In this document: positions 1 to 64,000 of the stretch, one piece after another | Layout of the letters: each line of letters opens with the position of its first letter | Position numbering within the stretch: position 1 is the stretch's first letter | IMG/VR virus record: IMGVR_UViG_3300044972_002389 | Location: 264,604 to 328,603 of that record | Length of the DNA stretch: 64,000 nt | Strand: one strand, 5' to 3' | Position numbers and translations under genes: made by a program | Notes under the pieces: generated by a model | Told to the model about the DNA's origin: nothing | Databases searched by the model: none | Seen by the model: the letters and a program-made list of their open reading frames with translations, nothing else

Positions 1-669
1 ACATTTAACAAATACATTTTGACCTTCCACAGACTCACACAATAAATTTGCATCGGAAATTGCTTGTAACATCTTATCATGGCTCAACATTGATTTTTTC
101 AATGCAGACATGCGGCTGCTTGCACTGATCTTGTTTTTGGTTGTTTGTGAGTGTTTTTTGCCACGCATATGACTCCCAAAATCATAACCTTGCTCGTGCA
201 ATGTTTGTTTGGCTTTTGCTGCTCGTTGTTGCATCAATTCTGGATTCTGATGTGCGTAATCTTGCACTCCTTGGCGGATCTGATTCCTAGTAGCAGGGCT
301 CAATATGGCCCCTTTTCTGGGATGAGTATCATTCTGCTGCCATTTGACAGTTCGCGCTGCAACAGCTTTGCGTAGATTTTCAAGATGGTCGGGATCTGTA
401 ACTTTCTTGCCTTTGTTTGACGGAATTTGACCTTCCCGCTTTTCACTCATTTTTTGTAAGCTGGCTTGCGCATGTTTCTTACCAAACATGCCGTTTTTTT
501 CGCCGCTGCGCGCTAAACTACGTTCTTTTTTGTAGTCTGCACAAGCTAAGCTATCACGCCCAAATTTCTGTCGGTATTGTTCACTACTTATTTGATGAGA
601 GAATTTCAAATGAGTGCTGCTGATAATCTTGTCAAATATTTTTTCACATAACTGACACGTTATTGTCAT
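1..669 (-). CDS. Putative homing endonuclease-associated protein (N-terminal Zn finger + NUMOD3 repeats), runs off the window's left edge
   Basis: Not in the ORF track. Manual translation from ATG at 669: MTITCQLCEKIFDKIISSTHLKFSH...GMFGKKHAQASLQKMS...MRGKKHSQTTKNKIS, open to position 1. TAAATA on the minus strand at 698-703. Confidence 0.7.
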   Translation of the reverse strand, partial: MTITCQLCEKIFDKIISSTHLKFSHQISSEQYRQKFGRDSLACADYKKERSLARSGEKNGMFGKKHAQASLQKMSEKREGQIPSNKGKKVTDPDHLENLRKAVAARTVKWQQNDTHPRKGAILSPATRNQIRQGVQDYAHQNPELMQQRAAKAKQTLHEQGYDFGSHMRGKKHSQTTKNKISASSRMSALKKSMLSHDKMLQAISDANLLCESVEGQNVFVKC

Positions 670-795
670 AGCTATTTCCTTCGTTTTAGTATATAGTTAT
701 TTAAGGCTTTATAACAATATCTATCCATAATAATCTGTCTAGACAGACAACAATCCGAACTTAAGCTTAAATACAAGAAAACAATTGCAGGTAAC

Positions 796-1119
796 ATGAC
801 AAGCTCAATTCTTGAATCTGAAGAAATTGACTCAGACCCTCAAACTGACCTTGATTATGAAAGGCAGAGAGTTACTGGTGAGTTGACTAAACTAAGTGTA
901 GCCTTGTTTGAGCACTACAGCTCTACTATGGGGAAAAATGATGCATTGGGTATGTTGATTGAAAGTTTGAGCGAAACCTTAGGCAATATGATCAGTCTTG
1001 TTGCTGATGATCATCAACAAGAAGTTATTGACGGTGCACATTTGGTTATTCTGCAAGGCCTAATCAGTCAACAAGAGAGCATTGCTCTATTGGCTTATGG
1101 TCAAGTGGGGCATGCCTAA
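796..1119 (+). CDS. hypothetical protein
   Basis: 107-aa ORF preceded by TAAATA (768-773) and SD-like GCAGG. Confidence 0.6.
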   Translation: MTSSILESEEIDSDPQTDLDYERQRVTGELTKLSVALFEHYSSTMGKNDALGMLIESLSETLGNMISLVADDHQQEVIDGAHLVILQGLISQQESIALLAYGQVGHA

Positions 1120-1150
1120 AAACTGCCCCTGATTTTTCCACCCTCTCTCC

Positions 1151-1157
1151 ATAAATA
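1151..1157 (+). promoter_or_regulatory. T4-like late promoter (ATAAATA) for the tail tube operon
   Basis: TAAATA core recurs just upstream of many structural genes: 768, 3276, 4176, 7621, 8738, 12227, 23911, 30296, 33997, 38376, 39111, 41486, 43523, 52012, 57303; minus strand 21320, 22371, 27038, 30281, 33980. Confidence 0.75.
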
Positions 1158-1189
1158 AGTTTGCAATAAACAAGTTTCTGGAGTAGAGC

Positions 1190-1771
1190 ATGGTAGAGAC
1201 TCTTTCAAAATTCGGCGTTCCCATCAACGGTGCAAGAAATGGCTTGCTCATGCCGAAGATCAAACATCGCTTCCGTGTGCGAGTAATCAATTTTGGGCCC
1301 ATTGCTGGTGGGTTGGAGTTGACTCAACAGGTAGTTAGTGCAGCCCGGCCCAATGTTTCAATGAACAGCGTTGAGGTACACAGCTACAATTCCATTATGC
1401 ATTACGCTGGTAAGGCAACTTGGCAACAGATGAACATCACTGTTCGTGACGATATTACTAACAGTGTCAGCAAACTCGTGGGTCACCAGCTACAAAAACA
1501 AATGAACTTTTTTGAACAAACAAGTGTTGCTGCGGGCATCAATTACAAGTTTACAACTATTCTTGAAATACTTGATGGCGGCAACGAAACAGTATTTGAA
1601 ACTTGGACTTTGGAAGGTTGTTTCCTTGAAACTGTTGATTATCAATCACTAGAATACAACAGCAGTGACCCCGTGGACATTCAGCTTACTGTGAGATTTG
1701 ACAATGCCACCCTTGCGGATGGGTTGTTTGAACTAAATCCGCAATTTAGACCTGGTGTCAGTATAGGATAA
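1190..1771 (+). CDS. tail tube protein (T4 gp19-like)
   Basis: RFRV, YAGKATWQ.MNITVRDD, WTLEGCF, LEY.SSDPV.IQLTVRFDNA motifs typical of myovirus tail tubes. Confidence 0.85.
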   Translation: MVETLSKFGVPINGARNGLLMPKIKHRFRVRVINFGPIAGGLELTQQVVSAARPNVSMNSVEVHSYNSIMHYAGKATWQQMNITVRDDITNSVSKLVGHQLQKQMNFFEQTSVAAGINYKFTTILEILDGGNETVFETWTLEGCFLETVDYQSLEYNSSDPVDIQLTVRFDNATLADGLFELNPQFRPGVSIG

Positions 1772-1774
1772 CCT

Positions 1775-2800
1775 GTGCCTTTAGCAGCCGATCAAGCGCA
1801 ACAGCAAACCTCTAATGAACTAGGCGCATCAGCAGGAAGCCGTACTTACTATCGCGGCCTCCCTTTGATCTTGCGCAACAGTAGGTATGCTACAAAACAT
1901 ACAAAAACCAATCGTGTCATTAGTGCAATGCCACGTCAAAAGTTTTTGTTTTATGCAAGCTTCAATGCTGGGCCTGCCATCAGCTCCTTGAGAGAATTCA
2001 GCAGTTGGCAATCAGGATTTGCCTTCCAAATCAAAACTATTGATAGGCCTAAATTCTCTCCTGAGGCTAAAATCCTAAAACAATACAATCGTAAGCGTGT
2101 TGTCTACACTGGTATCGACTATTCAGATTTGAATATCATTTTGCACGACACTGTTGATGACCGAGTATTACGGGTGTGGAGAGATTACTACAACTGGTAT
2201 TTTGGGGATGGAAGACTGCGGCCTAATAGTAGAATAGGCAATGCAGTGGCTTGGCGAAGCAGCGTAATTGAAAAAGAGTTTAGTATCGGAAGTGGCTGGG
2301 GATTCAGTCCACAACCAGGCCCTGACACTAACTTTTTTGAAAGTCTTGACATTTACACCTTTTATGGTGGCAAGTACACCAAAATGCGAGTATACAATCC
2401 AAAAGTGTCCAGTCTTGAGTTTGACAGCTTGGAAACAGAAAGCAGTGCCCTTAACACAATCAACATGACTGTCAAGCATGAAGGTGTAGCTTTTGAGGAA
2501 GTAGCTTATAAATTAACTCCTGAATTGATCAGCAAATTTGATTTAGATGGCGGTGACTATTATGAGCCTGCAGACATGTTTGGCGGTGTGAACACCTTTT
2601 TGTTGGAATTGGATGACAGCATTCAAAACACATTGGATGGGCTGCTCAACAATGTTGCCAGCAACGTACCTTTTGTGGGACAGGTGTTGAGCAGTCTTGG
2701 ATCACGTGCCATAACTGCAAGTGGAATAACAGGCATTGGGGGCAGAGTCGCACAGCGACTGGGGTCAAGTGCATTGAGTAGATGGGGGAGATTCATCTAA
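1775..2800 (+). CDS. tail tube-like baseplate/tube initiator protein (gp48/gp54-like)
   Basis: IKTIDRPKF...QYNRKRVVYTGIDYSDLNIILHD pattern of the tube-fold family; adjacent to the tail tube gene. Confidence 0.6.
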   Translation: MPLAADQAQQQTSNELGASAGSRTYYRGLPLILRNSRYATKHTKTNRVISAMPRQKFLFYASFNAGPAISSLREFSSWQSGFAFQIKTIDRPKFSPEAKILKQYNRKRVVYTGIDYSDLNIILHDTVDDRVLRVWRDYYNWYFGDGRLRPNSRIGNAVAWRSSVIEKEFSIGSGWGFSPQPGPDTNFFESLDIYTFYGGKYTKMRVYNPKVSSLEFDSLETESSALNTINMTVKHEGVAFEEVAYKLTPELISKFDLDGGDYYEPADMFGGVNTFLLELDDSIQNTLDGLLNNVASNVPFVGQVLSSLGSRAITASGITGIGGRVAQRLGSSALSRWGRFI

Positions 2801-3270
2801 TGGTTCAAGATCTCATAACCAGGAATTTGATTGATCAATCAAATAATTTTGGTCAAGAAAGTATCGTTGTAAATGTGCAAGGCACAAGACAGTTTCAAAA
2901 TCCCGCAACAGGTGAATTGCAAAACCGTCCCATCAATGCCAGTGCATATGATTTACAAAATAGCCCACTTGATAACAGTTTCCAAATCAATCCCGAAAAC
3001 TATGCGATCGCCAAAAGCATGTTCTCAGGGCAAGCAGTTCCTGAAAATCTCAGCAACACTTATGGCGCTATTGCTGCGGTAACTGCAAAAAGCATAAACA
3101 AAAATCCACAGAGCTTGTTCAAAAACGGTGTTATGACGCCAGACCTGTTGGAGAATTTGAATTTTTTTCGATCAGCAGCAAGTCAAATAGGTTACAACAA
3201 TGGGCCGCCTGATCCCCCGTATGTCAATAATTTGATGCTCAACGCAAAGATTTTGGCACAAACAACATAA
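2800..3270 (+). CDS. hypothetical (probable virion) protein
   Basis: ATG overlaps the upstream stop (TAATG at 2798-2802). Confidence 0.55.
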   Translation: MVQDLITRNLIDQSNNFGQESIVVNVQGTRQFQNPATGELQNRPINASAYDLQNSPLDNSFQINPENYAIAKSMFSGQAVPENLSNTYGAIAAVTAKSINKNPQSLFKNGVMTPDLLENLNFFRSAASQIGYNNGPPDPPYVNNLMLNAKILAQTT

Positions 3271-3286
3271 GATTCTAAATAGATGC

Positions 3287-3721
3287 ATGGCAATAAAATA
3301 CAGTCAAGGCACCTTCACACCGAAAAATCCTGGAAAAGTGGTTGGTAATCCCTCACCTACCTTCCGTAGTTCTTGGGAATTAGCATGCATGCATTTTTTT
3401 GATACTCATCCCAGCATAATTCAATGGGCTAGTGAATTTATCAAAATACCCTACAAAAACCCCTTAACAGGCAAACAAAGTCTCTATGTGCCTGATTTCC
3501 TAATTGTATATCAGGACAAAGCTGGTAACAACATAGGTGAGCTGATTGAAATCAAGCCCAAAAAAGAAACCTTGATGGAAAATGCCAAAAGCAAAAGAGA
3601 TAAAGCGTTTGTAATTGTGAATACAGCAAAATGGGCTGCTGCATTTGCTTGGGCAAATAAACAGGGTTTGAAATTTAGAGTTGTGAATGAAGACAGCATA
3701 TTCAAGCAAAAAGGCAAATAA
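3287..3721 (+). CDS. head completion nuclease (T4 gp4-like, TnsA-type PD-(D/E)XK)
   Basis: FRSSWE, WASE..IPY, YVPDF, EIKP, N.AKW.AA motifs. Confidence 0.85.
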   Translation: MAIKYSQGTFTPKNPGKVVGNPSPTFRSSWELACMHFFDTHPSIIQWASEFIKIPYKNPLTGKQSLYVPDFLIVYQDKAGNNIGELIEIKPKKETLMENAKSKRDKAFVIVNTAKWAAAFAWANKQGLKFRVVNEDSIFKQKGK

Positions 3722-4182
3722 TGGGACGTTTTGATCAACTGGAACAAACTTTTGACTTGCCTAGACTGGAAGACAGCATATCTCCTCAAGAGTTGTTGGA
3801 AACCAGTCTTGAGAAAGCAAAAGATTTGGTTAAGGAATTCAAGGATCAAGATGCTGGTGAAGTTCATGACGATGAAATGAACGAAATTGCCAGTTTGGCG
3901 ATAGAGTGGGGCAAGAATTTAAATGATCTCGGCATGACAGTTGAAATGCGACACGCAGGGGAAATTTTCACAGCCAGCGCAACAATGCTGAAAGTTGCCT
4001 TGGATGCCCGGAACAGCAAAATGGACCGACGTTTGAAACAATTGAAATTGGATTTAGACCGATTGAAATTGGAAAAAGCTTTCCCAGATAAAAATGAGGA
4101 AGTTGATACAGGGAATATCAAAGTTTTGGACCGTAACGCATTGCTGGAACAATTGCGAGAGTTCAGCAGAGAAACTAAATAG
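3721..4182 (+). CDS. hypothetical protein, possible terminase small subunit
   Basis: Helical 153-aa protein in the packaging cluster; weak resemblance only. Confidence 0.35.
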   Translation: MGRFDQLEQTFDLPRLEDSISPQELLETSLEKAKDLVKEFKDQDAGEVHDDEMNEIASLAIEWGKNLNDLGMTVEMRHAGEIFTASATMLKVALDARNSKMDRRLKQLKLDLDRLKLEKAFPDKNEEVDTGNIKVLDRNALLEQLREFSRETK

Positions 4183-4204
4183 AGGAAGAATTGAAAGTAG
4201 TGCT

Positions 4205-5023
4205 ATGAAAAGTTTCAAAACATATTTGGAAGAAGCTCAAAAACAATACGACTTCCGCATCAAAATGGTGGTTCCGCCCACAGATGAGCATATGGATGAC
4301 ATGGAGCGGCTGTTAAGTAGATACAACCTCATCAGCATTGGCACTCCAGTGAAGATCTCTCCCAAGCAAGATGCTATGGAGTTCCGGGACATTGAAAATG
4401 CTGATGTTTGGTATATTGATGCTGTAATTGGCATCCCTTTCAGCGCATACATTCTTCAACAAGAACTTCGTGCTGCATTGAATATTCCTGAAAAGTTTTT
4501 GGTTGTGCGTAATGACAACGAGCCTATTGAAGTTGAAAGTCAAAAGATGCAAATCCTAAGCCTATTGGACAAAATGGCTGATGAAAAAGGTTTAACACAA
4601 AAAGCCAGCTTGTTGAGCACAGATAATGAATATCTAGATGCTGAACAGCCAGTTGTCAAAGACGCATTTGGGGACAAATACAACAAAAAATTTCTCAGTT
4701 ATCTGGCAGACGTTGCAGCTTCTCGGAAACCCCAAGAGTTTGAAACCCTCAGCAGTCACATTTCAGTTAAGGAATTGAAAGCTGCTCGGCAAGAACCCAC
4801 TCAAGACTTGGCAGATTTTAACGACAAGCATGATACACCAAAGCCTGTAACAAAATCCAAAAAATCCAACAAAATGCCAGTTGACAGCAAATTTTTGACT
4901 AGCAGTGGAAATTTTGATGACGACAGCAAGACCTACTTCACAGCACGCAAAAATCGCAGTGGGAAAACAGTAACCATGAGCATGCAAGCTGACGAAATCA
5001 GGCATCCTAGAAAAGGCAAGTAA
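4205..5023 (+). CDS. hypothetical virion/head protein
   Basis: Start MKSFKTYLEE after TAAATA at 4176; N-terminus resembles a T4-type capsid-targeting leader. Confidence 0.55.
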   Translation: MKSFKTYLEEAQKQYDFRIKMVVPPTDEHMDDMERLLSRYNLISIGTPVKISPKQDAMEFRDIENADVWYIDAVIGIPFSAYILQQELRAALNIPEKFLVVRNDNEPIEVESQKMQILSLLDKMADEKGLTQKASLLSTDNEYLDAEQPVVKDAFGDKYNKKFLSYLADVAASRKPQEFETLSSHISVKELKAARQEPTQDLADFNDKHDTPKPVTKSKKSNKMPVDSKFLTSSGNFDDDSKTYFTARKNRSGKTVTMSMQADEIRHPRKGK

Positions 5024-5025
5024 TT

Positions 5026-5766
5026 ATGGAATCAAATCGATATAATTTAACTATTTCAACCAAAGACATTCCCAGCAAGAGTGCTAGTGTTAGCACTGAC
5101 GATGCAGGTGATGTGATGAGGTTGATGCAGCTGGCTGGGCAAGGTAGTGACAAAAGATATAATGCATCAATAACATCTGCCAGTCAAAATCCCAATGATG
5201 CTGCTTCCATGACCGTAAACACTTGTGAGCCTGACGATGTTATGCGCTTGTTGCAGTTGGCTGGGGTTCCTCATATGACACAATCTAAAGCTTGTGGCTG
5301 TGATGGCCCTTGCGACTGTGATGTAGGAAAAGCTTGCGGCTGCCAAGGACCTTGCGATTGTGGAGACAGCGGCGTAGATGCCACGTCTCCAGAGGTAGTT
5401 GTTATGGAACAACAGGCTGAGTATGATTATGGCCACAAAGACCCTACTGAAGAAACTAAAGAATTTGACATAAAAGACTATAACTTCAAGGGACGTGGCG
5501 ATCTGCCTGAACGTTTGACAAATGCGCGATTTGGCAGCAATGCTTTGAAATCAGAAATGCGTGAAAGTATTCATGCCCGTTTAGTAGCAGCCTACAACGA
5601 CTTCATAAATGAAAGTGAACAGCGTGTAAATGCAGATGGTCGGGCCAGCCCTCTAACAGCTACAAAACGTGATGAGTTTTTGAAAGATCCCTACACTGAA
5701 GAACCTGACACTGACGGCAGTGAAAGCCCTTTGACTGATATCAAACGGCAACACATAAATCGATAA
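5026..5766 (+). CDS. hypothetical protein with internal duplication and Cys-rich repeats
   Basis: DVMRL(M/L)QLAG twice; KACGC(D/Q)GPCDC twice. Confidence 0.6.
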   Translation: MESNRYNLTISTKDIPSKSASVSTDDAGDVMRLMQLAGQGSDKRYNASITSASQNPNDAASMTVNTCEPDDVMRLLQLAGVPHMTQSKACGCDGPCDCDVGKACGCQGPCDCGDSGVDATSPEVVVMEQQAEYDYGHKDPTEETKEFDIKDYNFKGRGDLPERLTNARFGSNALKSEMRESIHARLVAAYNDFINESEQRVNADGRASPLTATKRDEFLKDPYTEEPDTDGSESPLTDIKRQHINR

Positions 5767-5771
5767 TTTGC

Positions 5772-6017
5772 ATGCTGATACGTCGCACGACAATAGTAAC
5801 ACTGGACATTTTTTATTATCGACCTGATTATCAACACCTGATTCAGGAATTTGTGTGGACGTTGGATGACTACGTTCCAGAATTGCAGCGAACACAAGCG
5901 TTCTTGCAATTCTGGAAACAAAATATTGATGCAGTGATAAAAGAAATATTATTGGGTGTCAGCGGAGAAACACCTCGTAAACTGGAAGCAGTTGACCATT
6001 TGTTCCGCTTGTATTAG
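5772..6017 (+). CDS. usg: Usg-family protein
   Basis: T.DIFYYRPDYQHLIQEFVW...DYVPEL...FLQFWKQNID matches the alphaproteobacterial Usg pattern (ILY.MPDHP.LLQ.YVWQ.YD..P.FP.L..FL.FW). Confidence 0.7.
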   Translation: MLIRRTTIVTLDIFYYRPDYQHLIQEFVWTLDDYVPELQRTQAFLQFWKQNIDAVIKEILLGVSGETPRKLEAVDHLFRLY

Positions 6018-6019
6018 AG

Positions 6020-7615
6020 ATGCTACAAAATAACACTGATCCAGTCCTAATAAAAAAGCCGCACCAACAGTTGCGACTGACTGCACACCAAGAGGCTGAG
6101 TTCCTCAAGTGTGCTATCAATCCCTTGTATTTTATAGACAACTACATATACATTCGACATAGCACCAAAGGCAGAGTGCCCTTCAAACTGTTTGACTATC
6201 AAAAAGACTTGGTTTTGACCTACTGGCAAAACCGCCAAGTTATAGCTATGTGCTCAAGACAGTTGGGGAAGACAGAAACAGCAGCCAGCTTCATGTTATG
6301 GTTCGCAACGTTCCAAAAAGATGTGAATATTTTGATCGCTGCCAATAATTTTCGCGCAGCTACCGAGATTATGGATCGCATCAAATTCAGTTATGAAGAA
6401 CTTCCTGACTGGTTAAAAGCTGGTGTTGTGACCTACAACGTGCAAAAGATTGTTTTTGACAACGGCAGCAAGATTGAAAGTGCTACTACCACTCCTTCAA
6501 CAGGACGTGGTAAATCCATCAGCTTGTTATATTTGGACGAGATGGCATTCGTTAAGCCTCGAATTGCTGAAGAGTTTTGGAGTGCCATCAGCCCAACTCT
6601 AGCCACTGGAGGAAAATGCATTATCACTAGCACTCCCAACAGTGATGAGGACCCATTTGCACAAATTTGGTATAGCAGTAATCGTACAATTGACGAATTT
6701 GGGAACGAACTGCCTGATGGACTGGGAGCAAATGGATTCAAAGCATTTGTTGCCAAATGGAATCAACATCCTGATCGAGACGAAGACTGGGCCAAAAAAG
6801 AGCGTGCCAAAATTGGTTATGAAAAGTTTGAGCGTGAATATGAACTGCGGTTCCTAACAGCAGACAGCACCTTGATTGACAGTCAGTGTCTAGCAGGACT
6901 GGTTTCAACTGAACCCTTGTTCAAAACCAACCATATACGATGGTGGGAAAAGCCTCAAGCCAACAACATTTATCTCATTAGCCTTGATCCATCAGCTGGC
7001 GTGGGCTTGGACTCAGCAGCTATACAAGTATGGCGATTGCCAGAAATGGCTCAGGTTGCTGAATGGATGCATAACCGCAGTGATGTTGCTACACAATTGA
7101 AAATGATTGTACAAATTACCAGCTTCATCGAACGAGAAATGCGAGCACAACCCCAGCAAATAAGCGAACCAGAAATATTCTGGACATTTGAAAACAACAG
7201 TTATGGGCAGGCTGTTATTGAACTTTTAAATGAAGCAGGATGGGACGTAGTACCAGCGCAATTGATGAGTGAACCCAATCAAAGTGGATCAAAGTTCAGG
7301 AAAGGATTGAATACAAATGGGCGCACAAAGAATCAAGCTGTAACCAAACTCAAAAGTTTGATAGAAGGCAATCGCCTCCAAATCAAGAGCAAGCCTTTGA
7401 TCTCAGAACTGAAAAACTATGTTACCAAAGGCGGAAGCTTTGCAGCCAAAAGTGGAGAACACGATGACTTGGTCAGTGCACTATTGATGATAGTAAGAAT
7501 GAGTCAGCTTATAGCAAGATGGGACGACAGCACAGCATCACAAATCAGGAATAATGATTTAGTGGAGGTTGATGATTTGATGGAGCCTTTGCCAATAGCT
7601 GTTAGCATCTGGTAA
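6020..7615 (+). CDS. terminase large subunit (T4 gp17-like)
   Basis: SRQLGKT Walker A, LLYLDEMAF Walker B, ITSTPN, nuclease LDPSAG, FENN and HDDLV motifs. Confidence 0.95.
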   Translation: MLQNNTDPVLIKKPHQQLRLTAHQEAEFLKCAINPLYFIDNYIYIRHSTKGRVPFKLFDYQKDLVLTYWQNRQVIAMCSRQLGKTETAASFMLWFATFQKDVNILIAANNFRAATEIMDRIKFSYEELPDWLKAGVVTYNVQKIVFDNGSKIESATTTPSTGRGKSISLLYLDEMAFVKPRIAEEFWSAISPTLATGGKCIITSTPNSDEDPFAQIWYSSNRTIDEFGNELPDGLGANGFKAFVAKWNQHPDRDEDWAKKERAKIGYEKFEREYELRFLTADSTLIDSQCLAGLVSTEPLFKTNHIRWWEKPQANNIYLISLDPSAGVGLDSAAIQVWRLPEMAQVAEWMHNRSDVATQLKMIVQITSFIEREMRAQPQQISEPEIFWTFENNSYGQAVIELLNEAGWDVVPAQLMSEPNQSGSKFRKGLNTNGRTKNQAVTKLKSLIEGNRLQIKSKPLISELKNYVTKGGSFAAKSGEHDDLVSALLMIVRMSQLIARWDDSTASQIRNNDLVEVDDLMEPLPIAVSIW

Positions 7616-7649
7616 TCTCTTAAATATTGGAATAGAGAAGGGATAGAGT

Positions 7650-8717
7650 ATGGCAACACCTCATGAAGAGATGGCCCAATTGATTTTTGATGTTTTGAGT
7701 GGCAAGGGTCATGAAATTTATATGTACGATGAAAAAGGCAATCAAGTTTTTGATCCCAAGAAAAGCGATCGCCTTTGGAGTAACAATGAAAAGTTGATGG
7801 TTTCTCTAGGATATACCAAAGGCAAGCCACCTAAACCCTTGGTTACATTTTATACGAGTGATGTAACAGACAAAAAAAGGTTCAAGGATATCAAATTTGC
7901 CTTGAAGAGACACAATCCATGGGACTTCAGTTTTGACACCGAGCATTTTGCTCGTACGCTTGAGCCACGTCATTTCAAACACATGAACGTAACAGAAACT
8001 CATTCTTGGAGTGGAAGCACACGCACTAGCTATTTTCCCATCAATGGCGTATTGGTTGTAATCAAGCACTCAAGGCCTTGGCACAAAGACAATCTTGATC
8101 AAGCCCAACGCTGGCGCAGAATCAAACAGGTTATGCTCCATACTCCAACAGGAGAAAGATTTAAATTTCCGTTGAACCATGTGCTGGGAGCCAAAGCTAT
8201 GGCACAGCATCTAAGCCAACAAAAATCCATGCACGACGCTGAAGGAACTTTGATTCAAGATTTGACCAAATCCCTACAAAACATGAGTGCACTTCAACGT
8301 CGGGCACGTAGACTGGGGTCCACAAGCTTGCTGAATGAAATCAGCACAACTCGTGGACAAATCAAAAAGCTCTTGGGACAAATGGCAGAAACACGCTCCT
8401 ACAATGAGGGTGTTAGTAAGGCCAGAAAAATGTTGACTGATTGGAAACACCCTACAACATCATTGCCATTGACTTTCCGTGAAGCCAAAGACATGATGGG
8501 TTGGTTGGAAAGTTTTGATCTCCAGATAAGTGAAAATGAATCAAAAACAGACCAAGTGAAAGCTGCTTGGGTAGCAAGTGATGGCAACAAATATGAAACC
8601 CTAGACTACTTGAAAAGAAATGTTCCAGGGTGGGAAAGCCGCTTTGAAGCCGATCCATCTGCTGTGACAGCAGAGTTGGATGAAATAATTGAACAATTGA
8701 AAAAATCAGAAAAATAA
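7650..8717 (+). CDS. hypothetical protein
   Basis: 355-aa ORF after TAAATA at 7621. Confidence 0.6.
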   Translation: MATPHEEMAQLIFDVLSGKGHEIYMYDEKGNQVFDPKKSDRLWSNNEKLMVSLGYTKGKPPKPLVTFYTSDVTDKKRFKDIKFALKRHNPWDFSFDTEHFARTLEPRHFKHMNVTETHSWSGSTRTSYFPINGVLVVIKHSRPWHKDNLDQAQRWRRIKQVMLHTPTGERFKFPLNHVLGAKAMAQHLSQQKSMHDAEGTLIQDLTKSLQNMSALQRRARRLGSTSLLNEISTTRGQIKKLLGQMAETRSYNEGVSKARKMLTDWKHPTTSLPLTFREAKDMMGWLESFDLQISENESKTDQVKAAWVASDGNKYETLDYLKRNVPGWESRFEADPSAVTAELDEIIEQLKKSEK

Positions 8718-8832
8718 CTTGTAAGAACTATCAATACTAAATAAGCTTGTTAGTGACAACAAAACAGTGTTTTGTTGTCTCTATCCTGAAAACATATAGA
8801 CACTTTAATAGGCACATAGAAAGAAAAATACA

Positions 8833-9906
8833 ATGGCACTATCATTAGCTCAAATTCGTGAAAAACTACTTGAACAACAAAATTCAAAAGACCGCGCTCG
8901 TACAGGTGGCGGTGGTGGGGATAAAGCAAATTATCCCTTCTGGAGCAATCCAGACGGCAGCACAGCAACACTACGATTTCTTCCAGACGGCGATACCAGT
9001 AATGATTTCTTTTGGGTTGAACGGCTGATCACGCGTCTTCCCTTCCCAAGTATCAAAGGTCAAGCTTCAACTGGTCGTCCAATTGAAGTGCAAGTGCCTT
9101 GCGTTGACATGTGGAAGCCTGGCAGTTGCCCAATCAATGCAGAGATTCGTCCCTGGTGGAAGGGCGGCAAAGAAATGGAGGACATGGCACGCAAGTATTG
9201 GCGCAAAAAGTCATTTTTGTTCCAGGGCTTTGTGACACAGAATCCCAATCCTGAGGATCTAGCCAATCTTCCAGAAAATCCCATTCGGCGCTTTGTGATC
9301 AATCCCAGTGTGTTTGATCGCATCAAGACAGTGTTTCTTGACCAAGAGATTGAAAACAACCCCATTGACTATGACAACGGGCTGGATTTCCGTTTGGTAA
9401 AGGGGAGCAAGGGTGCGTATGCTGACTATGGTACCAGCTCTTGGGCGCGTCGTGAGCGAGCACTGAGTGACGATGAACGCTCAGCTATTGATCAATATGG
9501 GCTGTTTGCTCTCAGCAACTATCTGCCCAAGCGTCCAGATGAGGCACACATGCAGGTTATTATGGACATGTTCCATGATTCAGTTGATGAGAAGCCATAC
9601 GATCCAGACAAGTATGCACAGTTTTACAAGCCTTTTGGCCTACAAACTGATAACGACTCTGGCTCATCTATGGCACGTGATGTTGCAGGAGCAGAGAAAC
9701 GGTTTTCCAAACCATCAACTACTCCCCGTAACATTAGTGTGACAGCGCCATCAGCATCTGCTGATGTTGCTGATGCACCATTCGACGGTGCAAAAGCTGT
9801 ATCCTCAACCACTGCACCAGTTGCAGAAAGTGGAGAAGCCAAGAAGATGACGAGCCCAGAAGACATTCTGGCTGCACTACGTCGTAGGCAACAAGCCAAG
9901 GCATAA
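8833..9906 (+). CDS. single-stranded DNA-binding protein (T4 gp32-like)
   Basis: LRFLPDGD, VPC...CP, YWRKKS..FQGFV, GLDFRLVK..KG.YADY..S.W; directly upstream of uvsX. Confidence 0.85.
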   Translation: MALSLAQIREKLLEQQNSKDRARTGGGGGDKANYPFWSNPDGSTATLRFLPDGDTSNDFFWVERLITRLPFPSIKGQASTGRPIEVQVPCVDMWKPGSCPINAEIRPWWKGGKEMEDMARKYWRKKSFLFQGFVTQNPNPEDLANLPENPIRRFVINPSVFDRIKTVFLDQEIENNPIDYDNGLDFRLVKGSKGAYADYGTSSWARRERALSDDERSAIDQYGLFALSNYLPKRPDEAHMQVIMDMFHDSVDEKPYDPDKYAQFYKPFGLQTDNDSGSSMARDVAGAEKRFSKPSTTPRNISVTAPSASADVADAPFDGAKAVSSTTAPVAESGEAKKMTSPEDILAALRRRQQAKA

Positions 9907-9916
9907 TTGGCCTTAA

Positions 9917-9948
9917 GAAGGTGGAAACTAAGTTTCCACCTTCATTTT
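9917..9948 (+). terminator. intrinsic terminator-like hairpin
   Basis: GAAGGTGGAAAC-TAA-GTTTCCACCTTC followed by ATTTT. Confidence 0.6.
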
Positions 9949-9973
9949 CTCTCAAGCATAAAAAGGAACAAAT

Positions 9974-11068
9974 ATGAAACCTTTAGATTTATCCCGATTT
10001 AGAAAAGATATTGCCAAGAGCATTCCAGGACTATCAGTTGGCTTTCGCGATCCCAAGGTATGGATCTCAACAGGCAACTATGCACTCAATTATGCTATCT
10101 CTGGTAGATTCCGTGACGGTGGCATCCCGCTAGGCAAAGTAACAATGCTGGCTGGACAAAGTGGCAGTGGCAAGAGCTTTCTGGCAGCAGGAAACTTAAC
10201 CTCTAATGCACAGAAAAAAGATGTGTTTGTGGTGTTGATCGACAGTGAGAATGCACTAGATGAAAAATGGCTAAAGGCGCTAGATGTAGATACATCTGAG
10301 GACAAGCTTTTGAAGGCAAACTTGGCAATGATTGATGATGTTGCCAAGTTGATCTCAGATTTCATGAAGGACTACAAAGCTCGTTACAACAGCGTGAGTG
10401 AGGAAGAACGCCCTCGCGTGCTCTTTGTGATTGACAGTTTAGGCATGCTCCTAACTCCAACTGATGTCAATCAATTTGAGGCTGGTGAGCTCAAGGGTGA
10501 TATGGGGCGCAAGCCGCGTGCACTTGCTGCGCTTGTGCGAAATTGTGTTAACATGTTTGGTGAATATGATATCGGCATGATTTGCACAAACCACAGTTAT
10601 GCAAGCCAAGACATGTTCAATCCAGATGATGTCATTAGTGGTGGGCAAGGCCCCATCTACGCCAGCAGCATTGTGTTGGCTATGCGCAAACTCAAGCTCA
10701 AGGAAGATGAGATGGGCAACAAGACAACAGACGTCAAAGGTATCCGTGCTCAATGTCGTGTAATGAAGACGCGATATAACAAACCCTTTGAGACTGTTGA
10801 GGTTAAAATCCCATACGACCGAGGCATGGACCCCTACAGTGGCTTGTATGACCTGTTTGTTCAGAAAGGGTTGTTAGTCAAAGAAGGAAACAAGTGGTGT
10901 TACACTCGTTTGGATGGCACACAGATCAAGCAGTTTGAAAAAGCTTGGGATCGCAATGAAGATGGATGTCTTGATCAAATAATGAATGAGTTCCATCAGA
11001 AGCTAAGCAAAATTGCCCCTGTGTTAGAAGATATTGAAGTTCAAGAGCCTGAAGAAGATCTATCATAA
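9974..11068 (+). CDS. uvsX: RecA/UvsX recombinase
   Basis: ISTGNYALN, AGQSGSGKS, IDSENALD, VIDSLG, SGG motifs. Confidence 0.93.
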   Translation: MKPLDLSRFRKDIAKSIPGLSVGFRDPKVWISTGNYALNYAISGRFRDGGIPLGKVTMLAGQSGSGKSFLAAGNLTSNAQKKDVFVVLIDSENALDEKWLKALDVDTSEDKLLKANLAMIDDVAKLISDFMKDYKARYNSVSEEERPRVLFVIDSLGMLLTPTDVNQFEAGELKGDMGRKPRALAALVRNCVNMFGEYDIGMICTNHSYASQDMFNPDDVISGGQGPIYASSIVLAMRKLKLKEDEMGNKTTDVKGIRAQCRVMKTRYNKPFETVEVKIPYDRGMDPYSGLYDLFVQKGLLVKEGNKWCYTRLDGTQIKQFEKAWDRNEDGCLDQIMNEFHQKLSKIAPVLEDIEVQEPEEDLS

Positions 11069-11089
11069 CTTCCAATACATAGCAGTGCA

Positions 11090-11124
11090 AAGAGCGGGAC
11101 AAAATGTCCCGCTCTCATTGTTTT
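11090..11124 (+). terminator. hairpin separating uvsX from the bL33/RlmN cassette
   Basis: AGAGCGGGAC-AAAAT-GTCCCGCTCT followed by CATTGTTTT. Confidence 0.55.
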
Positions 11125-11167
11125 GAGCTGATTGCCATATATAATCACGCATAGCAGGAGACACAGG

Positions 11168-11359
11168 ATGGCAAAAGCAGCAACCGTAATTGTAATGTTG
11201 GTAAATCAAGACCATGATACACCAACCAAATACATGACGCATGTTACTACAAAAGGTGCAAAGTCTAGTGAAAAGTTGCGTCTGAAGAAGTATGACCCAG
11301 TGGTACAAAAACATTGTAACTTTGGTCAAAAAAAACTACCTTCGCCCAAATCCCGTTAA
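11168..11359 (+). CDS. rpmG: 50S ribosomal protein bL33 homolog (no Zn-ribbon)
   Basis: MAKAATVIVMLV...EKLRLKKYDPVVQKHCNF.QKK matches bL33 (MAKA.T.KI.L...K...KKYDP..+KHV.F.E.K); SD AGGAG at 11156-11160. Confidence 0.85.
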   Translation: MAKAATVIVMLVNQDHDTPTKYMTHVTTKGAKSSEKLRLKKYDPVVQKHCNFGQKKLPSPKSR

Positions 11360-11376
11360 CCAGAAAGTTTCAACGT

Positions 11377-12222
11377 ATGTTACAACAGATCAACTCGCAA
11401 CTGGATGCGAGTGTAAATTTTGTTGAGCAACAGCTGACAGGATTTATTGAGTCGCGTTATGTAAGACGTCAAGCTGACTATTTCATCGCGTATCTCAGTT
11501 CACAAACTGGCTGTAACCGTGGATGCCAAATGTGTCATCTCACTGCAACCAAACAAACACAATTTTCGAATCTGGACCAAAGTGATTTTGTCAGTCAGTT
11601 TGAAACTGTATTGTCTCATTATGAAAAAGACACTCCTGCGCAAACAGTGCACTTGAATTTCATGGCCCGGGGAGAGCCGCTAGCCAATACCACGATAACC
11701 AAAACTGGAACAGAACTTTTTTGGCGACTGGGTAACATGGCACGAGACCGAGGACTGCGAGTAAAATTCAACGTGTCTACCATTATGCCAGTAACGCTCA
11801 AAAAAAGCCTGTGTGAAGTGTTCCCTCTTATCCCGGCGAATGTGTATTACTCCATATATTCAATAAATTCTTCATTTAGAAACAAATGGTTACCAGCTGC
11901 GATGCCAGTAGAGCGTGCGCTAGCTAATCTCAAGGAATATCAACAAGTTTCAAAAAAGATCATCAAGTTTCACGGTGCATTTATCAAGGGCGAAAATGAC
12001 AGTGAACAAGATGTTGAAGAGCTGATGAACACCATTGCTGAATACAGTTTTCACAGTGAGTTCAACATTGTGAGATACAATCCCTATAGCAGTCAACAGG
12101 GTGAAGAAAGTCTACGGGTGGATGACATAGCTGCACAAATCCAGCAATATATGCCCTGTAAGATTATTCCGAAAGTTGGTCAAGACGTATATGCAAGTTG
12201 CGGCCAATTTGTACCCAAGTAA
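11377..12222 (+). CDS. RlmN/Cfr-like radical SAM protein
   Basis: SSQTGCNRGCQMC (CX3CX2C), FMARGEPLAN (cf. MGMGEP), C-terminal DVYASCGQF (cf. DI.AACGQL). Confidence 0.85.
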   Translation: MLQQINSQLDASVNFVEQQLTGFIESRYVRRQADYFIAYLSSQTGCNRGCQMCHLTATKQTQFSNLDQSDFVSQFETVLSHYEKDTPAQTVHLNFMARGEPLANTTITKTGTELFWRLGNMARDRGLRVKFNVSTIMPVTLKKSLCEVFPLIPANVYYSIYSINSSFRNKWLPAAMPVERALANLKEYQQVSKKIIKFHGAFIKGENDSEQDVEELMNTIAEYSFHSEFNIVRYNPYSSQQGEESLRVDDIAAQIQQYMPCKIIPKVGQDVYASCGQFVPK

Positions 12223-12261
12223 CCTTTAAATAACCCCAGATTTTTTGTGGAGATCAAACTA

Positions 12262-12480
12262 ATGGAAATTGATGCAAAACTAATTGCAGAGCTTTGGGAA
12301 ACAGTCAAGGACTTGATTCCCTCTGGCAAGCGAGACGATGTGGCACTGGAATTCATCAGTGTTTTTGAAGAAAATGATGTAGAGATTCATGATCTTGACT
12401 CACTGCGTGGTGCAGATGACAGCCTTGATTCTGCCCTTGATGAACTCTATGGAGATGTTGACGTAGACGACGACTGCTAG
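12262..12480 (+). CDS. small acidic hypothetical protein
   Basis: After TAAATA at 12227; SD GGAG. Confidence 0.55.
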   Translation: MEIDAKLIAELWETVKDLIPSGKRDDVALEFISVFEENDVEIHDLDSLRGADDSLDSALDELYGDVDVDDDC

Positions 12481-12491
12481 TATCAATTGTC

Positions 12492-12944
12492 ATGTGGTTT
12501 AACAGAGTAAAAAACGACCTATCGCAAATTCCTGATATGGTCGACTACTACAACAATGAGCTTGAGGTTGCTCAAAAAGAATGCAAGGTTTTTGGCAGCC
12601 TTGAAAAAAACAGTCAAGAGCTGCCAGGTCAGGTAAGTTGGCGTTTCAGTCAACTGCAAGAGATTGAGGCTGTGTTGAAACATCTCAACAACCAAGTGGA
12701 CAAAATGAGAAGCGACTTTTATCGTCGCTATCTCGAACGCTACAACAGAGAATTGAGTGACCGCGCCATTGAAAAATACATTGATGGCGAGGCTGATGTT
12801 CAAACAATGATGAGTCTAGTGAATGAGGTGGCATTGATTCGCAACAAGTATCTTGGTGTAATCAAGTCAATGGAGATCAAGGGTTTTCAACTTAACAATA
12901 TCATACGCCTTAGGTCTGTGGGTATGAATGATATTGCGCTCTAA
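12492..12944 (+). CDS. uvsY: recombination mediator UvsY-like
   Basis: Y.R.LS.RAIEKYIDGEADV...K.LE.KGFQLNNI.RLR pattern; close to uvsX. Confidence 0.75.
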   Translation: MWFNRVKNDLSQIPDMVDYYNNELEVAQKECKVFGSLEKNSQELPGQVSWRFSQLQEIEAVLKHLNNQVDKMRSDFYRRYLERYNRELSDRAIEKYIDGEADVQTMMSLVNEVALIRNKYLGVIKSMEIKGFQLNNIIRLRSVGMNDIAL

Positions 12945-13252
12945 CTCCCACAGACTTCATCCCGCAAGATCTGTTCCATCTCATCTGGAGTTACTTGGCC
13001 ACATTCCAACACAGTGTAGAGCTGGGCTAGCTTATGGCCCCAGCTTTCATCATGCCTGTTGAGACAGTCAACAGTTTCTGCCATTTTGGTGACCAATATA
13101 TTTTGACTTGTCCAAAGCTGCTCTAAAGCACTCACACTGCCTTTTAGTAAGCTGATCAATTCAGTCTGGGACAGTGTGTTTTCCTTCTCTAATGAGTTCT
13201 TCAAATGGGTCAAAAAATCATTTGGGTTATCAAACATCAAAACTTTGTTCAT
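12941..13252 (-). CDS. hypothetical protein
   Basis: 103-aa ORF filling the gap. Confidence 0.5.
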   Translation of the reverse strand: MNKVLMFDNPNDFLTHLKNSLEKENTLSQTELISLLKGSVSALEQLWTSQNILVTKMAETVDCLNRHDESWGHKLAQLYTVLECGQVTPDEMEQILRDEVCGS

Positions 13253-13310
13253 ATGAAAATTATGAAAGATCTATTTTGGGTTTGTCTATTGAAACCATTA
13301 CACTCCCTGC

Positions 13311-14123
13311 ATGATCAAATTATTTTTTGCTATCTCAGCTCTTATATTCTCACTTAGTGATGCCTATGCTCAACAAACGCCGCCAAGGCCTATGGAGGCA
13401 TGTCAATCAGAAGCGCCGTGGGGGTTTCCCACTGCCAATTTACCCACTGGCCAACCCATCTGTCGCATGGCTTATGCGTTATTGCACGACAATAGGGCAA
13501 AGATACCATTATGGACTGTCTATACGATTACGCCTGAAAAGGCCATGGGGTGTGGAAAGAGAAGTGATGCATTCTCTCCAGACCAAAGCTTGCCTCGTGG
13601 TGAGCGAGCTGAATTGGGCGACTATCGACAATCAGGATATGACACTGGTCACATGGTGAATTCAGCCGATATGTTGTGGAGTGTTACTGCTGAGCGTGAG
13701 AGTTTCATCCTCAGCAATATGAGCCCGCAATTGGCTAATGTAAACCGCGGTGCGTGGAAAACTCTAGAGACTGGTATCAGAGGATGGACCCAACAGACTA
13801 ATGATACCTATACCGTTTACAGCGGAAACATTTATGATGTGATGACTGCCAAAACCATTGGCCGCAATGCAGTAGTAGTGCCCAACAGCCTCTGGAAGGT
13901 TGTTGTAAGCCATCGCACTGGCGAGGCGTGGGCTTTTCTTTTTCCCAATCAACCCAACATCTCTACAGAACTCAAAAGCTTCCAGGTCACAGTAGTTGAA
14001 CTGGAATCTCTTGTGGGATATGAAATTCCCATGCCAGGCGATAAAACTGCTAAACCCTTCTTACTTCCTGTTCGATCTGTAAGTGAGGCTCGGCAAGCAG
14101 CTTGTACTTTGCCTCAGAGGTAA
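13311..14123 (+). CDS. DNA/RNA non-specific endonuclease (NucA/EndoG family) with signal peptide
   Basis: SGYDTGHM, ESF.LSNMSPQ...NRG.W..LE motifs; hydrophobic N-terminus ending AYA. Confidence 0.88.
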   Translation: MIKLFFAISALIFSLSDAYAQQTPPRPMEACQSEAPWGFPTANLPTGQPICRMAYALLHDNRAKIPLWTVYTITPEKAMGCGKRSDAFSPDQSLPRGERAELGDYRQSGYDTGHMVNSADMLWSVTAERESFILSNMSPQLANVNRGAWKTLETGIRGWTQQTNDTYTVYSGNIYDVMTAKTIGRNAVVVPNSLWKVVVSHRTGEAWAFLFPNQPNISTELKSFQVTVVELESLVGYEIPMPGDKTAKPFLLPVRSVSEARQAACTLPQR

Positions 14124-14843
14124 TTACACCTTATCCCAAAAGGTCAAAACTGCTGACCGGGCAGAACTCAGTCGCATACCAGCAGCAACAGCCTTTTGAA
14201 TAATGTCAGATTGAGACGCACCTTGGGGCTTATGTGTGCGGATCCATTCCCGGATCCTAGCCGCATAAGATCCATCCTTCTGAGAAGGGATCTTGGTGGT
14301 TGTATTTCCAGAGACATCAATCCCTGGAATAATTTGTTTACGCCAATTGCAACTCCGATCAATCCACCCCTTGGCCTTGAATCGGTACTTATGGCCCTTC
14401 TGCACCTTTGTGTGTCTATGAGCCGAGATCACCACTTCTTGCCCAGTGGAGGTAGTGTAGTGGTAGTTTCCGCCAGAGTATGTGGTTTTGTAGCTGTGGT
14501 AGATGCTGCCATTACCTCCCAGTGCTACACAAACCCTCTTCCAACCCTGGTCATGATCCCGGCCCAAACTGGGGTTCATGAAACACACGATGTGCGCCAC
14601 CTCATGTGCTGTGGCATTTTGTAGCACATCATCAAACTCAGACCCTTGGATAACCTGTTGGTTGAAATGCACAGAATACTTACGAGTGAACGTGCGCTGG
14701 CAAATCCGGCAGCAGGCCTTTCCAGCCTTCATCCCTCGAAGGTCAAAGCGAATCGCAGTCTGCCGCAAATTCAAGCCATACAGCTGATCAGCAAGCTCAA
14801 AAAGGCTGTGCACCTTTTGAGTCATCTGTGCCAAGCGATCCAT
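14124..14843 (-). CDS. SprT-like zinc metalloprotease
   Basis: F.LRG.KAG, HEVAH, H..GWK.V motifs. Confidence 0.8.
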   Translation of the reverse strand: MDRLAQMTQKVHSLFELADQLYGLNLRQTAIRFDLRGMKAGKACCRICQRTFTRKYSVHFNQQVIQGSEFDDVLQNATAHEVAHIVCFMNPSLGRDHDQGWKRVCVALGGNGSIYHSYKTTYSGGNYHYTTSTGQEVVISAHRHTKVQKGHKYRFKAKGWIDRSCNWRKQIIPGIDVSGNTTTKIPSQKDGSYAARIREWIRTHKPQGASQSDIIQKAVAAGMRLSSARSAVLTFWDKV

Positions 14844-14868
14844 ACTCACAGTCCCTTGTTTGCCCAGC

Positions 14869-14896
14869 AATGTAGCTGAATTTGCGACGCTGTCAA
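14869..14896 (-). promoter_or_regulatory. host sigma70-type early promoter (alphaproteobacterial type)
   Basis: TTGACA-N14-GCTACATT on the minus strand; similar elements near 15358-15385(-), 15642-15670(+) and 15963-15990(+). Confidence 0.55.
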
Positions 14897-14902
14897 TCCA
14901 GT

Positions 14903-15037
14903 TTAGGTCCGTGCCAGCTGAGCTTCCTGGGCAGCCTCCCGTTCAACCTGCCGAAGCAGAGAGTCGGAAACAGCTCCGCCCCCAGAGAGGATCACCAGGA
15001 GCCGGTGCAGACGCTGAGCAGAAGATTCGTGAGCCAT
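14903..15037 (-). CDS. small hypothetical protein (44 aa)
   Basis: Not in the ORF track. MAHESSAQRLHRLLVILSGGGAVSDSLLRQVEREAAQEAQLART; SD GAAAGGA. Confidence 0.5.
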   Translation of the reverse strand: MAHESSAQRLHRLLVILSGGGAVSDSLLRQVEREAAQEAQLART

Positions 15038-15063
15038 TTTGTAGGTCCTTTCAGTTTAGTGTG

Positions 15064-15336
15064 TCAAGTGTTGAGCACGTGAACAGTAACGCCAGCCAGC
15101 TGAGGCATATGCTGGAGGGTGTTAGGGCTGGGTGCCATCACCCAAGCAGTCACCTCTCCATAGTGCATAACTCGGCGCTGGATTGTGAACTCTGCCTCAC
15201 TCCCAGTGCGATGGCTCACCAAACGCAAGCCATCATACCAGAAGCTGTGGCCCCCGCGATCCACCTGACTGGCCTCCACCACAAACCTACGCAGTTGGCG
15301 GCAGTAAGTCATGTCCTTGGTGTTTACAAGCATCAC
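15064..15336 (-). CDS. hypothetical protein
   Basis: 90-aa ORF with GGAG SD and upstream promoter. Confidence 0.6.
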   Translation of the reverse strand: MMLVNTKDMTYCRQLRRFVVEASQVDRGGHSFWYDGLRLVSHRTGSEAEFTIQRRVMHYGEVTAWVMAPSPNTLQHMPQLAGVTVHVLNT

Positions 15337-15381
15337 TGTTCTCCGTGCAACAACTGCAATTTAGCAGATTTTTTGACGAGG

Positions 15382-15549
15382 TCAAGCCTTTGGTGGAAAA
15401 ACCTTATCAAAAACCAAACCAGCAACCATACCACAGGATGCTCCCACCACAAAGCTCCAGAAAAAACTCAACTCAAACATTACCGACACAGCCACCGCTC
15501 CAACTGCTGCCAGGACTGCTGCCACTAGGTATGCAACTGCGTAAAACAT
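15382..15549 (-). CDS. small two-TM membrane protein (55 aa)
   Basis: Not in the ORF track. MFYAVAYLVAAVLAAVGAVAVSVMFELSFFWSFVVGASCGMVAGLVFDKVFPPKA; SD GAGAGGG. Confidence 0.55.
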   Translation of the reverse strand: MFYAVAYLVAAVLAAVGAVAVSVMFELSFFWSFVVGASCGMVAGLVFDKVFPPKA

Positions 15550-15697
15550 CTGTTACCCTCTCTTGCACATTTATGCCCCAGCATAAGACTCCAATGACAT
15601 CTGTCAAGCCCAAAATTCTCCAAATAAGACGGTTTTTTCCATAGACAAGCCAGCATCACACAGCTATATTGCGTGGGCAAACAAGGAGCATACGCAA

Positions 15698-15934
15698 ATG
15701 GACAAGCTTACTACAGCACTGCGGAACAATGTAGTTGTTGTGACCTTCAAGAAGGTTGATGGAACGGTGCGTAAGATGCGTGCCACAACGGACGCGAGCC
15801 GCTTCATCTACGAAAGCAAAGCCACTGGTGAGCGCAAGCGCAATGACGGTGTTACTGTGCTGTGGGATATGGACAAGGGCCAGTGGCGTAGCATGCGGAA
15901 CGACAGCTTGATTGAGTGGCAAGTGGAAGCTTAA
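15698..15934 (+). CDS. SH3/WYL_2-like small phage protein
   Basis: V.VTFKKVDG.VR.M.AT...WDMDK..WRS motif; SD AAGGAG. Confidence 0.7.
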   Translation: MDKLTTALRNNVVVVTFKKVDGTVRKMRATTDASRFIYESKATGERKRNDGVTVLWDMDKGQWRSMRNDSLIEWQVEA

Positions 15935-16015
15935 CTTTTTGAGGCAATGCAAGGAAAACCTCTTGCATTGCCTTTTCTCCCTGCTATACTGCTGAGGCAA
16001 ACAAGGAGCCTACCA

Positions 16016-17059
16016 ATGGAACTGGAAAACGCTTTTGTGCGTGTGATCAAAGGAAACACACGGCAGGGAGTGAGCGTTGACGGAACTGTGTTCCGTCTGC
16101 TGGGCCATCTCAATACTGATCAGTGGGGCACCTATATCACTGTAGATGGTCGTGGGCATGAAGGTACCCGGAATGGTAAAGCCCGGATTTATGTCAGCGC
16201 AACCGGCTATCAGATGATTGATGCCCAAGGTGCAGTGCAAGCTGACCCTGATATTATGAGCTTTGAGGAAACTGACTCCCGAACCGATGCAGAGATTGGT
16301 GCGGATCTCAAAGAGACTTTTGAGATTGTGGCTGAGATGACAGAGGCCACCACAACGGGTGTGATCAAGGGTTTGATCATCTCGGGGCCTGCTGGTATTG
16401 GCAAAAGCCACACTGTTGAGACGGTGCTGGACGAAACTGTTGGGATGCAATGCAAGCTTCAGGGCTTGGAGCCCAAGTATGAAATCATAAAAGGCAATCT
16501 CAGTGCCATTATTCTGTATTGCACCTTGTATCGCTACAGCAGCAAGGGCTCGGTGCTGGTGCTGGATGACTGCGATGGGCTGCTGTATGATGAAGATGGC
16601 TTGAACGTGCTGAAAGCAGTTTTGGACACCAAGAAGACCCGGCGGGTGCATTGGGGCACCAGCAGTACTGTCCTTGAAAAGGAAGGAGTGCCCACCAGCT
16701 TTGAGTTTGAAGGTTCAGTTGTGTTCCTCACCAACATCAAGTGGGACAATCCCAAGAGCCCTCGCATTGCCAACCATCTCAATGCAATAATGAGTCGAGT
16801 TCACTATTTGGACCTCAAGGTCGACACACTGCGTGAGCGTGTTATTCACATGCGTAATGTAGTTGACACAACGGACATGCTGTGGGAATACAATTTCAAC
16901 AAGAGGGATGTGGATGATCTCATGGGGTGGGTGATGGAAAACATCAACCGGATTCAGTTTGTAGACCTCAGGACCGTGCTGAAGGCAGCAGACCTAAAGC
17001 GTGCGATGCCCACGACGTGGCGCAAGCGTGCTGATCGAACACTGTGCAAGAGGGGTTGA
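16016..17059 (+). CDS. AAA-family ATPase
   Basis: GPAGIGKS Walker A, LVLDDCD Walker B; SD AAGGAG. Confidence 0.8.
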   Translation: MELENAFVRVIKGNTRQGVSVDGTVFRLLGHLNTDQWGTYITVDGRGHEGTRNGKARIYVSATGYQMIDAQGAVQADPDIMSFEETDSRTDAEIGADLKETFEIVAEMTEATTTGVIKGLIISGPAGIGKSHTVETVLDETVGMQCKLQGLEPKYEIIKGNLSAIILYCTLYRYSSKGSVLVLDDCDGLLYDEDGLNVLKAVLDTKKTRRVHWGTSSTVLEKEGVPTSFEFEGSVVFLTNIKWDNPKSPRIANHLNAIMSRVHYLDLKVDTLRERVIHMRNVVDTTDMLWEYNFNKRDVDDLMGWVMENINRIQFVDLRTVLKAADLKRAMPTTWRKRADRTLCKRG

Positions 17060-17061
17060 AT

Positions 17062-17337
17062 ATGCGAGTCACATGTTTTGTGCCTGTCCAGGAAGATTGG
17101 TATGGTAACTTCCAGATTGCGGATGACAGGCGGCACGATCTTACGCTACTCGTGCAGGTGAGTGCCATGAGTCTCAGCAATGGGCAATACCGGGTGTGCG
17201 TTTGGGGCAATGATGATTTTGGCTTTGAACGGGACTTTGAGCAGCCAGGCGAGGCCATGGTGCTGTATCAGCTGATTGTGAGCCAGCCCTATCCCACCCA
17301 AACTTGGCTCAAGAACCTTGATATGGTTCGGGCTTGA
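17062..17337 (+). CDS. hypothetical protein
   Basis: Tightly packed ORF in the early cluster. Confidence 0.55.
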   Translation: MRVTCFVPVQEDWYGNFQIADDRRHDLTLLVQVSAMSLSNGQYRVCVWGNDDFGFERDFEQPGEAMVLYQLIVSQPYPTQTWLKNLDMVRA

Positions 17338-17360
17338 TAGATACAGAAAGGAAAAATGGC

Positions 17361-17534
17361 ATGAAGCGAGTGCTGGTGACTGTGGAGTTCACACTCCGCG
17401 ATGACGACAGGCTGCATGAGATGAGCGAGGAGGCCCTGGCCACCGAAGTGCGCCATCTCTTTGAGCAAGAACAAGGGGGCGTTGCCATGTATGGCTTCAC
17501 GGGCGTGATGGCACTGATGGCCAAGGAGATTTAG
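17361..17534 (+). CDS. hypothetical protein
   Basis: Tightly packed ORF with purine-rich SD. Confidence 0.45.
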   Translation: MKRVLVTVEFTLRDDDRLHEMSEEALATEVRHLFEQEQGGVAMYGFTGVMALMAKEI

Positions 17535-17535
17535 C

Positions 17536-17730
17536 ATGACTACGGGCGAGAAATCAACAAAAACACTCCAACCCCACAACAAGGTAGTGAAGTCTCTTTT
17601 AAACCTTCGAGACGAACTGTATCTGAGATCGAATGATGCATCGTCTGACGAGATCTTTTTCAAGATCAACTCCTGCCTGTATAAAGAGTATCCCCATATC
17701 GGGGACACAGATGTAGCACAGGAGGAATAG
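17536..17730 (+). CDS. hypothetical protein
   Basis: SD AAGGAG, tightly packed. Confidence 0.5.
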   Translation: MTTGEKSTKTLQPHNKVVKSLLNLRDELYLRSNDASSDEIFFKINSCLYKEYPHIGDTDVAQEE

Positions 17731-17731
17731 C

Positions 17732-18010
17732 ATGACACTGGACCAAGTTATCCGCAACCTTGAGAACACCATCCTGGGCAAGCGCGGCTTGCTATTTGAC
17801 AGCATCAACTTTTACACAGGCGGAGATGGGGTGGCTGAGCGAGTCACGTCAGAGTTCCTCCGAGTGAACATCAGCGAGCTGGAGCGCATCCTAGCTGACC
17901 TCAAAAAAGTGCAAGAGGCAGCTACAGCAGCCAGCTGGGAACGCAACCCAGACCGTATGGGAGGTTGCTACACCCAAGAAGAGATTGACGCAAGCCAACG
18001 TTACCGCTAA
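17732..18010 (+). CDS. hypothetical protein
   Basis: SD GGAGG. Confidence 0.55.
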   Translation: MTLDQVIRNLENTILGKRGLLFDSINFYTGGDGVAERVTSEFLRVNISELERILADLKKVQEAATAASWERNPDRMGGCYTQEEIDASQRYR

Positions 18011-18034
18011 AGTGCGCAAACAAGGAGAATATTC

Positions 18035-18427
18035 ATGACACCTACCGATCAAGCTGCGCTGACTTATCTCGCAGAGTTCCTCAAGCGCAATCCGCAAATC
18101 CTGAAAACAGCTTACGGTAAGCATGCTGAGGGCAATGAAATGCAGGAGTTTCAAAGCTATTGTGAAAATTCCAGCAACTGGCAAATGTTGGGGCCGCGCC
18201 CGCCTAACGAGGATGACTATTTCAAGGGCACCAGTATTGGAGTGTATCTTGAGGGTTCCACCCCAAATGAATACGTTGAACCAACCAACACTGTGCCAGC
18301 CGTCAAGGTCTCACAGATGCGCTATTTTGCGGTGCTGGATGAGATGAGTGACTGTGGCTTCAACCTACTGGAAATGAAAGACGGCAGTTTCCGAGTGGGC
18401 CAGCTTGCTGACAATTGGCCGGAATAA
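18035..18427 (+). CDS. hypothetical protein
   Basis: SD AAGGAG. Confidence 0.55.
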   Translation: MTPTDQAALTYLAEFLKRNPQILKTAYGKHAEGNEMQEFQSYCENSSNWQMLGPRPPNEDDYFKGTSIGVYLEGSTPNEYVEPTNTVPAVKVSQMRYFAVLDEMSDCGFNLLEMKDGSFRVGQLADNWPE

Positions 18428-18441
18428 GAAAGGAAATCAAG

Positions 18442-18624
18442 ATGGGTAACATTCTCGTCGTAACTCTCATGCTCACAGGAGATCCTTCTTTTGAGCCCAG
18501 GCGCCTGGACACTGTGAGCAAAGGCTGCGAGTTCGAACGGGCCACTGTGGCTGGCATGAACCGTGCCGAAGCTGAGGCTGGAACCAACCGCCGCTATATG
18601 CCCTACTGCGTGGGGAAGATGTAA
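18442..18624 (+). CDS. hypothetical protein
   Basis: SD AAGGA. Confidence 0.45.
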   Translation: MGNILVVTLMLTGDPSFEPRRLDTVSKGCEFERATVAGMNRAEAEAGTNRRYMPYCVGKM

Positions 18625-18625
18625 G

Positions 18626-19093
18626 ATGCCTACTCTATGGATGTTGGTGGGTGTGCCTGGCAGCGGGAAGTCCACATGGCTTGATCAGCAGGGCTTTGGT
18701 CGAGACACTGCTATCATCAGCACCGATCAGCACATTGATGCTGAGGCAGCTCGTCAAGGCCGAACATACAGCGAGGTGTTCAAGGGCTTTGTGAAGCGTG
18801 CTACCTCCATCATGAACGCTGATTTGGCCATTGCCATCAAGGATGGAGACGACATTTGTTGGGATCAAACCAATGTCACCAGCAAAAGCCGTGCAGCTAA
18901 GCTGGCCTCTGTGCCCAACACCTACCGGAAGGTGGCAGTGTTCTTTCCCACTCCTGAGCCCAAGGAGCTGGAACGCAGGCTCGCCAGCCGGCCAGGCAAG
19001 CATATTCCCTGGAACATCCTCCAGGGCATGGCCAGTCACTTGGAGATACCCACTGAGGACGAAGGCTTTGATGAGGTTGTGGTTGTGTCATAG
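18626..19093 (+). CDS. AAA_33-type P-loop kinase (polynucleotide kinase-like)
   Basis: MLVGVPGSGKSTW, ISTD, WDQTN...R, P...EGFD. Confidence 0.85.
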   Translation: MPTLWMLVGVPGSGKSTWLDQQGFGRDTAIISTDQHIDAEAARQGRTYSEVFKGFVKRATSIMNADLAIAIKDGDDICWDQTNVTSKSRAAKLASVPNTYRKVAVFFPTPEPKELERRLASRPGKHIPWNILQGMASHLEIPTEDEGFDEVVVVS

Positions 19094-19099
19094 CGCACT

Positions 19100-19210
19100 G
19101 AGCCGGGGAAAATTGCCCTGATAACTCCCAGGGCGGGCTCCGTATTGGGACCTTGGAAACAGGGTTAAGGAGGGGTTAATTTGCCCGTTTAGCAGGAACC
19201 TCCGGCCATA
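19100..19210. ncRNA. candidate structured intergenic RNA, class unknown
   Basis: Several GC-rich stems including a GAAA tetraloop hairpin; see findings. Confidence 0.35.
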
Positions 19211-19279
19211 AAACTATTGACACAACCACACACTACAAATACACTACTGATGATATCAATCCACTGAAAGGATATAAAC

Positions 19280-20005
19280 ATGGCTTTCTTCACTTCATTC
19301 TTCAAAAGCAAGATGGACTCACTGCACGATGGGGCAATCAAGCTGATGGCCCAATGGGACCCTGAGGCAGTTTCTTCAGCCCAGCTACGGGAGTGGGACA
19401 CTCAGGCCCAGGAGATGGCTACGGCTGCTGCACGAGCTGAAACTGACAGCAAGCAGGCTGCTGAGCGACTAGCCAACATCCAAAGTAACTTAGCTCGCTA
19501 CACGGCTGCTGCTGAAAAGCTGCTGACCGCTGGTAACGAAACTGCTGCCAACAAGGCTGCTGATGAAGCACTCTCGTATCAAGCTCAGCTGAAGGATGCT
19601 GAGGAAGAGGCTGCTGATGCCTCTGAGTGGGCTACTGAAACTCGCCAAGCTGCACAAAATGCCCAGCGACTGGTCCTCGAAGGCCGGCAGAAGCTGGACC
19701 GTGCTCGCCGAGACCAAGAGCGTGCGGAACAGGAGGCCAAGGTCTCTGAGGCACGCCGAGCAGAACGGGAACGTATGGCTGGCATCAGCAAAGGGCTGTC
19801 GGGTACAGACGCAGCACTGGATGCTATGGCAGCAAATGCTCGTGAGTCTCGCGAGCGCGCTGCTGCTAACCGTATTCGGAGTGATGCACTGGGCAAGGCC
19901 TCAGACAACGACTCTGCTGTAGCTGCTGCTCTTGCAGAAGTTGACGGCAAAGGCAAAAGCAACAGCCTGCACGAAAAGCTGGCTGCACTTCGCAGTAAGG
20001 TGTGA
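19280..20005 (+). CDS. PspA/IM30-like coiled-coil protein
   Basis: Ala/Glu-rich long coiled coil, DPE motif near the N-terminus, terminal EKLAALR helix as in PspA. Confidence 0.6.
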   Translation: MAFFTSFFKSKMDSLHDGAIKLMAQWDPEAVSSAQLREWDTQAQEMATAAARAETDSKQAAERLANIQSNLARYTAAAEKLLTAGNETAANKAADEALSYQAQLKDAEEEAADASEWATETRQAAQNAQRLVLEGRQKLDRARRDQERAEQEAKVSEARRAERERMAGISKGLSGTDAALDAMAANARESRERAAANRIRSDALGKASDNDSAVAAALAEVDGKGKSNSLHEKLAALRSKV

Positions 20006-20006
20006 C

Positions 20007-20040
20007 AAAAAATGGGGAGGATTGCTCCTCCCCATTTTTT
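20007..20040. terminator. bidirectional intrinsic terminator
   Basis: AAAAAATGGGGAGGA-TTGC-TCCTCCCCATTTTTT between convergent genes. Confidence 0.85.
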
Positions 20041-20671
20041 AAAAGAATGGGTCAGTTATTACTAGATTGCCGTCTCGGGTCATAAAATTTGCATTGTGTA
20101 AATCCCAGGATGTTAATCCATAGTGAGTGGCATACGAAATCAAATTTTGGGATACTTGTTTCCAACTGGGATCTGGGGGACCAATCGTTTGCCAAATGTC
20201 CCAAAGATCTCCCATTATGTCAGATATTGACTCTATATCAATTCCCTCTGCATAGATAAAATCTGCAACTGCATCAAAAACATGGTCCACTAGGGCACGA
20301 ACATTATATTTTTTGGCCAAGAGGTGCAAATATAGCAGCTCAGGCATATAATTTTGTGTTAATCTATTCAAACTAACAGGTAATAGTTTTTCCATTCGCA
20401 CATACACATAAGGTGTCCCAGGAATAGGGCGTATATATCTACTGAATTTGGGAACATGAGTATTGTGTTGGTTGTGCCTACAAAACTCAACAAAGTGCTC
20501 ATACCGGCTGCCTTTGACCCAGATGCGCAGTACATAAGACTCTTTGGGGTGTTCAGCAACAAACGCTTCTTTGCCTGTGCCCAATAATTGCCATCCATTT
20601 TTGCGCAATATTTCGCTAAGGCTTTTGGTTTTTAAGTCTTTTGTAATCTCTAGCTCGTGTAAGTTATGCAT
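20039..20671 (-). CDS. protein kinase-like protein (T7 gp0.7-like), paralog 2
   Basis: LLGTGKEAFV Gly-loop, YVRMEKL hinge, DLHNANFM catalytic loop, ITDP. Confidence 0.7.
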   Translation of the reverse strand: MHNLHELEITKDLKTKSLSEILRKNGWQLLGTGKEAFVAEHPKESYVLRIWVKGSRYEHFVEFCRHNQHNTHVPKFSRYIRPIPGTPYVYVRMEKLLPVSLNRLTQNYMPELLYLHLLAKKYNVRALVDHVFDAVADFIYAEGIDIESISDIMGDLWDIWQTIGPPDPSWKQVSQNLISYATHYGLTSWDLHNANFMTRDGNLVITDPFF

Positions 20672-21314
20672 GGTGACTAGGTAACTTCAGGGGGTCAGAG
20701 ATTACAAGAATATTGCCTCGTAGCATGAAGTTGCCATAATGCATATCCAGCTCACTAGGCCACTTTTTACTTTTTTGGTGTAAGGTCAACAATAAGTCTA
20801 TTGCCTGTTTCCAAGAGCTGTCTGGTTTTCCAATTTTTTCCCATAGTTCGTTTTGAATTTGTTTGTCAAAAATACTGCCTCTTGAAAGTTCTCGGAGGTA
20901 AACCCCTACTGTTAGGGCAAAGTCTAATTCAAACTGATATCCCAGCAGTGTTGTTTGAATATACAAATATGCTAATTCTGGTAGATAATCTTTCATCAAT
21001 TGATTTTGCGTAATGGATTTTAATATTTCCATTCTCACATAATTCATTTCAGTTCCTGGAATAGGTCTTACGTAGCGGCTGAATTTGGGAAAATGTGGAT
21101 TTTCTTGATGTGACTTAACTAAATTGACCCAATCCACATAGGGCGTGTCCTTACTGAAAATTCTAAGCACATAGGGTTTTTCAGGATGACCTACCACTAC
21201 AGCCTCATTACCCCACCCAACAAGCGCCCAGCCATGTTTGTTCACAACTTCTTGCCAGTGAACAGGTCCGCGCTTTTTCAATTGTTTGGTTATTTCCAAT
21301 TCACTAAGTTGCAT
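20664..21314 (-). CDS. protein kinase-like protein (T7 gp0.7-like), paralog 1
   Basis: LVGWGNEAVV, YVRMEIL, DMHYGNFM, ISDP; TAAATA at 21320-21325(-). Confidence 0.7.
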   Translation of the reverse strand: MQLSELEITKQLKKRGPVHWQEVVNKHGWALVGWGNEAVVVGHPEKPYVLRIFSKDTPYVDWVNLVKSHQENPHFPKFSRYVRPIPGTEMNYVRMEILKSITQNQLMKDYLPELAYLYIQTTLLGYQFELDFALTVGVYLRELSRGSIFDKQIQNELWEKIGKPDSSWKQAIDLLLTLHQKSKKWPSELDMHYGNFMLRGNILVISDPLKLPSHHA

Positions 21315-21391
21315 AAGAGTATTTACACTACCACAACTTGGCTGAAGTCAGATGCTAAATTACAATCAATACTTGAAACTGAGATGGAAAC

Positions 21392-21541
21392 ATGAGCAAA
21401 GTTGCAAAGATAATTATTCAAGACGAGGTAAACATTCAAATCACAGGGATCGACCTACCTGTCAAGAGAGCATTGGTTAATTCTGTCAAATACTTCTTGC
21501 CATCAGCTCGGTATAGTCCCGCTTTCAAAATGGGACGATGG
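21392..21541 (+). pseudogene. orphaned 5' fragment of the uvsW helicase gene (first 50 codons)
   Basis: 39/50 aa identical to the N-terminus of 22440..23897; similarity ends abruptly after MGRW. Confidence 0.85.
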
Positions 21542-21591
21542 GTGTTGCATTCTTACAACACCCTAATTACCAGTAATCCCTTAAATTATCC

Positions 21592-22308
21592 TTATTGTGA
21601 TATTGCATCACATCCTAATTTCAAATGTACTTTGAACTGACTTATGCCATAATCCTTATGGCACTGGATACAGCATAGTCTAGGACTGATTGTTCCTTTG
21701 TTGTAAGGCGTCTTGTCCCGAGTTATCCATGCTCTTCGCAATGATTCTTTGTGTTCTTCGGAGCGATTGCGCCCCTTATGTTTTTGACTTATCTTTTGTC
21801 GGGTTTGTTCCGATTGTTTGCCCCTACCTTTTTCCAAATTGACAAGCATTTTTGCCCTAGCCTCAGGAGTTAACACCCGTTCTCTATTACGTAAACTTAT
21901 GAGTGCCTTAGTAGATTCTGAATGCTTGCGGCCAGGACGAGCTTTCAAAGTCTGGCGTATTTTTTCCCGTGTGTCTGGAGATCGAACTGTTCCGCTTGCT
22001 CCATCACCACCATTTGTTTTGTTGTGTAATATGCCTGTTCCTAGATCTTTACGTCCCCATAGTTTTATATGCAATGATTCTATTTGGAAAGCCTGGTGTT
22101 CGGTCAGTCCCTCTGTAATTATTACAATATTAGTTGTATCCTTCGGTATTCGTATATTTTTTGTGTGAAACCTCCAGGCGCGCGCACCACATCCCTTGCC
22201 TACATAATACGGGGTGCCACATAATCCTTGATTAGTGGTTTCGCTGTCTTGATTTCTCAAATAATAATAAACATAGTATCCAAGGGGATACTTTCTGTAA
22301 ATAGCCAT
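21592..22308 (-). mobile_element. free-standing GIY-YIG-type homing endonuclease with NUMOD3 repeats
   Basis: YYVYYYLR...PYYVGKG...R, NKTNGGDG, repeats GRKHSESTKALIS / KQSEQTRQKISQKHKG, C-terminal CxxC. Confidence 0.85.
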
Positions 22309-22439
22309 ATGCTGTTGCTCCTTCTAAGCGATAGAGTGGTTGGGAGCGCCAACTCCGTGAACCACAAGTCTATTTATGTCATTGCATTATTATATTGGCT
22401 GTGATACACTATGATATCATTTATTAATTATGGATTTAT

Positions 22440-23897
22440 ATGACAAAGATAGCTAAAATTATCATAGAAGATGAAGTGAATATATCTATCAAAAATATAG
22501 ATTTGCCCGTAAAACGTGCAATGGTTAAGTCTGTTGAATATTTCTTACCACAAGCCCGATATTCCCCAGCTTTTCGTATGGGTAGATGGAACGGGTGCAT
22601 GTCTTATATGACACTCGGAGGCAAAACCTATCTCAACATTCTGGATCGACTATTACCTGTTTTACAAGAACATGGTTATGAGTTTGAGATTGACGATCAA
22701 CGTGCATTTCACAACATCAGCTTTCCATCAATTGATGAGAATTTTCTAAGTCCTTTGACTTGGCCTGCAGGGCATCGATTTGCTGGTCAACCAATTCAAT
22801 TGCGAGACTATCAAGTAGACGCCATCAATCTCTGTCTCCAAAACCCACAAGGGGTCAATGTACTACCCACTTCAGCTGGCAAAACTATTGTAACAGCCAC
22901 ACTTTCAAAAATTGTTGAAGAGCGTGGACGAACTATCGTTATTGTTCCTAACAAGAATCTTGTGCAACAGACAGAAGAAGATTATCGAAATATTGGTCTT
23001 GATGTAGGGGTATTGTTTGGTGATCGAAAAGAGTACACCTGCAAACACACTATCTGCACATGGCAGAGCTTGAATGTTCTAGACAAAAAGAACAAAGACT
23101 CTCTTGATGGAGATCAGTTAGAGACATTTTTGAAAGATTTGGTGTGTGTGATTTGTGATGAGTGCCATGGAGTAAAAGATTTAAATGTGTTACATCAATT
23201 ACTCACAAGCGTGTTCAAAAACATTCCCATTCGTTGGGGACTGACTGGCACCGTTCCTGAGGAAGAATACAAACAAGTGGGTTTGTTTACTGCTATTGGG
23301 CCGCAAATTGGAAGCCTTACTGCCAAAGAACTGCAAGACAAAGGAGTGCTGGCACAGTGTGATGTAACATGCTTACAAACACAAGAAACATTCCAATATG
23401 GAAACTACCAGGAAGAGTTGAAGTTTTTGGTCACAAATGATCAGAGGCTGCAATGGATGGCACAAACTATCGAGACAATAGCTGAGTCAGGAAACACACT
23501 TGTTCTTGTTGACCGTATTGAAACTGGACAAAAACTCTATAATCAACTAAGTGGAGCAGTATTCATCTCAGGAGAAATGAGTGCCAAAGATCGTAGAGAG
23601 CATTACAAAGAGATCAATTTCAGCGATAATAAAATAATGGTAGCCACATATGGCACCACGTCAACAGGTATTTCAATCAACAGAATCTTCAATCTAGTAT
23701 TGGTTGAAGCAGGCAAAAGTTTTGTAAGAACTATTCAAAGCATTGGGCGTGGATTACGAATGGCAGATGACAAGAGCAGTGTTCAAATTTATGACATCAG
23801 CAGCAAGATGAAGTTCAGTAACAGCCATCTTAACAAACGCAAACAGTTTTACAAAACAAGTGAATACCCTTTTGAGGTGAAAAAAATCCGTTACTAG
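22440..23897 (+). CDS. uvsW: UvsW-like SF2 DNA helicase
   Basis: LRDYQ, PTSAGKT, DECH, GLTGT, QSIGRGLR. Confidence 0.92.
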   Translation: MTKIAKIIIEDEVNISIKNIDLPVKRAMVKSVEYFLPQARYSPAFRMGRWNGCMSYMTLGGKTYLNILDRLLPVLQEHGYEFEIDDQRAFHNISFPSIDENFLSPLTWPAGHRFAGQPIQLRDYQVDAINLCLQNPQGVNVLPTSAGKTIVTATLSKIVEERGRTIVIVPNKNLVQQTEEDYRNIGLDVGVLFGDRKEYTCKHTICTWQSLNVLDKKNKDSLDGDQLETFLKDLVCVICDECHGVKDLNVLHQLLTSVFKNIPIRWGLTGTVPEEEYKQVGLFTAIGPQIGSLTAKELQDKGVLAQCDVTCLQTQETFQYGNYQEELKFLVTNDQRLQWMAQTIETIAESGNTLVLVDRIETGQKLYNQLSGAVFISGEMSAKDRREHYKEINFSDNKIMVATYGTTSTGISINRIFNLVLVEAGKSFVRTIQSIGRGLRMADDKSSVQIYDISSKMKFSNSHLNKRKQFYKTSEYPFEVKKIRY

Positions 23898-23942
23898 TGT
23901 GATTTCAATTTAAATAAGTGATCATCACATTAGGAAACTCCT

Positions 23943-24443
23943 TTGCGCATTTTGACCACAGAAAATACAGCGTATGACTTGAATCAACTTCCTGAAAAAG
24001 TGGATGATTTGCGCTATTGCGTTCTTGACTACAGTGATAGCCACAACATTGACTACTATTGGTACCCATTGATCTTCTTAGATATTTTCCATAGCCCTTG
24101 TGCAGATATCAAAATTGGACCTTACAACATACAAATGCCCTTGGATTGGAGCATTGTTGTGGGAGACAAACACGCTGGTGATTTGGAAATCATGAAGCTA
24201 GTGGACCTAAACGACAAGGATTTTGATGCATTTTGTATCAATCCCATAAAAGGCTACATGCCTGATTTCTGTAACATTGAAATTCTCAATGTGTTCAGTG
24301 ATGTCAAGTGGTATTTTCCCAGATTGAAGAATGGACACATACTGGCCTTTCCATTGACCCAAGGCAGTAATCCCTTATGTGTGTTTTTTGTGAAAGAGCT
24401 GGGCAAGCTGCCCGATCAACTGGATATTCGCCAATTGGTCTAG
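23943..24443 (+). CDS. hypothetical protein
   Basis: TTG start with SD AGGA, TAAATA at 23911. Confidence 0.6.
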   Translation: MRILTTENTAYDLNQLPEKVDDLRYCVLDYSDSHNIDYYWYPLIFLDIFHSPCADIKIGPYNIQMPLDWSIVVGDKHAGDLEIMKLVDLNDKDFDAFCINPIKGYMPDFCNIEILNVFSDVKWYFPRLKNGHILAFPLTQGSNPLCVFFVKELGKLPDQLDIRQLV

Positions 24444-24497
24444 CTTGACGTATTTTCTCTCGTGTGTATAATGGTTGAACACACGAGAGAGGTTGCT

Positions 24498-25940
24498 GTG
24501 AAGATTTTCAACGTTCGGGCTGGCTTTGCTACCAACAGCAGTAGTAGTCACAGCATTGTGATGATTCCAGCCGGAATGCGGGTTGGCACAGATGAGCACA
24601 ACCGCTTTGAATATGGTTGGGAACAGTTCACCCTGGCTGATCAAGAAAGCAAGTCGGCGTATTTTGCCACCCAGCTATACCATGCTCTGGATAGGGAAAA
24701 TGTGTCAGGGGAAACCGCTGTTCAGTTGATGAACAGCTGGCTTGGCACAAACTACACAGCAGACACTTTTTGCAGCTATGGTGTGGACCATCAAAGCATT
24801 TGGGGAATTTTCTCAAGCTCAGATCCTGTTGATGGTGGATTTGTCAAGAGCCTCTACCAGTATGTGATGCGCGATGATGTTGTTATCCTCGGCGGGAACG
24901 ACAACAGCGATGGGCAAACACCCCCAGACGGCAGCTTTGAGAACGACATCACTGCGGCTATCCAACACTCGGGCGAAAAGCGCATTCGCCAGGATGGGGA
25001 TTATTGGACCTTGTTCAGCCCCAGCAGTGGGCACAAGGTGCGGCTCAGCATGCAAGATGACGCTCTTCCTTACGTCAAGAGCACTTATCCTGAGCTCGTC
25101 GACGTTAAGCTGACCGACCACTGCCTTTACAAATGTAATTGGTGTTATCAGGGCAGCACCCCAGAAGGCAAGCATGCACAACTGAGTGAAGTTCTCAATT
25201 TGGTTGATACGTTTAGTCGGATGGGAGTGTTTGAAATTGCTTATGGTGGCGGGGAGACAACTGACCACCCCAATTTCGCAGAGATCATTCAGTACACCGC
25301 AAGTAAGAACATTGTACCAAACTTCACTACTTTTGGTGTTAAGTGGAGTTTGGATCGGGAGAAGGCATTGGCTGTAGTGAACCATGCTGGTGCTATTGGT
25401 GTGAGTATTCACAATGCCAAAGACTTGAACAAAATCTCCAAGATTAGGAGTAACCTAGACAATCACATGAAGAGTCAGGGCGAGAAGTGGTGGAAACTGC
25501 CCTCCATTATGGCTCAGCATGTGGTAGGCAGCGTGGACCTTGCTGAAACAGCAGAACTCCTGGAACGTTGCTGGCAGGAAGGTGTGAACGTTCTTCTACT
25601 CGGCTACAAAAATGTGGGATTTGGTGAAAACTTCGCCCCCCACGATCTCACTGGGTTGGACTTGGTTCTGCGACTTCGGCAGGAAAAAGGCCAGGCCCAC
25701 TACAACGCCAGATTCAGTATGCTGGGAGTGGATACGGCTTTTGTGCAACAGTTTGACCCAATCCTGCAGGAACTGGAGATTCCCAGCGTGTTGAAAACTG
25801 CCGAAGAGGGTAAATTTTCAATGTATGTGGATGCAGTCACTATGCGGCAGGGGCCCAGCAGCTATATGCCAGATCAGATGGTTGATGTGGACACAAGTCA
25901 ACTGCGTGACAGCATCTCCCAAGCCTATATTACCTGGTAG
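24498..25940 (+). CDS. radical SAM protein with N-terminal RxGFxTNSSSS domain
   Basis: CLYKCNWC (CX3CX2C), GGGE; GTG start with GAGAGG SD; promoter TTGACG...TATAAT at about 24445-24472. Confidence 0.8.
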   Translation: MKIFNVRAGFATNSSSSHSIVMIPAGMRVGTDEHNRFEYGWEQFTLADQESKSAYFATQLYHALDRENVSGETAVQLMNSWLGTNYTADTFCSYGVDHQSIWGIFSSSDPVDGGFVKSLYQYVMRDDVVILGGNDNSDGQTPPDGSFENDITAAIQHSGEKRIRQDGDYWTLFSPSSGHKVRLSMQDDALPYVKSTYPELVDVKLTDHCLYKCNWCYQGSTPEGKHAQLSEVLNLVDTFSRMGVFEIAYGGGETTDHPNFAEIIQYTASKNIVPNFTTFGVKWSLDREKALAVVNHAGAIGVSIHNAKDLNKISKIRSNLDNHMKSQGEKWWKLPSIMAQHVVGSVDLAETAELLERCWQEGVNVLLLGYKNVGFGENFAPHDLTGLDLVLRLRQEKGQAHYNARFSMLGVDTAFVQQFDPILQELEIPSVLKTAEEGKFSMYVDAVTMRQGPSSYMPDQMVDVDTSQLRDSISQAYITW

Positions 25941-25946
25941 TCAAAA

Positions 25947-25989
25947 AGAAACCCTCTCAAGTTCGCTCGGGCTTGCTTGAGAGGGTTTC
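25947..25989. terminator. intrinsic terminator hairpin between convergent genes
   Basis: GAAACCCTCTCAAG...CTTGAGAGGGTTTC. Confidence 0.7.
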
Positions 25990-26025
25990 CAGAGTCCACT
26001 GCTTTACCAAGGCAGCGAAACTGTC

Positions 26026-26958
26026 TTAGGTATTGTTGATTTGCACAACAAGGTTGTCAGCAGCCTCAAGGCCCCAAGGAGCTAGCTCACCGGTTTGCCA
26101 AACATAGCTGCCAACCATAGCTTTTTGGGTCAACACAGCAAGATGGGCTGTAAGCTTTGTCACATAGTATGTGCTGCCATTTGCGTCAGTTGCCAGAAGG
26201 TATGCGCCGCCAAACACAGGTGTATCAGTAGTACCCAACGTGCAGAGAGTTTGCCCTTCTGTAGTTTCCATGATGTAGTTGTTGTCACCAGTTTGTTTGA
26301 TGATATCGGCTGGCAAAACTGTGCCACCGTCAATGGTAACAGCATAAGGAGTGATAGCTGGCTCAGTTGTGCTGGTGAGCACTGCTGCGCCAGTTGCTGT
26401 AGCAGTACCGGCGCTGAAAGTAGGTAGAGCATCAGCTACACTAATGTAACCTGAACCAGCTGTTGTCACAGTAACAGAAAGAACCCGCCATGTTACATCC
26501 ACACGAGCGTTGTTGCCTGAGCCGCCATCTAGGCTGAGGTTTGTGATATTGCTGCCTCCAGCAACCTTTGCAGGCAGTGCTGTATATGATCCGCGAACGG
26601 CCAAAACTTCAAAAGCTGTGATAGCTCCTGTGATACCGTCAACTGTGTCAACAACTATCTCGGCCTGCACAGTGTATGTGCCAGCAGTGGTATCACCTAC
26701 CACAGCGCCGCCGCCGATCACTAGCACGTCACCTGCTGTGTAAGATCCACCAGCATTGTTGATGGCAACAGTGCGCAGTTCCATCACCACACTACCCACA
26801 GCTGAAATGCCGCCTGGTAATAATGGCGGGCTAAAGCCCACTGTTGGCAAACTAGTATAATTACCTTGTCCGGTTATGGTTACAGAGGCAACACCTTCGC
26901 CTCCAATTCCCGAGGCAGCCAAGCTGCCAAAATATTTTTTGTTAAGTGGTCGTCCCAT
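26026..26958 (-). CDS. Gly/Thr-rich virion structural protein
   Basis: Start MGRPLNKKYFG; repeated V.SVT.T..GSGY motifs; full TATAAATA at 27038-27045(-). Confidence 0.7.
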   Translation of the reverse strand: MGRPLNKKYFGSLAASGIGGEGVASVTITGQGNYTSLPTVGFSPPLLPGGISAVGSVVMELRTVAINNAGGSYTAGDVLVIGGGAVVGDTTAGTYTVQAEIVVDTVDGITGAITAFEVLAVRGSYTALPAKVAGGSNITNLSLDGGSGNNARVDVTWRVLSVTVTTAGSGYISVADALPTFSAGTATATGAAVLTSTTEPAITPYAVTIDGGTVLPADIIKQTGDNNYIMETTEGQTLCTLGTTDTPVFGGAYLLATDANGSTYYVTKLTAHLAVLTQKAMVGSYVWQTGELAPWGLEAADNLVVQINNT

Positions 26959-27103
26959 TGCTTTTGGTCTCCTACGTGGCGTTCTAGGCCATACGGGGCG
27001 GGTAACCCCATAAAACTGCACCAATTGCAGTTACTGATATTTATATGGATGCCTTGAATGAACCAAGATTACAGCCTACAATTACACTAGATAAGGAAAT
27101 ATT

Positions 27104-27619
27104 ATGGCAAAAGCAGCAACAGCAAAAAGAAGCTTCAAACTGGACCTTATGGTACTGCTGGAGGCTATTGACAAAAAGGATCGCGGATTTTATGCAAATT
27201 TAACTGAAGAAGAGCGCAAGGGCTTTGTACCGAAAGTGGTAGTTCGCTGGCTTTCTGCCGTCCCAGACTCAAATCCCTACAAAGAATATTTTGTACTGGC
27301 AGCTAATGATCTTGTGAACAATGGCTTATGGAATTTAGGCAAACATCCAGAACTGCAATACTTGCTGATGTGTGTTGCTGGTGTGGGGAAAAAACAGTAC
27401 CATCAGTGGATCAGCACCAAGTCTACAGCTTCCAAGACACCCAAGACAGAGGCTTTGCTGACTCAATTGTATGGTGATGTAAATGAAGCAGAGATGATGA
27501 TTTTGAAAACCAATCACAGTGATGAAGAGTTGATGGAAATTGCCAAATACAGTGGAATGGATGACCGTGGTATCAAAGAGCTCAAAGACGAACTCAAAAA
27601 AGCTGCCAAAGGCGATTGA
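27104..27619 (+). CDS. putative clamp-loader small subunit-like protein
   Basis: F.P.VV.RWLS, HPELQY.L, K.YHQWI pattern resembling T4 gp62-like proteins. Confidence 0.5.
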   Translation: MAKAATAKRSFKLDLMVLLEAIDKKDRGFYANLTEEERKGFVPKVVVRWLSAVPDSNPYKEYFVLAANDLVNNGLWNLGKHPELQYLLMCVAGVGKKQYHQWISTKSTASKTPKTEALLTQLYGDVNEAEMMILKTNHSDEELMEIAKYSGMDDRGIKELKDELKKAAKGD

Positions 27620-28310
27620 TTTAAATCGGCCCCACTTCTGCACTTGGTGTCAACAAGCATTTGCCAAAGAAGCAACCTTGGTTTCCCACAGTTGCGAACC
27701 AAGGCGCAGGAGTGAAGCCCAATACAATCCAGATGTCAAGCTGGGGTATGCATCATATCTATTGTTTAATGAAGGCACAGCACCGAAAAATACAACACTC
27801 AAGAGCAAAAGTTATCAAGAGTTTTGTGTTAGTAGGCATTACACTGAGTTTGTGCGCTTTGGCAATTGGTTGATTGAGCAGCAAGTTCAGGAGATTGAAA
27901 CATATGTGCGGTGGTTATTGAAACAAAAAGCTGATTTCAAAAAATGGAGTGATGTGCTGTTATACAACAGCTTTTTGAGTGAGCTGTTGCATGATGAAAC
28001 CCCTGAAATGGGATTGCAGAGAAGCTTGCGCACAGTTCAAAAATGGACTGAAGAGCAAGACTTGCCCATGCAAGACTTTTGGATAAAGGTAAATCCAAAC
28101 TTAGCTACTCGATGGATATCACAAGGCAAAATCAGCCCTTGGATGCTATATAATTGTAACAGCGCAGTGGAATTTTTTGAAAGATGTAATCCTGAGCAAC
28201 TGTATTTGATACAAACGGTTGCGCCAGTGAAAAAATGGAAGGTAAGACTGCTCCGTTATAAACAACAGGCTGATTTAATCAAAAGTGTGTTGACAGAAGC
28301 TGGAATGTAG
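27561..28310 (+). CDS. hypothetical protein with N-terminal Zn-finger-like motif
   Basis: CTWC..AF.KE.TL..H.CE; start uncertain. Confidence 0.55.
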   Translation: MTVVSKSSKTNSKKLPKAIDLNRPHFCTWCQQAFAKEATLVSHSCEPRRRSEAQYNPDVKLGYASYLLFNEGTAPKNTTLKSKSYQEFCVSRHYTEFVRFGNWLIEQQVQEIETYVRWLLKQKADFKKWSDVLLYNSFLSELLHDETPEMGLQRSLRTVQKWTEEQDLPMQDFWIKVNPNLATRWISQGKISPWMLYNCNSAVEFFERCNPEQLYLIQTVAPVKKWKVRLLRYKQQADLIKSVLTEAGM

Positions 28311-28319
28311 GAAAAATGC

Positions 28320-28634
28320 ATGAGTGATCGTTTGAATCTAGATATGTATGGAAACGAGGAAATGGAACCTGCTGCGCAGCCCACCTTGATCAGCAAGAGC
28401 AAGGTAAGCTTAACAAGCCTTGGCAAATTACAAAGTTTGGAAGTTGATGGCAAAAAGGTTGTGATGGTTGATCCTCAATGGATTGAAGATCTTGAACGAA
28501 AAATTATTCAAACATCACAAACCTGTATTGATTTACATAATCGTCTTATCAGAGCTAACAATAGTCTAACAAAGCTGACACAAAAAGTAGACACGTTGTC
28601 AAAACAAATGGATAGGATAACAGGTGGAACCTAA
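28320..28634 (+). CDS. hypothetical coiled-coil protein
   Basis: 104-aa ORF. Confidence 0.55.
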   Translation: MSDRLNLDMYGNEEMEPAAQPTLISKSKVSLTSLGKLQSLEVDGKKVVMVDPQWIEDLERKIIQTSQTCIDLHNRLIRANNSLTKLTQKVDTLSKQMDRITGGT

Positions 28635-29250
28635 AGTATTGGCATTCCTTGGCGATATTGACATTGACACTGGAGATAGGAAAAAACTGCTCAATGTAGT
28701 TCCACATATTCCCGCCAGTATTGTCAAGAACAACAAGTATTCCTTGCACAACAGCGGTGTATATTTCCACAACGTCCCCCAACATCCATTTTTGGAATGT
28801 TGCAGCATATCTTATGATGTTGCTGAAGAAAAAAACTGTTACAAAATTGATATACTTAACAACAGCATCTATGCTGGGGTACAAAGTGAGGCACATCTAT
28901 CACAGTTGATGAGCACTGCTCCAATGTGGGAACTTCTAGAACATGAAGAAGTTGTTAAGCAGCTTGCCCATATCAATAACCATTTTGATTTAGTACGCCG
29001 CTTGAAGCCCAAGAGCACTGTGCAATTGGCTATGATTTTGGCTTTGATCCGGCCTGGCAAAAGGCATTTGGTTGGGAAATGTCAAAATCAAGGTTGGCAC
29101 AGCCTTGATCCTGAAATTTGGACTCCTGACCCTAACCAAAACTACAGCTTCAAAAAATCACATGCAATCAGTCTCGCTGTGGCTATCCAAGTGCAGCTCA
29201 ACCTTCTGGTTGAATTAATTGCAAATGGCAGTTATAGTGTACAGGTATAA
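28624..29250 (+). CDS. miniature DNA polymerase III alpha (DnaE)-like protein
   Basis: DIDID, HNSGVY, KIDILN, ALIRPG and YSFKKSHA match family-C palm/finger motifs in order. Confidence 0.7.
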   Translation: MEPKVLAFLGDIDIDTGDRKKLLNVVPHIPASIVKNNKYSLHNSGVYFHNVPQHPFLECCSISYDVAEEKNCYKIDILNNSIYAGVQSEAHLSQLMSTAPMWELLEHEEVVKQLAHINNHFDLVRRLKPKSTVQLAMILALIRPGKRHLVGKCQNQGWHSLDPEIWTPDPNQNYSFKKSHAISLAVAIQVQLNLLVELIANGSYSVQV

Positions 29251-29262
29251 GGAGCAACATGT

Positions 29263-29706
29263 ATGAGCAAATCACTAGACTGGCAACACTCTGCCAATAT
29301 GTTTGGACACACTTACCATCTTACAGTGGGTGAGACCAAGGTATTGGTGCGCGAAAACCTGGAAAATGATTGGCTGTCTCGTCAAAAGAACATCAAAAAA
29401 CACTTTTGGTTCCGGGCACCCAAGATTTCCCTAGCTGATCTTGGAACCACACTAAGCTTTCTCAGTGAACTGGAAAACAACTACCTCCTGGAAGTTTTTG
29501 GCGAAAGTGAAGACAAACTCAGCGCCAGCCTAAAACTCAGTGACGAAACTGATGCTGCTACAGTGGCCTGGACTCTCACTGGCACTTGGATGAAGTGGAG
29601 CAAAGGTGACGAAAAGGATCTCAAGTCTCGTCGTCCTGCACAAGTGAAGGTAGGCAAAGATGGCAGTGTGAAGGTGAAGGTGCAGGTGACCTCACTTGGG
29701 GACTAA
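29263..29706 (+). CDS. hypothetical protein
   Basis: SD AAGGAG. Confidence 0.55.
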   Translation: MSKSLDWQHSANMFGHTYHLTVGETKVLVRENLENDWLSRQKNIKKHFWFRAPKISLADLGTTLSFLSELENNYLLEVFGESEDKLSASLKLSDETDAATVAWTLTGTWMKWSKGDEKDLKSRRPAQVKVGKDGSVKVKVQVTSLGD

Positions 29707-29911
29707 GTCCACTCTAGATGCTATTGAAAGAGCATTGACCTATATGACCTTGTTTGAGGTTTGGGACAGCCAAACACAGGAAACTGTGAAAACCTGGCTC
29801 AACCTCCAGGGCATAGACTGCTTGTTGCCTGAATTTACTGCCCCTGATCAGAGTGTCACAATAGCCATCAAACTAGATGGCTGTGTGCACTTTTTGATGA
29901 TCGGTGGCTAG
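29696..29911 (+). CDS. hypothetical protein
   Basis: Short packed ORF. Confidence 0.4.
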   Translation: MGTKSTLDAIERALTYMTLFEVWDSQTQETVKTWLNLQGIDCLLPEFTAPDQSVTIAIKLDGCVHFLMIGG

Positions 29912-30276
29912 CTTGTGCTCTTAACAAGCTGAACTGTGCGCTTTTTGCCACGCTTGTTAATAAGTGTGTCCAAGCTGGGTAAAGGGCCGCTTAACACAGT
30001 TACTTCTTTTCTCACAAAGGTCTTCAAACACCCTTTGAAGGGTCGGAACCGTTCCCGCAAGAACACATTGATGGGAATTTGGCGATTGCTACCCCACCAA
30101 TAGAGCTCTCCACATTGGATAATCTCTTTTTTCTGTTGGATGCTCATGGTCTGGTCAATCACATACATGTGCAGCATTGTGTTGTCAGCATTTTGAACAA
30201 TGCCAGTGTAATCTTTGTTGAGATAGCGGATTTCTGTTAAAAATGGCCATCTCTGTTGCGGTGTGTTTTCCATCAA
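29908..30276 (-). CDS. hypothetical protein
   Basis: TAAATA at 30281-30286(-). Confidence 0.6.
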   Translation of the reverse strand: MMENTPQQRWPFLTEIRYLNKDYTGIVQNADNTMLHMYVIDQTMSIQQKKEIIQCGELYWWGSNRQIPINVFLRERFRPFKGCLKTFVRKEVTVLSGPLPSLDTLINKRGKKRTVQLVKSTS

Positions 30277-30333
30277 GCCCTATTTAAGACACTCTTAAAT
30301 AGGTGTAAATCTTTTGTTGATGATGTTATCCCA

Positions 30334-31155
30334 ATGAGCTTGATATATCTCTACAGTTACAGACTGCCAGTTCAATTGAGCATGACTGATCATCGCGCCC
30401 CAAATTACAATAGGCCCATGATAAATTACAACACAAAAATATACAAAAACAACTACAACATTATTGATTTTGTTGTACGTAACAATGACCGCAGGCCTGT
30501 CAAATTAGTGGATTGCCAACTCAGTATCGTAATTGAGCATGCAGCTACACAGACAATAGTCCTGGAAAAATCTTGTACTGTAACAGATGAACTCAAAGGT
30601 AGAGCACAAGTTGTGCTAAGCAGCAACGATACATCCAATTGGAGTTTAGGCGGATATCGCTACCAAGTGAAAATCACCCGCCCTTATCAAAATCAAGAGA
30701 TGCTTTACACAGATATCAACAATTCCACAATTGGTGATTTTGATTTGTATGACAGTGTGGGCGGCACATTTATTCCCAGTGTTACACTCAAGGGTTCTGA
30801 ACTCACGCCCATAACAGTAGACTGGGATGAAATGAAAGAATGGTTGGTTAGTGGGGCTATTAGGGCAGAAAACAGTGTAGGTAACAACACTGGGCTATTT
30901 TCAGTTGCCTTCTATCAAACCAATTGGCAAGGGTACTTTAAAATACAAGCCAGTTTGGAAAACCTAGCACCAGTTGAGCGGAGTTGGTTTTATGTGGATC
31001 TCAGTCCAGGAGTAACTGAAGACTATTATGACAGCACAACTACCTCATTGCGGAGTTATACTTTTGCTATCAATTGTCGTTGGATCAGATTTGTGTGTAT
31101 TCCAGATCCAATCAATCGAGGAACAATAGATAAAATACTCTACAAAATAAGCTGA
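30334..31155 (+). CDS. virion protein with BppU-like N-terminal beta domain
   Basis: IDFVVRNNDRRPV.L...G.A.V.L...DT...G.Y.YQV pattern; late promoter at 30296. Confidence 0.5.
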   Translation: MSLIYLYSYRLPVQLSMTDHRAPNYNRPMINYNTKIYKNNYNIIDFVVRNNDRRPVKLVDCQLSIVIEHAATQTIVLEKSCTVTDELKGRAQVVLSSNDTSNWSLGGYRYQVKITRPYQNQEMLYTDINNSTIGDFDLYDSVGGTFIPSVTLKGSELTPITVDWDEMKEWLVSGAIRAENSVGNNTGLFSVAFYQTNWQGYFKIQASLENLAPVERSWFYVDLSPGVTEDYYDSTTTSLRSYTFAINCRWIRFVCIPDPINRGTIDKILYKIS

Positions 31156-31174
31156 AAGCTGACTATAATAGTGT

Positions 31175-32194
31175 ATGAGTTTGATACACGAACTAATTAT
31201 GCAGCATCTTCCAGTTCAGCGGAGAGTTACACCCAAAGGATGGGTAATACACAATGCAGTCTGTTGCAGCCATCGAGGCCACAAAGCTGATACTCGCATG
31301 CGCGGAAATCTTCGACTTTCAGAAGATGGTCAACTGGGCATCCATTGTTTCAATTGTGGGTTCAAAACAAGATTTGATGGCACTAGGTTAAGCAGCAGTT
31401 TTGAACAGTATCTTGACTGGTTGGGCGTGCCGCGAAGCAGCATTCAATCTTTGAAGATGGAAATATTACAAAAAGAACTGGATGGACGGATCTCGTCACC
31501 AGAATCTGTTAAGATCAGTTTCCAAAAATTCCCCACTGTTGAAATGCCTGAGGGCGCAAGGCCCATAGAGAGCCTTCTTTCCGAGTCTGAGTTTGACCCT
31601 GATTTTTTGAAGGTTGTTGAGTATATTGAAAGTCGTGGGGAAGACATAGCAGCTGGTTACGATTATTATTGGAGTCCCAACAAAAAACATCAATTGAACA
31701 ATCGTGTGTTAATACCCTTTTACTCACATAACCAAATTGTGGGGTGGACTGCAAGATATGCAGGCTCGCCACCGCCTGGAACTTCTCGCTACTTCAACAG
31801 CAGCATACCAGATGGATATTTGTTCAATAATGATGTGCTGGATATTCCTGGACGCAAGTTTGCCATATTGGTTGAGGGTGGATTTGATGCTATTGCCACA
31901 CAGGGCGTTGCAGCATTGGGCAGCGCTCTTAGTGAACAGCAAATATACCAATTGGTAGCCAGGGATCAAGAGATCATAGTGTTGCCTGACCGGCAGCGTA
32001 AGAATCAAGAATTGATTGACACAGCATTGATGTTTGGCTGGAGTGTGAGTTTCCCAGAGTGGGAAGATGATGTAAAAGATGCTGCTGAGGCTTGCAGGAG
32101 GTATGGTCAACTCTATACCATTACAAGTGTGATTCAAAGTCGCACAAAAAACGATGTTGAGATCGGCATCAAACGACAAATGTTTAGGGGATAA
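31175..32194 (+). CDS. DNA primase (Zn finger + TOPRIM)
   Basis: CC...HCFNCG, RVLIPF, GWTAR, LVEGGFDA, PD, KDAAE. Confidence 0.88.
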   Translation: MSLIHELIMQHLPVQRRVTPKGWVIHNAVCCSHRGHKADTRMRGNLRLSEDGQLGIHCFNCGFKTRFDGTRLSSSFEQYLDWLGVPRSSIQSLKMEILQKELDGRISSPESVKISFQKFPTVEMPEGARPIESLLSESEFDPDFLKVVEYIESRGEDIAAGYDYYWSPNKKHQLNNRVLIPFYSHNQIVGWTARYAGSPPPGTSRYFNSSIPDGYLFNNDVLDIPGRKFAILVEGGFDAIATQGVAALGSALSEQQIYQLVARDQEIIVLPDRQRKNQELIDTALMFGWSVSFPEWEDDVKDAAEACRRYGQLYTITSVIQSRTKNDVEIGIKRQMFRG

Positions 32195-32196
32195 CC

Positions 32197-33603
32197 TTGG
32201 CTGAAGCAAAAGATTACAACGAAGACGTGCAAAAAATGCTGGTAAGCGTTCTGTTGAGTGATGAAGAGATTTATGCACGCTGCCAAAACATATTGCAGCC
32301 CAAATACTTTGTGAACAAGCTGAGACCTGTGATGCGTTTTGTTATTGATTTCGCAAATCAATACAGGGCATTGCCTAAGCCAGCACAATTGAGTGCGCAA
32401 TTTGGTATTGATTTTGAAAAAATTGACAACATCAATCCCCAACTGCAACAAGCTTTTCTGGATCAAATTGAAGAGTTTTGTAAAAACCGAGCCATTGCAG
32501 ATGCTGTGCTGAGTGCACCAGAGTTGATTCAAAAAGGCAACTATGCTGAGGTGGAAAAGCGAGTCAAAGAAGCTATCTTAGTTGGGCTTACTAGTGACAT
32601 TGGCACCAACTACTTTCTCAATCCCCGAGAGCGGTTGATGCGAATCAAAAACTCAAATGGTCAGGTCAGCACTGGTTGGAAAACTGTGGACCAAAAGCTG
32701 TATGGCGGTGTGAACAGAAAAGAAATCACCATTTGGACCGCTGGTTCAGGAGGGGGCAAATCCGTCACTTTGCAAAACATGGCAGTCAACTTAGTGAAGA
32801 TGGGATTGAATGTCATCTACATCAGTCTTGAGCTTTCGGAAGAGATGATCTCCATGAGGTTGGACTCAATGGTGGCACATATCCCTACTACAGAGATTTT
32901 CAAGAGAATGGATGAGGTTGAGATCAAAGTGGTGCAAGCGGGTAAACGTGCAGGCACATTGTATGTGAAACAGATGCCTCAAGGCACAACTACTAACGAC
33001 CTGAGAGCGTTTTTGAAAAACTATGAGATTGAGACAGGGCAAAAATGCGACGCACTTATGGTGGATTATCTTGATCTCATGTTTCCTAACAACAAGAGAA
33101 TTGACGTTAGTAACCTTTTCATCAAGGACAAGTTTGTAACTGAGGAACTACGCGGGTTGGCAGTAGAGCGTAATATGGTGCTCCAGACCGCTTCGCAACT
33201 TGGGAGATCTGCGGTTAATGAAATGGAGCATGATCACAGTCATATTGCAGGCGGTATCTCGAAGATTCAAACCGCAGATAATGTGATCAGCATTTTATCA
33301 ACGCCAGCCATGAGAGAGCGCGGGCAGTATCAATTCCAGTTTTTGAAAACAAGAAGCAGCAGTGGTGTAGGCAGCAAGGTTATTATGGGGTATGATGTTG
33401 AAACACTGCGCATCTATGACTTGGAAGAGAATGAAAGCGAAGTGCCAGTAAAAACCGCAGCAGATATGATGGCAGACTTGCGTAGGAAAAACACTGGGGC
33501 AACAGGTGCTGCACCTATTCCCCCTGCAAATACTGATACCATGTCTGCTCCAGCAAACAATCTTGCTAAGCTCAAAGAGCTTACATCCTTGATCAGGCGA
33601 TAG
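32197..33603 (+). CDS. replicative helicase (T4 gp41/DnaB-like)
   Basis: AGSGGGKS, ISLELSE, VDYLDLM, TASQLGR, KTR. Confidence 0.92.
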   Translation: MAEAKDYNEDVQKMLVSVLLSDEEIYARCQNILQPKYFVNKLRPVMRFVIDFANQYRALPKPAQLSAQFGIDFEKIDNINPQLQQAFLDQIEEFCKNRAIADAVLSAPELIQKGNYAEVEKRVKEAILVGLTSDIGTNYFLNPRERLMRIKNSNGQVSTGWKTVDQKLYGGVNRKEITIWTAGSGGGKSVTLQNMAVNLVKMGLNVIYISLELSEEMISMRLDSMVAHIPTTEIFKRMDEVEIKVVQAGKRAGTLYVKQMPQGTTTNDLRAFLKNYEIETGQKCDALMVDYLDLMFPNNKRIDVSNLFIKDKFVTEELRGLAVERNMVLQTASQLGRSAVNEMEHDHSHIAGGISKIQTADNVISILSTPAMRERGQYQFQFLKTRSSSGVGSKVIMGYDVETLRIYDLEENESEVPVKTAADMMADLRRKNTGATGAAPIPPANTDTMSAPANNLAKLKELTSLIRR

Positions 33604-33951
33604 TTACTCTGGATTTTTGGCGCTGATCCGGCGCAACAAGCTCATGGCTTTGGTTGTATCATTGGGATCAGCCAGCACCAATTTCATGAATGCAATGCTA
33701 AGTTCTGCCATCTCTTGACGTGTGAGCTGATGTTCTCTGCCCTGACGTAATTTATTCCAGGCACGGGTGAATAAGTTTATGTCCTGCATACCAAGAATGT
33801 CAGCCAATTGCTTGGGCATAACACTCCCTTGCGTTGGCTCTATAGGCACCGTTTCCTTACTACCAGGAACCATTGCAGCGCCCGGTGAACTATCCAGTTC
33901 ATGTAATCTTTTAGCCAAGCTTCTCATTTGTTCTGTTAAAATTTGTGTCAT
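33604..33951 (-). CDS. hypothetical protein
   Basis: TAAATA at 33980-33985(-). Confidence 0.55.
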   Translation of the reverse strand: MTQILTEQMRSLAKRLHELDSSPGAAMVPGSKETVPIEPTQGSVMPKQLADILGMQDINLFTRAWNKLRQGREHQLTRQEMAELSIAFMKLVLADPNDTTKAMSLLRRISAKNPE

Positions 33952-34025
33952 AATGTGAGCCCAAAAACAGTGTCAAAAATATTTATGGAGTGAGCATAAA
34001 TATTCAAAAATTGGGTTGACAGGCT

Positions 34026-34280
34026 TTGAACAAACAGAAATCTATTATTGAGGAATTGGATTCGCTCGTTCCAGTTAAAAACAAACACTCAGTTATTGAA
34101 AGTAGAGCTGCTCATGTAATCAGTAGTGCTATTCACCTTATTGAGCAACTCCATGCCAGCTATGACGCAGAAGTAGCTGAAGATTTAACCAAACGGTTAG
34201 TAAAGAGCATCTTATGTAAAGAATCAACCAAATTTATGCGTAAGCTTAACACTGTTAAAAAAGGAAAAGGTCATGAGTAA
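34026..34280 (+). CDS. hypothetical protein
   Basis: After TAAATA at 33997. Confidence 0.55.
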   Translation: MNKQKSIIEELDSLVPVKNKHSVIESRAAHVISSAIHLIEQLHASYDAEVAEDLTKRLVKSILCKESTKFMRKLNTVKKGKGHE

Positions 34281-35214
34281 TGCCGAGGATATGAGAAAGC
34301 TCATAAACAGTGTAGCAAAGCCACAGCTTGATGAGGCTTTTGGTGCCCCTATGGGACTTGGGCGTGAAATAGCATTATGGGCAAAGAGTTTTAGTAACCC
34401 AGCCGCAGCAGCCCAACTCACAGCCGGTAATTACGCCAACCAATTGAATTTAGCATGGCGACAAGCAGGGTTGGAAAATGTTTCAGCAGCAGATTTCATG
34501 AAATGGTATCAACAAGTTCGTTTTGGCGGGAAAGAAAGCACTACCAAAATTGGTGATCAGTATGTGAATCAAGTTGTTGCCCAAGTAACCAATAACGATT
34601 TGAGCAAAATCTTGAATGATGATGACCTCAAGAAGATCTTCTTGGGTTTGGGACAAATACAGCAAAAAGCTGCAAACAAGCTGCACACTAATTTGTTGGC
34701 CAAAGGCACACAGCAACAAGAAGCTGAGGCATTACAAATAATGCAAAGCTTGAGAATTACATTACCTAGACTAAGTCAGTTCTCCTTAGCAAAATTGGGC
34801 CAGACAATTGCCGCTGTGCCGCTTGGAGGCTCTAGCGCAGCAAAGCAAATACCTATCAAGACTGTCAACGCGGGTATGATTGCGTTTGCTCGAGATTATG
34901 CTAGGATCCGACCCGCACCAGTTCAGCCTCTACCACAACCGTTCCGAGTCACTAATACCCGGAATCTCACGGTTTTGGAAAAACAAGCCCTTATAGGGAA
35001 ACTGGCTGATTTGGTGTTGGAAATAGTGATTGCTAATGATACAAACCTAGCAAGAGGAGGTGGCCCACAGCCACCCACACCGCCTCCAACGCCGCCCGCT
35101 AATCCTGTAAAAGACCTTACTGACCTGATAACAGACTTGCGCACGCAAGGATTTTCAGATGATATGATACGATTTATTATAGCAAACTTACGTGGAGGGG
35201 CGCCAACACCATGA
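34273..35214 (+). CDS. hypothetical (probable virion) protein
   Basis: N-terminus MRKLINSV...LDE; Pro-rich linker. Confidence 0.55.
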   Translation: MSNAEDMRKLINSVAKPQLDEAFGAPMGLGREIALWAKSFSNPAAAAQLTAGNYANQLNLAWRQAGLENVSAADFMKWYQQVRFGGKESTTKIGDQYVNQVVAQVTNNDLSKILNDDDLKKIFLGLGQIQQKAANKLHTNLLAKGTQQQEAEALQIMQSLRITLPRLSQFSLAKLGQTIAAVPLGGSSAAKQIPIKTVNAGMIAFARDYARIRPAPVQPLPQPFRVTNTRNLTVLEKQALIGKLADLVLEIVIANDTNLARGGGPQPPTPPPTPPANPVKDLTDLITDLRTQGFSDDMIRFIIANLRGGAPTP

Positions 35215-36611
35215 AAAATCATGTTTCTGATGCAGAGCTAATGCGTCAACTTTTAAACAGCATCGCAAATCCCAAGGCAACACGCTTATATGAAAGTGTT
35301 GCATTGCAGGAAGAGCAAGTGATCTTGGAAACTGAGCGACAGGTTCAAGAGAAATTGATTCCTGCTTTTCATGCAGTATTTGAGAGCTACAAAGGGCGGG
35401 TGCAAGAAGCTGACGCACAAGGCTACACTGACGAAGAACTCTTGGCGTTGGCTAAGAAATATCCCAACATACAGGACTTAATTGCTGCACACGCAAACCT
35501 ACGCGATGAACCAGCAACACAAGACTTAGACAAAGATAGTGCCTTGCGGACACTCAAAGGTGCCGCTGCAACCATCTTGAAAAAAACTCAAAGCAGTGAT
35601 CCTTTAGTGCCTCGGCCTGTGGAGTGGGTAGACAATCGGGAAGATAAACTTCAGCAATCCTTGAGCAAAGCTGACCCCAAAGGCAAATACAAAAAACTGG
35701 GTGCAATATTCCAAAAATTGAGCAAAGTTGTTAAAAACCATCCAAAAACAGCTAATGCAGTTGTGGGGCTAATGGGTGTGTCAATTCCTATTTTGGCATC
35801 AGGATATTGGTGGGCGGCTCCAGCAGCTCTTATTTTAACAAAGACCGTTACAGATATGCTGAACGGCGCCAGCTTTAAATCAGCTGTTGCAAAAAACATT
35901 ACATTTACTGCTATAGGGGCAGCAATAGGCGGCGCAATCCGTTATTCAGACGCAATATCCAATACATTAGATTCATGGTTAAGCGGGCAAAGTGAACCAA
36001 TTGGTACAGGTATCCCCTCTGGTGAAGTAGGATATGATGAACCGGACAGAACAGGACAGCAACAGGCTGCAACGTCTACAACAAAACAACAAATCGACAA
36101 CAAACTGGACGAACCTGATGAGCCAGGGGAAGCAGGTAGTGATGACGCCAGAGGCGCAGGAGGACCCTATTTCCCAGGGGAAGCAGGTAGTGATGACGCC
36201 AGAGGCGCAGGAGGACCCTATTTCCCAGGGGAAGCAGGTAGTGATGACGCCAGAGGCGCAGGAGGACCCTATTTCCCAGGGGAAGCAGGTAGTGATGACG
36301 ATAGCCAAGTAGACAGTCAAACATCTAGTGAGGCAGGTGACTATGCTCCAACCATCTCTATACCATCCCAAGAATACACTGTGCAAAGAGGCGATAATCT
36401 AAGCACCCTCGCACAAAAGAATAATCTCAGTGTGCGCGAATTGCTTGCTGCTAATCCTCAAATAACAAATCCTGATCAACTCAGGACCGGAGAAACAATC
36501 AATATCCCTTCTGAAACCGGCAGTAACACTTACGATCAGGGTGTTGGCACTAGATCAGACACTCAAGCGGGACTACGCAGCGGTCGCTTTACAAACAGAC
36601 AAGGATTTTAA
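35211..36611 (+). CDS. LysM-domain protein with membrane segments and tandem repeats
   Basis: C-terminal YTVQRGDNLSTLA...ELLAANPQITNPDQLRTGETINIP (LysM); central hydrophobic helices. Confidence 0.8.
   Translation: MKNHVSDAELMRQLLNSIANPKATRLYESVALQEEQVILETERQVQEKLIPAFHAVFESYKGRVQEADAQGYTDEELLALAKKYPNIQDLIAAHANLRDEPATQDLDKDSALRTLKGAAATILKKTQSSDPLVPRPVEWVDNREDKLQQSLSKADPKGKYKKLGAIFQKLSKVVKNHPKTANAVVGLMGVSIPILASGYWWAAPAALILTKTVTDMLNGASFKSAVAKNITFTAIGAAIGGAIRYSDAISNTLDSWLSGQSEPIGTGIPSGEVGYDEPDRTGQQQAATSTTKQQIDNKLDEPDEPGEAGSDDARGAGGPYFPGEAGSDDARGAGGPYFPGEAGSDDARGAGGPYFPGEAGSDDDSQVDSQTSSEAGDYAPTISIPSQEYTVQRGDNLSTLAQKNNLSVRELLAANPQITNPDQLRTGETINIPSETGSNTYDQGVGTRSDTQAGLRSGRFTNRQGF
36123..36300 (+). 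repeat. perfect 51-bp tandem repeat, 3.5 copies (PGEAGSDDARGAGGPYF)
   Basis: Units start at 36123, 36174, 36225 and 36276 (partial); identical at the nucleotide level. Confidence 0.95.
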
Positions 36612-36613
36612 CA

Positions 36614-37462
36614 ATGGCGTCACCCCCTAACTTCCCAAAATTTGGGCCAACTCCTACAGAGCGCGGCCTACCGCCGAGGCCGCGCACCACACAATCTACT
36701 GCTGCTGCACCAAGCGGTTCAGGAACTGGTCAGCTGTCTGCCAGAGTACAATCTCAATTAGAACTATTGCGTCAAGAGTTAGCCAAAAATGGGATCACTC
36801 CAGAAATACAAGCCCGCTTTCGCAAAGACAACCCTAATGAGTTCACTGGATCCGTCGATCCTGTTGCACCTTCTGAGCCCCCGAAGCAGGGTGCGACAGC
36901 TCCTACGCTTGCTCCTACGCTTGCTCCTACACAGCCTGGTGAGCCACCAAAGCTGGATTTTGCTAAATTTGCAAATGATGAGCGAGCCCGTTTACAAGAC
37001 AAAATTGAACAATTGAAAAAAGATCCCAAATATGCGTGGTTGACCCGTGGAGCACTTGGGCCTGATATCTTGCAAAAAGCGTTTTCCCAAGCTGGCGGGC
37101 CTACTCCCCAATCCGTTACTAATGTGCCTGCAACTGGTGCATCAGCCAGCAAACCTTGGGCAGCAGCAGACTGGGTACAACAAAAACAACAAGGGTTCCA
37201 GCGGGATACAAAACTGGCACAAGCCCTTAGTCCAAAAAAAGAAAAACCTTATCGCTTGAATATCGCCGGGGATAAAGTTCAATCAATGCAACTTCCAGCC
37301 TATGGCCAAAGTATGCCAGCTACCTCCCAGCCATCTACAGTACAGCCTAGTCCAGCCGCTGCCCTGTCTGCAACATCTGCTCCAAGAGCTAAAAGACAAC
37401 CAAGACAGCCACCAAAGGGCGTTCAACAAGTGAAAACAACAAAAGTAACCAAATACAAATGA
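36614..37462 (+). CDS. Pro/Ala/Gln-rich hypothetical protein
   Basis: Low complexity; APTL repeats. Confidence 0.55.
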   Translation: MASPPNFPKFGPTPTERGLPPRPRTTQSTAAAPSGSGTGQLSARVQSQLELLRQELAKNGITPEIQARFRKDNPNEFTGSVDPVAPSEPPKQGATAPTLAPTLAPTQPGEPPKLDFAKFANDERARLQDKIEQLKKDPKYAWLTRGALGPDILQKAFSQAGGPTPQSVTNVPATGASASKPWAAADWVQQKQQGFQRDTKLAQALSPKKEKPYRLNIAGDKVQSMQLPAYGQSMPATSQPSTVQPSPAAALSATSAPRAKRQPRQPPKGVQQVKTTKVTKYK

Positions 37463-38205
37463 GATTAGCATCTCCTATTACTCGCTTCTCTGAACCAGAA
37501 AGCATTGTGGCTGAAAGCAGATTACTTCCATTTTTCAGTTCTTTGTCAACTTTGAATCAGGACAATGCAGAAAACCTTGTGTTTCTGTATCTTGTAAGCC
37601 TACAACTCCTGCGTGTAGAGTCAAGCACACAAAAGTTTGCACAGCAATATGCTAACAAAACATTACGCTATAGTAACTTTCGCACTTGGCATCCTGGTGC
37701 CCCTGATTTATATGACTTGTTGTATTTTGTATTGAACAAGGAACCACCTTCAATGGACGAACGTCTTGTCAAACGCTTCTTGAAGAATATACAAAACACA
37801 AATTTTGATCAAAAACAAGCATCTCAGATTCTGTATCAAATTGAAACTTCATTGCGCATCAAGACCCAAAACTATCGCAGTATTAGACGTATTGTTGCTG
37901 ACTGGAATTCCCTCCATATTGACTTGGATGGCAAAAAACTGTGCGTTACCCGATTGCTCCAAGCATTACGATCTAGAGCAGCTCGTGGGGACATAGTCCA
38001 TGAATTGGACAATCTAGCACACTCTCATAATTGGGAATTGAAAGATGTTTGTGATCCCGAAACTGGCGCAGGCTGCGTTGCTCCGCAAGTGGGTCAAGGC
38101 CCAGAAAAGAAAAAACTCAGCTTGTTGAAACAGCTTGCCATAACAGCAGGCATTGGTATAGGCGCATACTACCTTGGAAAGGCACTGGCAGGAGGGATCA
38201 AATGA
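37459..38205 (+). CDS. hypothetical protein with C-terminal TM helix
   Basis: LAITAGIGIGAYYLGKALAGG. Confidence 0.55.
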   Translation: MRLASPITRFSEPESIVAESRLLPFFSSLSTLNQDNAENLVFLYLVSLQLLRVESSTQKFAQQYANKTLRYSNFRTWHPGAPDLYDLLYFVLNKEPPSMDERLVKRFLKNIQNTNFDQKQASQILYQIETSLRIKTQNYRSIRRIVADWNSLHIDLDGKKLCVTRLLQALRSRAARGDIVHELDNLAHSHNWELKDVCDPETGAGCVAPQVGQGPEKKKLSLLKQLAITAGIGIGAYYLGKALAGGIK

Positions 38206-38378
38206 AAATAAGTGAATTATTGCTCAAACCATTAACTGAAATGGCCACAGGCGGGAGTAGCTCAGCTGGCTCTATCGCATCAGTAACCAATCCTTTTGGT
38301 ATTGTAATGAGACGCCCCAGTTTGTTTGGATATGTGCCAAACAAGCCAAAAAAGCGCAAAAAAAGTCGTAAACAATAA
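38202..38378 (+). CDS. small basic protein (58 aa)
   Basis: Not in the ORF track. MKISELLLKPLTEMATGGSSSAGSIASVTNPFG...KPKKRKKSRKQ; ATGA overlap, SD GGAGG. Confidence 0.65.
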   Translation: MKISELLLKPLTEMATGGSSSAGSIASVTNPFGIVMRRPSLFGYVPNKPKKRKKSRKQ

Positions 38379-38416
38379 ATACCCTTGCAATAATGCACTC
38401 TTAAGGAGACAAAACT

Positions 38417-39040
38417 ATGGCCTATGGTCAAACCAACGTAAACGGCGGTTCTCGCGGTGGCGAGTTCCTAACCGGCAATCTAAATTTCTTCCAACTGGTA
38501 ACTGTGATCCCCTGCTTTCCCACCAATGTCACAGCTCCTTTGGCTCAAGCACTGAAGGCTCGTAACTGGACCTCTTTGAGCGCCAGCCGCACCATCACCA
38601 TTGTGGATGGCAATGGAGCAAGCCAAACCTACACCAGTGACGCTGCCTACAATGACGCTGGTGCAAAGCAAGCTAACCTCACAAAGCTGTTGAACACATT
38701 TGCCACTCGTGCTAACCCTGTGATCGTAGCTGTGAGCACTGCTGCTATTGCTGACGGTGCTGGTGCAACAGTGTTGACCAGTGGTGTAAATGCTGTGGAC
38801 TTTGGTAGCGATTTCAATGGCGCACAAACAGGTTACTACATCAACCTGGCCACTGAGCGTAACCCAGCTTGGTTGTTGGACACAAGCACTGTAGAAAGCA
38901 ACACAAATGGCTATCAGTTCCTGAATGCCATTGACGGTGTGATCACAACAGCTACTTCTGTTATCGCTGCAACAAGCTTTGTTGTTAGCGGCAGCAGCGT
39001 TGCCCGCAACATTATCGGCAAGGTTCGCGAAGAACTCTAA
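38417..39040 (+). CDS. virion structural protein
   Basis: TAAATA at 38376, AAGGAG SD, downstream terminator; Ala/Thr/Asn-rich. Confidence 0.65.
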   Translation: MAYGQTNVNGGSRGGEFLTGNLNFFQLVTVIPCFPTNVTAPLAQALKARNWTSLSASRTITIVDGNGASQTYTSDAAYNDAGAKQANLTKLLNTFATRANPVIVAVSTAAIADGAGATVLTSGVNAVDFGSDFNGAQTGYYINLATERNPAWLLDTSTVESNTNGYQFLNAIDGVITTATSVIAATSFVVSGSSVARNIIGKVREEL

Positions 39041-39063
39041 ACCTTATTGGTATAGACAGTGTA

Positions 39064-39090
39064 CAAAAGGCGCAGAAATGCGCCTTTTGT
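39064..39090 (+). terminator. intrinsic terminator
   Basis: ACAAAAGGCGCA-GAAA-TGCGCCTTTTGT. Confidence 0.8.
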
Positions 39091-39285
39091 CGTCTGTAAT
39101 GTTCGCCGTCTAAATATACGATATTTGTGTGAGAAACAAGATGAATACTCAACAACTTTTTGAAACCCACAAGGCCACAAAAACTGTTTTTCAAAGGAAA
39201 AATGGAGTATTGCGTGCTCTTAACATTCCTGTGGAAAAATTAGATGTTAACTCCAAACCTTTAAAACCCATGTTTCCTATAAGCA

Positions 39286-40293
39286 GTGACCGCAATGACC
39301 CCACTACATGAAAACAGCATTGCTGACGTTGTAAGAATATTAAGCAAGGCCAGTAGATTCAGCCCCAAACAGGTAAAACAAGCTGTTGATGACCTTCCAG
39401 CTGATCAACTGATAAATTTAGTCGCTAGTGTTGAAAAACAGAATATCAAACAAGCCTTACAACTATTGCAGTTCACAAACATGGGCAGCAAAAAAACGAC
39501 GTTAGAAGATGTACAAGACAAACTACATAGCTTGGAAAAAGATTCCAAACTAGGACAGCGTACAAGAATACGCCAAATTTTAAGTATTGTAGGATCGCTG
39601 AGCGATCAAGATTGGGAATTGACTTGGCCTACTCTTGATCCCAAAACCATGCAAGGACTGTATCATCATGTTTCCAATCAAAAAACAGAAAACGTTACAA
39701 AATCGCAAGCACAAACGATCCTCCATCACGCCAAGGAAGAATTCATGGAACAAGTAATTTACAAAGATCAAATTGTTGAGGTACGTGTTCCTCGTGGTCC
39801 CAATAACACTGTGGGTATTATTCTTGATCACAAGTTGACAATGGTGCCTCGAGCTGATTGTGGGCCAATAAATGAACAGGTTATGGGCATGACGCAAATG
39901 CCCAGTTTAGCCAGGATGCTGACTTTGGCAGGTGTAGACACATTGCCAGAAGCCTCAGATGGGATTCGTGAAGACAAGTTGCCTCTGGGCATGCGCGTGG
40001 TTGTGGAATTTGATCCTGAACAACCTATGGACAAAACGAGAGTTAAAATTTTGAATGTGGACGCAACAGTTACACTAGAAGGCCTCCGTTTGCGAATACA
40101 ACGACAATTCCGTGATTTGAGTGCTGACTTAACAAGCGGAAGCCCTGACTATAAATTTGCAGGTGCCAATGCCAAGAGCTTAGCCAACAGTTTGGATACT
40201 ATGCAAGCTGCCTTACAAGATCTTCAAATCATACGAACATCTCAAGGTGCTGGCAGCAATATTCCAGAGGTGCTAGAGAATGAAGATTATTGA
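39286..40293 (+). CDS. hypothetical (probable virion) protein
   Basis: 335-aa ORF; contains RMLTLAG, similar to the motif in 5026..5766. Confidence 0.55.
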   Translation: MTAMTPLHENSIADVVRILSKASRFSPKQVKQAVDDLPADQLINLVASVEKQNIKQALQLLQFTNMGSKKTTLEDVQDKLHSLEKDSKLGQRTRIRQILSIVGSLSDQDWELTWPTLDPKTMQGLYHHVSNQKTENVTKSQAQTILHHAKEEFMEQVIYKDQIVEVRVPRGPNNTVGIILDHKLTMVPRADCGPINEQVMGMTQMPSLARMLTLAGVDTLPEASDGIREDKLPLGMRVVVEFDPEQPMDKTRVKILNVDATVTLEGLRLRIQRQFRDLSADLTSGSPDYKFAGANAKSLANSLDTMQAALQDLQIIRTSQGAGSNIPEVLENEDY

Positions 40294-40507
40294 ACTGGGT
40301 GCATGGCGAACGCCAGTCAGCAATGAAGAAAATCTTTTGATCAATAAAATAACTGGCAATCAAGGCTCAATAGCCAAAAGTTCTCTTTCGGATAGAGAAA
40401 AAGTGGTAGCAAAAAATCTTGTAGCCCGTGGAGTGTTGACACGAGTTAAACGGGATGATAAACTCTATTATAGCTTTGACGACCCAAGTGATCAATGGAG
40501 AATCTAG
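40280..40507 (+). CDS. hypothetical protein
   Basis: Packed ORF starting MKIIEL. Confidence 0.55.
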   Translation: MKIIELGAWRTPVSNEENLLINKITGNQGSIAKSSLSDREKVVAKNLVARGVLTRVKRDDKLYYSFDDPSDQWRI

Positions 40508-40508
40508 T

Positions 40509-41177
40509 ATGACAGTTAGTAATGAAGACAAAGACGCAATGAGCCGTCTCTTGCAGATTATGAACGGAGAAAAAACTCCACAGAGTCCTCGCTCAGCGCG
40601 CAGTCCAGCCAGTTCTGCTCCCCTAGAACTGGCTGGTGCTGGGCAAGTTACTAGGGCAGATGTTGATGCTATGGCGCAAGTGTTGACGCGCCTAAACAAT
40701 GTTGTAGGTCAAGTGTCAACAGATATCTTGTTGGAAAGTGACAACAATCCTGAGCTAGCACAAGCTCTTGTAACTGAAACAACCTATGCTGGTATCAAAA
40801 TAGGGCGCTATGAAATCAAAATCAATCTAGATGAAACTAGGCTGGTCAACAAACAACATTACAGTGTTGTTAACAAGATTTCTGGTGAAGTTTTGGCTCA
40901 CGAACTAGGCCTTTATGAAGCTGCACATGGCTTGGTAAAAATGCTAAACAGCGGCCTCTATATCAACAGCCAAAGCGTCAGAGATCTTTTGGAAGCGGAA
41001 GCCGCCTATACTAGCCACAAAATGGATGCTATTCGATTCAAGCGCCGTGCCAAAAAGAGTCTGATTGAAGGCAAGGGCCACGATACCAGTCTATTTGAAG
41101 CACGTCGAGTAGCAGCAATGGATAAAGCAATGACAGCTAAAAGTCGTATCAAAAAAATCTACAACAGCTTGCCATGA
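40509..41177 (+). CDS. hypothetical protein
   Basis: SD GGAG; packed. Confidence 0.55.
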   Translation: MTVSNEDKDAMSRLLQIMNGEKTPQSPRSARSPASSAPLELAGAGQVTRADVDAMAQVLTRLNNVVGQVSTDILLESDNNPELAQALVTETTYAGIKIGRYEIKINLDETRLVNKQHYSVVNKISGEVLAHELGLYEAAHGLVKMLNSGLYINSQSVRDLLEAEAAYTSHKMDAIRFKRRAKKSLIEGKGHDTSLFEARRVAAMDKAMTAKSRIKKIYNSLP

Positions 41178-41473
41178 TACTTGTTACAGACCAAGCACAA
41201 ACACAACTGTCCAAAATTCTCCCTCTTGGGGGAAGATTTAGGATTCTCATTGAGAGCGGTGGATGCAGCGGCTTTGAAAAAAAGTTTGAAATCTGCAACG
41301 ATATTCGCCCTGACGATTTTAACTTTGGACATGTATTGATTGACCCACAAAGTCTGGAACTGTTGGGCAACGCCACCTTAGACTATAAGATCAGCTTGGG
41401 GGAACAAAAATTTGTCCTAGACATACCCCAAGCGTCAATTTCCTGCGGATGTGGTAAAAGCTTCAATTTTTGA
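41174..41473 (+). CDS. IscA/HesB-family Fe-S cluster assembly accessory protein
   Basis: GGCSGF, DP.SL..L...TLDY, C-terminal CGCGKSF. Confidence 0.9.
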   Translation: MILVTDQAQTQLSKILPLGGRFRILIESGGCSGFEKKFEICNDIRPDDFNFGHVLIDPQSLELLGNATLDYKISLGEQKFVLDIPQASISCGCGKSFNF

Positions 41474-41516
41474 CAAGAGAACCCATAAATAGATCTAAAC
41501 ATTGGAAGTTTGGATC

Positions 41517-43472
41517 ATGTTCGTCAATTCTCTAGATTTCGACAGAGACAGAAAACTCTCCCAAATATTGCACACTTTGAAGCATGTGCATCAGTGGGAA
41601 TTAGCCTCAGATGACGAAATCTCTCTATTAGAAACGCAAAGCGTCTATGAGGCTTTGAAGCAAAAAATTGTTGAACAAAGTGCATTCAACAGTTATTACA
41701 ACAACCCTGAATACACCAAAGCAGCATTGATTACTGAAGCTGTATATATGCTGCTGGAAATTGCCCCAAAACGACGCAAGAAATCTGTCAAAGAGGGTGA
41801 AGAACAATATCGCAACAAGGACCATTACATGCGCAAAGGCAACCTCAAAGAAAAAATGGCCACCAGAGACTGGGATGGCGACGGAAAGATTGAAAGCGAA
41901 AAGGATGAGGTTTGGGGCAGCAGAATGCGTGCTGCTGATAAAGCCAAACAAAAGAAGAAGAAGCTGAAGGAAGATCAAAACCTAGAGCAAGCTGAAACTC
42001 TCCTGGCTGCCAAAGACATCAGTGACCAACTTCAAGATATGGCGGAAGATGCTGCCAAAATGAGTGTAGATGCACTTATGCCATTGGTTGATACAATGAA
42101 AGCTCAATTTGGGCAGGAACAAGCTAATGCATTCAATGAAGTTTTGAAAACCAATCTGCAAAGTGTATTGGATGCGGTAATCAAAGCCAAAGACGAAACT
42201 GATAATGCTATTATGGCCTTACAGGGTGGCCAAACACCAGCAGCCTCTGCAGATATTTCTGCTCCAGTGCCAAGTGACCCCTCACAAGAGCAGGGTGCAG
42301 AGATTGACTTGGATCAAGAGTTTTCTGCTAGCCCTGCAACAAGCGGTCCTGTTGAAGAGCCTTTGGGTCGTGCCAGCAAAAGAGAGTTGGATGAGGCTCG
42401 CAAAAAGTGCATGGAATGCGGCACAGGTGTTTACGAAACTCACAAGCCCGGCCACATGGTATGCAACAACTGCGGCAGCAAAATGGTAGCTGAGGCTTGG
42501 GATACCAAGATGAAGACTGCCAAGAAAGACATTGGCAAGTGGGAAGGTTACTCCATCTCTGAACTCAAGGCCCGGAAGAAAAAGTTGATGGTCAAAGAAG
42601 AACGCAGTGCCAAAGAACAAAAAGAGGTCCACCAAATCAACTTTGCTTTGCGTGCCAAGCAGGAAAACAACTGGGGCAAAATCAAGGAAGCAGATGAAGG
42701 CAGTGTTGCTGAACTAGCTACTATGGCTATTACCGGCAAAAAGAAAAATGGACAAATGCTGACTCCTACTCAAAAGAAAGCTGCACAAGATGCTGCTGAA
42801 AAGCTATCTAATGCCAAAATTGACGAAAAAATCACAAAGAAAATGAGTCAAGGTGAAATCATAAGTGACTTTGTTCACAGTGATGATCCCAAGTTCAAAG
42901 GCAAGAACAAAGCTGAGCGCACAAAAATGGCGTTGGGCGCCTATTATGGTATGCACCCAGAAAACAGCAAGAAGGAAGAATCCCAACTAGCTCAAGTCAA
43001 TGCACTCTTGGAATCACTTATCAAAAAGTTCAATCAACTCAAGACACAATTGGCGGAACACAAGACTCAGTTTGCCAAAAAACTAAATGAAGGTCGCATT
43101 ACAGATCCATTGAATTTAGGTTATGGATTGGAGGGCGATGCCATTAGACTACAAATGCGCTCAATCAAAGAGAAAGTCCAAGAAGCACAAACAATACAAG
43201 GTAAAGTTCAAAAGCTTATTTCCAACAGAAAAACAGCAGTGGCAGAAGCACAAACAAAACTACAGAGCTTGGATAAAAATCTTGGTTCCACGCCCTATGG
43301 CGTAATTGGTATTCAAACCAACGGCCAAAAAGTGCATCGTTTGTTTGAAAGTGCTGAAAAACGCCTGATGTGGCTTGAGTTCCAACAAGACACATTGAAG
43401 GAATATCGTTTGATAGACCCCAGCAACATAGACAAAGCAAAACAGTATTTGAAAAAGCGTATTGAGCGCTAA
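41517..43472 (+). CDS. large head-associated (scaffold/core-like) protein
   Basis: Late promoter at 41486; coiled coils; many x-x-E putative protease sites; internal CxxC...CxxC. Confidence 0.5.
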   Translation: MFVNSLDFDRDRKLSQILHTLKHVHQWELASDDEISLLETQSVYEALKQKIVEQSAFNSYYNNPEYTKAALITEAVYMLLEIAPKRRKKSVKEGEEQYRNKDHYMRKGNLKEKMATRDWDGDGKIESEKDEVWGSRMRAADKAKQKKKKLKEDQNLEQAETLLAAKDISDQLQDMAEDAAKMSVDALMPLVDTMKAQFGQEQANAFNEVLKTNLQSVLDAVIKAKDETDNAIMALQGGQTPAASADISAPVPSDPSQEQGAEIDLDQEFSASPATSGPVEEPLGRASKRELDEARKKCMECGTGVYETHKPGHMVCNNCGSKMVAEAWDTKMKTAKKDIGKWEGYSISELKARKKKLMVKEERSAKEQKEVHQINFALRAKQENNWGKIKEADEGSVAELATMAITGKKKNGQMLTPTQKKAAQDAAEKLSNAKIDEKITKKMSQGEIISDFVHSDDPKFKGKNKAERTKMALGAYYGMHPENSKKEESQLAQVNALLESLIKKFNQLKTQLAEHKTQFAKKLNEGRITDPLNLGYGLEGDAIRLQMRSIKEKVQEAQTIQGKVQKLISNRKTAVAEAQTKLQSLDKNLGSTPYGVIGIQTNGQKVHRLFESAEKRLMWLEFQQDTLKEYRLIDPSNIDKAKQYLKKRIER

Positions 43473-43474
43473 GC

Positions 43475-43503
43475 AAAAAGGGAGTTTAAAAACTCCCTTT
43501 TTT
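43475..43503 (+). terminator. intrinsic terminator
   Basis: AAAAAGGGAGTT-TAAA-AACTCCCTTTTTT. Confidence 0.8.
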
Positions 43504-43534
43504 CATCTCCGTCCCCCATTGTTAAATACTGATT

Positions 43535-43867
43535 ATGAGAGCACATGAATTTTTAAATGAAGCCAACAATGTTGATAACATCCGCGAGCAACTTGCGTTG
43601 TTGTTAACTACATTACATGCCAATCAAGTTCCTAGTGTGAGTTTGAAACAAATACGTCAAAGCCTTGAAGGTTCTGGATTTTGGGTTACCAAGAAATGGA
43701 TTCAAGACAATGCTAGGAACATAGGTATTGTCAAAGATGTTGACGAAAAAGAAATCTCCCTTGACGTGGAAACAGACGATCCAGAGCCTGAAGCCAAAGA
43801 TGATCAAGAGGATCAAAAAACTGTAGAGAAAATGGCCAAAAAAGCTTTGCAGAGGAGAAAAGACTAA
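43535..43867 (+). CDS. hypothetical virion protein
   Basis: Starts MRAHEFLNE after TAAATA at 43523. Confidence 0.55.
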   Translation: MRAHEFLNEANNVDNIREQLALLLTTLHANQVPSVSLKQIRQSLEGSGFWVTKKWIQDNARNIGIVKDVDEKEISLDVETDDPEPEAKDDQEDQKTVEKMAKKALQRRKD

Positions 43868-46338
43868 TGGTTACAACTAGTTGGTTTATTACTGCTGTTG
43901 AAGCAAGAAACAATATTGTCAAAGACATTGCAGTTCATAGTGAAATAACAGGTATTGAACGTGAAATACTTTTTGCTGTGCAGCGAGGTGATTACGAAGT
44001 CGACGTTACTGACAATACTTTGATAACAGAAAGCAGTCCTGACCCTGTAATCCCCTTCACTGTTGATCCAGTAACAGATACTCTAACAATCACCTCGCAT
44101 CCATTTCGTACCGGTGATGTTGTGGTAGTGAGCAGCACTGGTGAGTTACCCCCGCCACTGTTGTCTACAAAATATTATTACGTGATTTACATAAACCCAG
44201 ACACTATAAAACTGGCAACTAGCAAAGCCAATGCAGCTAGTGGTCAGCCAATTTCCATAGATTTTGGTCAAGGGGTAACAACAGTTGCAGTCTCGGATCC
44301 TGGCAGTGGATACTTGAGTCCGCCCACAATTGGTTTTGTTGGGGGTCAACCCACTATTCCCGCTACTGCACAAGCCGTCTTACAATCTTCAGGTCCTGTA
44401 GCCATAGTGAGTTTGCTCACAAGTGGCTCTGGTTACACTGATATTCCAAATGCCAGTTTTTTCACTGTGGGCACCGGCGCTGTCCTAGGTCCTTGCACAT
44501 TTAAAGTTGTAAGTGTAACAGTCTTATTTGGGGGCAGTGGCTATAATTTAAATGATCTCATCTATGTAATAGGCGGGACAGGCACAGCATTTATTGCCAA
44601 AGCAACAGGTGTTAATGGTGGTGCAGTAACATCTATTTCCGTTACTAACGCTGGTAATTACAGTGTACTACCAACATTGAGTGGTGCTATTACAAGCTCA
44701 AGTGGCACAGGCTCTGGTTGCCAATTCACACTCAGCATGGGCATATCTAGCATCAGCATTTCCAACGGAGGCATACAGTATGTGAATCCTCCCTTGGTAT
44801 CAATAGGCGGAGGTGGTGGAACAAATGCCACAGCTACGACTCTAATTTCTGGCGGCGCTGTAGTAAATGTTGTAATAACAAATCCAGGAGCTGGGTTTAC
44901 TGGCCAACCCACTGTACAAGCCCTTGCTGGTAGCGGAGCCACTGCATCTGTAAGATTGTTACCAACAACTGTTGCTACAGTTGCCATAACCAACAATGGT
45001 GGTGCAACATATACGAGCGTTCCAAATGTGTCTATACAGGCTCTTGGTAGTGGTGCCACAGTGTTCAGCATAAGCATGCTGACTGTGGGTGCTTTCCTAA
45101 TAAATGCAGGTGTTGGCTATACGCAAGGAGATCAACTCCTAGCAAGTGGCGGGATTGGATTGGCAAGCACACAAATACAAGTGCTCACTACTGACAGCCA
45201 AGGAAGAATTTTAACGTGGAATATAGTCAACCCAGGCATATACACAGCCTTGCCACAATTACAAAGTAACAATTTTGTGGGTGGCAATGGTATAGGTGCA
45301 AGCTGGACATTGACTATGGGCGTGAAATCAGTAACGTTAGCTAGTGGTGGAAGTGGTTATATTACTAGCCCCTTAGTTGTGTTCACAAGCGGTGGTGGTG
45401 CCGGAGCAGCCGGATATGCCACAATCTCTGTGGGTGCAGTTTCCCAAATAATAATTACAGACAATGGTGCCAACTACACTAGTGTTCCTATAGCAACCAT
45501 AAGTGGCGGAAGTGGTGCAACAGCGCAGGCACAGTTGACACCAACTGGGGTAAACACCATTACTGTGGACGATCCAGGTTCAGGTTACGTGACAGCGCCG
45601 GAAGTCACTATAAGCGGTGGCGGTGGCACAGGGGCATTGGCAATTGCTGATCTTATTGGTGATGTTATTGACACCATTACAGTAATTGATCCTGGGTCTG
45701 GATATACAAGTGCACCTAGCGTAACAATTGAAGGTAATGCTGTGGGAACCGCTAATATTATACCCACTACATTACAGAGCATAAGTGTAATTGCCAATGG
45801 CACTGGATATACACATGTGCCTTCAGTAATAGTTGCAGGAGCCGCAACAGCAGTAGCACGCATGGCACCTACAGGTATTTTGAGTGTAGATATTATAAAT
45901 GGTGGCACCAATTATGTTAGTGACCCCTTATTACTTTTGGGTTTTGGTGCCGGCCAAATAGGCACTCCTGTGGCCCCCACCAGCAACACAAATAGAAGTT
46001 TTAGCATTGAGCTGATTCAAGTCTTGGAAAGTGGAGATGAGTATCAGACTATACCATCTGTAACCATAAGTGCACCGGATATCTCCACAGGTATCCTTGC
46101 TGTGGCTGTTGCCTCTCTAGGAAGCGGCACTGGCAATTTTAGTTTAATACAATATGAAGCCAGCCGAGACTATTACAAAGTATGGAAAAATCAAAGTCCC
46201 AGTAGTGAATTACTAGTGCGTCCTATGGCAGATCAAATGAACGCTGTCATCAAATACTTCACAGATTTGGGGTACACTATCAATAGATACACTAACACGT
46301 CAACAGGTGATACAATTAGCTGGAACGTTAAGTGGTAA
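43867..46338 (+). CDS. Gly/Ser/Thr-rich repetitive tail/baseplate protein
   Basis: Many imperfect repeats of V..I.V.(N/D).GSGY.S.P.V.I.GG.G.GATA. Confidence 0.7.
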   Translation: MVTTSWFITAVEARNNIVKDIAVHSEITGIEREILFAVQRGDYEVDVTDNTLITESSPDPVIPFTVDPVTDTLTITSHPFRTGDVVVVSSTGELPPPLLSTKYYYVIYINPDTIKLATSKANAASGQPISIDFGQGVTTVAVSDPGSGYLSPPTIGFVGGQPTIPATAQAVLQSSGPVAIVSLLTSGSGYTDIPNASFFTVGTGAVLGPCTFKVVSVTVLFGGSGYNLNDLIYVIGGTGTAFIAKATGVNGGAVTSISVTNAGNYSVLPTLSGAITSSSGTGSGCQFTLSMGISSISISNGGIQYVNPPLVSIGGGGGTNATATTLISGGAVVNVVITNPGAGFTGQPTVQALAGSGATASVRLLPTTVATVAITNNGGATYTSVPNVSIQALGSGATVFSISMLTVGAFLINAGVGYTQGDQLLASGGIGLASTQIQVLTTDSQGRILTWNIVNPGIYTALPQLQSNNFVGGNGIGASWTLTMGVKSVTLASGGSGYITSPLVVFTSGGGAGAAGYATISVGAVSQIIITDNGANYTSVPIATISGGSGATAQAQLTPTGVNTITVDDPGSGYVTAPEVTISGGGGTGALAIADLIGDVIDTITVIDPGSGYTSAPSVTIEGNAVGTANIIPTTLQSISVIANGTGYTHVPSVIVAGAATAVARMAPTGILSVDIINGGTNYVSDPLLLLGFGAGQIGTPVAPTSNTNRSFSIELIQVLESGDEYQTIPSVTISAPDISTGILAVAVASLGSGTGNFSLIQYEASRDYYKVWKNQSPSSELLVRPMADQMNAVIKYFTDLGYTINRYTNTSTGDTISWNVKW

Positions 46339-46341
46339 CTG

Positions 46342-46839
46342 ATGAGAAGCGACCGTAATCCTTACTTTTTCTTGAAAAAGAGCAAGGACCCTCAGATTCA
46401 GCAACTGTTGAAAGATGCTGAAACCCTTTGTCCGCATGACATCCAAAAAATGAACGTCAAGCCAGATGTAAAAAAGGCCATGATGTTCATTGCTGAGTTT
46501 GGTCAGAAAGACAAAAGCCAACATACCGCAGAGCTTTTGGCTGACAAAATGTCCCAGTCATCTGTTCCAATATCCACTATCTCGAAAGAAATTTGGCAAT
46601 ATCAAGGCTCTACAATTTTTGTAGCTGTAACGCCTACTAGCAGTATTGAAGTACAGCCCAACAGTTATTTCTTAAAAGATCAAGAGAAAATATTCATAAA
46701 TCACAATTGGTTAAGATTACAAATAAGCAGAGAACAAATTTTAGCTAGCAGTGTGTTTCATAGTTTTGGTAGCTTTCAAGATCTTAACTTACTGAAGAAA
46801 GTTCAATTGGAACAGAAATACAGCAGGACATTGCAATAG
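46342..46839 (+). CDS. hypothetical protein
   Basis: 165-aa ORF. Confidence 0.5.
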   Translation: MRSDRNPYFFLKKSKDPQIQQLLKDAETLCPHDIQKMNVKPDVKKAMMFIAEFGQKDKSQHTAELLADKMSQSSVPISTISKEIWQYQGSTIFVAVTPTSSIEVQPNSYFLKDQEKIFINHNWLRLQISREQILASSVFHSFGSFQDLNLLKKVQLEQKYSRTLQ

Positions 46840-46866
46840 AGCATCGCATCGTATAAAGTCACAGTT

Positions 46867-47580
46867 ATGATCCCAGTTGCATCCCTTTTTGATTATGGTC
46901 TCAGTAAGAGAAGTGAAGATAATGGAACGAGACACTATCTAACCCCAGATGGCCACAAAGTGCCTTCAGTAACAACAATCTTAAGCAAAAGCAAGGATAT
47001 GACTCATTTGCTGGAGTGGCGGAAACGAATAGGCGATGCTGCGGCTGACCAAATCACAAAAGAGAGTACTGGGTTGGGCAGTATGATGCATAGTCATCTT
47101 GAGTGTTGGATCAAACAGGAAGAGCGTCCAGGTGGCACAAATGTTGGTCGAGTTATGGCCAAACAGATGGCAGATGTGATTATTGATCAAGGACTGTCAA
47201 ACGTATCAGAAGTTTGGGGTATTGAAGTACCTCTACGGTATGAACAGCTTTGGGCTGGGACTACAGATTTGGTAGGTGTCTACAAAGGGCAGGAAGCTAT
47301 AATGGATTTCAAAACCACCAACAAGCCCAAAAAACTTGACCATGTGCAAGACTACTTTCTGCAACTTACTGCCTACATTATGGCCCACAATCAAACCTTT
47401 GGTACCAATATCCAACAGGGCGTAATATTCATGGTCAGCCGAGATCTTTCGTATCAAGAATTCGTGTTGGAGCCACATCAACTGGAAGAGTATGAAAAAC
47501 TTTGGTTAGACCGGCTGATGATGTATTATGACAAACACCCTATGCCGTCTTTGATCAGCAATGAATCCATTTCTTCTTGA
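46867..47580 (+). CDS. PD-(D/E)XK exonuclease (phage exonuclease, MGME1-like)
   Basis: PSVTTIL, G...H..LE, E, AGTTD, IMDFKT, QL.AY. Confidence 0.85.
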   Translation: MIPVASLFDYGLSKRSEDNGTRHYLTPDGHKVPSVTTILSKSKDMTHLLEWRKRIGDAAADQITKESTGLGSMMHSHLECWIKQEERPGGTNVGRVMAKQMADVIIDQGLSNVSEVWGIEVPLRYEQLWAGTTDLVGVYKGQEAIMDFKTTNKPKKLDHVQDYFLQLTAYIMAHNQTFGTNIQQGVIFMVSRDLSYQEFVLEPHQLEEYEKLWLDRLMMYYDKHPMPSLISNESISS

Positions 47581-48028
47581 TCCCAATAGTAGGCGCTTAT
47601 CTTGGAAACTTCTCAGAGAAAACGTATCTCAGCAGTCTGATCCAATTTCCAAAATAAACTTAGCTCTGACTTTTTGGAAACAAGCTCCTATCGAAAATCC
47701 TTTAATAGACTGGGACAATGCCCAAAAATGGCCCTCACCATGGGAATTGCTACACAACAATCGATTTTGTGAAGGCGCTTTGACTCTTGGTGTAGCCTAC
47801 ACATTGATCTTGAGCAGTCCTGAACATTTTCAGGACTTGTCACTGTTATTGATAACTGATCGAGTGAACCATGTTCAAAAAATTGTTGCCAAAACACATG
47901 GACAGGTCTTGAATTATGGTTGGCTAGACCAGTTACCTGCCTCTGTAATCAGCAGTTGCCAAGTGCATTCTCGATGGTCATTTGATGGCCGCAATTGGCA
48001 AAGCCAATTTAGTCCTGAAAAAAAATAG
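47561..48028 (+). CDS. hypothetical protein
   Basis: 155-aa ORF, WPSPWELL motif. Confidence 0.55.
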   Translation: MNPFLLDPNSRRLSWKLLRENVSQQSDPISKINLALTFWKQAPIENPLIDWDNAQKWPSPWELLHNNRFCEGALTLGVAYTLILSSPEHFQDLSLLLITDRVNHVQKIVAKTHGQVLNYGWLDQLPASVISSCQVHSRWSFDGRNWQSQFSPEKK

Positions 48029-48137
48029 TAATTTATAGGGTTTGGGCAGGGGTCATGGATTTAAATAGCCCACGATGCCATTTACAATAGCATTTATAAT
48101 CTTGCAAACAATTTGAAATAGACTGGAAAGGTATGCC

Positions 48138-50441
48138 ATGAGCGTAAGGTCCGACAGCATTTTTGTCGTTAAAAGAGATGGTCACAAAGAGCCTCTTGAT
48201 ATTGATAAGATCCATCGACAAGTGATGTGGGCCACAGAGGGGCTCAGTGGAGTAAGTGCCAGCGAGGTGGAAATTCGGAGTCAATTGCAGTTTTATGCAG
48301 GAATGAAAACTGTAGATATTCAGGAAACGCTAATCAAAGCAGCAGCTGATCTCATTGAATTGGAGACCCCTAACTATCAATTTGTTGCTGCACGATTGGT
48401 AAATCATCATATCAGAAAAGAAGCATATGGGAAGTTTGAAACACCGCTATTACTGGAACATGTTCGAAAAGTAGTGAATCTGGGATTTTATACCGATGAA
48501 TTACTACAATGGTACACCCCAGATGAATTCCAAGTTTTGGATACTTACATTGACCATGAGCGTGATTTTGATCTCACATTTGCTGCAATGGAACAGTGGC
48601 GGGGAAAGTATTTGGTGAAGAACCGTGTCACCGGGCAAATCTTCGAAACTCCACAAATGTCTTTGATGCTGATTGCAGCTACGTTGTTTCACAGCTACCC
48701 AGCTAACGCAAGGATGAAGTATGTAAAAGAATACTACGATGCCATCAGTCAGCACGACATCAGCTTGCCCACGCCTATTATGGCTGGTGTGCGAACTCCT
48801 GACAAGCAATTCTCGTCTTGTGTTTTGATTGAAGCTGATGACACCATTGACAGCGTCTTAGGTGCCGTACCACATGCTATCACCCGTTACATAAGCCAAA
48901 AGGCTGGAATCGGTGTTAACATTGGTCGTGTGCGGGGTGTTGGTAGCCCGGTACGTGGCGGCCGTGCATTTCATACAGGAATAGTGCCATTTGTGAAACA
49001 TCTTGAGTCAGCTGTGCGCAGTTGTAGTCAAGGTGGTGTGAGAGGGGGGGCAGCTACAGTGTTTTTCCAGTTTTGGCACTTTGAGTTTGAGGACATGGTG
49101 GTGCTGAAAAACAACAAAGGTACAGATAAAAATCGCGCTCGTCATTTGGACTATTGTGTTCAGTTCAACAAGCTGGCCTACGAACGATTGATTCAAGGTG
49201 GCGATCTCACACTGTTCAGTCCCAGCGATGTACCTGGGCTGTATGAAGCGTTCTTTGCTGATCAAGATCAGTTCAAAATATTGTACGAGCAGTATGAGCA
49301 GGATCCCACAATCCGGAAGAAAACTATCAAGGCTATTGACCTCTTTACACAGTTCATGAATGAGCGGAAGAACACAGGCCGGATCTACTTCATGAACGTA
49401 GACCACGTGAACTCGCATGGTCCTTACAAACCAGAGGTTGCCCCAGTTAGACAATCCAATCTTTGCCTAGAAATACTTCAGACCACCACACCTCTCCAGG
49501 ATATTCACAGCGAAGATCCCAGCATCAGCCTCTGCACACTCAGTGCTATCAACTGGGGACGTATCCGCGAACCCAAGGATTTTGAACGCCCGTGCCGCTT
49601 GGCTGTGCGAGCTCTAGATGCGCTTCTTGACTACCAGCTGTATCCAGTGCGTGGTGCCGAAAACAACTGCCGCCAGTATCGCAACTTGGGCGTAGGCATC
49701 ATCAACTTGGCCTATTGGTTGGCCCGAATGGGATTGCGCTACAGCGATGACAGTGCTCTTTCTGCCATTGATGAATATTGCGAGGCATGGAGCTACTATA
49801 TGATTCGGGCCAGTGTTGACTTGGCCAAAGAAAGAGGAGCATGCCCTGGTTTTGCCGATCTCAAATACAGTGATGGCGTGTTCCCACACGAAACACGCAA
49901 AGCAGACGTAGACCAATTGGTGCCACATCAAGAGCGGTTTCCTTGGAGCAAGCTGCGTGAAGACCTGCAACAGTATGGCATCCGCAATGCCACACTGATG
50001 GCCTGCATGCCCAGCGAGGCCAGCAGCCTAATCAGCAACGCCACCAATGGTATTGAACCTCCTCGAGACTTGATCAGCATTAAACAAAACAAGGATTTTG
50101 TGGTGAAGCAAGTGGTCCCGGAGTCTCGGCGCCTCAAAAATCGCTACGAACTCTTGTGGGATCAGAAAAGTCCAGAAGGCTACATCAAAATTTGTGCTAT
50201 TATTAACAAGTGGATTGATCAAAGTGTCAGTCTAAACACCAGCTACAACCCCAACTTTTATCCTGAGCGTCAACTGCCTATGAGTGAACTGCTTCGTCAT
50301 CAGATTCTCATGTATAAATTGGGTATTCGAACTGGTTACTACTTTAACACACTAGATGGCCAACAAGAAGTAGACAGCGATCAAATGATAGCAGACAACG
50401 CAGATCAAGAAGAAGAAGCTTGTGAGGCGTGCACCATCTAA
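48138..50441 (+). CDS. nrdA: ribonucleotide reductase class Ia alpha subunit
   Basis: ATP cone VVKRDG, PTPIMAG, FSSC, SNLCLEI, TGYY, C-terminal CEAC. Confidence 0.97.
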   Translation: MSVRSDSIFVVKRDGHKEPLDIDKIHRQVMWATEGLSGVSASEVEIRSQLQFYAGMKTVDIQETLIKAAADLIELETPNYQFVAARLVNHHIRKEAYGKFETPLLLEHVRKVVNLGFYTDELLQWYTPDEFQVLDTYIDHERDFDLTFAAMEQWRGKYLVKNRVTGQIFETPQMSLMLIAATLFHSYPANARMKYVKEYYDAISQHDISLPTPIMAGVRTPDKQFSSCVLIEADDTIDSVLGAVPHAITRYISQKAGIGVNIGRVRGVGSPVRGGRAFHTGIVPFVKHLESAVRSCSQGGVRGGAATVFFQFWHFEFEDMVVLKNNKGTDKNRARHLDYCVQFNKLAYERLIQGGDLTLFSPSDVPGLYEAFFADQDQFKILYEQYEQDPTIRKKTIKAIDLFTQFMNERKNTGRIYFMNVDHVNSHGPYKPEVAPVRQSNLCLEILQTTTPLQDIHSEDPSISLCTLSAINWGRIREPKDFERPCRLAVRALDALLDYQLYPVRGAENNCRQYRNLGVGIINLAYWLARMGLRYSDDSALSAIDEYCEAWSYYMIRASVDLAKERGACPGFADLKYSDGVFPHETRKADVDQLVPHQERFPWSKLREDLQQYGIRNATLMACMPSEASSLISNATNGIEPPRDLISIKQNKDFVVKQVVPESRRLKNRYELLWDQKSPEGYIKICAIINKWIDQSVSLNTSYNPNFYPERQLPMSELLRHQILMYKLGIRTGYYFNTLDGQQEVDSDQMIADNADQEEEACEACTI

Positions 50442-50505
50442 GGTGCATGCTCTTGCTATACGTATCCCCTAGCACATAATAGTCAAAAACTGAGAGAAGA
50501 ACACC

Positions 50506-51642
50506 GTGGCATACCATACACTAGACAGCAGCACTAACAACAAAGATCATGTGAAATCCCTTGCATTCTTGGATGACAGCGGTACTACTACAGTAGCGCG
50601 GTATGATCGCATGAAATACAGAGTATTTGATCGTTTGACTGAAGAACAACTCAGCTTTTTTTGGCGTCCCCAGGAGATCGAGCTTAACAAGGATGCTAAC
50701 GACTTTCGAAAGCTAACTGCACATGAGCAGCATATCTTCACAGCAAATTTAAAACGACAAATTGTGCTTGACAGCGTACAGGGACGAGCACCCAACACAG
50801 CATTCCTGCCCCTTTGCAGTCTGCCTGAACTGGAAATTTGGATCCAAACTTGGGCATTCAGTGAGACTATCCACAGTAAAAGCTACACGCACATCATCCG
50901 CAACATCTACAGTGATCCCAGCAAGGTTCTTGATGAGCTGATGAACATTCAGGAGATTGCAGATTGTGCACGAGATATTACTCAGCACTATGACAATCTC
51001 ATCAACTACACTATGCAATACCATGTGCTGGGTGAAGGAGTGCATAGTGTAAATGGGCAAACAATCACAATCAGCAAGCGAGAACTGAAAAAGCGCATTT
51101 GGATGGCACTGAACAGTGTGAATGCACTAGAAGGTGTGCGTTTTTATGTTTCATTTGCTTGCAGTTTTGCATTTGCCGAACTTAAAAAGATGGAAGGCAA
51201 TGCTAAAATCATCAAGCTGATTTGCCGTGATGAAAACCTACATCTAGGCAGCACACAAACTCTCATCAAACTGTTGCCAAAAGACGATCCAGAGTTTGCT
51301 GATATTCGTGATGAAATGGCCCTAGAGTGCCAACAGCTATTTGAGTCAGCAGTGGCACAGGAAATTGCATGGGCAGACTACTTGTTCAAAGACGGCAGCA
51401 TGATTGGTTTAAATGCACCACTTTTGAAGGACTATGTTGAATACATAGCAGGAACTCGTATGGAAAGCATTGGTATTCCCAGCACTTTTGGGCGGCGCCC
51501 CAATCCATTGCCGTGGACACAAAAGTGGATCAGCGGAAAAGAAGTTCAAGTGAGCCCACAAGAAGTTGAGCTGTCAAGCTATCGTATTGGAGATGCAAAG
51601 ATGGACGTAACAGACAAGACATTCTCCGGGATGACTCTATAA
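50506..51642 (+). CDS. nrdB: ribonucleotide reductase class Ia beta subunit
   Basis: FFWRPQE, DSVQGR, ETIHSKSY, LEGVRFYVSF, DENLH. Confidence 0.97.
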   Translation: MAYHTLDSSTNNKDHVKSLAFLDDSGTTTVARYDRMKYRVFDRLTEEQLSFFWRPQEIELNKDANDFRKLTAHEQHIFTANLKRQIVLDSVQGRAPNTAFLPLCSLPELEIWIQTWAFSETIHSKSYTHIIRNIYSDPSKVLDELMNIQEIADCARDITQHYDNLINYTMQYHVLGEGVHSVNGQTITISKRELKKRIWMALNSVNALEGVRFYVSFACSFAFAELKKMEGNAKIIKLICRDENLHLGSTQTLIKLLPKDDPEFADIRDEMALECQQLFESAVAQEIAWADYLFKDGSMIGLNAPLLKDYVEYIAGTRMESIGIPSTFGRRPNPLPWTQKWISGKEVQVSPQEVELSSYRIGDAKMDVTDKTFSGMTL

Positions 51643-51711
51643 TCAGACACCCAACGTTTTGACACGACGTTGGGTGATCAGGTATATTACAAGAAATACC
51701 AAAGGAAACCT

Positions 51712-51993
51712 ATGATGCAAGCAGAGATTTGGAGCAAACATTTTTGCCCCTATTGTGACCGGGCCAAAGACCTACTCAAGAGTTTGAATATTCCTTACCA
51801 GGAATATATCATCAGCCCTGGATACGATGAAGCACCTGCTGCAACCAATCAACAATATGTTACCAAGGCTGAGCTGTTGCAGAAGTTGCCAAGTGCCAAA
51901 ACTGTGCCTCAAATCTGGATCGACAGCGTGCATATTGGCGGTTATACTGATCTAGAGACAAAAGTCAAAGCTGGCAGCATATCTCCACAATAA
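51712..51993 (+). CDS. glutaredoxin
   Basis: CPYC, TVPQI, IGGY. Confidence 0.92.
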   Translation: MMQAEIWSKHFCPYCDRAKDLLKSLNIPYQEYIISPGYDEAPAATNQQYVTKAELLQKLPSAKTVPQIWIDSVHIGGYTDLETKVKAGSISPQ

Positions 51994-52039
51994 CCTCCTG
52001 GATTTCTCCTTTAAATAATCAAAAAGGAGAACATCAAAT

Positions 52040-52876
52040 ATGGCCGGTGAGCAAGACGGGTATGTGGACTTCAATGACAGAACAACCCCTAATGAAATAG
52101 CGAGTGTGCAAATTCGAACCGAACCTCCCCCACGGACTGAGCCTGCATTTGAAAGTTTTGTAAGGCGTATTGAAAGCTATGCAAGGGAGCCAGCAGTGGT
52201 AGCTATGAATGATGCTATCCAAGCTGCACAAGCCGCCGCAGCAAACAATCCGGATGCACAGCAGGCATTACAACAGAGCTTGGGTCCCGTACAAAATGTT
52301 GGCCTAATAGGCGGGTTCGGGGCTCTGTTGGCAAGTCATAGAGACAGAATTGTGGATGACGGTACTCGAATATTTCGGGCAATAAATGACTTTTTTCAAC
52401 CAGGTAGAGCACAAGATCCCAGTAGGTGTGCTACTGTTGGTGATTACATAGGAACCATACAAGGCCGATACAACGACACATTGGGATCTATTACTAGTGC
52501 TATAGGCCAATTTGTAGGAGCTCTTGTAAGTATCCCTGCACGCATAATTGGGGCTATAACCTCTGCCATTTCTGGCTTGATTGGGGCAATTGTGGGTGGC
52601 ATTTCTGCTGTTGTACAAGCTGCTGCTGGAGTTGTAAGTAGTGCTGTGGGAGTACTCACTGGCGCCATAAGTGGGGTCAGTAGCTTGCTAGGCACCATTG
52701 GCGCTGGTATAAGCCAAGTTACAGGAGCAGTAGCTCGCGAAACACAAAATATCACAACAGCATTAACATCTGGATTTGCATCTGGATTCAGTCGCAGTGT
52801 TTCAGGAGTGAATCCCTGTGTAGCCGCAGCACAACAGGGTTCACCTGTGGCACAATTTGGCACACCACCAACCTAA
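52040..52876 (+). CDS. Gly/Ala-rich hypothetical (probable virion) protein
   Basis: Late promoter at 52012; amphipathic small-residue repeats. Confidence 0.55.
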   Translation: MAGEQDGYVDFNDRTTPNEIASVQIRTEPPPRTEPAFESFVRRIESYAREPAVVAMNDAIQAAQAAAANNPDAQQALQQSLGPVQNVGLIGGFGALLASHRDRIVDDGTRIFRAINDFFQPGRAQDPSRCATVGDYIGTIQGRYNDTLGSITSAIGQFVGALVSIPARIIGAITSAISGLIGAIVGGISAVVQAAAGVVSSAVGVLTGAISGVSSLLGTIGAGISQVTGAVARETQNITTALTSGFASGFSRSVSGVNPCVAAAQQGSPVAQFGTPPT

Positions 52877-52879
52877 TGG

Positions 52880-52907
52880 TTGACAACTGAAGAATCCCCG
52901 ATATACT
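52880..52907 (+). promoter_or_regulatory. sigma70-type promoter for the tmRNA
   Basis: TTGACA-N16-TATACT. Confidence 0.7.
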
Positions 52908-52912
52908 AGGAA

Positions 52913-53180
52913 GTGATGCTGTTGATAGCAGCCAAATAAGTTGTGCAAGACCTGGGGGCAGCACCCAGCATCTCCAGAATTTGGGGATGAAGCAGGATTC
53001 GATTGCAAACAGTAAGGGTTGAAGGAGGCATTCGGTGAGATATGGCCGCCCAGAGATGGGAACAGTTCTAAACGTAAAAATGCTAACGACAACAACGTTG
53101 CATTTGAGTCTACCGGTCTAATAGCCGCATAGTCTCAGCGGGAGGGCAACCCTCCTTGGAACAGAAGCGGTTGCACTTTT
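52913..53180 (+). ncRNA. ssrA: two-piece (circularly permuted) tmRNA
   Basis: T-arm CTGGG-GGCAGCA-CCCAG plus acceptor 3' strand CATCTCCA (to 52976) precede the 5' strand GGGGATG (52983), giving a G3.U70 pair; tag frame 53082-53132 encodes ANDNNVAFESTGLIAA*. Outer ends approximate. Confidence 0.92.
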
Positions 53181-53193
53181 AAAAGGAATTACA

Positions 53194-53880
53194 ATGAACA
53201 CACTTGCTGCCGACTCCAGTTATGACGCCGGACTTCGAACGTTCATGCTGGGCATCTACAATCGAATGACAGCCGCCTTGGTTGTAACAGGAGCTACAGC
53301 TTGGCTGGTATCTAAATTTTTTGCCACTCTCATGACAGGATGGACAGGCATTGGCCTTATGCTCTTGCCCTTGGCATTTGTGTTGGTATTGAGTTTTGGT
53401 ATTGAACGACTCAGATACAGCACAGCCAATCTCCTGTTTTGGCTATTTTCTGCCAGCATGGGCTTGAGCATGAGCACAATTTTCCTCACGTTCACTGGCA
53501 CTAGTATTGCCACTGTGTTTTTCATTACCAGTGCCACTTTTGGTGCTGCCAGTGTGTATGGTTATGCTACCTCACGTGACTTAACAAGCATGGGTTCTTT
53601 CTTGATGGTGGGCCTAATTGGCGTATTGATAGCCAGTGTTGTGAACATTTGGCTAGCCAGTTCAATCTTGACCTTTGTTGTGAGCATTATTGGTGTTATT
53701 GTGTTTGTGGGGCTCACGGCTTACGACACACAAAACTTGAAGAATGATTACTACAGCAATGGTGAAGTGTTTGGATTGGACAGTCCAGCCAAAAGCAGTT
53801 TGTATGGGGCACTAAGTCTCTACTTGAACTTCATCAACATCTTTCAGCTGCTCCTCAACTTGATTGGTGATCGAGAATAA
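53194..53880 (+). CDS. Bax inhibitor-1/YccA-family membrane protein
   Basis: Seven TM segments; DAGLR.FM..IY..M, T.RDLT.MGSFL, LTAYDTQ, GALSLYLNFINIF. Confidence 0.9.
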   Translation: MNTLAADSSYDAGLRTFMLGIYNRMTAALVVTGATAWLVSKFFATLMTGWTGIGLMLLPLAFVLVLSFGIERLRYSTANLLFWLFSASMGLSMSTIFLTFTGTSIATVFFITSATFGAASVYGYATSRDLTSMGSFLMVGLIGVLIASVVNIWLASSILTFVVSIIGVIVFVGLTAYDTQNLKNDYYSNGEVFGLDSPAKSSLYGALSLYLNFINIFQLLLNLIGDRE

Positions 53881-53902
53881 CAGTATCAACAATTTGAGAT
53901 TT

Positions 53903-53939
53903 AAAAAGGGCAGGAATAATATTCCTGCCCTTTTGTTTT
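53903..53939 (+). terminator. intrinsic terminator
   Basis: AAAAAGGGCAGGAAT-AAT-ATTCCTGCCCTTTTTG. Confidence 0.8.
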
Positions 53940-53993
53940 GACCCAACAAAAACACTACATATAATCACACTACAATTTTTGAGTACAGAGAAC

Positions 53994-55871
53994 ATGAGCA
54001 ACAACGATATCAGGAAGCTAAGCGACGGAGACCATATCAGATTACGCACTGAAATGTATTTGGGCAGCAGAAGCCCGCATACACAAACTGTCATCAACTG
54101 GACTGGCAAAAAACTGGAAGCACAAGAAGTCACATGGACACCAGCCATGTATTGCGCTTTTCGCGAGATATTTGATAATGCTCTAGATGAGGTAATTGGT
54201 CACAGCTCTGGATCCCGTATTGACGTTTCTTACGATGAAACAGCAGGCAGCTTCAGTGTGAAAGATGATGGGCGTGGTATTCCCATTGACTGGGATGAAA
54301 GTGAAAACATGCACAAAGCCACTATGGTGCTGGTGTATCCACGTGCTGGACGTAATTTTGGCGAACGTGGGGAAGTCCGAGGCACAAATGGTATTGGCAG
54401 CTCGGCTACAATCCATTGCTGTGAAACCAGTACAGTAACCGTGTATCGGGACGGCAGCAAGTTTACACAAACATTTTCCGAACCCAATGCTGTGTTCAAA
54501 GACTTACAAGTAAGTGATCCCAAAATCATCAAAAGCGCAGCCAAGTCTGGCACAGAGTTGACTTTCACTCTCAGCAAGGGTGTGTTCAAACATCGCATCC
54601 TGCCCACAAGTTTTGTTCAATCTCGAGTGTATGAGGTGGCAGCCAATCATCCCACTGTTAAATTCACATTCAATGGTGAAAAAGTGGTTGTCAAAAACAC
54701 TGTGGAGAAAACATTTTTCTCAGATTCCAACTTCATCAAAATCACCTCGGAAGCAGACAATTTTCTCAGCACATTTTTCCTTGTGCCAAATTTTCAAACT
54801 GAGGGTGAGTTTGTTCACAGCACAGTAAATGATATTCCTGCGTTCAACGGTGGGCACCACATAGATGTGTTCAAACGTGTATTTTTCTCCAATCTTCTCA
54901 AAAGCTTAGAGAAAGAAAGTCGTAGGCGGGCACTCACACCCAACAGAAGCGACATTCAAGAAGGCATCCTGGTCTACAATATTACGCAGATGCACGCTCC
55001 TAACTTTGATAGCCAAAACAAAACAAGACTAATCAATGAGGACGTGGAGTCATACATTCGCACAGCCTTGGATGACGACAAGCTGTACAAGAGGATTCAA
55101 AAGGATCACAAAGAATGGATTGATCAAATCTATGCCCGTTGTGCAGCTCGTACTCAGAAAAAAGATGATGCTGAAACAGCCAAGCTGGCACGAAAAGTGC
55201 TGCGCACCAAAGTGCCCAAGCTAATGGATGCCACAGGAAAAGATCGAACCAAATGCATCTTGTTGATTACAGAAGGTGATTCAGCAGTTAGCAGTGTGGC
55301 AGCGGTGCGTGATCCAGATGTGCATGGTGGCCTGCCTTTGCGGGGCAAGATCCTAAATGTGAGAGGTGAGAGCAACAAAACAGTGTTGGACAACAGTGTG
55401 CTACAAGACATCATGAGCAGCATTGGGCTAACACTGGGACAAAAATGTGTTCGTGACAACTTGAGGTATGGGCAAGTGTGGATCACTTGTGACAGTGACA
55501 CAGATGGCGCCAACATTATGGCTCTTTTGGTTAACTTCTTTTATCTGCACTGGTCAGAATTGTTTGATCCTCAGCAACAACCATTTTTCCTTGTGTTCTC
55601 AACACCATTTATTATTCAAGAGGACAAGAAAAAGAACCGACACTACTGGTACAGTGACGACCACACCAATTACAATGGACGTGACTGGGAAGGTTGTCCC
55701 AAGCCCACTAGGGCAAAGGGCCTGGGCAGTTTGGAAGAAGTTGACTGGCGCAACAGTTTGTTGAAGCCCAGGCTTGTGCCTTTGACTGATGATGGCAAAC
55801 TTGATGGGACTCTTGACCTCTTGTTCAATCACACAAAAGCTGATCTCAGAAAACAATGGATGGAAATTTAA
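53994..55871 (+). CDS. type II topoisomerase ATPase/TOPRIM subunit (GyrB/gp39+60-like)
   Basis: EIFDNALDE, DDGRGIP, G.NGIG, TEGDSA, PLRGK, D.DTDG, KGLGS. Confidence 0.93.
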   Translation: MSNNDIRKLSDGDHIRLRTEMYLGSRSPHTQTVINWTGKKLEAQEVTWTPAMYCAFREIFDNALDEVIGHSSGSRIDVSYDETAGSFSVKDDGRGIPIDWDESENMHKATMVLVYPRAGRNFGERGEVRGTNGIGSSATIHCCETSTVTVYRDGSKFTQTFSEPNAVFKDLQVSDPKIIKSAAKSGTELTFTLSKGVFKHRILPTSFVQSRVYEVAANHPTVKFTFNGEKVVVKNTVEKTFFSDSNFIKITSEADNFLSTFFLVPNFQTEGEFVHSTVNDIPAFNGGHHIDVFKRVFFSNLLKSLEKESRRRALTPNRSDIQEGILVYNITQMHAPNFDSQNKTRLINEDVESYIRTALDDDKLYKRIQKDHKEWIDQIYARCAARTQKKDDAETAKLARKVLRTKVPKLMDATGKDRTKCILLITEGDSAVSSVAAVRDPDVHGGLPLRGKILNVRGESNKTVLDNSVLQDIMSSIGLTLGQKCVRDNLRYGQVWITCDSDTDGANIMALLVNFFYLHWSELFDPQQQPFFLVFSTPFIIQEDKKKNRHYWYSDDHTNYNGRDWEGCPKPTRAKGLGSLEEVDWRNSLLKPRLVPLTDDGKLDGTLDLLFNHTKADLRKQWMEI

Positions 55872-55872
55872 C

Positions 55873-57288
55873 ATGAAGAAGTCTCGAGCAGGAACATCAA
55901 CTACCCCTGTGACACCAGACATTGTGGACATTGGCGGGCAAACAAGCGCCTTCATCAACACAAGCTCCAAAGAATATGCCATCTACACTGCCCAAAACCG
56001 GGCTATTCCCAGCATTTGTGATGGTTTGAAGGATGGACAACGTAAGATGCTGTGGTTGATGAGAAGCAAAAGTGAGAAGGTCAAGACCATCAGCCTTGCC
56101 GGTTCTGCGATTCAAGAAGGGCTGTTTCTTCACGGAGACGTTAGTGCTGCTGAAACCATCAGTAGACTGGCAGCACCGTATCTGAACAATGTTCCATTGT
56201 TTGATGGCATTGGTGCATTTGGCACCCGAGTTGGTCCAGACAGTTGGGGTGCACCTCGATACACTTATGTAAAACGTGGTCGGGCTGCTGACGCATTGCT
56301 CTACACTGACCTTGACATTGTGCCATTGAAGCCCAATTATGATGGCAGCACTCTGGAACCAGTGAACTTTCTGCCACTTGTGCCATTGGTGCTGCTAAAT
56401 GGTGTGAGCGGTATTGCTGTGGGCTGGAGTACAGAGATCTTGCCCCACAGCTTGGAAAACCTAGTGGCTGCAACTGTGGCTGCTATTGACAAAAAACCAT
56501 TGCCCGCACTACTGCCCAGCTTTGATTATCTCAATGTAGGTGTCAATTCTCTTGGCAATAACAGCTATGAGTTCACCGGAAAGGTCAAGATTGAAGGCAG
56601 CACAGTGGTACGGGTAACTGAGTTGCCGCCTGATCTCAGCCTTGAAAAGTTCAAAGCTCGACTAAATCAAATGGAAGATGACGGCAGCATCACCACCTAC
56701 ATTGACCGCAGTACCAAAACAATTGACGTAGAAATCAGATTCAAAAGAGGTTCGATTGAAGGCTGGGATGAAGACAAATTCATTGGATTTTTGAAACTCA
56801 AAAGCAAGACAACACAGCGATTGGTTGTTCTAGACTTCAACGGCGCCAGCATCCGCCAATATCCCAATCCTGAGTCGCTAGTGCAAGCATTTGTGGAGTG
56901 GAGACTAAGTTGGTATGCCAAGCGTTATGAAAAACAAATTGCTGATCTCACACGAGAACTGAACTTTGCCAAAGCTATCAAACTCTGTGTTGAGGGTGGC
57001 TTGCCCAAATTCTTGCCCTTGGCCCAAAATCGTGCTGAAGTGCAAGCTAGAGTTGAAAAACTGGTCAAAGGCGTTTGCCTAGACGAAGACCAACTGGATC
57101 GAATTGTAGGCCTTCCCAGCTATCGATGGTCCAAGGACAGTGTTGAGAAGATTATTGAAGACATTGCACGCTTGACCCTTGAAATTGATGCACTGCAACA
57201 GTTGCTCAAAGATCCCAAAAAGATTCGCGACAATTACAAAAAAGAGACTCAAGCTCTTTTGAAATCTTTGCCTCGCAACAAATCATAA
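55873..57288 (+). CDS. type II topoisomerase breakage-reunion subunit (GyrA/gp52-like)
   Basis: RAIP...DGLK.GQRK, HGD, APRY catalytic Tyr, NG.SGIAVGWST. Confidence 0.93.
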   Translation: MKKSRAGTSTTPVTPDIVDIGGQTSAFINTSSKEYAIYTAQNRAIPSICDGLKDGQRKMLWLMRSKSEKVKTISLAGSAIQEGLFLHGDVSAAETISRLAAPYLNNVPLFDGIGAFGTRVGPDSWGAPRYTYVKRGRAADALLYTDLDIVPLKPNYDGSTLEPVNFLPLVPLVLLNGVSGIAVGWSTEILPHSLENLVAATVAAIDKKPLPALLPSFDYLNVGVNSLGNNSYEFTGKVKIEGSTVVRVTELPPDLSLEKFKARLNQMEDDGSITTYIDRSTKTIDVEIRFKRGSIEGWDEDKFIGFLKLKSKTTQRLVVLDFNGASIRQYPNPESLVQAFVEWRLSWYAKRYEKQIADLTRELNFAKAIKLCVEGGLPKFLPLAQNRAEVQARVEKLVKGVCLDEDQLDRIVGLPSYRWSKDSVEKIIEDIARLTLEIDALQQLLKDPKKIRDNYKKETQALLKSLPRNKS

Positions 57289-57334
57289 ACAGTGTACTAC
57301 AATAAATACCTTTGAAATTCACGAGGAAATCCTT

Positions 57335-57595
57335 ATGCAAGCCAACGAATTTGCCAAAAAGCCACAAAAACCTCAAAAAAAGACCACGCAATCCGTTGTT
57401 GCCAGTCCACCATCATTGGTTGAGAAAAAGTTAAAATTCAAAATCCCTCACCAAATGCGAGAGGTAACACACAATACCTCTCAACCTATGACAGGCGTGT
57501 TGCCTCCTGGTCACTCAGTGAAGCCAGGTAGTGAATTGGAACTGATTAGAGACACTGATCCAGACTTGTGGGCTCGTATATTGAGATGGGATTGA
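57335..57595 (+). CDS. hypothetical protein, first gene of a late operon
   Basis: TAAATA at 57303, SD GAGG. Confidence 0.55.
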   Translation: MQANEFAKKPQKPQKKTTQSVVASPPSLVEKKLKFKIPHQMREVTHNTSQPMTGVLPPGHSVKPGSELELIRDTDPDLWARILRWD

Positions 57596-57597
57596 AA

Positions 57598-60351
57598 ATG
57601 AAAACAAAAATTAGTAAAATTTTACAAAAAGCACTAGTTGAAGCCATAGCCCCAAGGGGTGGGCCCAAGAGCGCTCCTCCCGCCAAGCTAACAGTTAGTA
57701 GTGCCACCTTGGATTCAAGACTGGAGATGATTAACAATGTATTGGACAACATGTATGACCACATTAGTGGTATCCTGCTTGTTGGTCCTACAGGCATTGG
57801 AAAAACATCATTTGTTTATCAATTTAGTGAACTTATGGGCATGAATGCAGTAGTTGTGGAGGCACCGCATGTTAGTGAAGAGCACTTGGTTAACATTCCA
57901 TTTATGGTATATAATCCCATTAACAAAACCAAAAAAGCAGGCACTGACCAACTGACCCCAGTAGAGCCAGCAAGAAAAGCTGCTAAAAGTCCGAACCAAC
58001 CTATAGATATCAAAAAATGGGACGTAGTTTACGGTAAAAGCCATCTTGTAGCTTCCATTGAAGCGTTGAGGCCCGTAAGTGATCAAGAGCTCTTGAACCA
58101 CATGAACTCAAAATCTAGCAATAATACCAAAGCTCTTTGGAAAGGCTTAGGTGGCACCGAAACAACTATACCACCTAGAGTGGCTGAATTGCGTAGACGC
58201 TACAGCAGCATCCTATTCATTGATGAATTTATGCGTCAAGTAACAGGTGGGGTTCGTAATATTCTTCGTGATTTGGTTGTGGACAAGAAGGTTGGTGATA
58301 ATGACTTACCTCCCAACGTGTACTCTATGTATGCCAGCAACTTGAAGGATACTGGATCCCAGGGCACTGTTGAACAAATGCCCAGCTTTTACCAATTCCA
58401 ACAGATTCACTTCCCTACTCCCAGCAAGCAAGATTTTTTCCATTATTTGATTGCTGAATTTGAAAAAGATGGAGTTCATCTCAAGCCAGAAGTGGCAACA
58501 GCATTCTACAAAGCACTAGATGACAAACATATAAGTTATGATGATGCAGCATCAGAAATTCGCACCAGTCCTCGCCGGTGGGAGCAAATTATCAGTTATG
58601 TGAATGCAAGTGTTCCTGTCACTACAAAAGAACAAGCATCCTCTCTATTAGCAAACATAAAAGCTAATTTTGAAGATATTGATAAAGTAAGCAGTCTCTA
58701 TAAACTAGTTGATCAAATTGTACGTAATATTATTTGGGACACAAGTGGCGAGGACTTTGCAGGTGTGAAGGCAAATAGCCCTACCTTATGGCGTGATACA
58801 CTTATGCATCAAGTTGAAACAGCTGAAAAAATGGGCGATCAGAGAGCTTATGTTCCCATTGTTGCAGGTCAGCCTGGTATTGGCAAAACTGCGGAAATGA
58901 CTTCAATAGCTGACAAATTGAACTTAAGGCTTATAAGAATTTCTTGCACAAGTTTACGTCCTGAAGACGTTACTGGTATTCCATTGCCTGATGAAAAAGA
59001 GGGTAAATTTGATGTTAAGTTTGCTGATCCTCCGTTGTATCGAAAGATTATTGATCAAATGGAACAAAAAAAGGAAGCTTTTCTCAATTCACCAAAAATT
59101 TCAGAGGAGAGAAAACAAGAGTGGCTCGGCAAGCCCAAGCAATATTTGTTGTTCTTTGATGAATTCAACCGTCCTGAAGAAGCCACTACTTACAACACAC
59201 TGCGCCGTGTTATTTTGGACAAAAGTTTTACGGATGATATCAAGTTGCCCAAAAATCTAATTGTCGTTGCAGCCATGAATCCAACAGACCTTAAAGTCCA
59301 GCCACTCACAGGTCATATGAAAGATGCGACTGACTATATAGCAACAGCCCCACGTTGGAGCTCACAGAAAGAATTTCATGATACCTCTTTGCTGCGACCA
59401 GACCTAAGTGAGGAAGCATCCACTATTGCCCGGATGTTGGTTCATAACTTTGCTGAAAAATTTAAGCTGGATGTTCCTGACCCTAGCAAAAACATAGATT
59501 CTGAAAGCAGGCAATTCTATATTCAAGTGGGAGATGATGATGTATATATGTCAGGTAGAGAGTATTCAGACATGTTACTGGCCATGCAGCGTGGATTGGA
59601 TCGGGTAGTTAACAAAAAAGATCAGTATGTGCTGCCCAATGGTGAATTTGATAGCGACGGCTATATTGATGCCTTACTGCGCATGGCTAGCACAAAAATC
59701 ATGATGACACTAGACAATGTTTTGCACAAAAATCAAATTGACAGAGAAATGTTTGTTGACCAACTGGATCTTTGGTTGCAAGAACAACGAGAACTATTGA
59801 CCAGCAGTCAAACAACCGGAACCAGTTTGGAAAGCTTGTTTGACAATGCAGTTCGCAATCCCAAGAAGCATCTCAAAGACAATGCAGCATTTATGAATTG
59901 GGTTGATACACAATTTAGCCCAGCTGACTTCACCAATGAGTTCCTAGCTTGGTTAACAAACGTTGCTGCACAAGAGGCCAACAAGTTTGATCTGTTGGTC
60001 AGCAAAACGCATAACAAAAAAGTCATACAAGATGGTGTAGTTCAAATAACTGATGATTTGATCGACAAAGTGAACTTCATTGTTGATGAAATTATCATGG
60101 CAATGAATGTTCACAAGCTCAGTAGCCAAATTGGACAAAGTATGGAAGCTGCATTGAGAAAGTTTTGGACCAGTGTGTTCATTGCTGATATTGAAAGAAT
60201 GGAAGAAGAGGCTAAAGATCTTGCCAAAACTGATAAGGCTGCATCAAAAGCTGCCTTGGCTGCTGTAGAGGGGTATCAAAACACGTTGATGGATTATCAA
60301 CGCAAGGTTGCAGCCAAAGTAAGAAGTTTCAGAAAACCCGCAGGAACATAA
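57598..60351 (+). CDS. tandem double-AAA+ ATPase (MoxR/AAA_5-like)
   Basis: Module 1: GPTGIGKT, ILFIDEF, SPRRWE. Module 2: GQPGIGKT, DVTGIP, FFDEFNR, VAAMNP, SGREY. Confidence 0.85.
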   Translation: MKTKISKILQKALVEAIAPRGGPKSAPPAKLTVSSATLDSRLEMINNVLDNMYDHISGILLVGPTGIGKTSFVYQFSELMGMNAVVVEAPHVSEEHLVNIPFMVYNPINKTKKAGTDQLTPVEPARKAAKSPNQPIDIKKWDVVYGKSHLVASIEALRPVSDQELLNHMNSKSSNNTKALWKGLGGTETTIPPRVAELRRRYSSILFIDEFMRQVTGGVRNILRDLVVDKKVGDNDLPPNVYSMYASNLKDTGSQGTVEQMPSFYQFQQIHFPTPSKQDFFHYLIAEFEKDGVHLKPEVATAFYKALDDKHISYDDAASEIRTSPRRWEQIISYVNASVPVTTKEQASSLLANIKANFEDIDKVSSLYKLVDQIVRNIIWDTSGEDFAGVKANSPTLWRDTLMHQVETAEKMGDQRAYVPIVAGQPGIGKTAEMTSIADKLNLRLIRISCTSLRPEDVTGIPLPDEKEGKFDVKFADPPLYRKIIDQMEQKKEAFLNSPKISEERKQEWLGKPKQYLLFFDEFNRPEEATTYNTLRRVILDKSFTDDIKLPKNLIVVAAMNPTDLKVQPLTGHMKDATDYIATAPRWSSQKEFHDTSLLRPDLSEEASTIARMLVHNFAEKFKLDVPDPSKNIDSESRQFYIQVGDDDVYMSGREYSDMLLAMQRGLDRVVNKKDQYVLPNGEFDSDGYIDALLRMASTKIMMTLDNVLHKNQIDREMFVDQLDLWLQEQRELLTSSQTTGTSLESLFDNAVRNPKKHLKDNAAFMNWVDTQFSPADFTNEFLAWLTNVAAQEANKFDLLVSKTHNKKVIQDGVVQITDDLIDKVNFIVDEIIMAMNVHKLSSQIGQSMEAALRKFWTSVFIADIERMEEEAKDLAKTDKAASKAALAAVEGYQNTLMDYQRKVAAKVRSFRKPAGT

Positions 60352-60369
60352 TCAAAGATAGGACGAACA

Positions 60370-62775
60370 ATGGCATTTTCTGTCAAGAGCAATTTAGCCA
60401 AAACACTTTTGGCGTTGGATACCAAGACCTCAGTAACCCCCAAAACAAGGGTTGCTGAGGCTTGGACTATGCGGGCACGCGAAATGGGCGAAACGCCCTT
60501 CAAAAAATCCACACTTCAAGATCGGCACATACAAGAAGTGTTGCAGCATGCCAGTATGGTTACTGGGGTCCCGCTCCCTGATATTGAGCGAGCCATGCAG
60601 AAAAAAATGGCTGAGATTGAAGAGATCAAAAAGTACAGCCCTATTCTCTATGAAACCATTGCTCATAATGCTGCTGAAAATGCTGTATTTGATTTGGTAA
60701 GCAGTGTGCGAAGTAATGTAATGGATCCGCATCCAAGTTTACTAAAATTTGATGAAATAACTTTCCTCAAACTGGCCCGAATGGTTCAGGCGGAGCACCC
60801 TATGTTTCGCCCATTGAAACAACCTGCTGATCCAATCCGTAGAGTGTGGAAAGTTACTCCAATCTTGGTACCTAGTAACCTGCGTGAATACAAAAAGTAC
60901 AATGGTGTGAACACTGCTTGTGCAACTGCTCAAGGTGACTTTGTATTCAACAAACCGTTCATGCAAAACTTGATGGATTGGGCAGTTATTGAAGGTGTTC
61001 ACCCCCAAGGCAAAAAATATCACAGCAATGGAGGTCCCATTCCTGATGCCTATGTGTATGTGGAATTTTTGATTATGCATGAGTACATGCATTTTGCCTA
61101 TGGCGATTTCAATTATAGCAAACAATTGCCGCAATTCAATCACAAAGTTCACAACTGGGCTTCAGATTTCAGGAGCAATTACGACCTCGTTAAAAACAAC
61201 TTTGCGCAATTGCCTATTGGGTTGTTCAGTGATCACATCAATAGTGATCGGCAAGGCAGCTACACTGACATGGCACAGCTGGTTCACGATGAACTCAAAA
61301 AACTGCCACCACATTTGCAGAAATTGTGGGAAAAAATAGCCAAAATTGATGAAGAACCCAACAAACCCAAAACGCCTAAAAAAACCAGCACTAAACCGCC
61401 ACCGCCTGTGATCAAGGTGCGGTATAGGGCAAGTGAGAGTGATGTTGTAAGGCTCCCAGATGGTACATATGGGCAGGTTACAAAAGTTGATCCGGATGGA
61501 AGTTTTGATACCCGTCCACTAACGCAGGACGAGGCAACACAACTGCTCAATTATCCCAAAGGCTATCGTGTGCGGGCTAATCCACAAATAACAGAAAGCA
61601 AGAGAAAAAGGATTTTGTTGGAAGGCCGTTGGAAGCCTGATGATGTGATTTGGATGAAACCCAAGCGGGACAAACCTACTCCTCCACCTCAACCTCCTGA
61701 GCCCCCATTACCACCTGAACCGGAAGATGATGAGGACGAACCAACACCGCCTCCTGTAATTGACATGGAGGGGGAAGATCCACCACCTGACGAAGATGAT
61801 GAAGGAGAAGGAAGCAGTGGTGGTGAAGAAGGTGAAGACGAGGAAGAGGACGGTAAGGAAGGCAAAGGCAAAGACGAAAAAGAGAAAGAAAAGAAAAAAG
61901 AAAAAGTCTTTGGCCCGTCTCCAGATGAAATAGCTGAAAAACTCAAGGACCAGATCAAGGATTCTAACATTACACCTCGGCCAGGGACTCCTAGTGGTAG
62001 AGACGATCCCCGGATGGGTCCTGGCCAAGCTGGCAGTCCTGGTGGCGCAGGGGCATTGCCTTTGGGTTCTGCCAAAAAGCGTGTTGAAGACATCAAGCCG
62101 CATATGAATTGGAAACAGTTGATCAAGTTGATGGTGTCCAGTAGTCAATTGGCAACAGACACATCGTACACCAAGCCCAGCAGGAGAAACATCACAGGTG
62201 CGCCCATAGCTGCCAAGTTAGGGGCTGCTGCAATCAAACCTGGTCAAGTCAAGCGACCTGTTCCCATCAACAAAGTGTTGCTTGCATTCGACACATCAGG
62301 TAGCATGTGGGGGTTTGTACCTACTGCCTTGAAAGAGGCTGAAATGCTCTTGAAGCAGTTGGGCAAAGTTGATTATCCTTTTGGTGTTATGTTCTGGGCT
62401 GGTAGTCACGAAAGCTTTGTGGTAAACCAAGGACAAGATTTTTATGCTCCTGTTGACAACTTGCGCCAACTTAATGAACCTGTAGACAAAAGCAAACAAA
62501 TCAAGGGCTGGAACAATGTTTTGAAACAGCATGGCACAGGTGGCACAATGTTTACACCTGCAATGGTAAGCGAGCTATCTGCTGCTGCCTCAGATGGTTT
62601 CAATATTTTGATATTCTCAGATACTGACCTATTGGACAATCAAAATTGGCTCAACTTCCTGAAATTGTGGAAAGCACACAAAGCCAATGTGTTTTGTGTG
62701 TTCAACGATGAACCAAGTTGGCGTAAGGCAGTGAAAAAAGTGGGACAAAATACACCACATTTTACTCATTTGTAA
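60370..62775 (+). CDS. HExxH metallopeptidase-like + VWA domain protein (DUF2201-like)
   Basis: TACAT...F..N..F, MHEYMH, N.ASD; Pro/acidic linker; MIDAS DTSGSM, GGT, FSD. Confidence 0.82.
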   Translation: MAFSVKSNLAKTLLALDTKTSVTPKTRVAEAWTMRAREMGETPFKKSTLQDRHIQEVLQHASMVTGVPLPDIERAMQKKMAEIEEIKKYSPILYETIAHNAAENAVFDLVSSVRSNVMDPHPSLLKFDEITFLKLARMVQAEHPMFRPLKQPADPIRRVWKVTPILVPSNLREYKKYNGVNTACATAQGDFVFNKPFMQNLMDWAVIEGVHPQGKKYHSNGGPIPDAYVYVEFLIMHEYMHFAYGDFNYSKQLPQFNHKVHNWASDFRSNYDLVKNNFAQLPIGLFSDHINSDRQGSYTDMAQLVHDELKKLPPHLQKLWEKIAKIDEEPNKPKTPKKTSTKPPPPVIKVRYRASESDVVRLPDGTYGQVTKVDPDGSFDTRPLTQDEATQLLNYPKGYRVRANPQITESKRKRILLEGRWKPDDVIWMKPKRDKPTPPPQPPEPPLPPEPEDDEDEPTPPPVIDMEGEDPPPDEDDEGEGSSGGEEGEDEEEDGKEGKGKDEKEKEKKKEKVFGPSPDEIAEKLKDQIKDSNITPRPGTPSGRDDPRMGPGQAGSPGGAGALPLGSAKKRVEDIKPHMNWKQLIKLMVSSSQLATDTSYTKPSRRNITGAPIAAKLGAAAIKPGQVKRPVPINKVLLAFDTSGSMWGFVPTALKEAEMLLKQLGKVDYPFGVMFWAGSHESFVVNQGQDFYAPVDNLRQLNEPVDKSKQIKGWNNVLKQHGTGGTMFTPAMVSELSAAASDGFNILIFSDTDLLDNQNWLNFLKLWKAHKANVFCVFNDEPSWRKAVKKVGQNTPHFTHL

Positions 62776-62777
62776 TC

Positions 62778-63413
62778 ATGCAGGCAGAGATTCATCCGCT
62801 AGACTGGGTTTACAAAAATTTTGATGTGCCTAGCACAACCAAAATCTCCTTGAGTCCCAGTAATGAGATAGTTGTTGACGGTGATATTGTAGCTTGGGGA
62901 GTAGGGCAATCCTTTCCCCAGCTACCTGTGCGTTTCAAAAAAGTCACAGGCGTCTGCGGCTTTGCCAGCATGGGGCTTGAATCTCTCTTAGGTGCGCCAC
63001 AAGAGTGCGGGTCCTTTTATTGCTCTGGTAACGAACTAGAGTCTCTTGAACATGGACCAACAACGATTGTAGGCGGCGAATACAATTGCTCTTATAATCG
63101 TTTGAGTGATTTAACAGGCCTGCCCACTGAAATTCCAGGCAGGCTCAGCTGCCATGGTAACTGGTTAACCTCCTTACAAGGGTTTCCTAACCACGTTGGA
63201 ACAAGTGTTGACTTAACATGGCACAATAGTTTGCCTTTGTTGAGAACTTTGGTTGCTAAGGAAGTTGGGTTCTCAAACACAGGTGACACTTTCGAGAAGG
63301 CTTACCAGGTAGCCAAGATATTGAACAAATACGCAGGACAAGGCAAACGTGCCATGTTTGATTGCCAAAAAGACTTGGAAGATGCAGGATTTGAAGGAAA
63401 TGCAAGATGGTAG
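62778..63413 (+). CDS. LRR-like repeat protein, array member 1
   Basis: L.SL.G.P....G...C..N repeats; C-terminal tail shared with the next gene. Confidence 0.8.
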   Translation: MQAEIHPLDWVYKNFDVPSTTKISLSPSNEIVVDGDIVAWGVGQSFPQLPVRFKKVTGVCGFASMGLESLLGAPQECGSFYCSGNELESLEHGPTTIVGGEYNCSYNRLSDLTGLPTEIPGRLSCHGNWLTSLQGFPNHVGTSVDLTWHNSLPLLRTLVAKEVGFSNTGDTFEKAYQVAKILNKYAGQGKRAMFDCQKDLEDAGFEGNARW

Positions 63414-63958
63414 ACAAAAATGAAATAATGGAGTTGTTTGAAAAATATTTTAAAACAGCTGATGAGATAACCATTGACGATAAGGGATTGGTCTCTTGTA
63501 CTGGAGATGTAGGTCTCCAACCAGAACTGAAGCACGAGAGGTTACCTGTGTCTTTTGATATGGTTGATGGTGATTTCTGGTGCCACAACAACCAGCTCAC
63601 AACACTTGAAGGTGCACCCACTTCAGTTGGTGGTGATTTCGGGTGCTACCACAACCAGCTCACAACACTTGAAGGTGCACCCACTTCAGTTGGTGGTGAT
63701 TTCAGGTGCTACCACAACCAGCTCACCTCACTTGAAGGCATGCCAGCCGTAGAAGGAACCTTGTGGCTCTCCTACAGCCCCACGTTGCCACTGCTTCGTT
63801 GTTTGCTCGCAAAAGAGATTCAACTGTATCCCAAAGATGGGAAGCACAAAACAGCTGAAAAAATTCTCAATCGATACGCAGGGCAAGGCAAACGAGCAAT
63901 GTTTGACTGCCAAAAAGACTTGGAAGATGCAGGCTTTGAAGGAAATGCCAGATGGTAG
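63407..63958 (+). CDS. LRR-like repeat protein, array member 2
   Basis: 21-aa repeats GDFxCxxNQLTTLEGAPTSVG; same C-terminal tail. Confidence 0.85.
   Translation: MVDKNEIMELFEKYFKTADEITIDDKGLVSCTGDVGLQPELKHERLPVSFDMVDGDFWCHNNQLTTLEGAPTSVGGDFGCYHNQLTTLEGAPTSVGGDFRCYHNQLTSLEGMPAVEGTLWLSYSPTLPLLRCLLAKEIQLYPKDGKHKTAEKILNRYAGQGKRAMFDCQKDLEDAGFEGNARW
63569..63739 (+). repeat. 63-bp near-perfect tandem repeat (about 2.7 copies) encoding LRR-like units
   Basis: Units start at 63569, 63632 and 63695. Confidence 0.9.
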
Positions 63959-64000
63959 ACAAAAAAGAAGTAATGGCTTTGTTGGAAAAATATTTCAAAA
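63952..64000 (+). CDS. LRR-like array member 3 (5' end only, truncated by the window)
   Basis: MVDKKEVMALLEKYFK, paralogous to member 2's MVDKNEIMELFEKYFK; same AGATGGTAG overlap. Confidence 0.8.
   Translation, partial: MVDKKEVMALLEKYFK

Follow-up and report, generated by a model that had tools for sequence, protein, structure and literature searches.

The right end of the window (the whole 64,000-nt stretch of DNA analyzed here) carries a compact set of genes, all on the + strand: a small ORF, a tandem AAA+ ATPase, an HExxH peptidase/VWA protein and at least three LRR genes (LRR1-3). Our best explanation, a tentative one, is that this module of a T4-related jumbo phage is a late-expressed, probably particle-borne protein-remodelling machine with LRR proteins as target-binding partners; it is probably particle-borne because relatives of its proteins have been found in phage particles. 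What we infer is physical contact among the AAA, VWA and LRR proteins, delivery into the host, the part of the LRR proteins as adaptors and the kind of targets. The original prediction called the module a candidate new system, which was overstated, since a MoxR-vWA-metallopeptidase pair had already been predicted in 2021 in group 2.2 jumbo phages (Iyer, Anantharaman, Krishnan, Burroughs, Aravind; PMC7824862). What is added to that prediction is the doubled AAA module, the linkage to and expansion of LRR genes, the small partner and the cassette-like divergence of the locus.

Layout of the module and its promoter-like motif

A promoter-like ATAAATA motif of the T4-late type (57302..57308, +) lies 26 nt 5' of the small ORF, and the genes that follow are separated by gaps of 2, 18 and 2 nt and then joined by two 7-nt ATGGTAG overlaps, in agreement with the predicted arrangement of one promoter and tightly packed genes (gaps of 2–18 nt or overlaps). 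The predicted absence of a visible terminator also stood: nothing on the + strand of the module made a convincing terminator. Two weak 5-bp stems are present, both intragenic, and terminator-like stems total no more than the shuffled expectation. The right end of the window is the end of the contig, which falls within the LRR array in a 127-nt repeat common to other contigs, and for this reason the array cannot be counted here. In another contig the identical 127-nt junction runs on into a 265-aa LRR gene.

ATAAATA occurs in the window about as often as chance would give (8 observed vs 7.2 expected). All eight copies nevertheless point the right way and lie 14–63 nt 5' of the start of a gene, and 13 of 18 + strand copies of TAAATA are intergenic, with intergenic DNA making up 4.65% of the window. 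The site is kept 30–36 nt 5' of the small ORF in all relatives examined, and AATAAATA agrees at 7 of 8 positions with the T4-type late box TATAAATA, which is positioned at about -10, 5' of late structural genes. In Ralstonia phage RsoM2USA (344-kb genome), an isolate belonging to the same clade, the motif precedes the sheath, portal, neck and baseplate genes and is lacking before the topoisomerase and RNR-alpha genes. Judged by its placement and conservation in sequence, ATAAATA is probably a real promoter motif. The label 'late' gains indirect support from the motif shared with RsoM2USA structural genes, together with the assignment of AAA and LRR orthologues to virion bands (see below).

The small ORF (57335..57595, +; 86 aa) opens the module and is conserved in this position. 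Its orthologues in relatives, including RsoM2USA gp87, are 61–86 aa long, lie directly 5' of the AAA gene and have in common the C-terminal motif P-x-L-W/Y-x-K-I-x-N-W-D; family searches with the small ORF gave no match.

The ATPase, the peptidase/VWA protein and the LRR proteins

The ATPase (57598..60351, +; 917 aa, start set from homologues) comprises an N module at about aa 40–390 (Walker A 57784-57807, GPTGIGKT at aa 63; Walker B 58216-58230, +), a C module at about aa 400–680 (Walker A 58867-58890, GQPGIGKT at aa 424; Walker B 59152-59172, +) and a C-terminal helical region at about aa 680–917. The claim of two complete AAA modules was borne out: across 48 homologues there is little or no variation in Walker A, in the DExxR of Walker B, in the Asn of sensor 1 or in the SPR/SGR of sensor 2; chains of this family are 850–960 aa long and have two complete modules throughout. 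In Pfam comparisons the C module exceeded the cut-offs for AAA, AAA_5 (45.1 bits; cut-off 22) and AAA_3 (36.4 bits; cut-off 27, with the match limited to positions 3–66 of 131), and the N half alone exceeded those for AAA and AAA_5 (23.9 bits; cut-off 22). An AAA+ core above threshold and a VWA partner encoded next to it relate the protein to the MoxR class (Pfam AAA_3/AAA_5), whose members are single-module homohexameric ATPases of about 300–500 aa, whereas this chain has two modules. Its DExxR and P-E-D-V-T-G-I-P motifs are reminiscent of MoxR-type modules. The best profile match in the PDB was midasin (4.6e-11, over about 70 residues only). The AF2 model (pLDDT 78.7) matched the folds of dynein, ClpA, p97 and Rea1, with dynein on top and low TM-scores. 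Among 50,697 phage records, RsoM2USA gave the sole full-length AAA match and the sole match to the VWA protein, while in six N4-like records the match was confined to a portion of the second AAA module.

The next gene (60370..62775, +) encodes 801 aa. A zincin-like HExxH domain comes first (aa 1–330; HEYMH at 61078-61092, +), then a small beta domain and a linker rich in Pro and acidic residues; the C-terminus is formed by a VWA domain whose MIDAS is complete (DTSGS at 62290-62304, +). The peptidase motif and the VWA domain predicted for one protein are both present in it; in several relatives the peptidase and VWA halves are separate genes. DUF2201_N (PF13203, COG3864-like) scored 24.9 bits in the window protein (cut-off 23.2), where the match is confined to the distal part because of the inserted linker, and 34.0 and 40.3 bits in orthologues. 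Residues H237, E238, H241 and D246 are invariant, and the Pfam score and conserved HExxH together assign the domain to the DUF2201_N putative metallopeptidases. The Pfam VWA model reached 23.7 bits in one orthologue (cut-off 23.8) and less in the others; the domain was recognized as a VWA with MIDAS through its invariant metal-site motif, D-x-S-x-S...T...D (D641, S643, S645, the GGT Thr and the FSDxD Asp residues, in 9 diverged sequences).

The array comprises LRR1 (62778..63413, +; 211 aa, family HMM E=4.6e-68), LRR2 (63407..63958, +; 183 aa) and the start of LRR3 (63952..64000, +; MVDKKEVMALLEKYFK..., cut at the contig end). LRR1 and LRR2 are 54% identical over 134 aa, and LRR2 consists of an N-cap helix, 21-residue repeats and a conserved C-terminal cap/tail. 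That the array members are true LRR solenoids was confirmed by an AF2 model of LRR2 (solenoid, pLDDT 96.9) and by Foldseek, for which the leading matches were all LRR proteins, the best being IpaH/SspH/VLR, at weak E-values (0.1 or worse); tandem units and a curved solenoid place the family among leucine-rich repeat proteins. The unit, P-x-x-V-G-G-x-F-x-C-x-x-N-x-L-T-x-L-x-G-x (75 units in 30 proteins), has its maximal entropy at the x positions of the xFxCxxN strand, i.e. on the concave face. Pfam LRR_4 scored 13–25 bits (cut-off 27), and the current Pfam model therefore does not cover this family. The C-terminal region, which is partly solenoid cap, occurred with LRRs in 131 of 132 cases, so that a docking signal is not required to account for it.

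Gene linkage, virion data and strain divergence

T4-related jumbo phages with contigs of 280–460 kb form a large clade in which the AAA and peptidase/VWA pair is conserved, with the two genes adjacent in 38 of 40 lineages. LRR genes were found near the pair in 18 of 24 fully flanked lineages, directly abutting it in 12, and in all eight further relatives examined. In the other six flanked lineages the pair had neither an LRR gene nearby nor a different repeat protein in its place, and LRR genes were found in none of ten control loci from other phages. The LRR genes, numbering from 1 to 9 beside the pair, may lie downstream of it, upstream of it or between the AAA and VWA genes, and the adjacency holds from 26 to 100% AAA identity although order and side vary. 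The recurrence of LRR genes beside the pair with changing position and copy number supports a functional link; it is also the outcome of a check proposed with the original prediction, namely whether AAA-VWA-LRR synteny with variable LRR number recurs in related jumbo phages.

In RsoM2USA, three of the four LRR genes lie directly upstream of gp87-gp86-gp85, in a gene order otherwise scrambled relative to the window. Its ORF86 (96.44 kDa; AAA) and ORF89 (28.57 kDa; LRR) have been assigned to bands of purified virions from gel bands, MS and mass matching, with the wording 'most likely correspond' (PMC8504454). The N-terminus of gp89, MKTFKQFLSE, looks like a capsid-targeting sequence (CTS) when set against that of T4, MKTYQEFIAE; a CTS-like pattern ending in (L/I)-x-E occurs in LRR proteins of the RsoM2USA clade, and 11 of 819 ORFs fit it. 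The window-clade LRR proteins lack this N-terminal extension. The window-clade AAA proteins begin with an amphipathic helix ending in L-x-E-A, followed by an Ala/Pro-rich linker, which appears similar to a capsid-targeting sequence.

Compared with a closely related strain, the window shows 99–100% identity over the segment that runs from the RNR genes to the end of the small ORF; from the start of the AAA gene identity falls abruptly to 69–79% and remains mosaic through the VWA and LRR genes. Such cassette-like divergence of the module is typical of loci in host-phage conflict.

Possible functions and comparison with known systems

If the module works like MoxR-VWA pairs and midasin, the VWA MIDAS site would grip an acidic residue of a protein ligand, which the AAA ring (probably made of three two-module chains) would pull on or remodel with ATP and the HExxH domain might cut. 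The LRR proteins would be the variable target-binding partners of this core, as adaptors or cargo, and their hypervariable concave faces may recognize a range of rapidly changing targets, of which host proteins encountered on or shortly after infection are the most plausible. Being carried in the particle would let the machine work once ATP is available in the cell. We counted in favor of this reading the synteny of pair and LRR genes, the invariant ATPase, HExxH...D and MIDAS sites, the midasin match, the concave-face variability, the late-type promoter, the virion bands, the CTS-like N-termini and the strain divergence. Counted against it were the remote LRR arrays described below, the 6 of 24 lineages lacking LRR genes, the cap-like C-terminus, the window LRR proteins without a CTS, the band-based virion assignment and the lack of a match for the module among known defense and anti-defense models, including PADLOC.

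A somewhat doubtful alternative is that the AAA-VWA pair is a virion-assembly chaperone that folds or installs structural proteins, with the peptidase processing them and the LRR proteins as structural clients, e.g. surface adhesins or decoration proteins setting host range; the machine would then act during morphogenesis in the infected cell and be simply carried along in the particle. An assembly role has been proposed for the group 2.2 pair, with p618/p892 of Acidianus two-tailed virus as precedent (PMC7824862), and it would fit the late-type promoter in common with structural genes, the virion bands of the AAA and an LRR protein, and the T4 gp15-like tail gene that adjoins the pair in some lineages. 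However, a drop to about 70% identity in the module between flanks of 99–100% is not what one would expect of a housekeeping assembly factor, the LRR proteins (about 200 aa) have no recognizable fiber or attachment domain, the CTS-like N-terminus suggests the head interior rather than the surface, and a 96 kDa chaperone as a gel band of purified virions is unusual.

It is unlikely that the pair and the LRR genes are functionally uncoupled, with the former self-contained as in N4 gp24/gp25 and the latter an independently expanding paralogue family accumulating in an adjacent plastic region. Most LRR genes of this phage lineage do reside in arrays remote from AAA/VWA genes (at least 16 further family members on a companion contig, distant from any AAA/VWA gene, with arrays of 9, 5 and 2 genes), and this reading would also account for the six lineages with no LRR gene beside the pair, the separate promoter of the RsoM2USA LRR genes and the single-AAA and DUF2201 pair of N4-like phages, which has no LRR genes with it. 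It is harder to reconcile with an adjacency kept at down to 26% AAA identity despite changing order and side, with the three RsoM2USA LRR genes that adjoin the pair, with the detection of both an AAA and an LRR protein in one virion preparation, and with a block of strain divergence that covers the AAA, VWA and LRR genes together. Least probable is a two-component AAA+ protease of the FtsH/ClpA kind, in which stacked rings would unfold substrates and feed the HExxH peptidase for bulk degradation, with LRR proteins as degradation adaptors or themselves substrates: an invariant HExxH partner is encoded next to the AAA gene and the fold search also returned stacked type II unfoldases (ClpA, p97, ClpC, Pex1/6), but TM-scores were low, the sequence affinity is to the AAA_5/AAA_3/midasin group and not to classical unfoldases, the DExxR and P-E-D-V-T-G-I-P motifs resemble MoxR-type modules, and chambered proteases are not known among the DUF2201-type peptidases.

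The closest described counterpart, the group 2.2 pair, likewise belongs to T4-related jumbo phages, consists of a MoxR-like ATPase gene followed by one for a vWA protein with an N-terminal metallopeptidase, and has been given a proposed virion-related role; doubled AAA modules, LRR partners and the small ORF are not mentioned (PMC7824862). Its example proteins are ASV44729.1/ASV44728.2. In the N4 gp24/gp25-type pair (e.g. Stenotrophomonas phage Pokken), an AAA ATPase gene (gp24, a P-loop NTPase) is immediately followed by one for a DUF2201_N 'putative metallopeptidase' (gp25 type), and PHROG 1297 and 1314 match the two window proteins. The N4-type ATPase differs in that it has one AAA module (about 347 aa), 32% identical to the window protein over one module only, and its genes lie in a replication-region context. 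Midasin/Rea1, RavA-ViaA, CbbQ-CbbO and NorQ-NorD share an AAA_5-type ATPase acting through a partner-gripping MIDAS-VWA, and midasin/Rea1 also shares concatenated AAA modules in one chain, six compared with two in the window protein. Unlike in midasin/Rea1, the VWA of the window is on a separate protein, fused to a peptidase, and midasin and the MoxR-VWA pairs are cellular maturation factors rather than phage particle proteins.

The MoxR-vWA ternary conflict systems (Kaur, Burroughs, Iyer, Aravind 2020; PMC7159879) have a MoxR and vWA core with a diversifying third component, often include a peptidase and have been proposed to act in conflict. They are host-encoded, however, and their third component is VMAP, iSTAND, FtsH or a beta-propeller, whereas that of the window is LRR; none of these four was found in the module, and the window AAA gave no Pfam bpMoxR match and no VMAP signature, so that the module falls outside these systems. 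T4 internal proteins (IPI-III, Alt) are variable, late-expressed, packaged into the head via a CTS of about 10 residues, which the prohead protease cleaves off, and injected, but homology to RsoM2USA gp89 is limited to the N-terminal decapeptide. The LRR proteins of the window share short units of 20–21 residues, conserved caps around a variable number of cassettes and concave-face variability with the LRRs of IpaH/SspH/YopM and with lamprey variable lymphocyte receptors. They differ from the IpaH type in lacking an NEL ligase domain, and their diversity resides in gene arrays, whereas that of the lamprey receptors arises by somatic assembly.

Gene organization and promoter motif

The source contig (3300044972_002389) is 328,603 bp long and the window is its final 64 kb, closing at the contig end. 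Two T4-type topoisomerase II genes (53979-57288) precede a plus-strand block that opens with an ATAAATA motif (57302-57308) and continues with a small ORF of 86 aa (57335-57595), a tandem AAA+ ATPase of 917 aa (57598-60351), an HExxH/VWA protein of 801 aa (60370-62775), LRR1 (62778-63413), LRR2 (63407-63958) and the opening 16 codons of LRR3 (from 63952). Spacings between genes are 2, 18 and 2 nt, followed by two 7-nt ATGGTAG overlaps, and a terminator search within the block returned no credible candidate. The original prediction, which described one promoter-like motif followed by these genes with 2–18 nt gaps or overlaps and no terminator, was accurate. The final 127 nt (63874-64000), comprising the end of LRR2 and the start of LRR3, are a repeat at which several assemblies break. 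Four contigs from other samples carry the identical sequence at their ends, likewise across an LRR gene junction; such identical junctions among LRR paralogues suggest gene conversion. Further upstream, a GC-rich stretch (14001-20000; 0.50–0.54 vs. about 0.42–0.45 elsewhere) may be an acquired island, and is followed directly by a GC-poor one at 20–24 kb (0.39–0.40).

The raw count of ATAAATA in the window is at chance level, but its placement is non-random: all eight copies are correctly oriented, with a gene start 14–63 nt downstream, and 13 of the 18 plus-strand TAAATA copies fall in non-coding DNA, which makes up 4.65% of the window. Every relative examined, including the Ralstonia jumbo phage isolate RsoM2USA, keeps the box 30–36 nt ahead of the small ORF. 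In RsoM2USA it is also found upstream of genes for the tail sheath, portal, neck and baseplate and for two further virion proteins; the topoisomerase and RNR-alpha genes of that phage have no such box upstream. The T4 late promoter is TATAAATA, and by likeness to it the label “late” seems reasonable.

The tandem ATPase and its peptidase/VWA partner

Each half of the ATPase has Walker A, Walker B with xxR after it, a sensor-1 Asn and an S-P/G-R sensor-2, and these motifs are invariant or nearly so among 48 homologues (30–81% identity). The second module scores above the Pfam cut-offs for AAA, AAA_5 and AAA_3, and the first half, scanned alone, above those for AAA_5 and AAA. In the AF2 model (pLDDT 78.7) two alpha/beta cores, both bearing a lid and an inserted beta-hairpin, are followed by long C-terminal helices; Foldseek matches to the model are all multi-AAA proteins (dynein, ClpA, p97, Rix7, Rea1). 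Midasin was the best solved relative of the family profile (4.6e-11, over a short stretch only). Single-sequence searches against the PDB gave no match, and PADLOC and NCBIfam gave none above threshold. The earlier description “MoxR-like” is fair for the individual modules but not for the architecture, which has two modules instead of the one of MoxR.

Metagenomes contain at least 228 members of the AAA family (830–960 aa), mostly on contigs of jumbo-phage size. Many are found on contigs of 280–462 kb, and the family therefore marks a jumbo-phage clade; the neighboring genes (gp15-like, gp32-like, topoisomerase II and RNR) indicate that these phages are T4-related. The RNR large-subunit gene of one relative (L036, 1-581) has a faint match to an intein-splicing domain. 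When 50,697 phage records were searched, megablast of the region produced no match, tblastn of the AAA protein produced a full-length match in RsoM2USA only, along with partial one-module matches in six N4-like records, and tblastn of the VWA protein matched RsoM2USA only.

In the HExxH/VWA protein, H237, E238, H241 and D246 are retained in nine orthologues (37–82% identity), as is a complete MIDAS, the VWA metal site (D-x-S-x-S, the Thr of GGT and the Asp residues of FSDxD). DUF2201_N scores are 34–40 bits in the orthologues and 24.9 bits in the window's protein, where the region is split by a Pro/acid-rich linker and a small beta domain, which accounts for the low score. The peptidase and VWA halves are separate, adjoining genes in four relatives.

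Our best reading is that the module is a late, probably particle-borne remodelling unit of the MoxR/midasin type, in which an AAA ring, a MIDAS-VWA and a zincin would work with variable LRR partners. The pair itself (the tandem AAA and peptidase/VWA genes) is of a known kind: a MoxR-vWA-metallopeptidase pair is known from group 2.2 jumbo phages (PMC7824862), and N4 gp24/gp25 are the same kind of pair in single-AAA form, in contrast to the doubled AAA described here. The new elements are the doubled AAA with intact motifs, the conservation of the small partner, the recurring linkage to LRR genes, the scale of the LRR family and the cassette behavior. A strong rival to the remodelling unit is that the pair acts as a chaperone in virion assembly, a role already proposed in print for the pair of the group 2.2 jumbo phages (PMC7824862); the two readings could be combined if the LRR proteins are the clients.

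The LRR family and its linkage to the pair

The AF2 model of LRR2 (pLDDT 96.9) consists of an N-cap helix, a short solenoid and a helical C-cap. Its fold matches in the PDB, with weak E-values, are headed by IpaH3, SspH1 and the lamprey variable lymphocyte receptors (VLRs); in BFVD three matches were significant, with the lengths of RsoM2USA gp89, gp61 and gp88, and the remainder were mostly viral LRR proteins. The repeat unit is 21 residues long (P-x-x-V-G-G-x-F-x-C-x-x-N-x-L-T-x-L-x-G-x), with entropy highest at positions 2, 7, 9, 11 and 12, the last four being x sites around the concave-facing F-x-C-x-x-N strand. Variable copy number of the unit yields proteins of 183–307 aa, on which Pfam LRR_4 stays under its cut-off. 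The family has >3,700 matches, and its C-terminal 60 residues alone form 1,855 clusters at 50% identity. This conserved region, in which invariant acidic residues occur, for example in QK-D/E-L-E-D-A-G-F, invariably forms the extreme C-terminus, and LRRs precede it in nearly all cases (131 of the 132 top representatives); the idea that it is a portable docking domain carried by other recognition modules was accordingly rejected.

LRR genes of this family lie beside the pair in the seven relatives identified by exact protein look-up (33–79% AAA identity) and in RsoM2USA. They follow the VWA gene, as in the window, precede the AAA gene, or separate the AAA gene from the peptidase gene. Profile scanning of IMG/VR recovered 51 loci from 40 lineages, 38 of which have a peptidase/VWA gene adjoining the AAA gene. 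Of the 24 lineages whose flanks reach at least 3 kb each way, 18 carry an LRR gene within the locus, 12 of them with one abutting the block, and arrays range from 1 to 9 genes. AAA-VWA-LRR synteny with variable LRR number thus recurs in related jumbo phages, a recurrence that the original prediction had put forward as a test. Ten control loci from other phages contained no LRR genes. The complete RsoM2USA genome has only four clear family members, three of them directly upstream of gp87-gp86-gp85 (the orthologues of the small ORF, AAA and peptidase/VWA genes), although RsoM2USA and the window otherwise share gene order only in small blocks. Against an exclusive linkage, no LRR gene is close to the pair in six well-flanked lineages, and some LRR arrays lie far from any AAA gene. 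That the LRR genes are accidental neighbors of the pair is a less likely reading, but it keeps some probability. Other repeat proteins were considered as substitutes in the lineages lacking LRR genes, and nothing comparable was found there.

The distant arrays, of 9, 5 and 2 members, are on a 71,398-bp contig from the window's own sample, the first and last at its ends and the 5-gene array internal. The LRR count was restricted to contigs from that sample, because a 309,756-bp contig may or may not share the window's genome. The 71,398-bp contig is present at identical size in four samples, co-occurring with the window's contig in one and with the 309,756-bp contig in another. A further 9-gene LRR array occurs on contigs from other samples. 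The 309,756-bp contig, on which a 9-gene array of this kind lies, is without AAA and RNR genes; the window's contig is without the gene neighboring that array.

In a 300,726-bp contig of a relative (L040, 1-10000), the region upstream of the module holds genes for Acb1 (anti-CBASS) and for SIR2- and GGDEF-domain proteins, together with one more LRR gene, which suggests a neighborhood of conflict genes. In relatives of 408 and 460 kb (L037 and L038; 16000-22600), two LRR genes are followed by calcineurin-like phosphoesterase, DUF2828/DUF7788 and HSP70 genes. RsoM2USA has long tandem arrays of paralogues of about 190–210 aa at 175–211 kb (gp274-284, gp301-337; 4-nt overlaps), which are not LRR-family members (iterated HMM matches all ≥1.7e-4). 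Atu_ph07 (43.3–50.6 kb and 12.8–20.1 kb) has a tandem array of paralogues of about 255–265 aa beside 490-aa and 778-aa genes, and a 1,168-aa “putative internalin”; its first 50 kb, including a paralogue array and the internalin, gave no match to the LRR or AAA profiles.

Strain variation, and possible virion association and roles

The window and contig 3300044952_001066 share 99–100% DNA identity from the RNR genes through the small ORF, to about 57.5 kb, where identity drops to 69–79% at the first AAA codons. Beyond this point the peptidase/VWA gene is about 71% identical (48% in the VWA linker) and the LRR genes are mosaic between the two strains, with short patches of 93–96%; high-identity patches include 60.0–60.5 kb (96%) and 63.0–63.5 kb (93%). 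The sharp boundary at the AAA start indicates allele replacement by recombination. The differing block is the module itself, which resembles a cassette swapped by recombination.

Of ten bands obtained from purified RsoM2USA virions, two were assigned to ORF86 (96.44 kDa) and ORF89 (28.57 kDa) (PMC8504454), masses that fit the 840-aa tandem AAA and a 253-aa LRR protein. RsoM2USA gp89 starts with MKTFKQFLSE and gp81 with MKTFKLFLSE, close to the T4 capsid targeting sequence (CTS), MKTYQEFIAE (PMC8442874), and only 11 of the 819 ORFs in that genome have a CTS-like pattern. The AAA N-terminus in the window's clade is an amphipathic helix ending in L-x-E-A, after which comes a disordered linker rich in Ala and Pro. 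A CTS-like N-terminal extension is absent from the window's own LRR proteins, and head packaging of module components is thus a lead rather than a result.

For the remodelling unit we favor a role against fast-changing host targets, based on the variability of the concave face, the expansion of LRR paralogues, the strain-level divergence of the cassette and the presence of Acb1-, SIR2- and GGDEF-type genes beside the module in one relative. A bolder version, which we consider improbable, is a head-packaged, injected “mini-midasin” protease machine with an LRR recognition repertoire, a new class of counter-defence or takeover device. Here a CTS-bearing component would bring the AAA-VWA-LRR complex into the capsid, and the complex would enter the cell alongside the DNA on infection. 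The LRR paralogues would constitute a germline-encoded repertoire of VLR-like design, diversified by duplication and recombination and exchanged between strains as a cassette, and would choose which host proteins, whether of defence or of other kinds, are taken apart with ATP and cleaved.

MoxR-VWA pairs are widespread, but few of them have known clients. In this module the likely clients or partners are encoded next door, in large numbers and with visible diversification. Proteomic hints from the cultured RsoM2USA that its particle carries the ATPase and an LRR protein make the long-open question of the role of phage MoxR-VWA pairs, and of the purpose of large jumbo-phage paralogue arrays, directly testable in one genetic system. 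Should LRR proteins guide a remodelling protease carried in the particle, phages would have a new way of handling variable hosts; if not, the data still define an LRR family that is large and uncharacterised, and a hot spot of recombination in these genomes.

The window and contig 3300044952_001066 also differ at a second, smaller patch (52001-52500; 84% identity). The gene there (52040-52876) encodes a 278-aa protein with no family match in the relatives' annotation, and has a TAAATA 28 nt upstream.

Follow-up and report, generated by a model that had tools for sequence, protein, structure and literature searches.

We found that a large family of small phage LRR proteins, encoded in tandem overlapping arrays, ends in a common C-terminal tail that is under purifying selection at the protein level and is not kept alike by gene conversion. 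The type of tail follows the phage lineage, whereas the LRR bodies in front of it do not. Our results are best explained by a folded cap with a lineage-specific docking face, a partner in the form of an AAA/VWA pair, a coupled array, and bodies that are swapped; we put the probability of this combined reading at roughly 45%.

The window (the whole stretch of 64,000 nucleotides that was analysed) belongs to the 328-kb genome of a lake jumbo phage and contains the beginning of one such array, and the contig ends inside it. There are two complete tail copies in this assembly, plus a stub of 16 codons. The features are as follows.

57568..60351, + strand: double AAA+ ATPase, 927 aa, with two P-loop modules, MoxR/dynein-related; first gene of the apparent operon
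60370..62775, + strand: HExxH/VWA protein, 801 aa; N-terminal DUF2201_N metallopeptidase-like domain and C-terminal VWA domain with MIDAS
62778..63413, + strand: LRR paralogue 1, 211 aa; first array member, with its own non-overlapping ATG start
63330..63413, + strand: tail copy 1, 27 codons (63330-63410) and TAG; SD-like GAAGGA at 63393-63398, next ATG at 63407-63409
63407..63958, + strand: LRR paralogue 2, 183 aa; N-terminal helix, 21-residue LRR units and a predicted two-helix C-terminal cap
63563..63738, + strand: 63-nt tandem repeat, 2.8 copies with 93% match, encoding three near-identical 21-residue LRR units (NQLTTLEGAPTSVGGDFxCYH)
63875..63958, + strand: tail copy 2, 27 codons (63875-63955) and TAG; SD-like GAAGGA at 63938-63943, next ATG at 63952-63954
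63952..64000, + strand: stub of a third paralogue, first 16 codons (MVDKKEVMALLEKYFK), cut by the contig end

The stop codon of the VWA gene and the start of the first LRR gene are 2 nt apart. The sequence at the start of the stub, MVDKKEVMALLEKYFK, recurs after tails in L003, L007, L008 and L014.

The translations of both complete paralogues end in YAGQGKRAMFDCQKDLEDAGFEGNARW. Read codon by codon, the DNA of the two tail copies differed by six synonymous and no replacement changes (GGA/GGG, CGT/CGA, GCC/GCA, GAT/GAC, GGA/GGC and GCA/GCC). With approximately 15 synonymous and 66 non-synonymous sites, the probability that all six changes would be synonymous by chance is ~4e-5. The two proteins could be aligned only across residues 78-211 of paralogue 1, where they are 54% identical (~42% when the tail is left out), and at this ~42% background the probability of 27 consecutive identities is ~6e-8. 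Both junctions read AGATGGTAGACAAAAA, with the ATG of the next gene inside AGA-TGG-TAG (starts at 63407 and 63952) and GAAGGA (codons E-G) 8 nt upstream of it. The original prediction had described the shared tail, its six silent differences and the identical junctions, and rereading the ORFs and the DNA reproduced them exactly. It had also called the tail invariant. This holds for the window pair, but in related arrays conservation is ~90% among tails of one type, and different phage lineages have different tails.

To compare tail and body, as had been proposed, we computed pN and pS for 24 genes from 4 arrays (276 gene pairs). Tails had a pS of 0.67 and a pN of 0.09 (0.089), compared to 0.77 and 0.49 for the bodies. 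Constraint on the tail also greatly exceeded that on the N-terminal cap or on the LRR scaffold. These values bear out the earlier proposal that purifying selection acts on the tail protein. Because the silent sites of the tail are near saturation, tail DNA is not being homogenised, and we reject gene conversion as the cause of tail identity. More broadly, an effect at the level of DNA (recent gene conversion, or a recombination or RNA element) might keep the 81 nt alike. Such an effect would fit the low pS of the 3' ends within the L018 array (0.14-0.19, vs 0.40-0.43 for the bodies), the pS of the window-pair tails (0.40, below the family mean), and the breaking of assemblies at the tail. However, it does not account for a nearly saturated pS alongside an almost frozen pN, nor for window differences that are all synonymous. 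In the neighbouring genes L003_1 and L003_2, the 5' parts are near-identical (pS 0.04-0.08), but the tails have a pS of 0.66 with a pN of 0.04. A DNA-level effect is largely refuted by these silent sites, and we consider it exceedingly improbable.

The last seven codons of the tail (F-E-G-N-A-R-W-stop) also encode an SD and the overlapping start of the next gene. Among the internal junctions of seven arrays, an overlapping ATG or GTG was present in 35/36 and an SD-like motif in 35/36. Of six array-terminal genes, four had kept the start and three the SD. In L003 and L013, the array ends with a gene that has CGT-TGG or CGC-TGG and has lost both the ATG and the SD, yet retains the NARW ending. 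In more distant lineages the overlapping ATG sits in other tail codons (N-A in L026, A-W in L027). These signals are in line with the predicted translational coupling, by which array members would be coupled through an SD and start within the tail codons of the gene upstream. We rejected the overlap as the sole cause of tail conservation: it covers at most the last seven codons, and the terminal genes of L003 and L013 keep NARW without start or SD.

We found that the family is large and confined to tailed phages that have not been cultured, most of them freshwater jumbo phages. A search with a profile of the tail returned 782 clusters at 50% identity, all from phages, and the family recurs in lake viromes. 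Tail-bearing members are LRR proteins of 150-290 aa whose overlapping genes form tandem arrays with as many as nine members. All genuine matches lie at the extreme C-terminus of proteins with this architecture, which was present in 142/144 of the newly returned best matches inspected. Two repeat proteins longer than 1300 aa (P0244 and P0249) were rejected as tail carriers; they match only profile positions 3-17 through repeated ILxxYKGKE motifs and are unrelated. The profile search, run as the original prediction had suggested to see which domains carry the tail, found it on no other domain among the best matches inspected, and the LRR family alone carries it. A portable docking or degron tag fused to unrelated domains was rejected on the same grounds.

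At E<=1e-3, paralogue 2 had 1918 homologues. No cellular relatives turned up in two scans of 185,579 species genomes, and matches in cultured phages were limited to the repeat region, none reaching the tail. Neither paralogue had an informative match in Pfam or PHROGs (Pfam LRR_4 scored 13.2 bits on paralogue 1, below the cut-off of 27, and paralogue 2 had no LRR match), and BFVD contained only unnamed viral paralogues. In the literature searched we found no description of the family and nothing specific on phage LRR arrays or on DUF2201/MoxR in phages. The family has no Pfam or PHROG annotation and no member from a cultured phage.

The bodies are predicted to form a curved LRR solenoid. They contain 21-residue tandem units (NQLTTLEGAPTSVGGDFxCxx), with N83, L85, L88, N104, L106 and L109 near-invariant. 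An AF2 model of paralogue 2 (pLDDT 97, pTM 0.91) has helices at residues 148-157 and 161-174 and is confident up to the C-terminus; the solenoid is predicted to be monomeric, without fibre or trimerisation modules. Structural alignment (VIA-align) gave Z scores of 8-9, which are middling for this tool, to the LRR domains of IpaH7.8, FLRT3, SDS22 and U2A'. Foldseek found no significant match in the PDB, only generic LRR rows (E of at least 0.1, SspH1 in the top row). Like the LRRcap of SDS22, U2A' and dynein light chain 1, the modelled tail places helices after the last LRR, and the alignments to U2A' and dynein LC1 run through these helices to model residues 176-182. Unlike those proteins, the tail has no sequence similarity to an LRRcap, and the LRR proteins matched by its profile all belong to this phage family.

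In the model, the tail is no loose tag but a two-helix C-terminal subdomain, predicted with confidence, that caps the LRR. The 27 residues would form the last helix and the C-terminal strand of this cap, which closes a small solenoid and may be held together by universal core residues (G159, G161, C168, L172, G176, N180, A181 and W183). The original idea of a constant tag is modified accordingly: the tail is constant, but it appears as a folded cap subdomain on a single architecture and not as a portable tag, and its docking or packaging role stays putative.

A second set of residues (K162, A164, F166, D167, Q169, K170, E173 and D174) does not vary inside a phage lineage but changes from one lineage to another. 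For the charged members of this set (K162, D167, K170, E173 and D174), conservation is 77-100% among tails of one type and 0-32% across types. Judged from helical periodicity rather than coordinates, we infer that the type-specific residues are exposed on the outer face of the helix, which may be a lineage-specific constant region. Tail type T1 is found in the window, G004, L003, L008 and L013, T2 in L018, T4 in L020, and a fourth type in L026; arrays of up to nine genes have one tail in common.

The bodies, in contrast, interleave across lineages. On the body tree, array labels require 20 changes, and AU tests rejected a single clade for the bodies of L018 (p 0.0105) and of L020 (p 0.001). 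Between the second window paralogue and L018_7, pS was 0.28 in the N-terminus, 0.18 in the repeats, 0.44 in the pre-tail block and 1.02 in the tail; for backbone genes of the window and L018 genomes it was 0.73-0.79 (Fisher p 6e-9). Comparing paralogue 1 to its G004 ortholog, 1/175 body residues (residues 10-184) and 5/27 tail residues differ. Because the bodies are interleaved and, by their silent sites, much younger than backbone genes or tails, we conclude that body cassettes have been exchanged onto resident tails. The constant-region/variable-region design that had been suggested is borne out by arrays with a single tail whose type tracks lineage. The tail had also been proposed as a homology block for recombination. 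Recombination does separate bodies from tails, but the breakpoints are upstream of the tail, within either the repeats or the pre-tail block. Recombination there would copy or import body cassettes, also from co-occurring phages, onto resident tails. Exchange between phages whose backbones are saturated at silent sites gives a clean case from nature of modular evolution with constant and variable parts. Upstream crossovers alone could give lineage-specific tails, a possibility that counts against the docking reading.

Our results might also indicate that the tail is only a structural C-cap, which shields the hydrophobic end of the solenoid and is conserved for folding and for its overlapping translation signals, with no dedicated partner. 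The very confident predicted fold up to the last residues, the alignments to LRRcap-bearing proteins through the tail helices, the restriction of the tail to one LRR family and the SD and start in its last codons are all consistent with this. Complex prediction with the VWA domains and paralogue 2 likewise gave no support for a partner (score 0.00, a value that the tool reads neither way). However, folding alone does not predict charged outer-face positions that are conserved within types and not between them, or a tail so much more constrained than the other cap and the scaffold. In addition, terminal genes without a downstream overlap retain the tail, and imported bodies end up on resident tails. 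We regard a purely structural cap as possible but doubtful. Alternatively, tails might bind each other, so that mixed oligomers of paralogues need mutually compatible tails in each genome. Tail-tail binding would explain uniformity within genomes and divergence between lineages without an external partner, and translational coupling would deliver the subunits together, but a single-copy member downstream of an AAA-VWA pair (L029) keeps its tail. We think this highly unlikely.

We favour a docking face, and the genes upstream of the array suggest a partner for it. The ATPase matches Pfam AAA, AAA_5 and AAA_3 at residues 431-580, has its second P-loop at residues 55-110, and matches phrog_1297 (ATPase, E 2e-36). 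In the HExxH/VWA protein there is a linker of ~230 aa that is rich in P/E/D/K. An alignment of 63 VWA-protein sequences showed H237, E238, H241, D641, S643, G644, S645 and T726 to be invariant, and the G004 homologue is 74% identical. Homologues of the ATPase lie upstream of the VWA gene in L018, G004, L026, L027, L029, L030, L028 and L031; the AAA-VWA adjacency, a MoxR-VWA arrangement with MIDAS, is conserved in 9/9 lineages examined. In 7/9 (the window, G004, L018, L026, L027, L029 and L030) a tail-bearing LRR gene follows directly downstream, across VWA identities of ~33% to 74%. The pair is not a universal neighbour of the arrays. Arrays in G001, G002, G003 and L020 lie elsewhere, and those of G001, G002 and G003 carry T1 tails away from any AAA/VWA pair, which counts against this partner. 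In G001 (309 kb, 76% complete) we found only a distant DUF2201 protein of 420 aa and detected no ATPase homologue.

The gene context also bears on whether the tail could be a virion anchor or packaging signal, with the array encoding interchangeable host-binding or ejected proteins. Phage receptor-binding proteins classically pair a lineage-resident anchor with binding domains that are swapped horizontally, a pattern matched here, and in L027 and L028 the AAA-VWA pair adjoins baseplate, portal, neck and sheath genes. However, the arrays of the window, L018 and L026 sit among topoisomerase, RNR, phosphoesterase and Hsp70 genes and not among structural genes, and the products are small, predicted-monomeric solenoids of 150-290 aa that lack fibre or trimerisation modules. 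Phage Goslar has 10 paralogues with a constant DUF7941 module in common (bioRxiv 10.64898/2026.04.21.720040). Like these and the conserved anchors of multi-receptor-binding-protein phages, the family combines a constant module across many jumbo-phage paralogues with variable domains, including LRRs, and horizontal exchange. In contrast to DUF7941, the constant part here is C-terminal and ~27-40 residues long, the proteins are small, and their genes lie outside any structural module in this genome. We consider a virion anchor quite unlikely.

According to the docking reading, the tail face would connect each paralogue to a single common partner while the variable LRR body binds a different target, and the array would be a set of interchangeable recognition adaptors. 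The likeliest partner is the apparently co-transcribed pair of double AAA+ ATPase and HExxH-peptidase/VWA (MIDAS) protein. By analogy to MoxR-VWA systems, the tail is probably a shared handle for this neighbouring machine. We infer the binding of the constant face to a partner, the identity of that partner, and what the bodies bind.

In MoxR-VWA systems, the VWA domain is thought to capture a client peptide and the ATPase to remodel the client (PMC7159879), and in the 'ternary' conflict systems of this class the third component is a VMAP, iSTAND, FtsH or beta-propeller protein (Kaur, Burroughs, Iyer, Aravind 2020, PMC7159879). The phage loci resemble these systems in their order (a MoxR/AAA_5 ATPase, a MIDAS-intact VWA protein and then a diversifying third component) and in placing variable recognition parts on a conserved module. 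They differ in their 927-aa ATPase with two AAA modules, in the HExxH DUF2201_N domain at the N-terminus of the VWA protein, in a third component made up of tandem small LRR proteins, for which Pfam gave no match to the four described kinds, and in being phage-encoded. More specifically, the array might be an exchangeable adaptor repertoire for the phage AAA+/VWA-metallopeptidase, in which bodies seize host proteins (for example, a defence factor), the lineage-specific tail delivers them to the MIDAS for ATP-driven remodelling or proteolysis, and co-occurring phages trade bodies but keep their own tail. We think this version rather unlikely; if true, it would be a viral constant-region/variable-region counter-defence system.

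The short-unit LRR domains of the bacterial IpaH/SspH/YopM effectors offer a further comparison. They are among the best structural matches (IpaH7.8 with Z 9.1, SspH1 in the top Foldseek row) and have short units with an NxLTSL-type motif. In contrast, the phage proteins have 21-residue units, different N- and C-caps, no secretion context, and Foldseek E values of at least 0.1. An effector of the IpaH/SspH type was rejected: there is no NEL E3-ligase domain, and the 183-211 aa proteins end in the 27-residue tail with no further domain.

Poxvirus ankyrin-repeat/PRANC (F-box-like) proteins combine variable repeat bodies with a short, conserved helical module at the C-terminus, through which all paralogues dock on one partner, and the F-box/FNIP or LRR proteins of giant viruses are likewise multigene repeat-protein families with variable binding bodies. 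The phage family shares with the poxvirus one the layout of a repeat multigene family, with bodies that vary and a short helical C-terminus that is conserved; docking is the poxvirus feature. It differs from the poxvirus and giant-virus F-box families in that we saw no sequence or fold relation to F-box and the hosts are bacteria. Unlike the poxvirus module, the constant module here varies between virus lineages and is not matched to one conserved host protein. If docking holds, the arrays would be a bacterial-virus counterpart of the ANK/PRANC and F-box adaptor families, and the widespread, uncharacterised phage AAA+/DUF2201-VWA gene pair would gain a function.

Repeated tails and LRR units also break metagenome assemblies. 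Public lake contigs stop at 63331-63350, and the summed contig depth climbs from 34 to 438 there, in tail copy 1. The same repeats are also a probable source of spurious 'inverted terminal repeat' entries in catalogues of viruses.

We found that the two complete LRR genes at the end of the window overlap and encode proteins with the same 27-residue C-terminus (the tail; the rest of each protein is called the body). They follow two large genes.

57568-60351, ATPase gene upstream of the array; 927 aa, two AAA+ modules
60370-62775, VWA gene, 18 nt after the ATPase gene; 801 aa, with an HExxH motif (invariant), a low-complexity linker and a VWA domain whose MIDAS motif, DxSGS...T, is invariant
62778-63413, + strand, paralogue 1; 211 aa, C-terminus YAGQGKRAMFDCQKDLEDAGFEGNARW
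63407-63958, + strand, paralogue 2; 183 aa, C-terminus YAGQGKRAMFDCQKDLEDAGFEGNARW
63952 onward, third array gene; 16 codons, then the contig end

The paralogues could be aligned only from residue 78 of paralogue 1 and were 54% identical, tail included. As originally predicted, the tails were identical in protein and differed in DNA at exactly 6 positions over 27 codons, all synonymous (P ~4e-5 under neutrality, with ~15 synonymous and ~66 non-synonymous sites). Both junctions had AGA-TGG-TAG with the ATG of the next gene inside it (63407 and 63952), as predicted, and GAAGGA, encoded by Glu-Gly codons, 8 nt upstream of that ATG. A six-frame search found no further tail copies in the assembled genome.

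The tail is under purifying selection, as had been proposed. Across 276 pairs from 24 array genes (tandem overlapping LRR genes), the frequency of silent-site differences (pS) was 0.67 in tails and 0.77 in bodies, and that of replacement-site differences (pN) was 0.089 and 0.49, respectively. Tails with a pS of 0.67 and a pN of only 0.089 are conserved at the level of protein. These values also rule out gene conversion as the cause of tail identity.

The last tail codons double as the ribosome-binding site and start of the next gene, a conclusion that is firmly supported and agrees with the proposed translational coupling. At 35 of 36 internal junctions the Arg/Lys codon's last base and the TG of the Trp codon together made an ATG or GTG, and a purine run resembling an SD occupied the two codons preceding Asn, also at 35 of 36. 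Among six array-terminal genes, the start was kept in four and the SD in three (Fisher p 0.007 for SD). Both signals were lost, and NARW was kept, in the last genes of the L003 (CGT-TGG, FDKNARW) and L013 (CGC-TGG, FEKNARW) arrays. In more distant lineages different tail codons held the overlapping ATG (L026, Asn-Ala; L027, Ala-Trp), indicating that the overlap is an old trait of the family. The first gene after the VWA gene of L018 (L018:8629-9318) had a degenerate tail that lacked the final Trp (...RGISAALELAAELANAGFKENAH), and the gene after it began at a TTG overlapping its stop.

On firm evidence, these genes belong to a phage-only family whose small LRR proteins are encoded in arrays with signals for translational coupling. 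Paralogue 2 had 1918 homologues at E<=1e-3 in a set of 5.8 billion proteins; among the matches listed, the majority ended in YAGQG....F.C...L..AG[FY]..NA[RK]W. A 40-column profile of the tail matched 782 clusters (E<=1e-3) among 1.84 billion representatives. Every real match had the tail at the very C-terminal end of a protein of 150-290 aa, always with one architecture (N-terminal helix, LP.xF motif, LRR units, LPLLR, tail), and this search found the tail on no other domain. Two large proteins, P0244 (1378 aa) and P0249 (1640 aa), matched only profile positions 3-17, many times, through repeated ILERYKGKEE.LF-like motifs, and were treated as unrelated. We found no relatives among 185,579 cellular species genomes and no match spanning the tail in cultured phages. 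About 100 ESM Atlas clusters were nearly all labelled Viruses/Uroviricota and 'hypothetical', and the literature searched held no description of the family.

Arrays in IMG/VR and assembly contigs contained up to 9 genes (L003, L008), with 8 in L018 and 6 in L020, all with overlapping junctions. In G004, a close relative of the window genome (VWA proteins 74% identical), four array members follow the VWA gene and precede a metallophosphoesterase; the same arrangement probably lies past the window end. Two 71,398-bp IMG/VR contigs, G002 and G003 (loci L001-L006, L013, L017), carry an inverted-terminal-repeat label in that database. Since each end is made up of array genes, oriented oppositely at the two ends, the label probably comes from the paralogous arrays rather than from a genome terminus.

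The repeat type is shared by other phage LRR subfamilies (P0044, P0052, P0061, P0069 and similar proteins), which lacked this tail and ended in conserved sequences of their own (...LRAYQGFKGMI, ...YKALATYGNIKGYL, ...MDLLGDLDDIGL). Having a constant end piece may be a general property of phage LRR families. A second tandem family lay outside the window (G000:C1:32713-41497): six adjacent ORFs of ~440-457 aa, with mutual identities of 46-69% and a common C-terminal SSPVREI(S/T)SS(T)TW motif.

The original prediction took the tail to be a tag. Structure prediction argued for an integral cap instead. The AlphaFold2 model of paralogue 2 (72-sequence alignment; pLDDT 97, pTM 0.91) contained a helix (148-157), an AGQG turn, a second helix (161-174) and a C-terminal stretch placed with confidence. 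A Foldseek search of the PDB gave no significant match. A second structural alignment gave Z 8-9 to LRR domains of IpaH7.8, FLRT3, SDS22, dynein LC1 and U2A', and alignments to cap-bearing proteins reached residues 176-182. Based on the confident fold and these alignments, we suggest that the tail is a predicted integral cap and not a free tag, consistent with its absence from other domains. That this two-helix cap is under strong protein-level constraint is firmly supported. In 44 tails from eight arrays, G159, G161, C168, L172, G176, N180, A181 and W183 were universal, and K162, A164, F166, D167, Q169, K170, E173 and D174 were type-specific (74-100% identity within a type, 0-32% between types). 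By helical periodicity, the universal residues would occupy one helix face and the type-specific residues the others.

Tail type tracked phage lineage.

Tail types and the arrays carrying them
T1: GKRAMFDCQKDLEDAGFEGNARW; window, G004, L003, L008, L013
T2: GEAGAFACGAELASAGYKENAKW; L018
T4: GKRGVIRCQKELIAAGFEGNARW; L020
a fourth type: L026

In a tree of bodies with tails removed, arrays were intermixed: array labels needed 20 changes (minimum 5), and one well-supported clade contained window paralogue 2 together with genes of L003 (T1) and of L018 (T2). The AU test rejected a single clade for the bodies of L018 (p 0.0105) and of L020 (p 0.001). The predicted constant-region/variable-region design is thus firmly supported, with the surface type fixed per lineage and bodies shuffled and traded.

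pS by gene region (N-terminus, repeats, pre-tail, tail)
window paralogue 2 and L018_7 (an array gene of L018): 0.28, 0.18, 0.44, 1.02
L003_1 and L003_2 (neighbours): 0.04, 0.08, 0.27, 0.66 (tail pN 0.04)
L018_7 and L018_2 (one array): 0.43, 0.40, 0.14, 0.19

Between the window genome and L018, the ATPase, VWA and topoisomerase genes had a pS of 0.73-0.79, and their products were only 42-64% identical. Comparing paralogue 1 with the G004 ortholog gave differences at 1 of 175 body residues and 5 of 27 tail residues, with a backbone pS of 0.63-0.66. These values indicate that body cassettes are duplicated inside arrays and also pass between divergent phages, and, since body pS was below backbone pS, that exchange came much later than the genome split. 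The cassettes land on resident tails. The tail had been proposed as a homology block for recombination. Bodies do recombine apart from tails, but the breakpoints lay upstream, in the repeats or a conserved pre-tail block.

The constant surface would most likely link all paralogues to one common partner. In G004, L018, L026, L027, L029 and L030, too, the AAA and VWA genes were followed by one or more LRR genes with the tail, which with the window makes 7 of 9 lineages examined (VWA identity ~33% to 74%); in the window, 2 nt separate the VWA stop from the first LRR start. L028 and L031 had no LRR genes, and the arrays of G001, G002/G003 and L020 were located elsewhere; G001 (309 kb, 76% complete) had only a distant 420-aa DUF2201 protein. 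The AAA+/VWA-peptidase pair is the putative partner suggested by this conserved operon-like neighbourhood and by analogy to MoxR-VWA systems, whose VWA domain has been proposed to capture client peptide (PMC7159879). A predicted complex of paralogue 2 with Mg and the two domains of the VWA protein scored 0.00, rated by the tool as neither for nor against binding. Alternatively, the tail might serve purely as a structural cap, might anchor the proteins in the virion (cf. DUF7941, a module of phage Goslar), or paralogues might assemble tail to tail. We found no description of a phage AAA-VWA-LRR module in the literature searched. The family resembles multigene families of repeat proteins in which variable members share a constant docking module, and MoxR-VWA systems, here with a diversifying third component; we regard it as fitting these known designs and not as a new category.

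The VWA-protein linker (window 61400-62050; ~230 P/E/D/K-rich residues between the HExxH and VWA domains) is overlapped by long opposite-strand ORFs that are spurious, caused by compositional bias. After the AAA-VWA-LRR-phosphoesterase block, relatives carry a DUF2828/DUF7788 protein and an Hsp70/DnaK homologue (L018:16731-20738; L026:14934-19195; L010:4808-6658); the counterpart in the window genome lies past the contig end. L027, a 188-kb T4-like relative, had intein/HINT matches in an SMC/Rad50-like gene and a portal gene (L027:1321-3312; L027:19279-19899).

The window is the final 64 kb of one 328,603-bp virus contig. Its genes include those for virion proteins, helicases, topoisomerase II subunits, ribonucleotide reductase and a large terminase, which shares 49% identity with the terminases of two jumbo phages, Sinorhizobium Phosso and Pseudomonas PA5oct. 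The contig start (G000:C1:1-200) lies in a collagen-like repeat with a period of 9 nt (given strand, GGxCCAGTx). With both ends in repeats, the assembly is probably incomplete and not terminally defined. We found the window sequence again in at least 23 lake-water metagenome runs. Public contigs of four of these runs ended at 63331-63350, the start of tail 1. Summed contig depth (>=90% identity) climbed from 34 to 438 across tail 1 and the junction, dropped to 32 at the unique N-terminus of paralogue 2, and climbed again at the LRR units and at tail 2. The sampled lakes therefore contain many times more near-identical tail DNA than adjoining unique DNA, and this accounts for the assembly ending inside the array. 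Past 63415, loose ends agreed with next-gene starts of other array-bearing phages, indicating that several such phages were in the same samples.

What the first reader, a model, noticed from the sequence alone, without database searches (positions are those of the whole stretch)
63569..63739. 63-bp LRR-like units vary mainly at the F-x-C-x-x-N positions
Seen: the units are nearly nucleotide-identical, with changes concentrated in F-x-C-x-x-N: TGG/GGG/AGG (W/G/R), CAC/TAC (H/Y) and AAC/CAC (N/H), all non-synonymous. A T-to-S change and divergence appear at the end of the third unit. Inference: these x positions are the exposed beta-strand face of the solenoid. The pattern suggests recent duplication plus diversifying selection on a binding surface, loosely like variable lymphocyte receptors.
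Basis: partly seen in the sequence, partly recalled or inferred. Interest (0 to 1): 0.65.

Follow-up and report, generated by a model that had tools for sequence, protein, structure and literature searches.

The report
Hypervariable LRR binder genes in jumbo phage
The three near-identical 63-bp units belong to a small leucine-rich-repeat protein of a jumbo phage; it is one of a large, undescribed family of tandemly arrayed phage genes whose presumed ligand-binding positions are hypervariable while the rest of each repeat is almost frozen.

Summary
Window 63563-63751 holds three 63-bp (21-aa) units inside ORF 63407-63958 (183 aa). The differences sit at codons 2, 6, 8 and 9 of the unit and in the tail of unit 3.

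The protein folds as one capped LRR solenoid (pLDDT 96). Its repeats are most like the 21-residue cysteine-ladder LRR of internalin J and the IpaH/SspH/YopM type.

Unit 2 is a chimera: front of unit 3, back of unit 1. An independent metagenome contig carries the same gene with exactly 63 bp fewer, so unit number changes by recombination.

Within this gene only one substitution (AGG/GGG) need postdate the duplication. The selection claim therefore rests on the family. It has over 1900 homologues, viral where taxa are known, in arrays of about 10 or more paralogues.

- Entropy peaks at unit positions 4, 6, 8 and 9.
- Those positions are rich in N, D, S, Y, H and W.
- Their pN/pS is 1.46 (CI 1.05-2.07) against 0.45 for the scaffold.

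No reverse transcriptase, template repeat or A-specific pattern was found, so it is not a DGR. Three near-identical strains share identical variable codons, so there is no ongoing hypermutation. The ligand and function are unknown. My best guess is a germline repertoire of host-protein binders. Reads could not be mapped.

The parts
63407..63958 (+). Gene for the 183-aa LRR protein P0001: N-cap (residues 1-52), three 21-aa LRR units, a terminal LRR-like strand and a helical C-cap
   Evidence: ORF; AF2 pLDDT 96.3, pTM 0.90; 1918 homologues at E<=1e-3
63563..63625 (+). LRR unit 1 (V-D-G-D-F-W-C-H-N-N...); hypervariable codons at 63572-63574, 63578-63580 and 63584-63589
   Evidence: family-wide entropy per position
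63626..63688 (+). LRR unit 2, a chimera: codons 1-12 match unit 3 except codon 6 (GGG vs AGG), codons 10-21 match unit 1. It is absent from the 2-unit allele in L037. Hypervariable codons at 63635-63637, 63641-63643 and 63647-63652
63689..63751 (+). LRR unit 3, the last unit, with a diverged tail leading into the C-cap. Hypervariable codons at 63698-63700, 63704-63706 and 63710-63715
   Evidence: last units of other family genes show the same diverged tail
63752..63958 (+). Terminal LRR-like strand plus helical C-terminal cap. This is the most conserved part across paralogues, and its 3' end is a likely site of recombination between genes
   Evidence: C-terminal HMM hits every paralogue; helices 148-157 and 161-174; strain differences cluster at 63898-63951; the 3' end of the L038 gene joins L029's post-array sequence at 98.7%
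62778..63413 (+). Upstream paralogue (P0002, 211 aa) with more diverged LRR units and the same C-terminal cap. It is stable between relatives (97% identical in L029, same variable residues)
63407..63413 (+). ATGGTAG junction: the start codon of one paralogue overlaps the Trp-stop of the previous one. The same junction recurs at 63952-63958 and throughout arrays in related phages
63952..64000 (+). Start of a third paralogue (M-V-D-K-K-E-V...), cut off by the end of the 328,603-bp record
57568..62775 (+). Syntenic neighbours upstream of the array: a double AAA+ (MoxR-like) ATPase at 57568-60351 and a DUF2201_N protein at 60370-62775. A functional link to the LRR genes was not tested
   Evidence: same gene order in L029

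Best explanation
The units are three repeats of a small, signal-less protein that is a single capped LRR solenoid. It is encoded at the end of a jumbo-phage contig, and the gene belongs to a large family that is viral where taxa are known. Family members sit in head-to-tail arrays with overlapping stop and start codons.

Each 21-residue unit has a nearly frozen scaffold, often identical at synonymous sites, and four hypervariable codons (positions 4, 6, 8, 9; LRR positions 3, 5, 7, 8). These line the concave beta-sheet and together form a variable binding surface.

Diversity is germline and has four sources:
- gain and loss of whole 63-bp units by unequal recombination or slippage (shown);
- re-use of unit cassettes between positions and paralogues (supported);
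- gain and loss of whole genes by recombination in the conserved 3' ends (supported);
- point substitutions retained by positive selection (supported).

The function is inferred. Each paralogue probably binds a different, fast-evolving host molecule, most likely an intracellular host protein such as a defence or takeover target. The array would then serve as a host-range or counter-defence repertoire.
For: - Fold and class: pLDDT 96.3. All 50 top structure matches are LRR proteins, with Z up to 8.7. The profile hits internalin J at 4.6e-15, SspH2 at 6e-12, and SspH1, IpaH7.8 and YopM.
- Hypervariability: 563 distinct units from 121 proteins give entropy of 3.06, 3.59, 3.43 and 3.18 bits at positions 4, 6, 8 and 9. 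Core positions give 0.6 bits or less. N, D, S and Y make up 63% of residues at those positions.
- DNA of 23 internal units from 5 genes: variable codons pN 0.443 and pS 0.145; scaffold pN 0.045 and pS 0.091.
- DNA of 30 genes (126 units): pN/pS 1.46 (bootstrap CI 1.05-2.07) against 0.45 (0.35-0.60).
- Apparent orthologue pair: variable-codon pN 0.111 with no synonymous change; scaffold pN 0.019.
- Unit indel: L037 is 99.5% identical apart from an exact 63-bp gap. Family lengths step by about 21 aa.
- Cassette re-use: 13 of 104 cassettes recur at other units or genes.
- Arrays: 9-10 adjacent genes in related contigs. Array content differs between near-identical strains.
- Context: replication, nucleotide-metabolism and auxiliary genes rather than a tail module.
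- Range: Atlas clusters are 94-100% Viruses, and a pattern scan of 185,579 prokaryote genomes found none.
Against: - No ligand, expression or localisation data exist, so the function is inference.
- Solvent exposure was inferred, not computed from coordinates.
- The lower CI bound of pN/pS is only 1.05. The distances are uncorrected, repeats are not independent lineages, and gene conversion may depress scaffold pS.
- Within the window gene only one substitution is independent evidence.
- Three near-identical strains show no change at the variable codons, so turnover is not fast on that timescale.
- The first paralogue is conserved between relatives, variable residues included, so not all members diversify.
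- The 2-unit allele comes from one short-read contig.
Confidence: 0.7

Rival explanations
1. Relaxed constraint plus concerted evolution, with no positive selection. Gene conversion among units and paralogues keeps the scaffold homogeneous. Exposed positions simply tolerate any polar residue and drift.
For: The scaffold is near-identical even at synonymous sites, as conversion would produce. The lower bound of pN/pS at variable codons is 1.05. Variable codons have few synonymous sites, so pS there is noisy. The residue spectrum N/D/Y/H/S/G is the one- or two-step neighbourhood of an AAY codon.
Against: pN at variable codons exceeds both local and scaffold pS: 0.443 against 0.145 and 0.091 in the homogeneous set. 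The ratio of variable-codon pN to scaffold pS is 1.87, CI 1.22-3.05. K, E and Q are depleted although they are one step away. The aromatic and polar bias resembles known binding surfaces.
Confidence: 0.17
2. The evolutionary picture is the same but the role differs. The proteins are displayed on the virion, with the conserved C-terminal part as anchor, and act as interchangeable adhesins or receptor-binding accessories that set host range from outside the cell.
For: Hypervariability and paralogue arrays are typical of receptor-binding proteins. LRR or beta-helix modules are predicted on fibre proteins of phage Goslar. A diverse LRR-like protein sits in the tail module of a vibriophage (PMC10945359). 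The C-terminal part is conserved in all paralogues.
Against: The arrays seen here lie beside ATPase, DUF2201, Sir2, methyltransferase, oxygenase, polymerase and RIIB genes, not tail genes. The proteins are small single domains with no recognisable fibre or trimerisation module. The structure search suggests the C-terminal helices are an LRR cap.
Confidence: 0.25
3. Targeted hypermutation by a diversity-generating retroelement or a similar mechanism writes the variable codons.
For: Variable codons 4, 8 and 9 are mostly NNT or NNC with a fixed third base. This resembles DGR mutagenesis of AAY codons.
Against: - No RVT_1 match at E<=1 in the 328-kb record or in five related records totalling about 730 kb, with positive controls working.
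- No second copy of the unit exists elsewhere in the record.
- No unit has A at all variable sites, and the many scaffold adenines, including the invariant AAC, do not vary.
- Three strains that differ by 0.5-2.5% have identical variable codons.
- The records are only 12-77% complete, so an RT on a missing part cannot be fully excluded.
Confidence: 0.03
4. The repeat or its unit number is an assembly artefact at a contig end.
For: The record ends 45 bp after this gene, inside the paralogue array. Several related contigs also end in arrays.
Against: An independent JGI assembly has the identical three-unit sequence. The reading frame, fold and family are coherent.
Confidence: 0.02

Closest known systems
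Internalin J (Listeria) 21-residue cysteine-ladder LRR
   Same: It has the same 21-residue period, with Cys replacing the hydrophobic residue at LRR position 6 before the Asn. It is the best sequence match among solved structures (3bz5_A, E 4.6e-15; NCBIfam internalin_J hits).
   Different: InlJ is a large, secreted, cell-wall-anchored bacterial protein. The phage proteins are 160-310 aa with their own N- and C-caps, no signal peptide or anchor, and lie in phage gene arrays.
Bacterial-type LRR of type III effectors (IpaH, SspH1/2, SlrP, YopM)
   Same: They share short 20-22-residue units with a Pro in the variable segment, and profile matches are significant (SspH2 6e-12, SspH1 7e-8, IpaH7.8 4e-7, YopM 3e-5). 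From established structures, those proteins use the concave face to bind substrate.
   Different: There is no NEL ubiquitin-ligase or other effector domain and no secretion signal. The family is viral, arrayed and hypervariable.
Lamprey variable lymphocyte receptors
   Same: Both are LRR solenoids whose diversity is concentrated on concave-face positions and in unit number. VLRs appear among the weak structural matches.
   Different: VLR diversity is somatic, assembled from flanking cassettes with a cytidine deaminase, and the proteins have disulfide-bonded LRRNT/LRRCT caps. Here diversity is germline across paralogues and strains, with identical variable codons in three near-identical strains.
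Plant resistance-gene LRR clusters (NLR, Cf-type receptor-like proteins)
   Same: This is the closest evolutionary analogue. Both show tandem paralogue arrays, unequal crossing-over that changes LRR number, sequence exchange between paralogues, and positive selection on the solvent-exposed x residues of xxLxLxx (established knowledge; e.g. PMC6771003 listed).
   Different: The plant genes are eukaryotic immune receptors with signalling domains. These are stand-alone binder domains in a phage.
Diversity-generating retroelement targets (e.g. Bordetella phage Mtd)
   Same: Both are phage-encoded variable binding proteins, and both show an NNY-like codon pattern at variable sites.
   Different: There is no RT, no template repeat and no adenine specificity, and the fold is LRR rather than C-type lectin or Ig.
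TAL-effector repeats
   Same: Both have tandem repeats that are nearly identical in DNA except for a few hypervariable codons per repeat.
   Different: There is no small code: 487 distinct residue tetrads occur among 663 units. The fold is also different.
Vibrio phage VB_VaC_SRILMA hypothetical protein WXB48033.1
   Same: It comes from a cultured phage and has eight copies of the same 21-aa unit type, varying at the same x positions.
   Different: It lacks the N- and C-terminal caps of this family and is a single gene beside a DnaB-like helicase gene.

Membership tests
Leucine-rich repeat superfamily | Tandem 20-30-residue units with the LxxLxLxxN/CxL core | tested here: met
   F-x-C-x-x-N-x-L-x-x-L recurs with a spacing of exactly 21 residues in 477 of 497 consecutive pairs. 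F57, C59, N62, L64, L67 and their equivalents in the other units are nearly invariant in A1.
Leucine-rich repeat superfamily | Curved solenoid fold with a parallel beta-sheet on the concave face | tested here: met
   AF2 pLDDT is 96.3, with short strands at each F-x(-C). All 50 best chains in pdb_via_wide are LRR proteins (Z 6.4-8.7). Foldseek alone gave no E<=1e-3 match.
Leucine-rich repeat superfamily | Significant match to curated LRR sequence models | tested here: inconclusive
   Pfam LRR_4 scores only 13.2 bits (E 0.11, cut-off 27) on P0002, and P0001 has no LRR hit. The family profile nevertheless matches solved LRR proteins at E 4.6e-15 to 3e-5.
InlJ-type cysteine-ladder LRR | 21-residue period with conserved Cys at core position 6 | tested here: met
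   The unit regex required the Cys, so the 563/563 count is circular. The A1 columns, where C is at least 90% conserved, are the unbiased evidence.
Diversity-generating retroelement | Reverse transcriptase gene near the target | tested here: not met
   No RVT_1 match at E<=1 in G000 (328 kb) or in five related records. The records are incomplete (12-77%).
Diversity-generating retroelement | Template repeat nearly identical to the variable region | tested here: not met
   The only full match to the 189-bp unit block in the record is the block itself.
Diversity-generating retroelement | Variation confined to sites that are adenine in the template | tested here: not met
   No unit carries A at all variable sites, and scaffold adenines are invariant.
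Variable lymphocyte receptor system | Somatic assembly of LRR cassettes into an incomplete germline gene | tested here: not met
   The genes are complete ORFs in arrays. Variable codons are identical in three strains from different samples. Read-level heterogeneity could not be tested.
TALE-like one-repeat-one-symbol code | Small alphabet of variable residue sets | tested here: not met
   There are 487 distinct tetrads in 663 units, and the commonest occurs 6 times.
IpaH/SspH NEL effector family | C-terminal novel E3 ligase domain | tested here: not met
   Matches to SspH2, SlrP and IpaH cover only the LRR part. The protein ends in a 60-residue helical cap.

The most novel reading that the evidence does not exclude
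Jumbo phages carry a germline repertoire of antibody-like LRR binders. Each array of about 10 to 16 or more paralogues would be a set of neutralising or retargeting proteins against different, rapidly evolving host factors such as defence proteins. The set would be renewed by unit and gene shuffling, as a phage-side mirror of plant NLR clusters and of the genomic accordions of poxviruses and giant viruses.
Probability: 0.3. Interest if true: 0.8.

Novelty: new variant of a known kind. Interest (0 to 1): 0.6.

Why it matters
Hypervariable LRR surfaces shaped by duplication, unequal crossing-over and positive selection are classic in plant and animal immunity. I found no description of them as an arrayed multigene family in bacteriophages (literature searches). 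One paper notes that LRR proteins are reported mainly from eukaryotes, bacteria and viruses of eukaryotes (PMC10945359).

The family is large. It has over 1900 homologues, all labelled hypothetical apart from a few 'DUF1330' labels. Pfam gives only occasional LRR_4 and other scattered hits and has no model of the caps.

If the paralogues bind host proteins, the arrays would be a new class of host-range or counter-defence determinants. They would also be a natural library of compact, cysteine-ladder repeat binders. The same unit type occurs in cultured Vibrio phages, so the idea can be tested experimentally.

Tried and rejected
- DGR or template-driven mutagenesis is rejected: no RT, no template repeat and no adenine specificity.
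- A TALE-like code is rejected because the tetrad alphabet is too large.
- An assembly artefact is rejected by the identical independent contig.
- Pfam, PHROGs and NCBIfam gave no functional name. There was only weak LRR_4, phrog_21719 of unknown function, and sub-threshold SspH2 and InlJ hits.
- Foldseek against PDB gave nothing at E<=1e-3.
- The phage collection gave only partial matches, in uncultured huge phages LR7565xx/LR745206 and in three Vibrio phages.
- A pattern scan of prokaryote genomes found no relative. This scan has limited sensitivity.
- Alignment A1 was too diverse for the search for related loci. A2 recovered only 5 metagenome loci.
No read mapping, repeat-number heterogeneity or expression check was therefore possible, and I did not try another route.
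- The first structure request did not answer and was resent.
- Model coordinates are not exposed, so no solvent-accessibility calculation was made.
- Complex prediction was not used because no specific partner is claimed.
- The costly all-representatives protein search was not run because no main claim depends on it.

Full report
**Where the finding lies.** The window is the last 64 kb of a 328,603-bp IMG/VR virus record, classed as linear with a CheckV completeness of 77%. The window encodes terminase, virion proteins, ribonucleotide reductase, topoisomerase II, a helicase and similar genes. Nearly all genes are on the + strand and GC is about 44%. It is therefore a jumbo tailed phage. The only cultured-phage match for the neighbouring ATPase is Ralstonia phage RsoM2USA, at 34% identity.

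**The observation.** Tandem Repeats Finder reports period 63, 2.8 copies, 93% matches and score 303 at 63563-63738. The repeat lies in ORF 63407-63958 (183 aa, P0001).

In frame, the units are U1 63563-63625, U2 63626-63688 and U3 63689-63751. U1 and U2 differ at four bases, all non-synonymous:
- codon 2, GAT/GGT;
- codon 6, TGG/GGG;
- codon 8, CAC/TAC;
- codon 9, AAC/CAC.

U2 and U3 differ at codon 6 (GGG/AGG) and in codons 13-21. That stretch includes three synonymous changes.

It missed the codon-2 change, which lies just upstream of its start, and the synonymous changes in U3. An independent JGI contig (L038) carries exactly the same three units, so the structure is real.

**What the protein is.** Pfam, PHROGs and NCBIfam give no significant family. 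With a 46-sequence alignment, AlphaFold2 gives a confident single-domain model with mean pLDDT 96.3 and pTM 0.90. It has an N-terminal helix and short strands, a short strand at each F-x(-C), a last strand at residues 118-122, and C-terminal helices.

Foldseek finds nothing significant. In the exhaustive VIA search all 50 best chains are LRR proteins, including SDS22, U2A', internalins, SspH1, IpaH9.8, YopM, TLRs and a VLR-like protein, with Z up to 8.7. That Z is middling; the unanimity of the matches is the evidence.

A profile of the family matches these solved structures:

| Structure | E-value |
|---|---|
| Internalin J | 4.6e-15 |
| SspH2 | 6e-12 |
| SspH1 | 7e-8 |
| IpaH7.8 | 4e-7 |
| YopM | 3e-5 |

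The alignments place the unit's F, C and N on LRR core positions 4, 6 and 9. This is a 21-residue cysteine-ladder LRR of the internalin J type, flanked by the family's own caps. There is no further domain. By inspection there is no signal peptide.

**Is unit 2 a recent duplicate?** U2 equals U3 over codons 1-12 except for one base in codon 6. It equals U1 over codons 10-21. Unequal crossing-over between the two units of a two-unit gene would give exactly this chimera.

Such a two-unit gene exists. The ENA contig L037 is 99.5% identical to the window over 1212 bp, including the upstream paralogue, and lacks exactly 63 bp. Deletion from three units by the same mechanism cannot be excluded. Either way, unit number changes by homologous recombination or slippage.

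It follows that only one substitution in this gene (AGG/GGG, codon 6) need postdate the duplication. The other U1/U2 differences are inherited from the older U1/U3 divergence. The window gene alone therefore cannot show selection.

**The family.** The word-indexed protein search found 1918 proteins at E<=1e-3. Their lengths step by about 21 residues: about 162, 183, 203, 224, 244, 265, 286 and 308 aa. That corresponds to two to nine units. Where the Atlas clusters give taxa, they are 94-100% Viruses. A pattern scan of one genome per prokaryote species found no relative, although that scan has limited sensitivity.

I extracted 663 units with a regular expression anchored on C, N/Q and two L. 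Consecutive anchors are exactly 21 residues apart in 477 of 497 cases. Over 563 distinct units the entropies are as follows:

| Unit position | Entropy (bits) |
|---|---|
| 4 | 3.06 |
| 6 | 3.59 |
| 8 | 3.43 |
| 9 | 3.18 |
| 1, 5, 17, 19 (core) | 0.2-0.6 |
| 13, 14 | about 1.1-1.2 |

Positions 20 and 21 are also variable (3.0 and 2.7 bits), mainly between subfamilies.

The four hypervariable positions alternate with the core residues F5 and C7 and precede N10. They correspond to LRR positions 3, 5, 7 and 8. These are the solvent-exposed concave-face positions that contact ligands in known LRR complexes. I take this from established knowledge; I could not compute accessibility because model coordinates are not exposed.

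Residues at these positions are strongly skewed:

| Residue | Share at variable positions | Background |
|---|---|---|
| N | 17.5% | 6.4% |
| D | 16.6% | 5.0% |
| S | 16.2% | 6.6% |
| Y | 12.8% | 3.0% |
| H | 5.6% | 1.5% |
| W | 3.7% | 1.2% |

Aliphatic residues and K, E and Q are depleted. There is no small code: 487 distinct tetrads occur among 663 units.

**DNA evidence.** In the closest subfamily the scaffold codons are almost identical in DNA between units and genes. Codons 4, 6, 8 and 9 differ by one to three bases.

- For 23 distinct internal units from five genes, variable codons have pN 0.443 and pS 0.145. The scaffold has pN 0.045 and pS 0.091.
- Over 30 distinct genes (126 units, within-gene pairs, last unit dropped), pN/pS is 1.46 at variable codons (bootstrap over genes, 95% CI 1.05-2.07). 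It is 0.45 (0.35-0.60) for the scaffold. Variable-codon pN over scaffold pS is 1.87 (1.22-3.05).
- In an apparent orthologue pair from two contigs (same length, near-identical outside the variable codons), variable codons have pN 0.111 with no synonymous change, against scaffold pN 0.019 and pS 0.042.

These are uncorrected distances on recombining repeats. I read them as good but not conclusive support for diversifying selection.

Thirteen of 104 distinct seven-codon cassettes recur at other unit positions or in other genes. One unit of the orthologue pair differs at five residues at once. Whole-unit exchange therefore also contributes.

**Arrays.** The window holds an upstream paralogue (62778-63413, P0002) and the first 16 codons of a third (63952 onward). 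All are joined by ATGGTAG overlaps. The record ends there.

Related IMG/VR contigs carry 9-10 adjacent paralogues with the same junction and the same conserved C-terminal part. One 71-kb contig holds at least 16. Several contigs end inside arrays, so assembly probably breaks there.

A 49-kb relative (L029) keeps the order ATPase, DUF2201 protein, LRR array, and has four array genes. Its first array gene is 97% identical to P0002, with the same variable residues. Its second has six units and other variable residues, 54% identical to P0001 including gaps. The upstream gene is 77% identical.

In L038, a gene 96% identical to P0001 is the last of the array. Its 3' end continues into L029's post-array genes at 98.7%. 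The strain differences in the window gene cluster in the N-terminal codons and in 63898-63951; none falls in the LRR. Gene number therefore also changes, apparently by recombination in the conserved 3' ends.

**Mechanisms excluded.**
- No reverse transcriptase is found at E<=1 in this record or in five related ones, while the positive controls respond.
- The unit block has no second copy in the record.
- Variation is not tied to adenines.
- Three strains from different samples share identical variable codons.

A DGR or any fast hypermutation is thus unlikely. The remaining caveat is that all records are incomplete. The NNT/NNC look of codons 4, 8 and 9 has a simpler explanation. The divergence is young, and the favoured residues N, D, H, Y, S and G all have NNY codons.

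**Function.** This part is inference. The protein is a binder-only module with no catalytic domain. The arrays lie among replication, nucleotide-metabolism and auxiliary genes. In two phages they lie downstream of an AAA+/DUF2201 pair.

I favour intracellular binding of variable host proteins, as host-range or counter-defence determinants. A virion-displayed adhesin role is a serious rival. LRR modules are predicted on Goslar fibre proteins, and a diverse LRR-like gene lies in a vibriophage tail module (PMC10945359).

I found no description of this family in the literature searches. A cultured Vibrio phage protein (WXB48033.1) consists of eight units of the same type without the caps and offers an experimental entry point.

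**Limits.** No expression, localisation or ligand data exist.

Noticed in passing
window 63952-64000 (end of record G000): The 328.6-kb record ends 45 bp into a third LRR paralogue. Related contigs also end inside such arrays, and one 71-kb contig is classed as having inverted terminal repeats because LRR genes sit at both ends. The arrays probably break assemblies and may lie near genome ends.
   Followed up: partly
window 57568-62775; L029 4907-9943: A 927-aa protein with two AAA+ modules (MoxR-like) and an 801-aa DUF2201_N protein precede the LRR array. The same gene order occurs in a relative. Whether this pair acts with the LRR proteins was not tested.
   Followed up: partly
window about 61700-62000 (within ORF 60370-62775): There is a long proline-rich, acidic and then lysine-rich low-complexity linker in the DUF2201_N protein, with short tandem repeats at 61859-61906. 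The PHROG label 'HNH endonuclease' for this protein (phrog_1314) seems at odds with the Pfam DUF2201_N hit.
   Followed up: no
window 16001-20000: This is a GC-rich stretch (0.525 against about 0.44 elsewhere). It holds small ORFs including an AAA_33 kinase-like protein (18563-19093) and a weak PspA/IM30-like protein (19280-20005). It may be a recently acquired island.
   Followed up: partly
L039 5827-6462 (Vibrio phage VB_VaC_SRILMA, WXB48033.1): This cultured-phage hypothetical protein is made of eight 21-aa units of the same F-x-C-x-x-N-x-L-T-S-L type, varying at the same x positions. It lacks this family's caps and lies beside a DnaB-like helicase gene.
   Followed up: partly
proteins P0012, P0014: JGI names some family members 'uncharacterized protein (DUF1330 family)'. 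Nothing in the Pfam scan of P0001 and P0002 or in the fold supports that label, so it is probably a spurious annotation.
   Followed up: no
LR756501/LR756503 (13 places), LR756502, LR745206: Uncultured huge phages of 630-735 kb contain multiple weak matches (31-35% identity) to the N-cap and LRR part. The family or a sister family may therefore also be expanded in the largest known phages.
   Followed up: no
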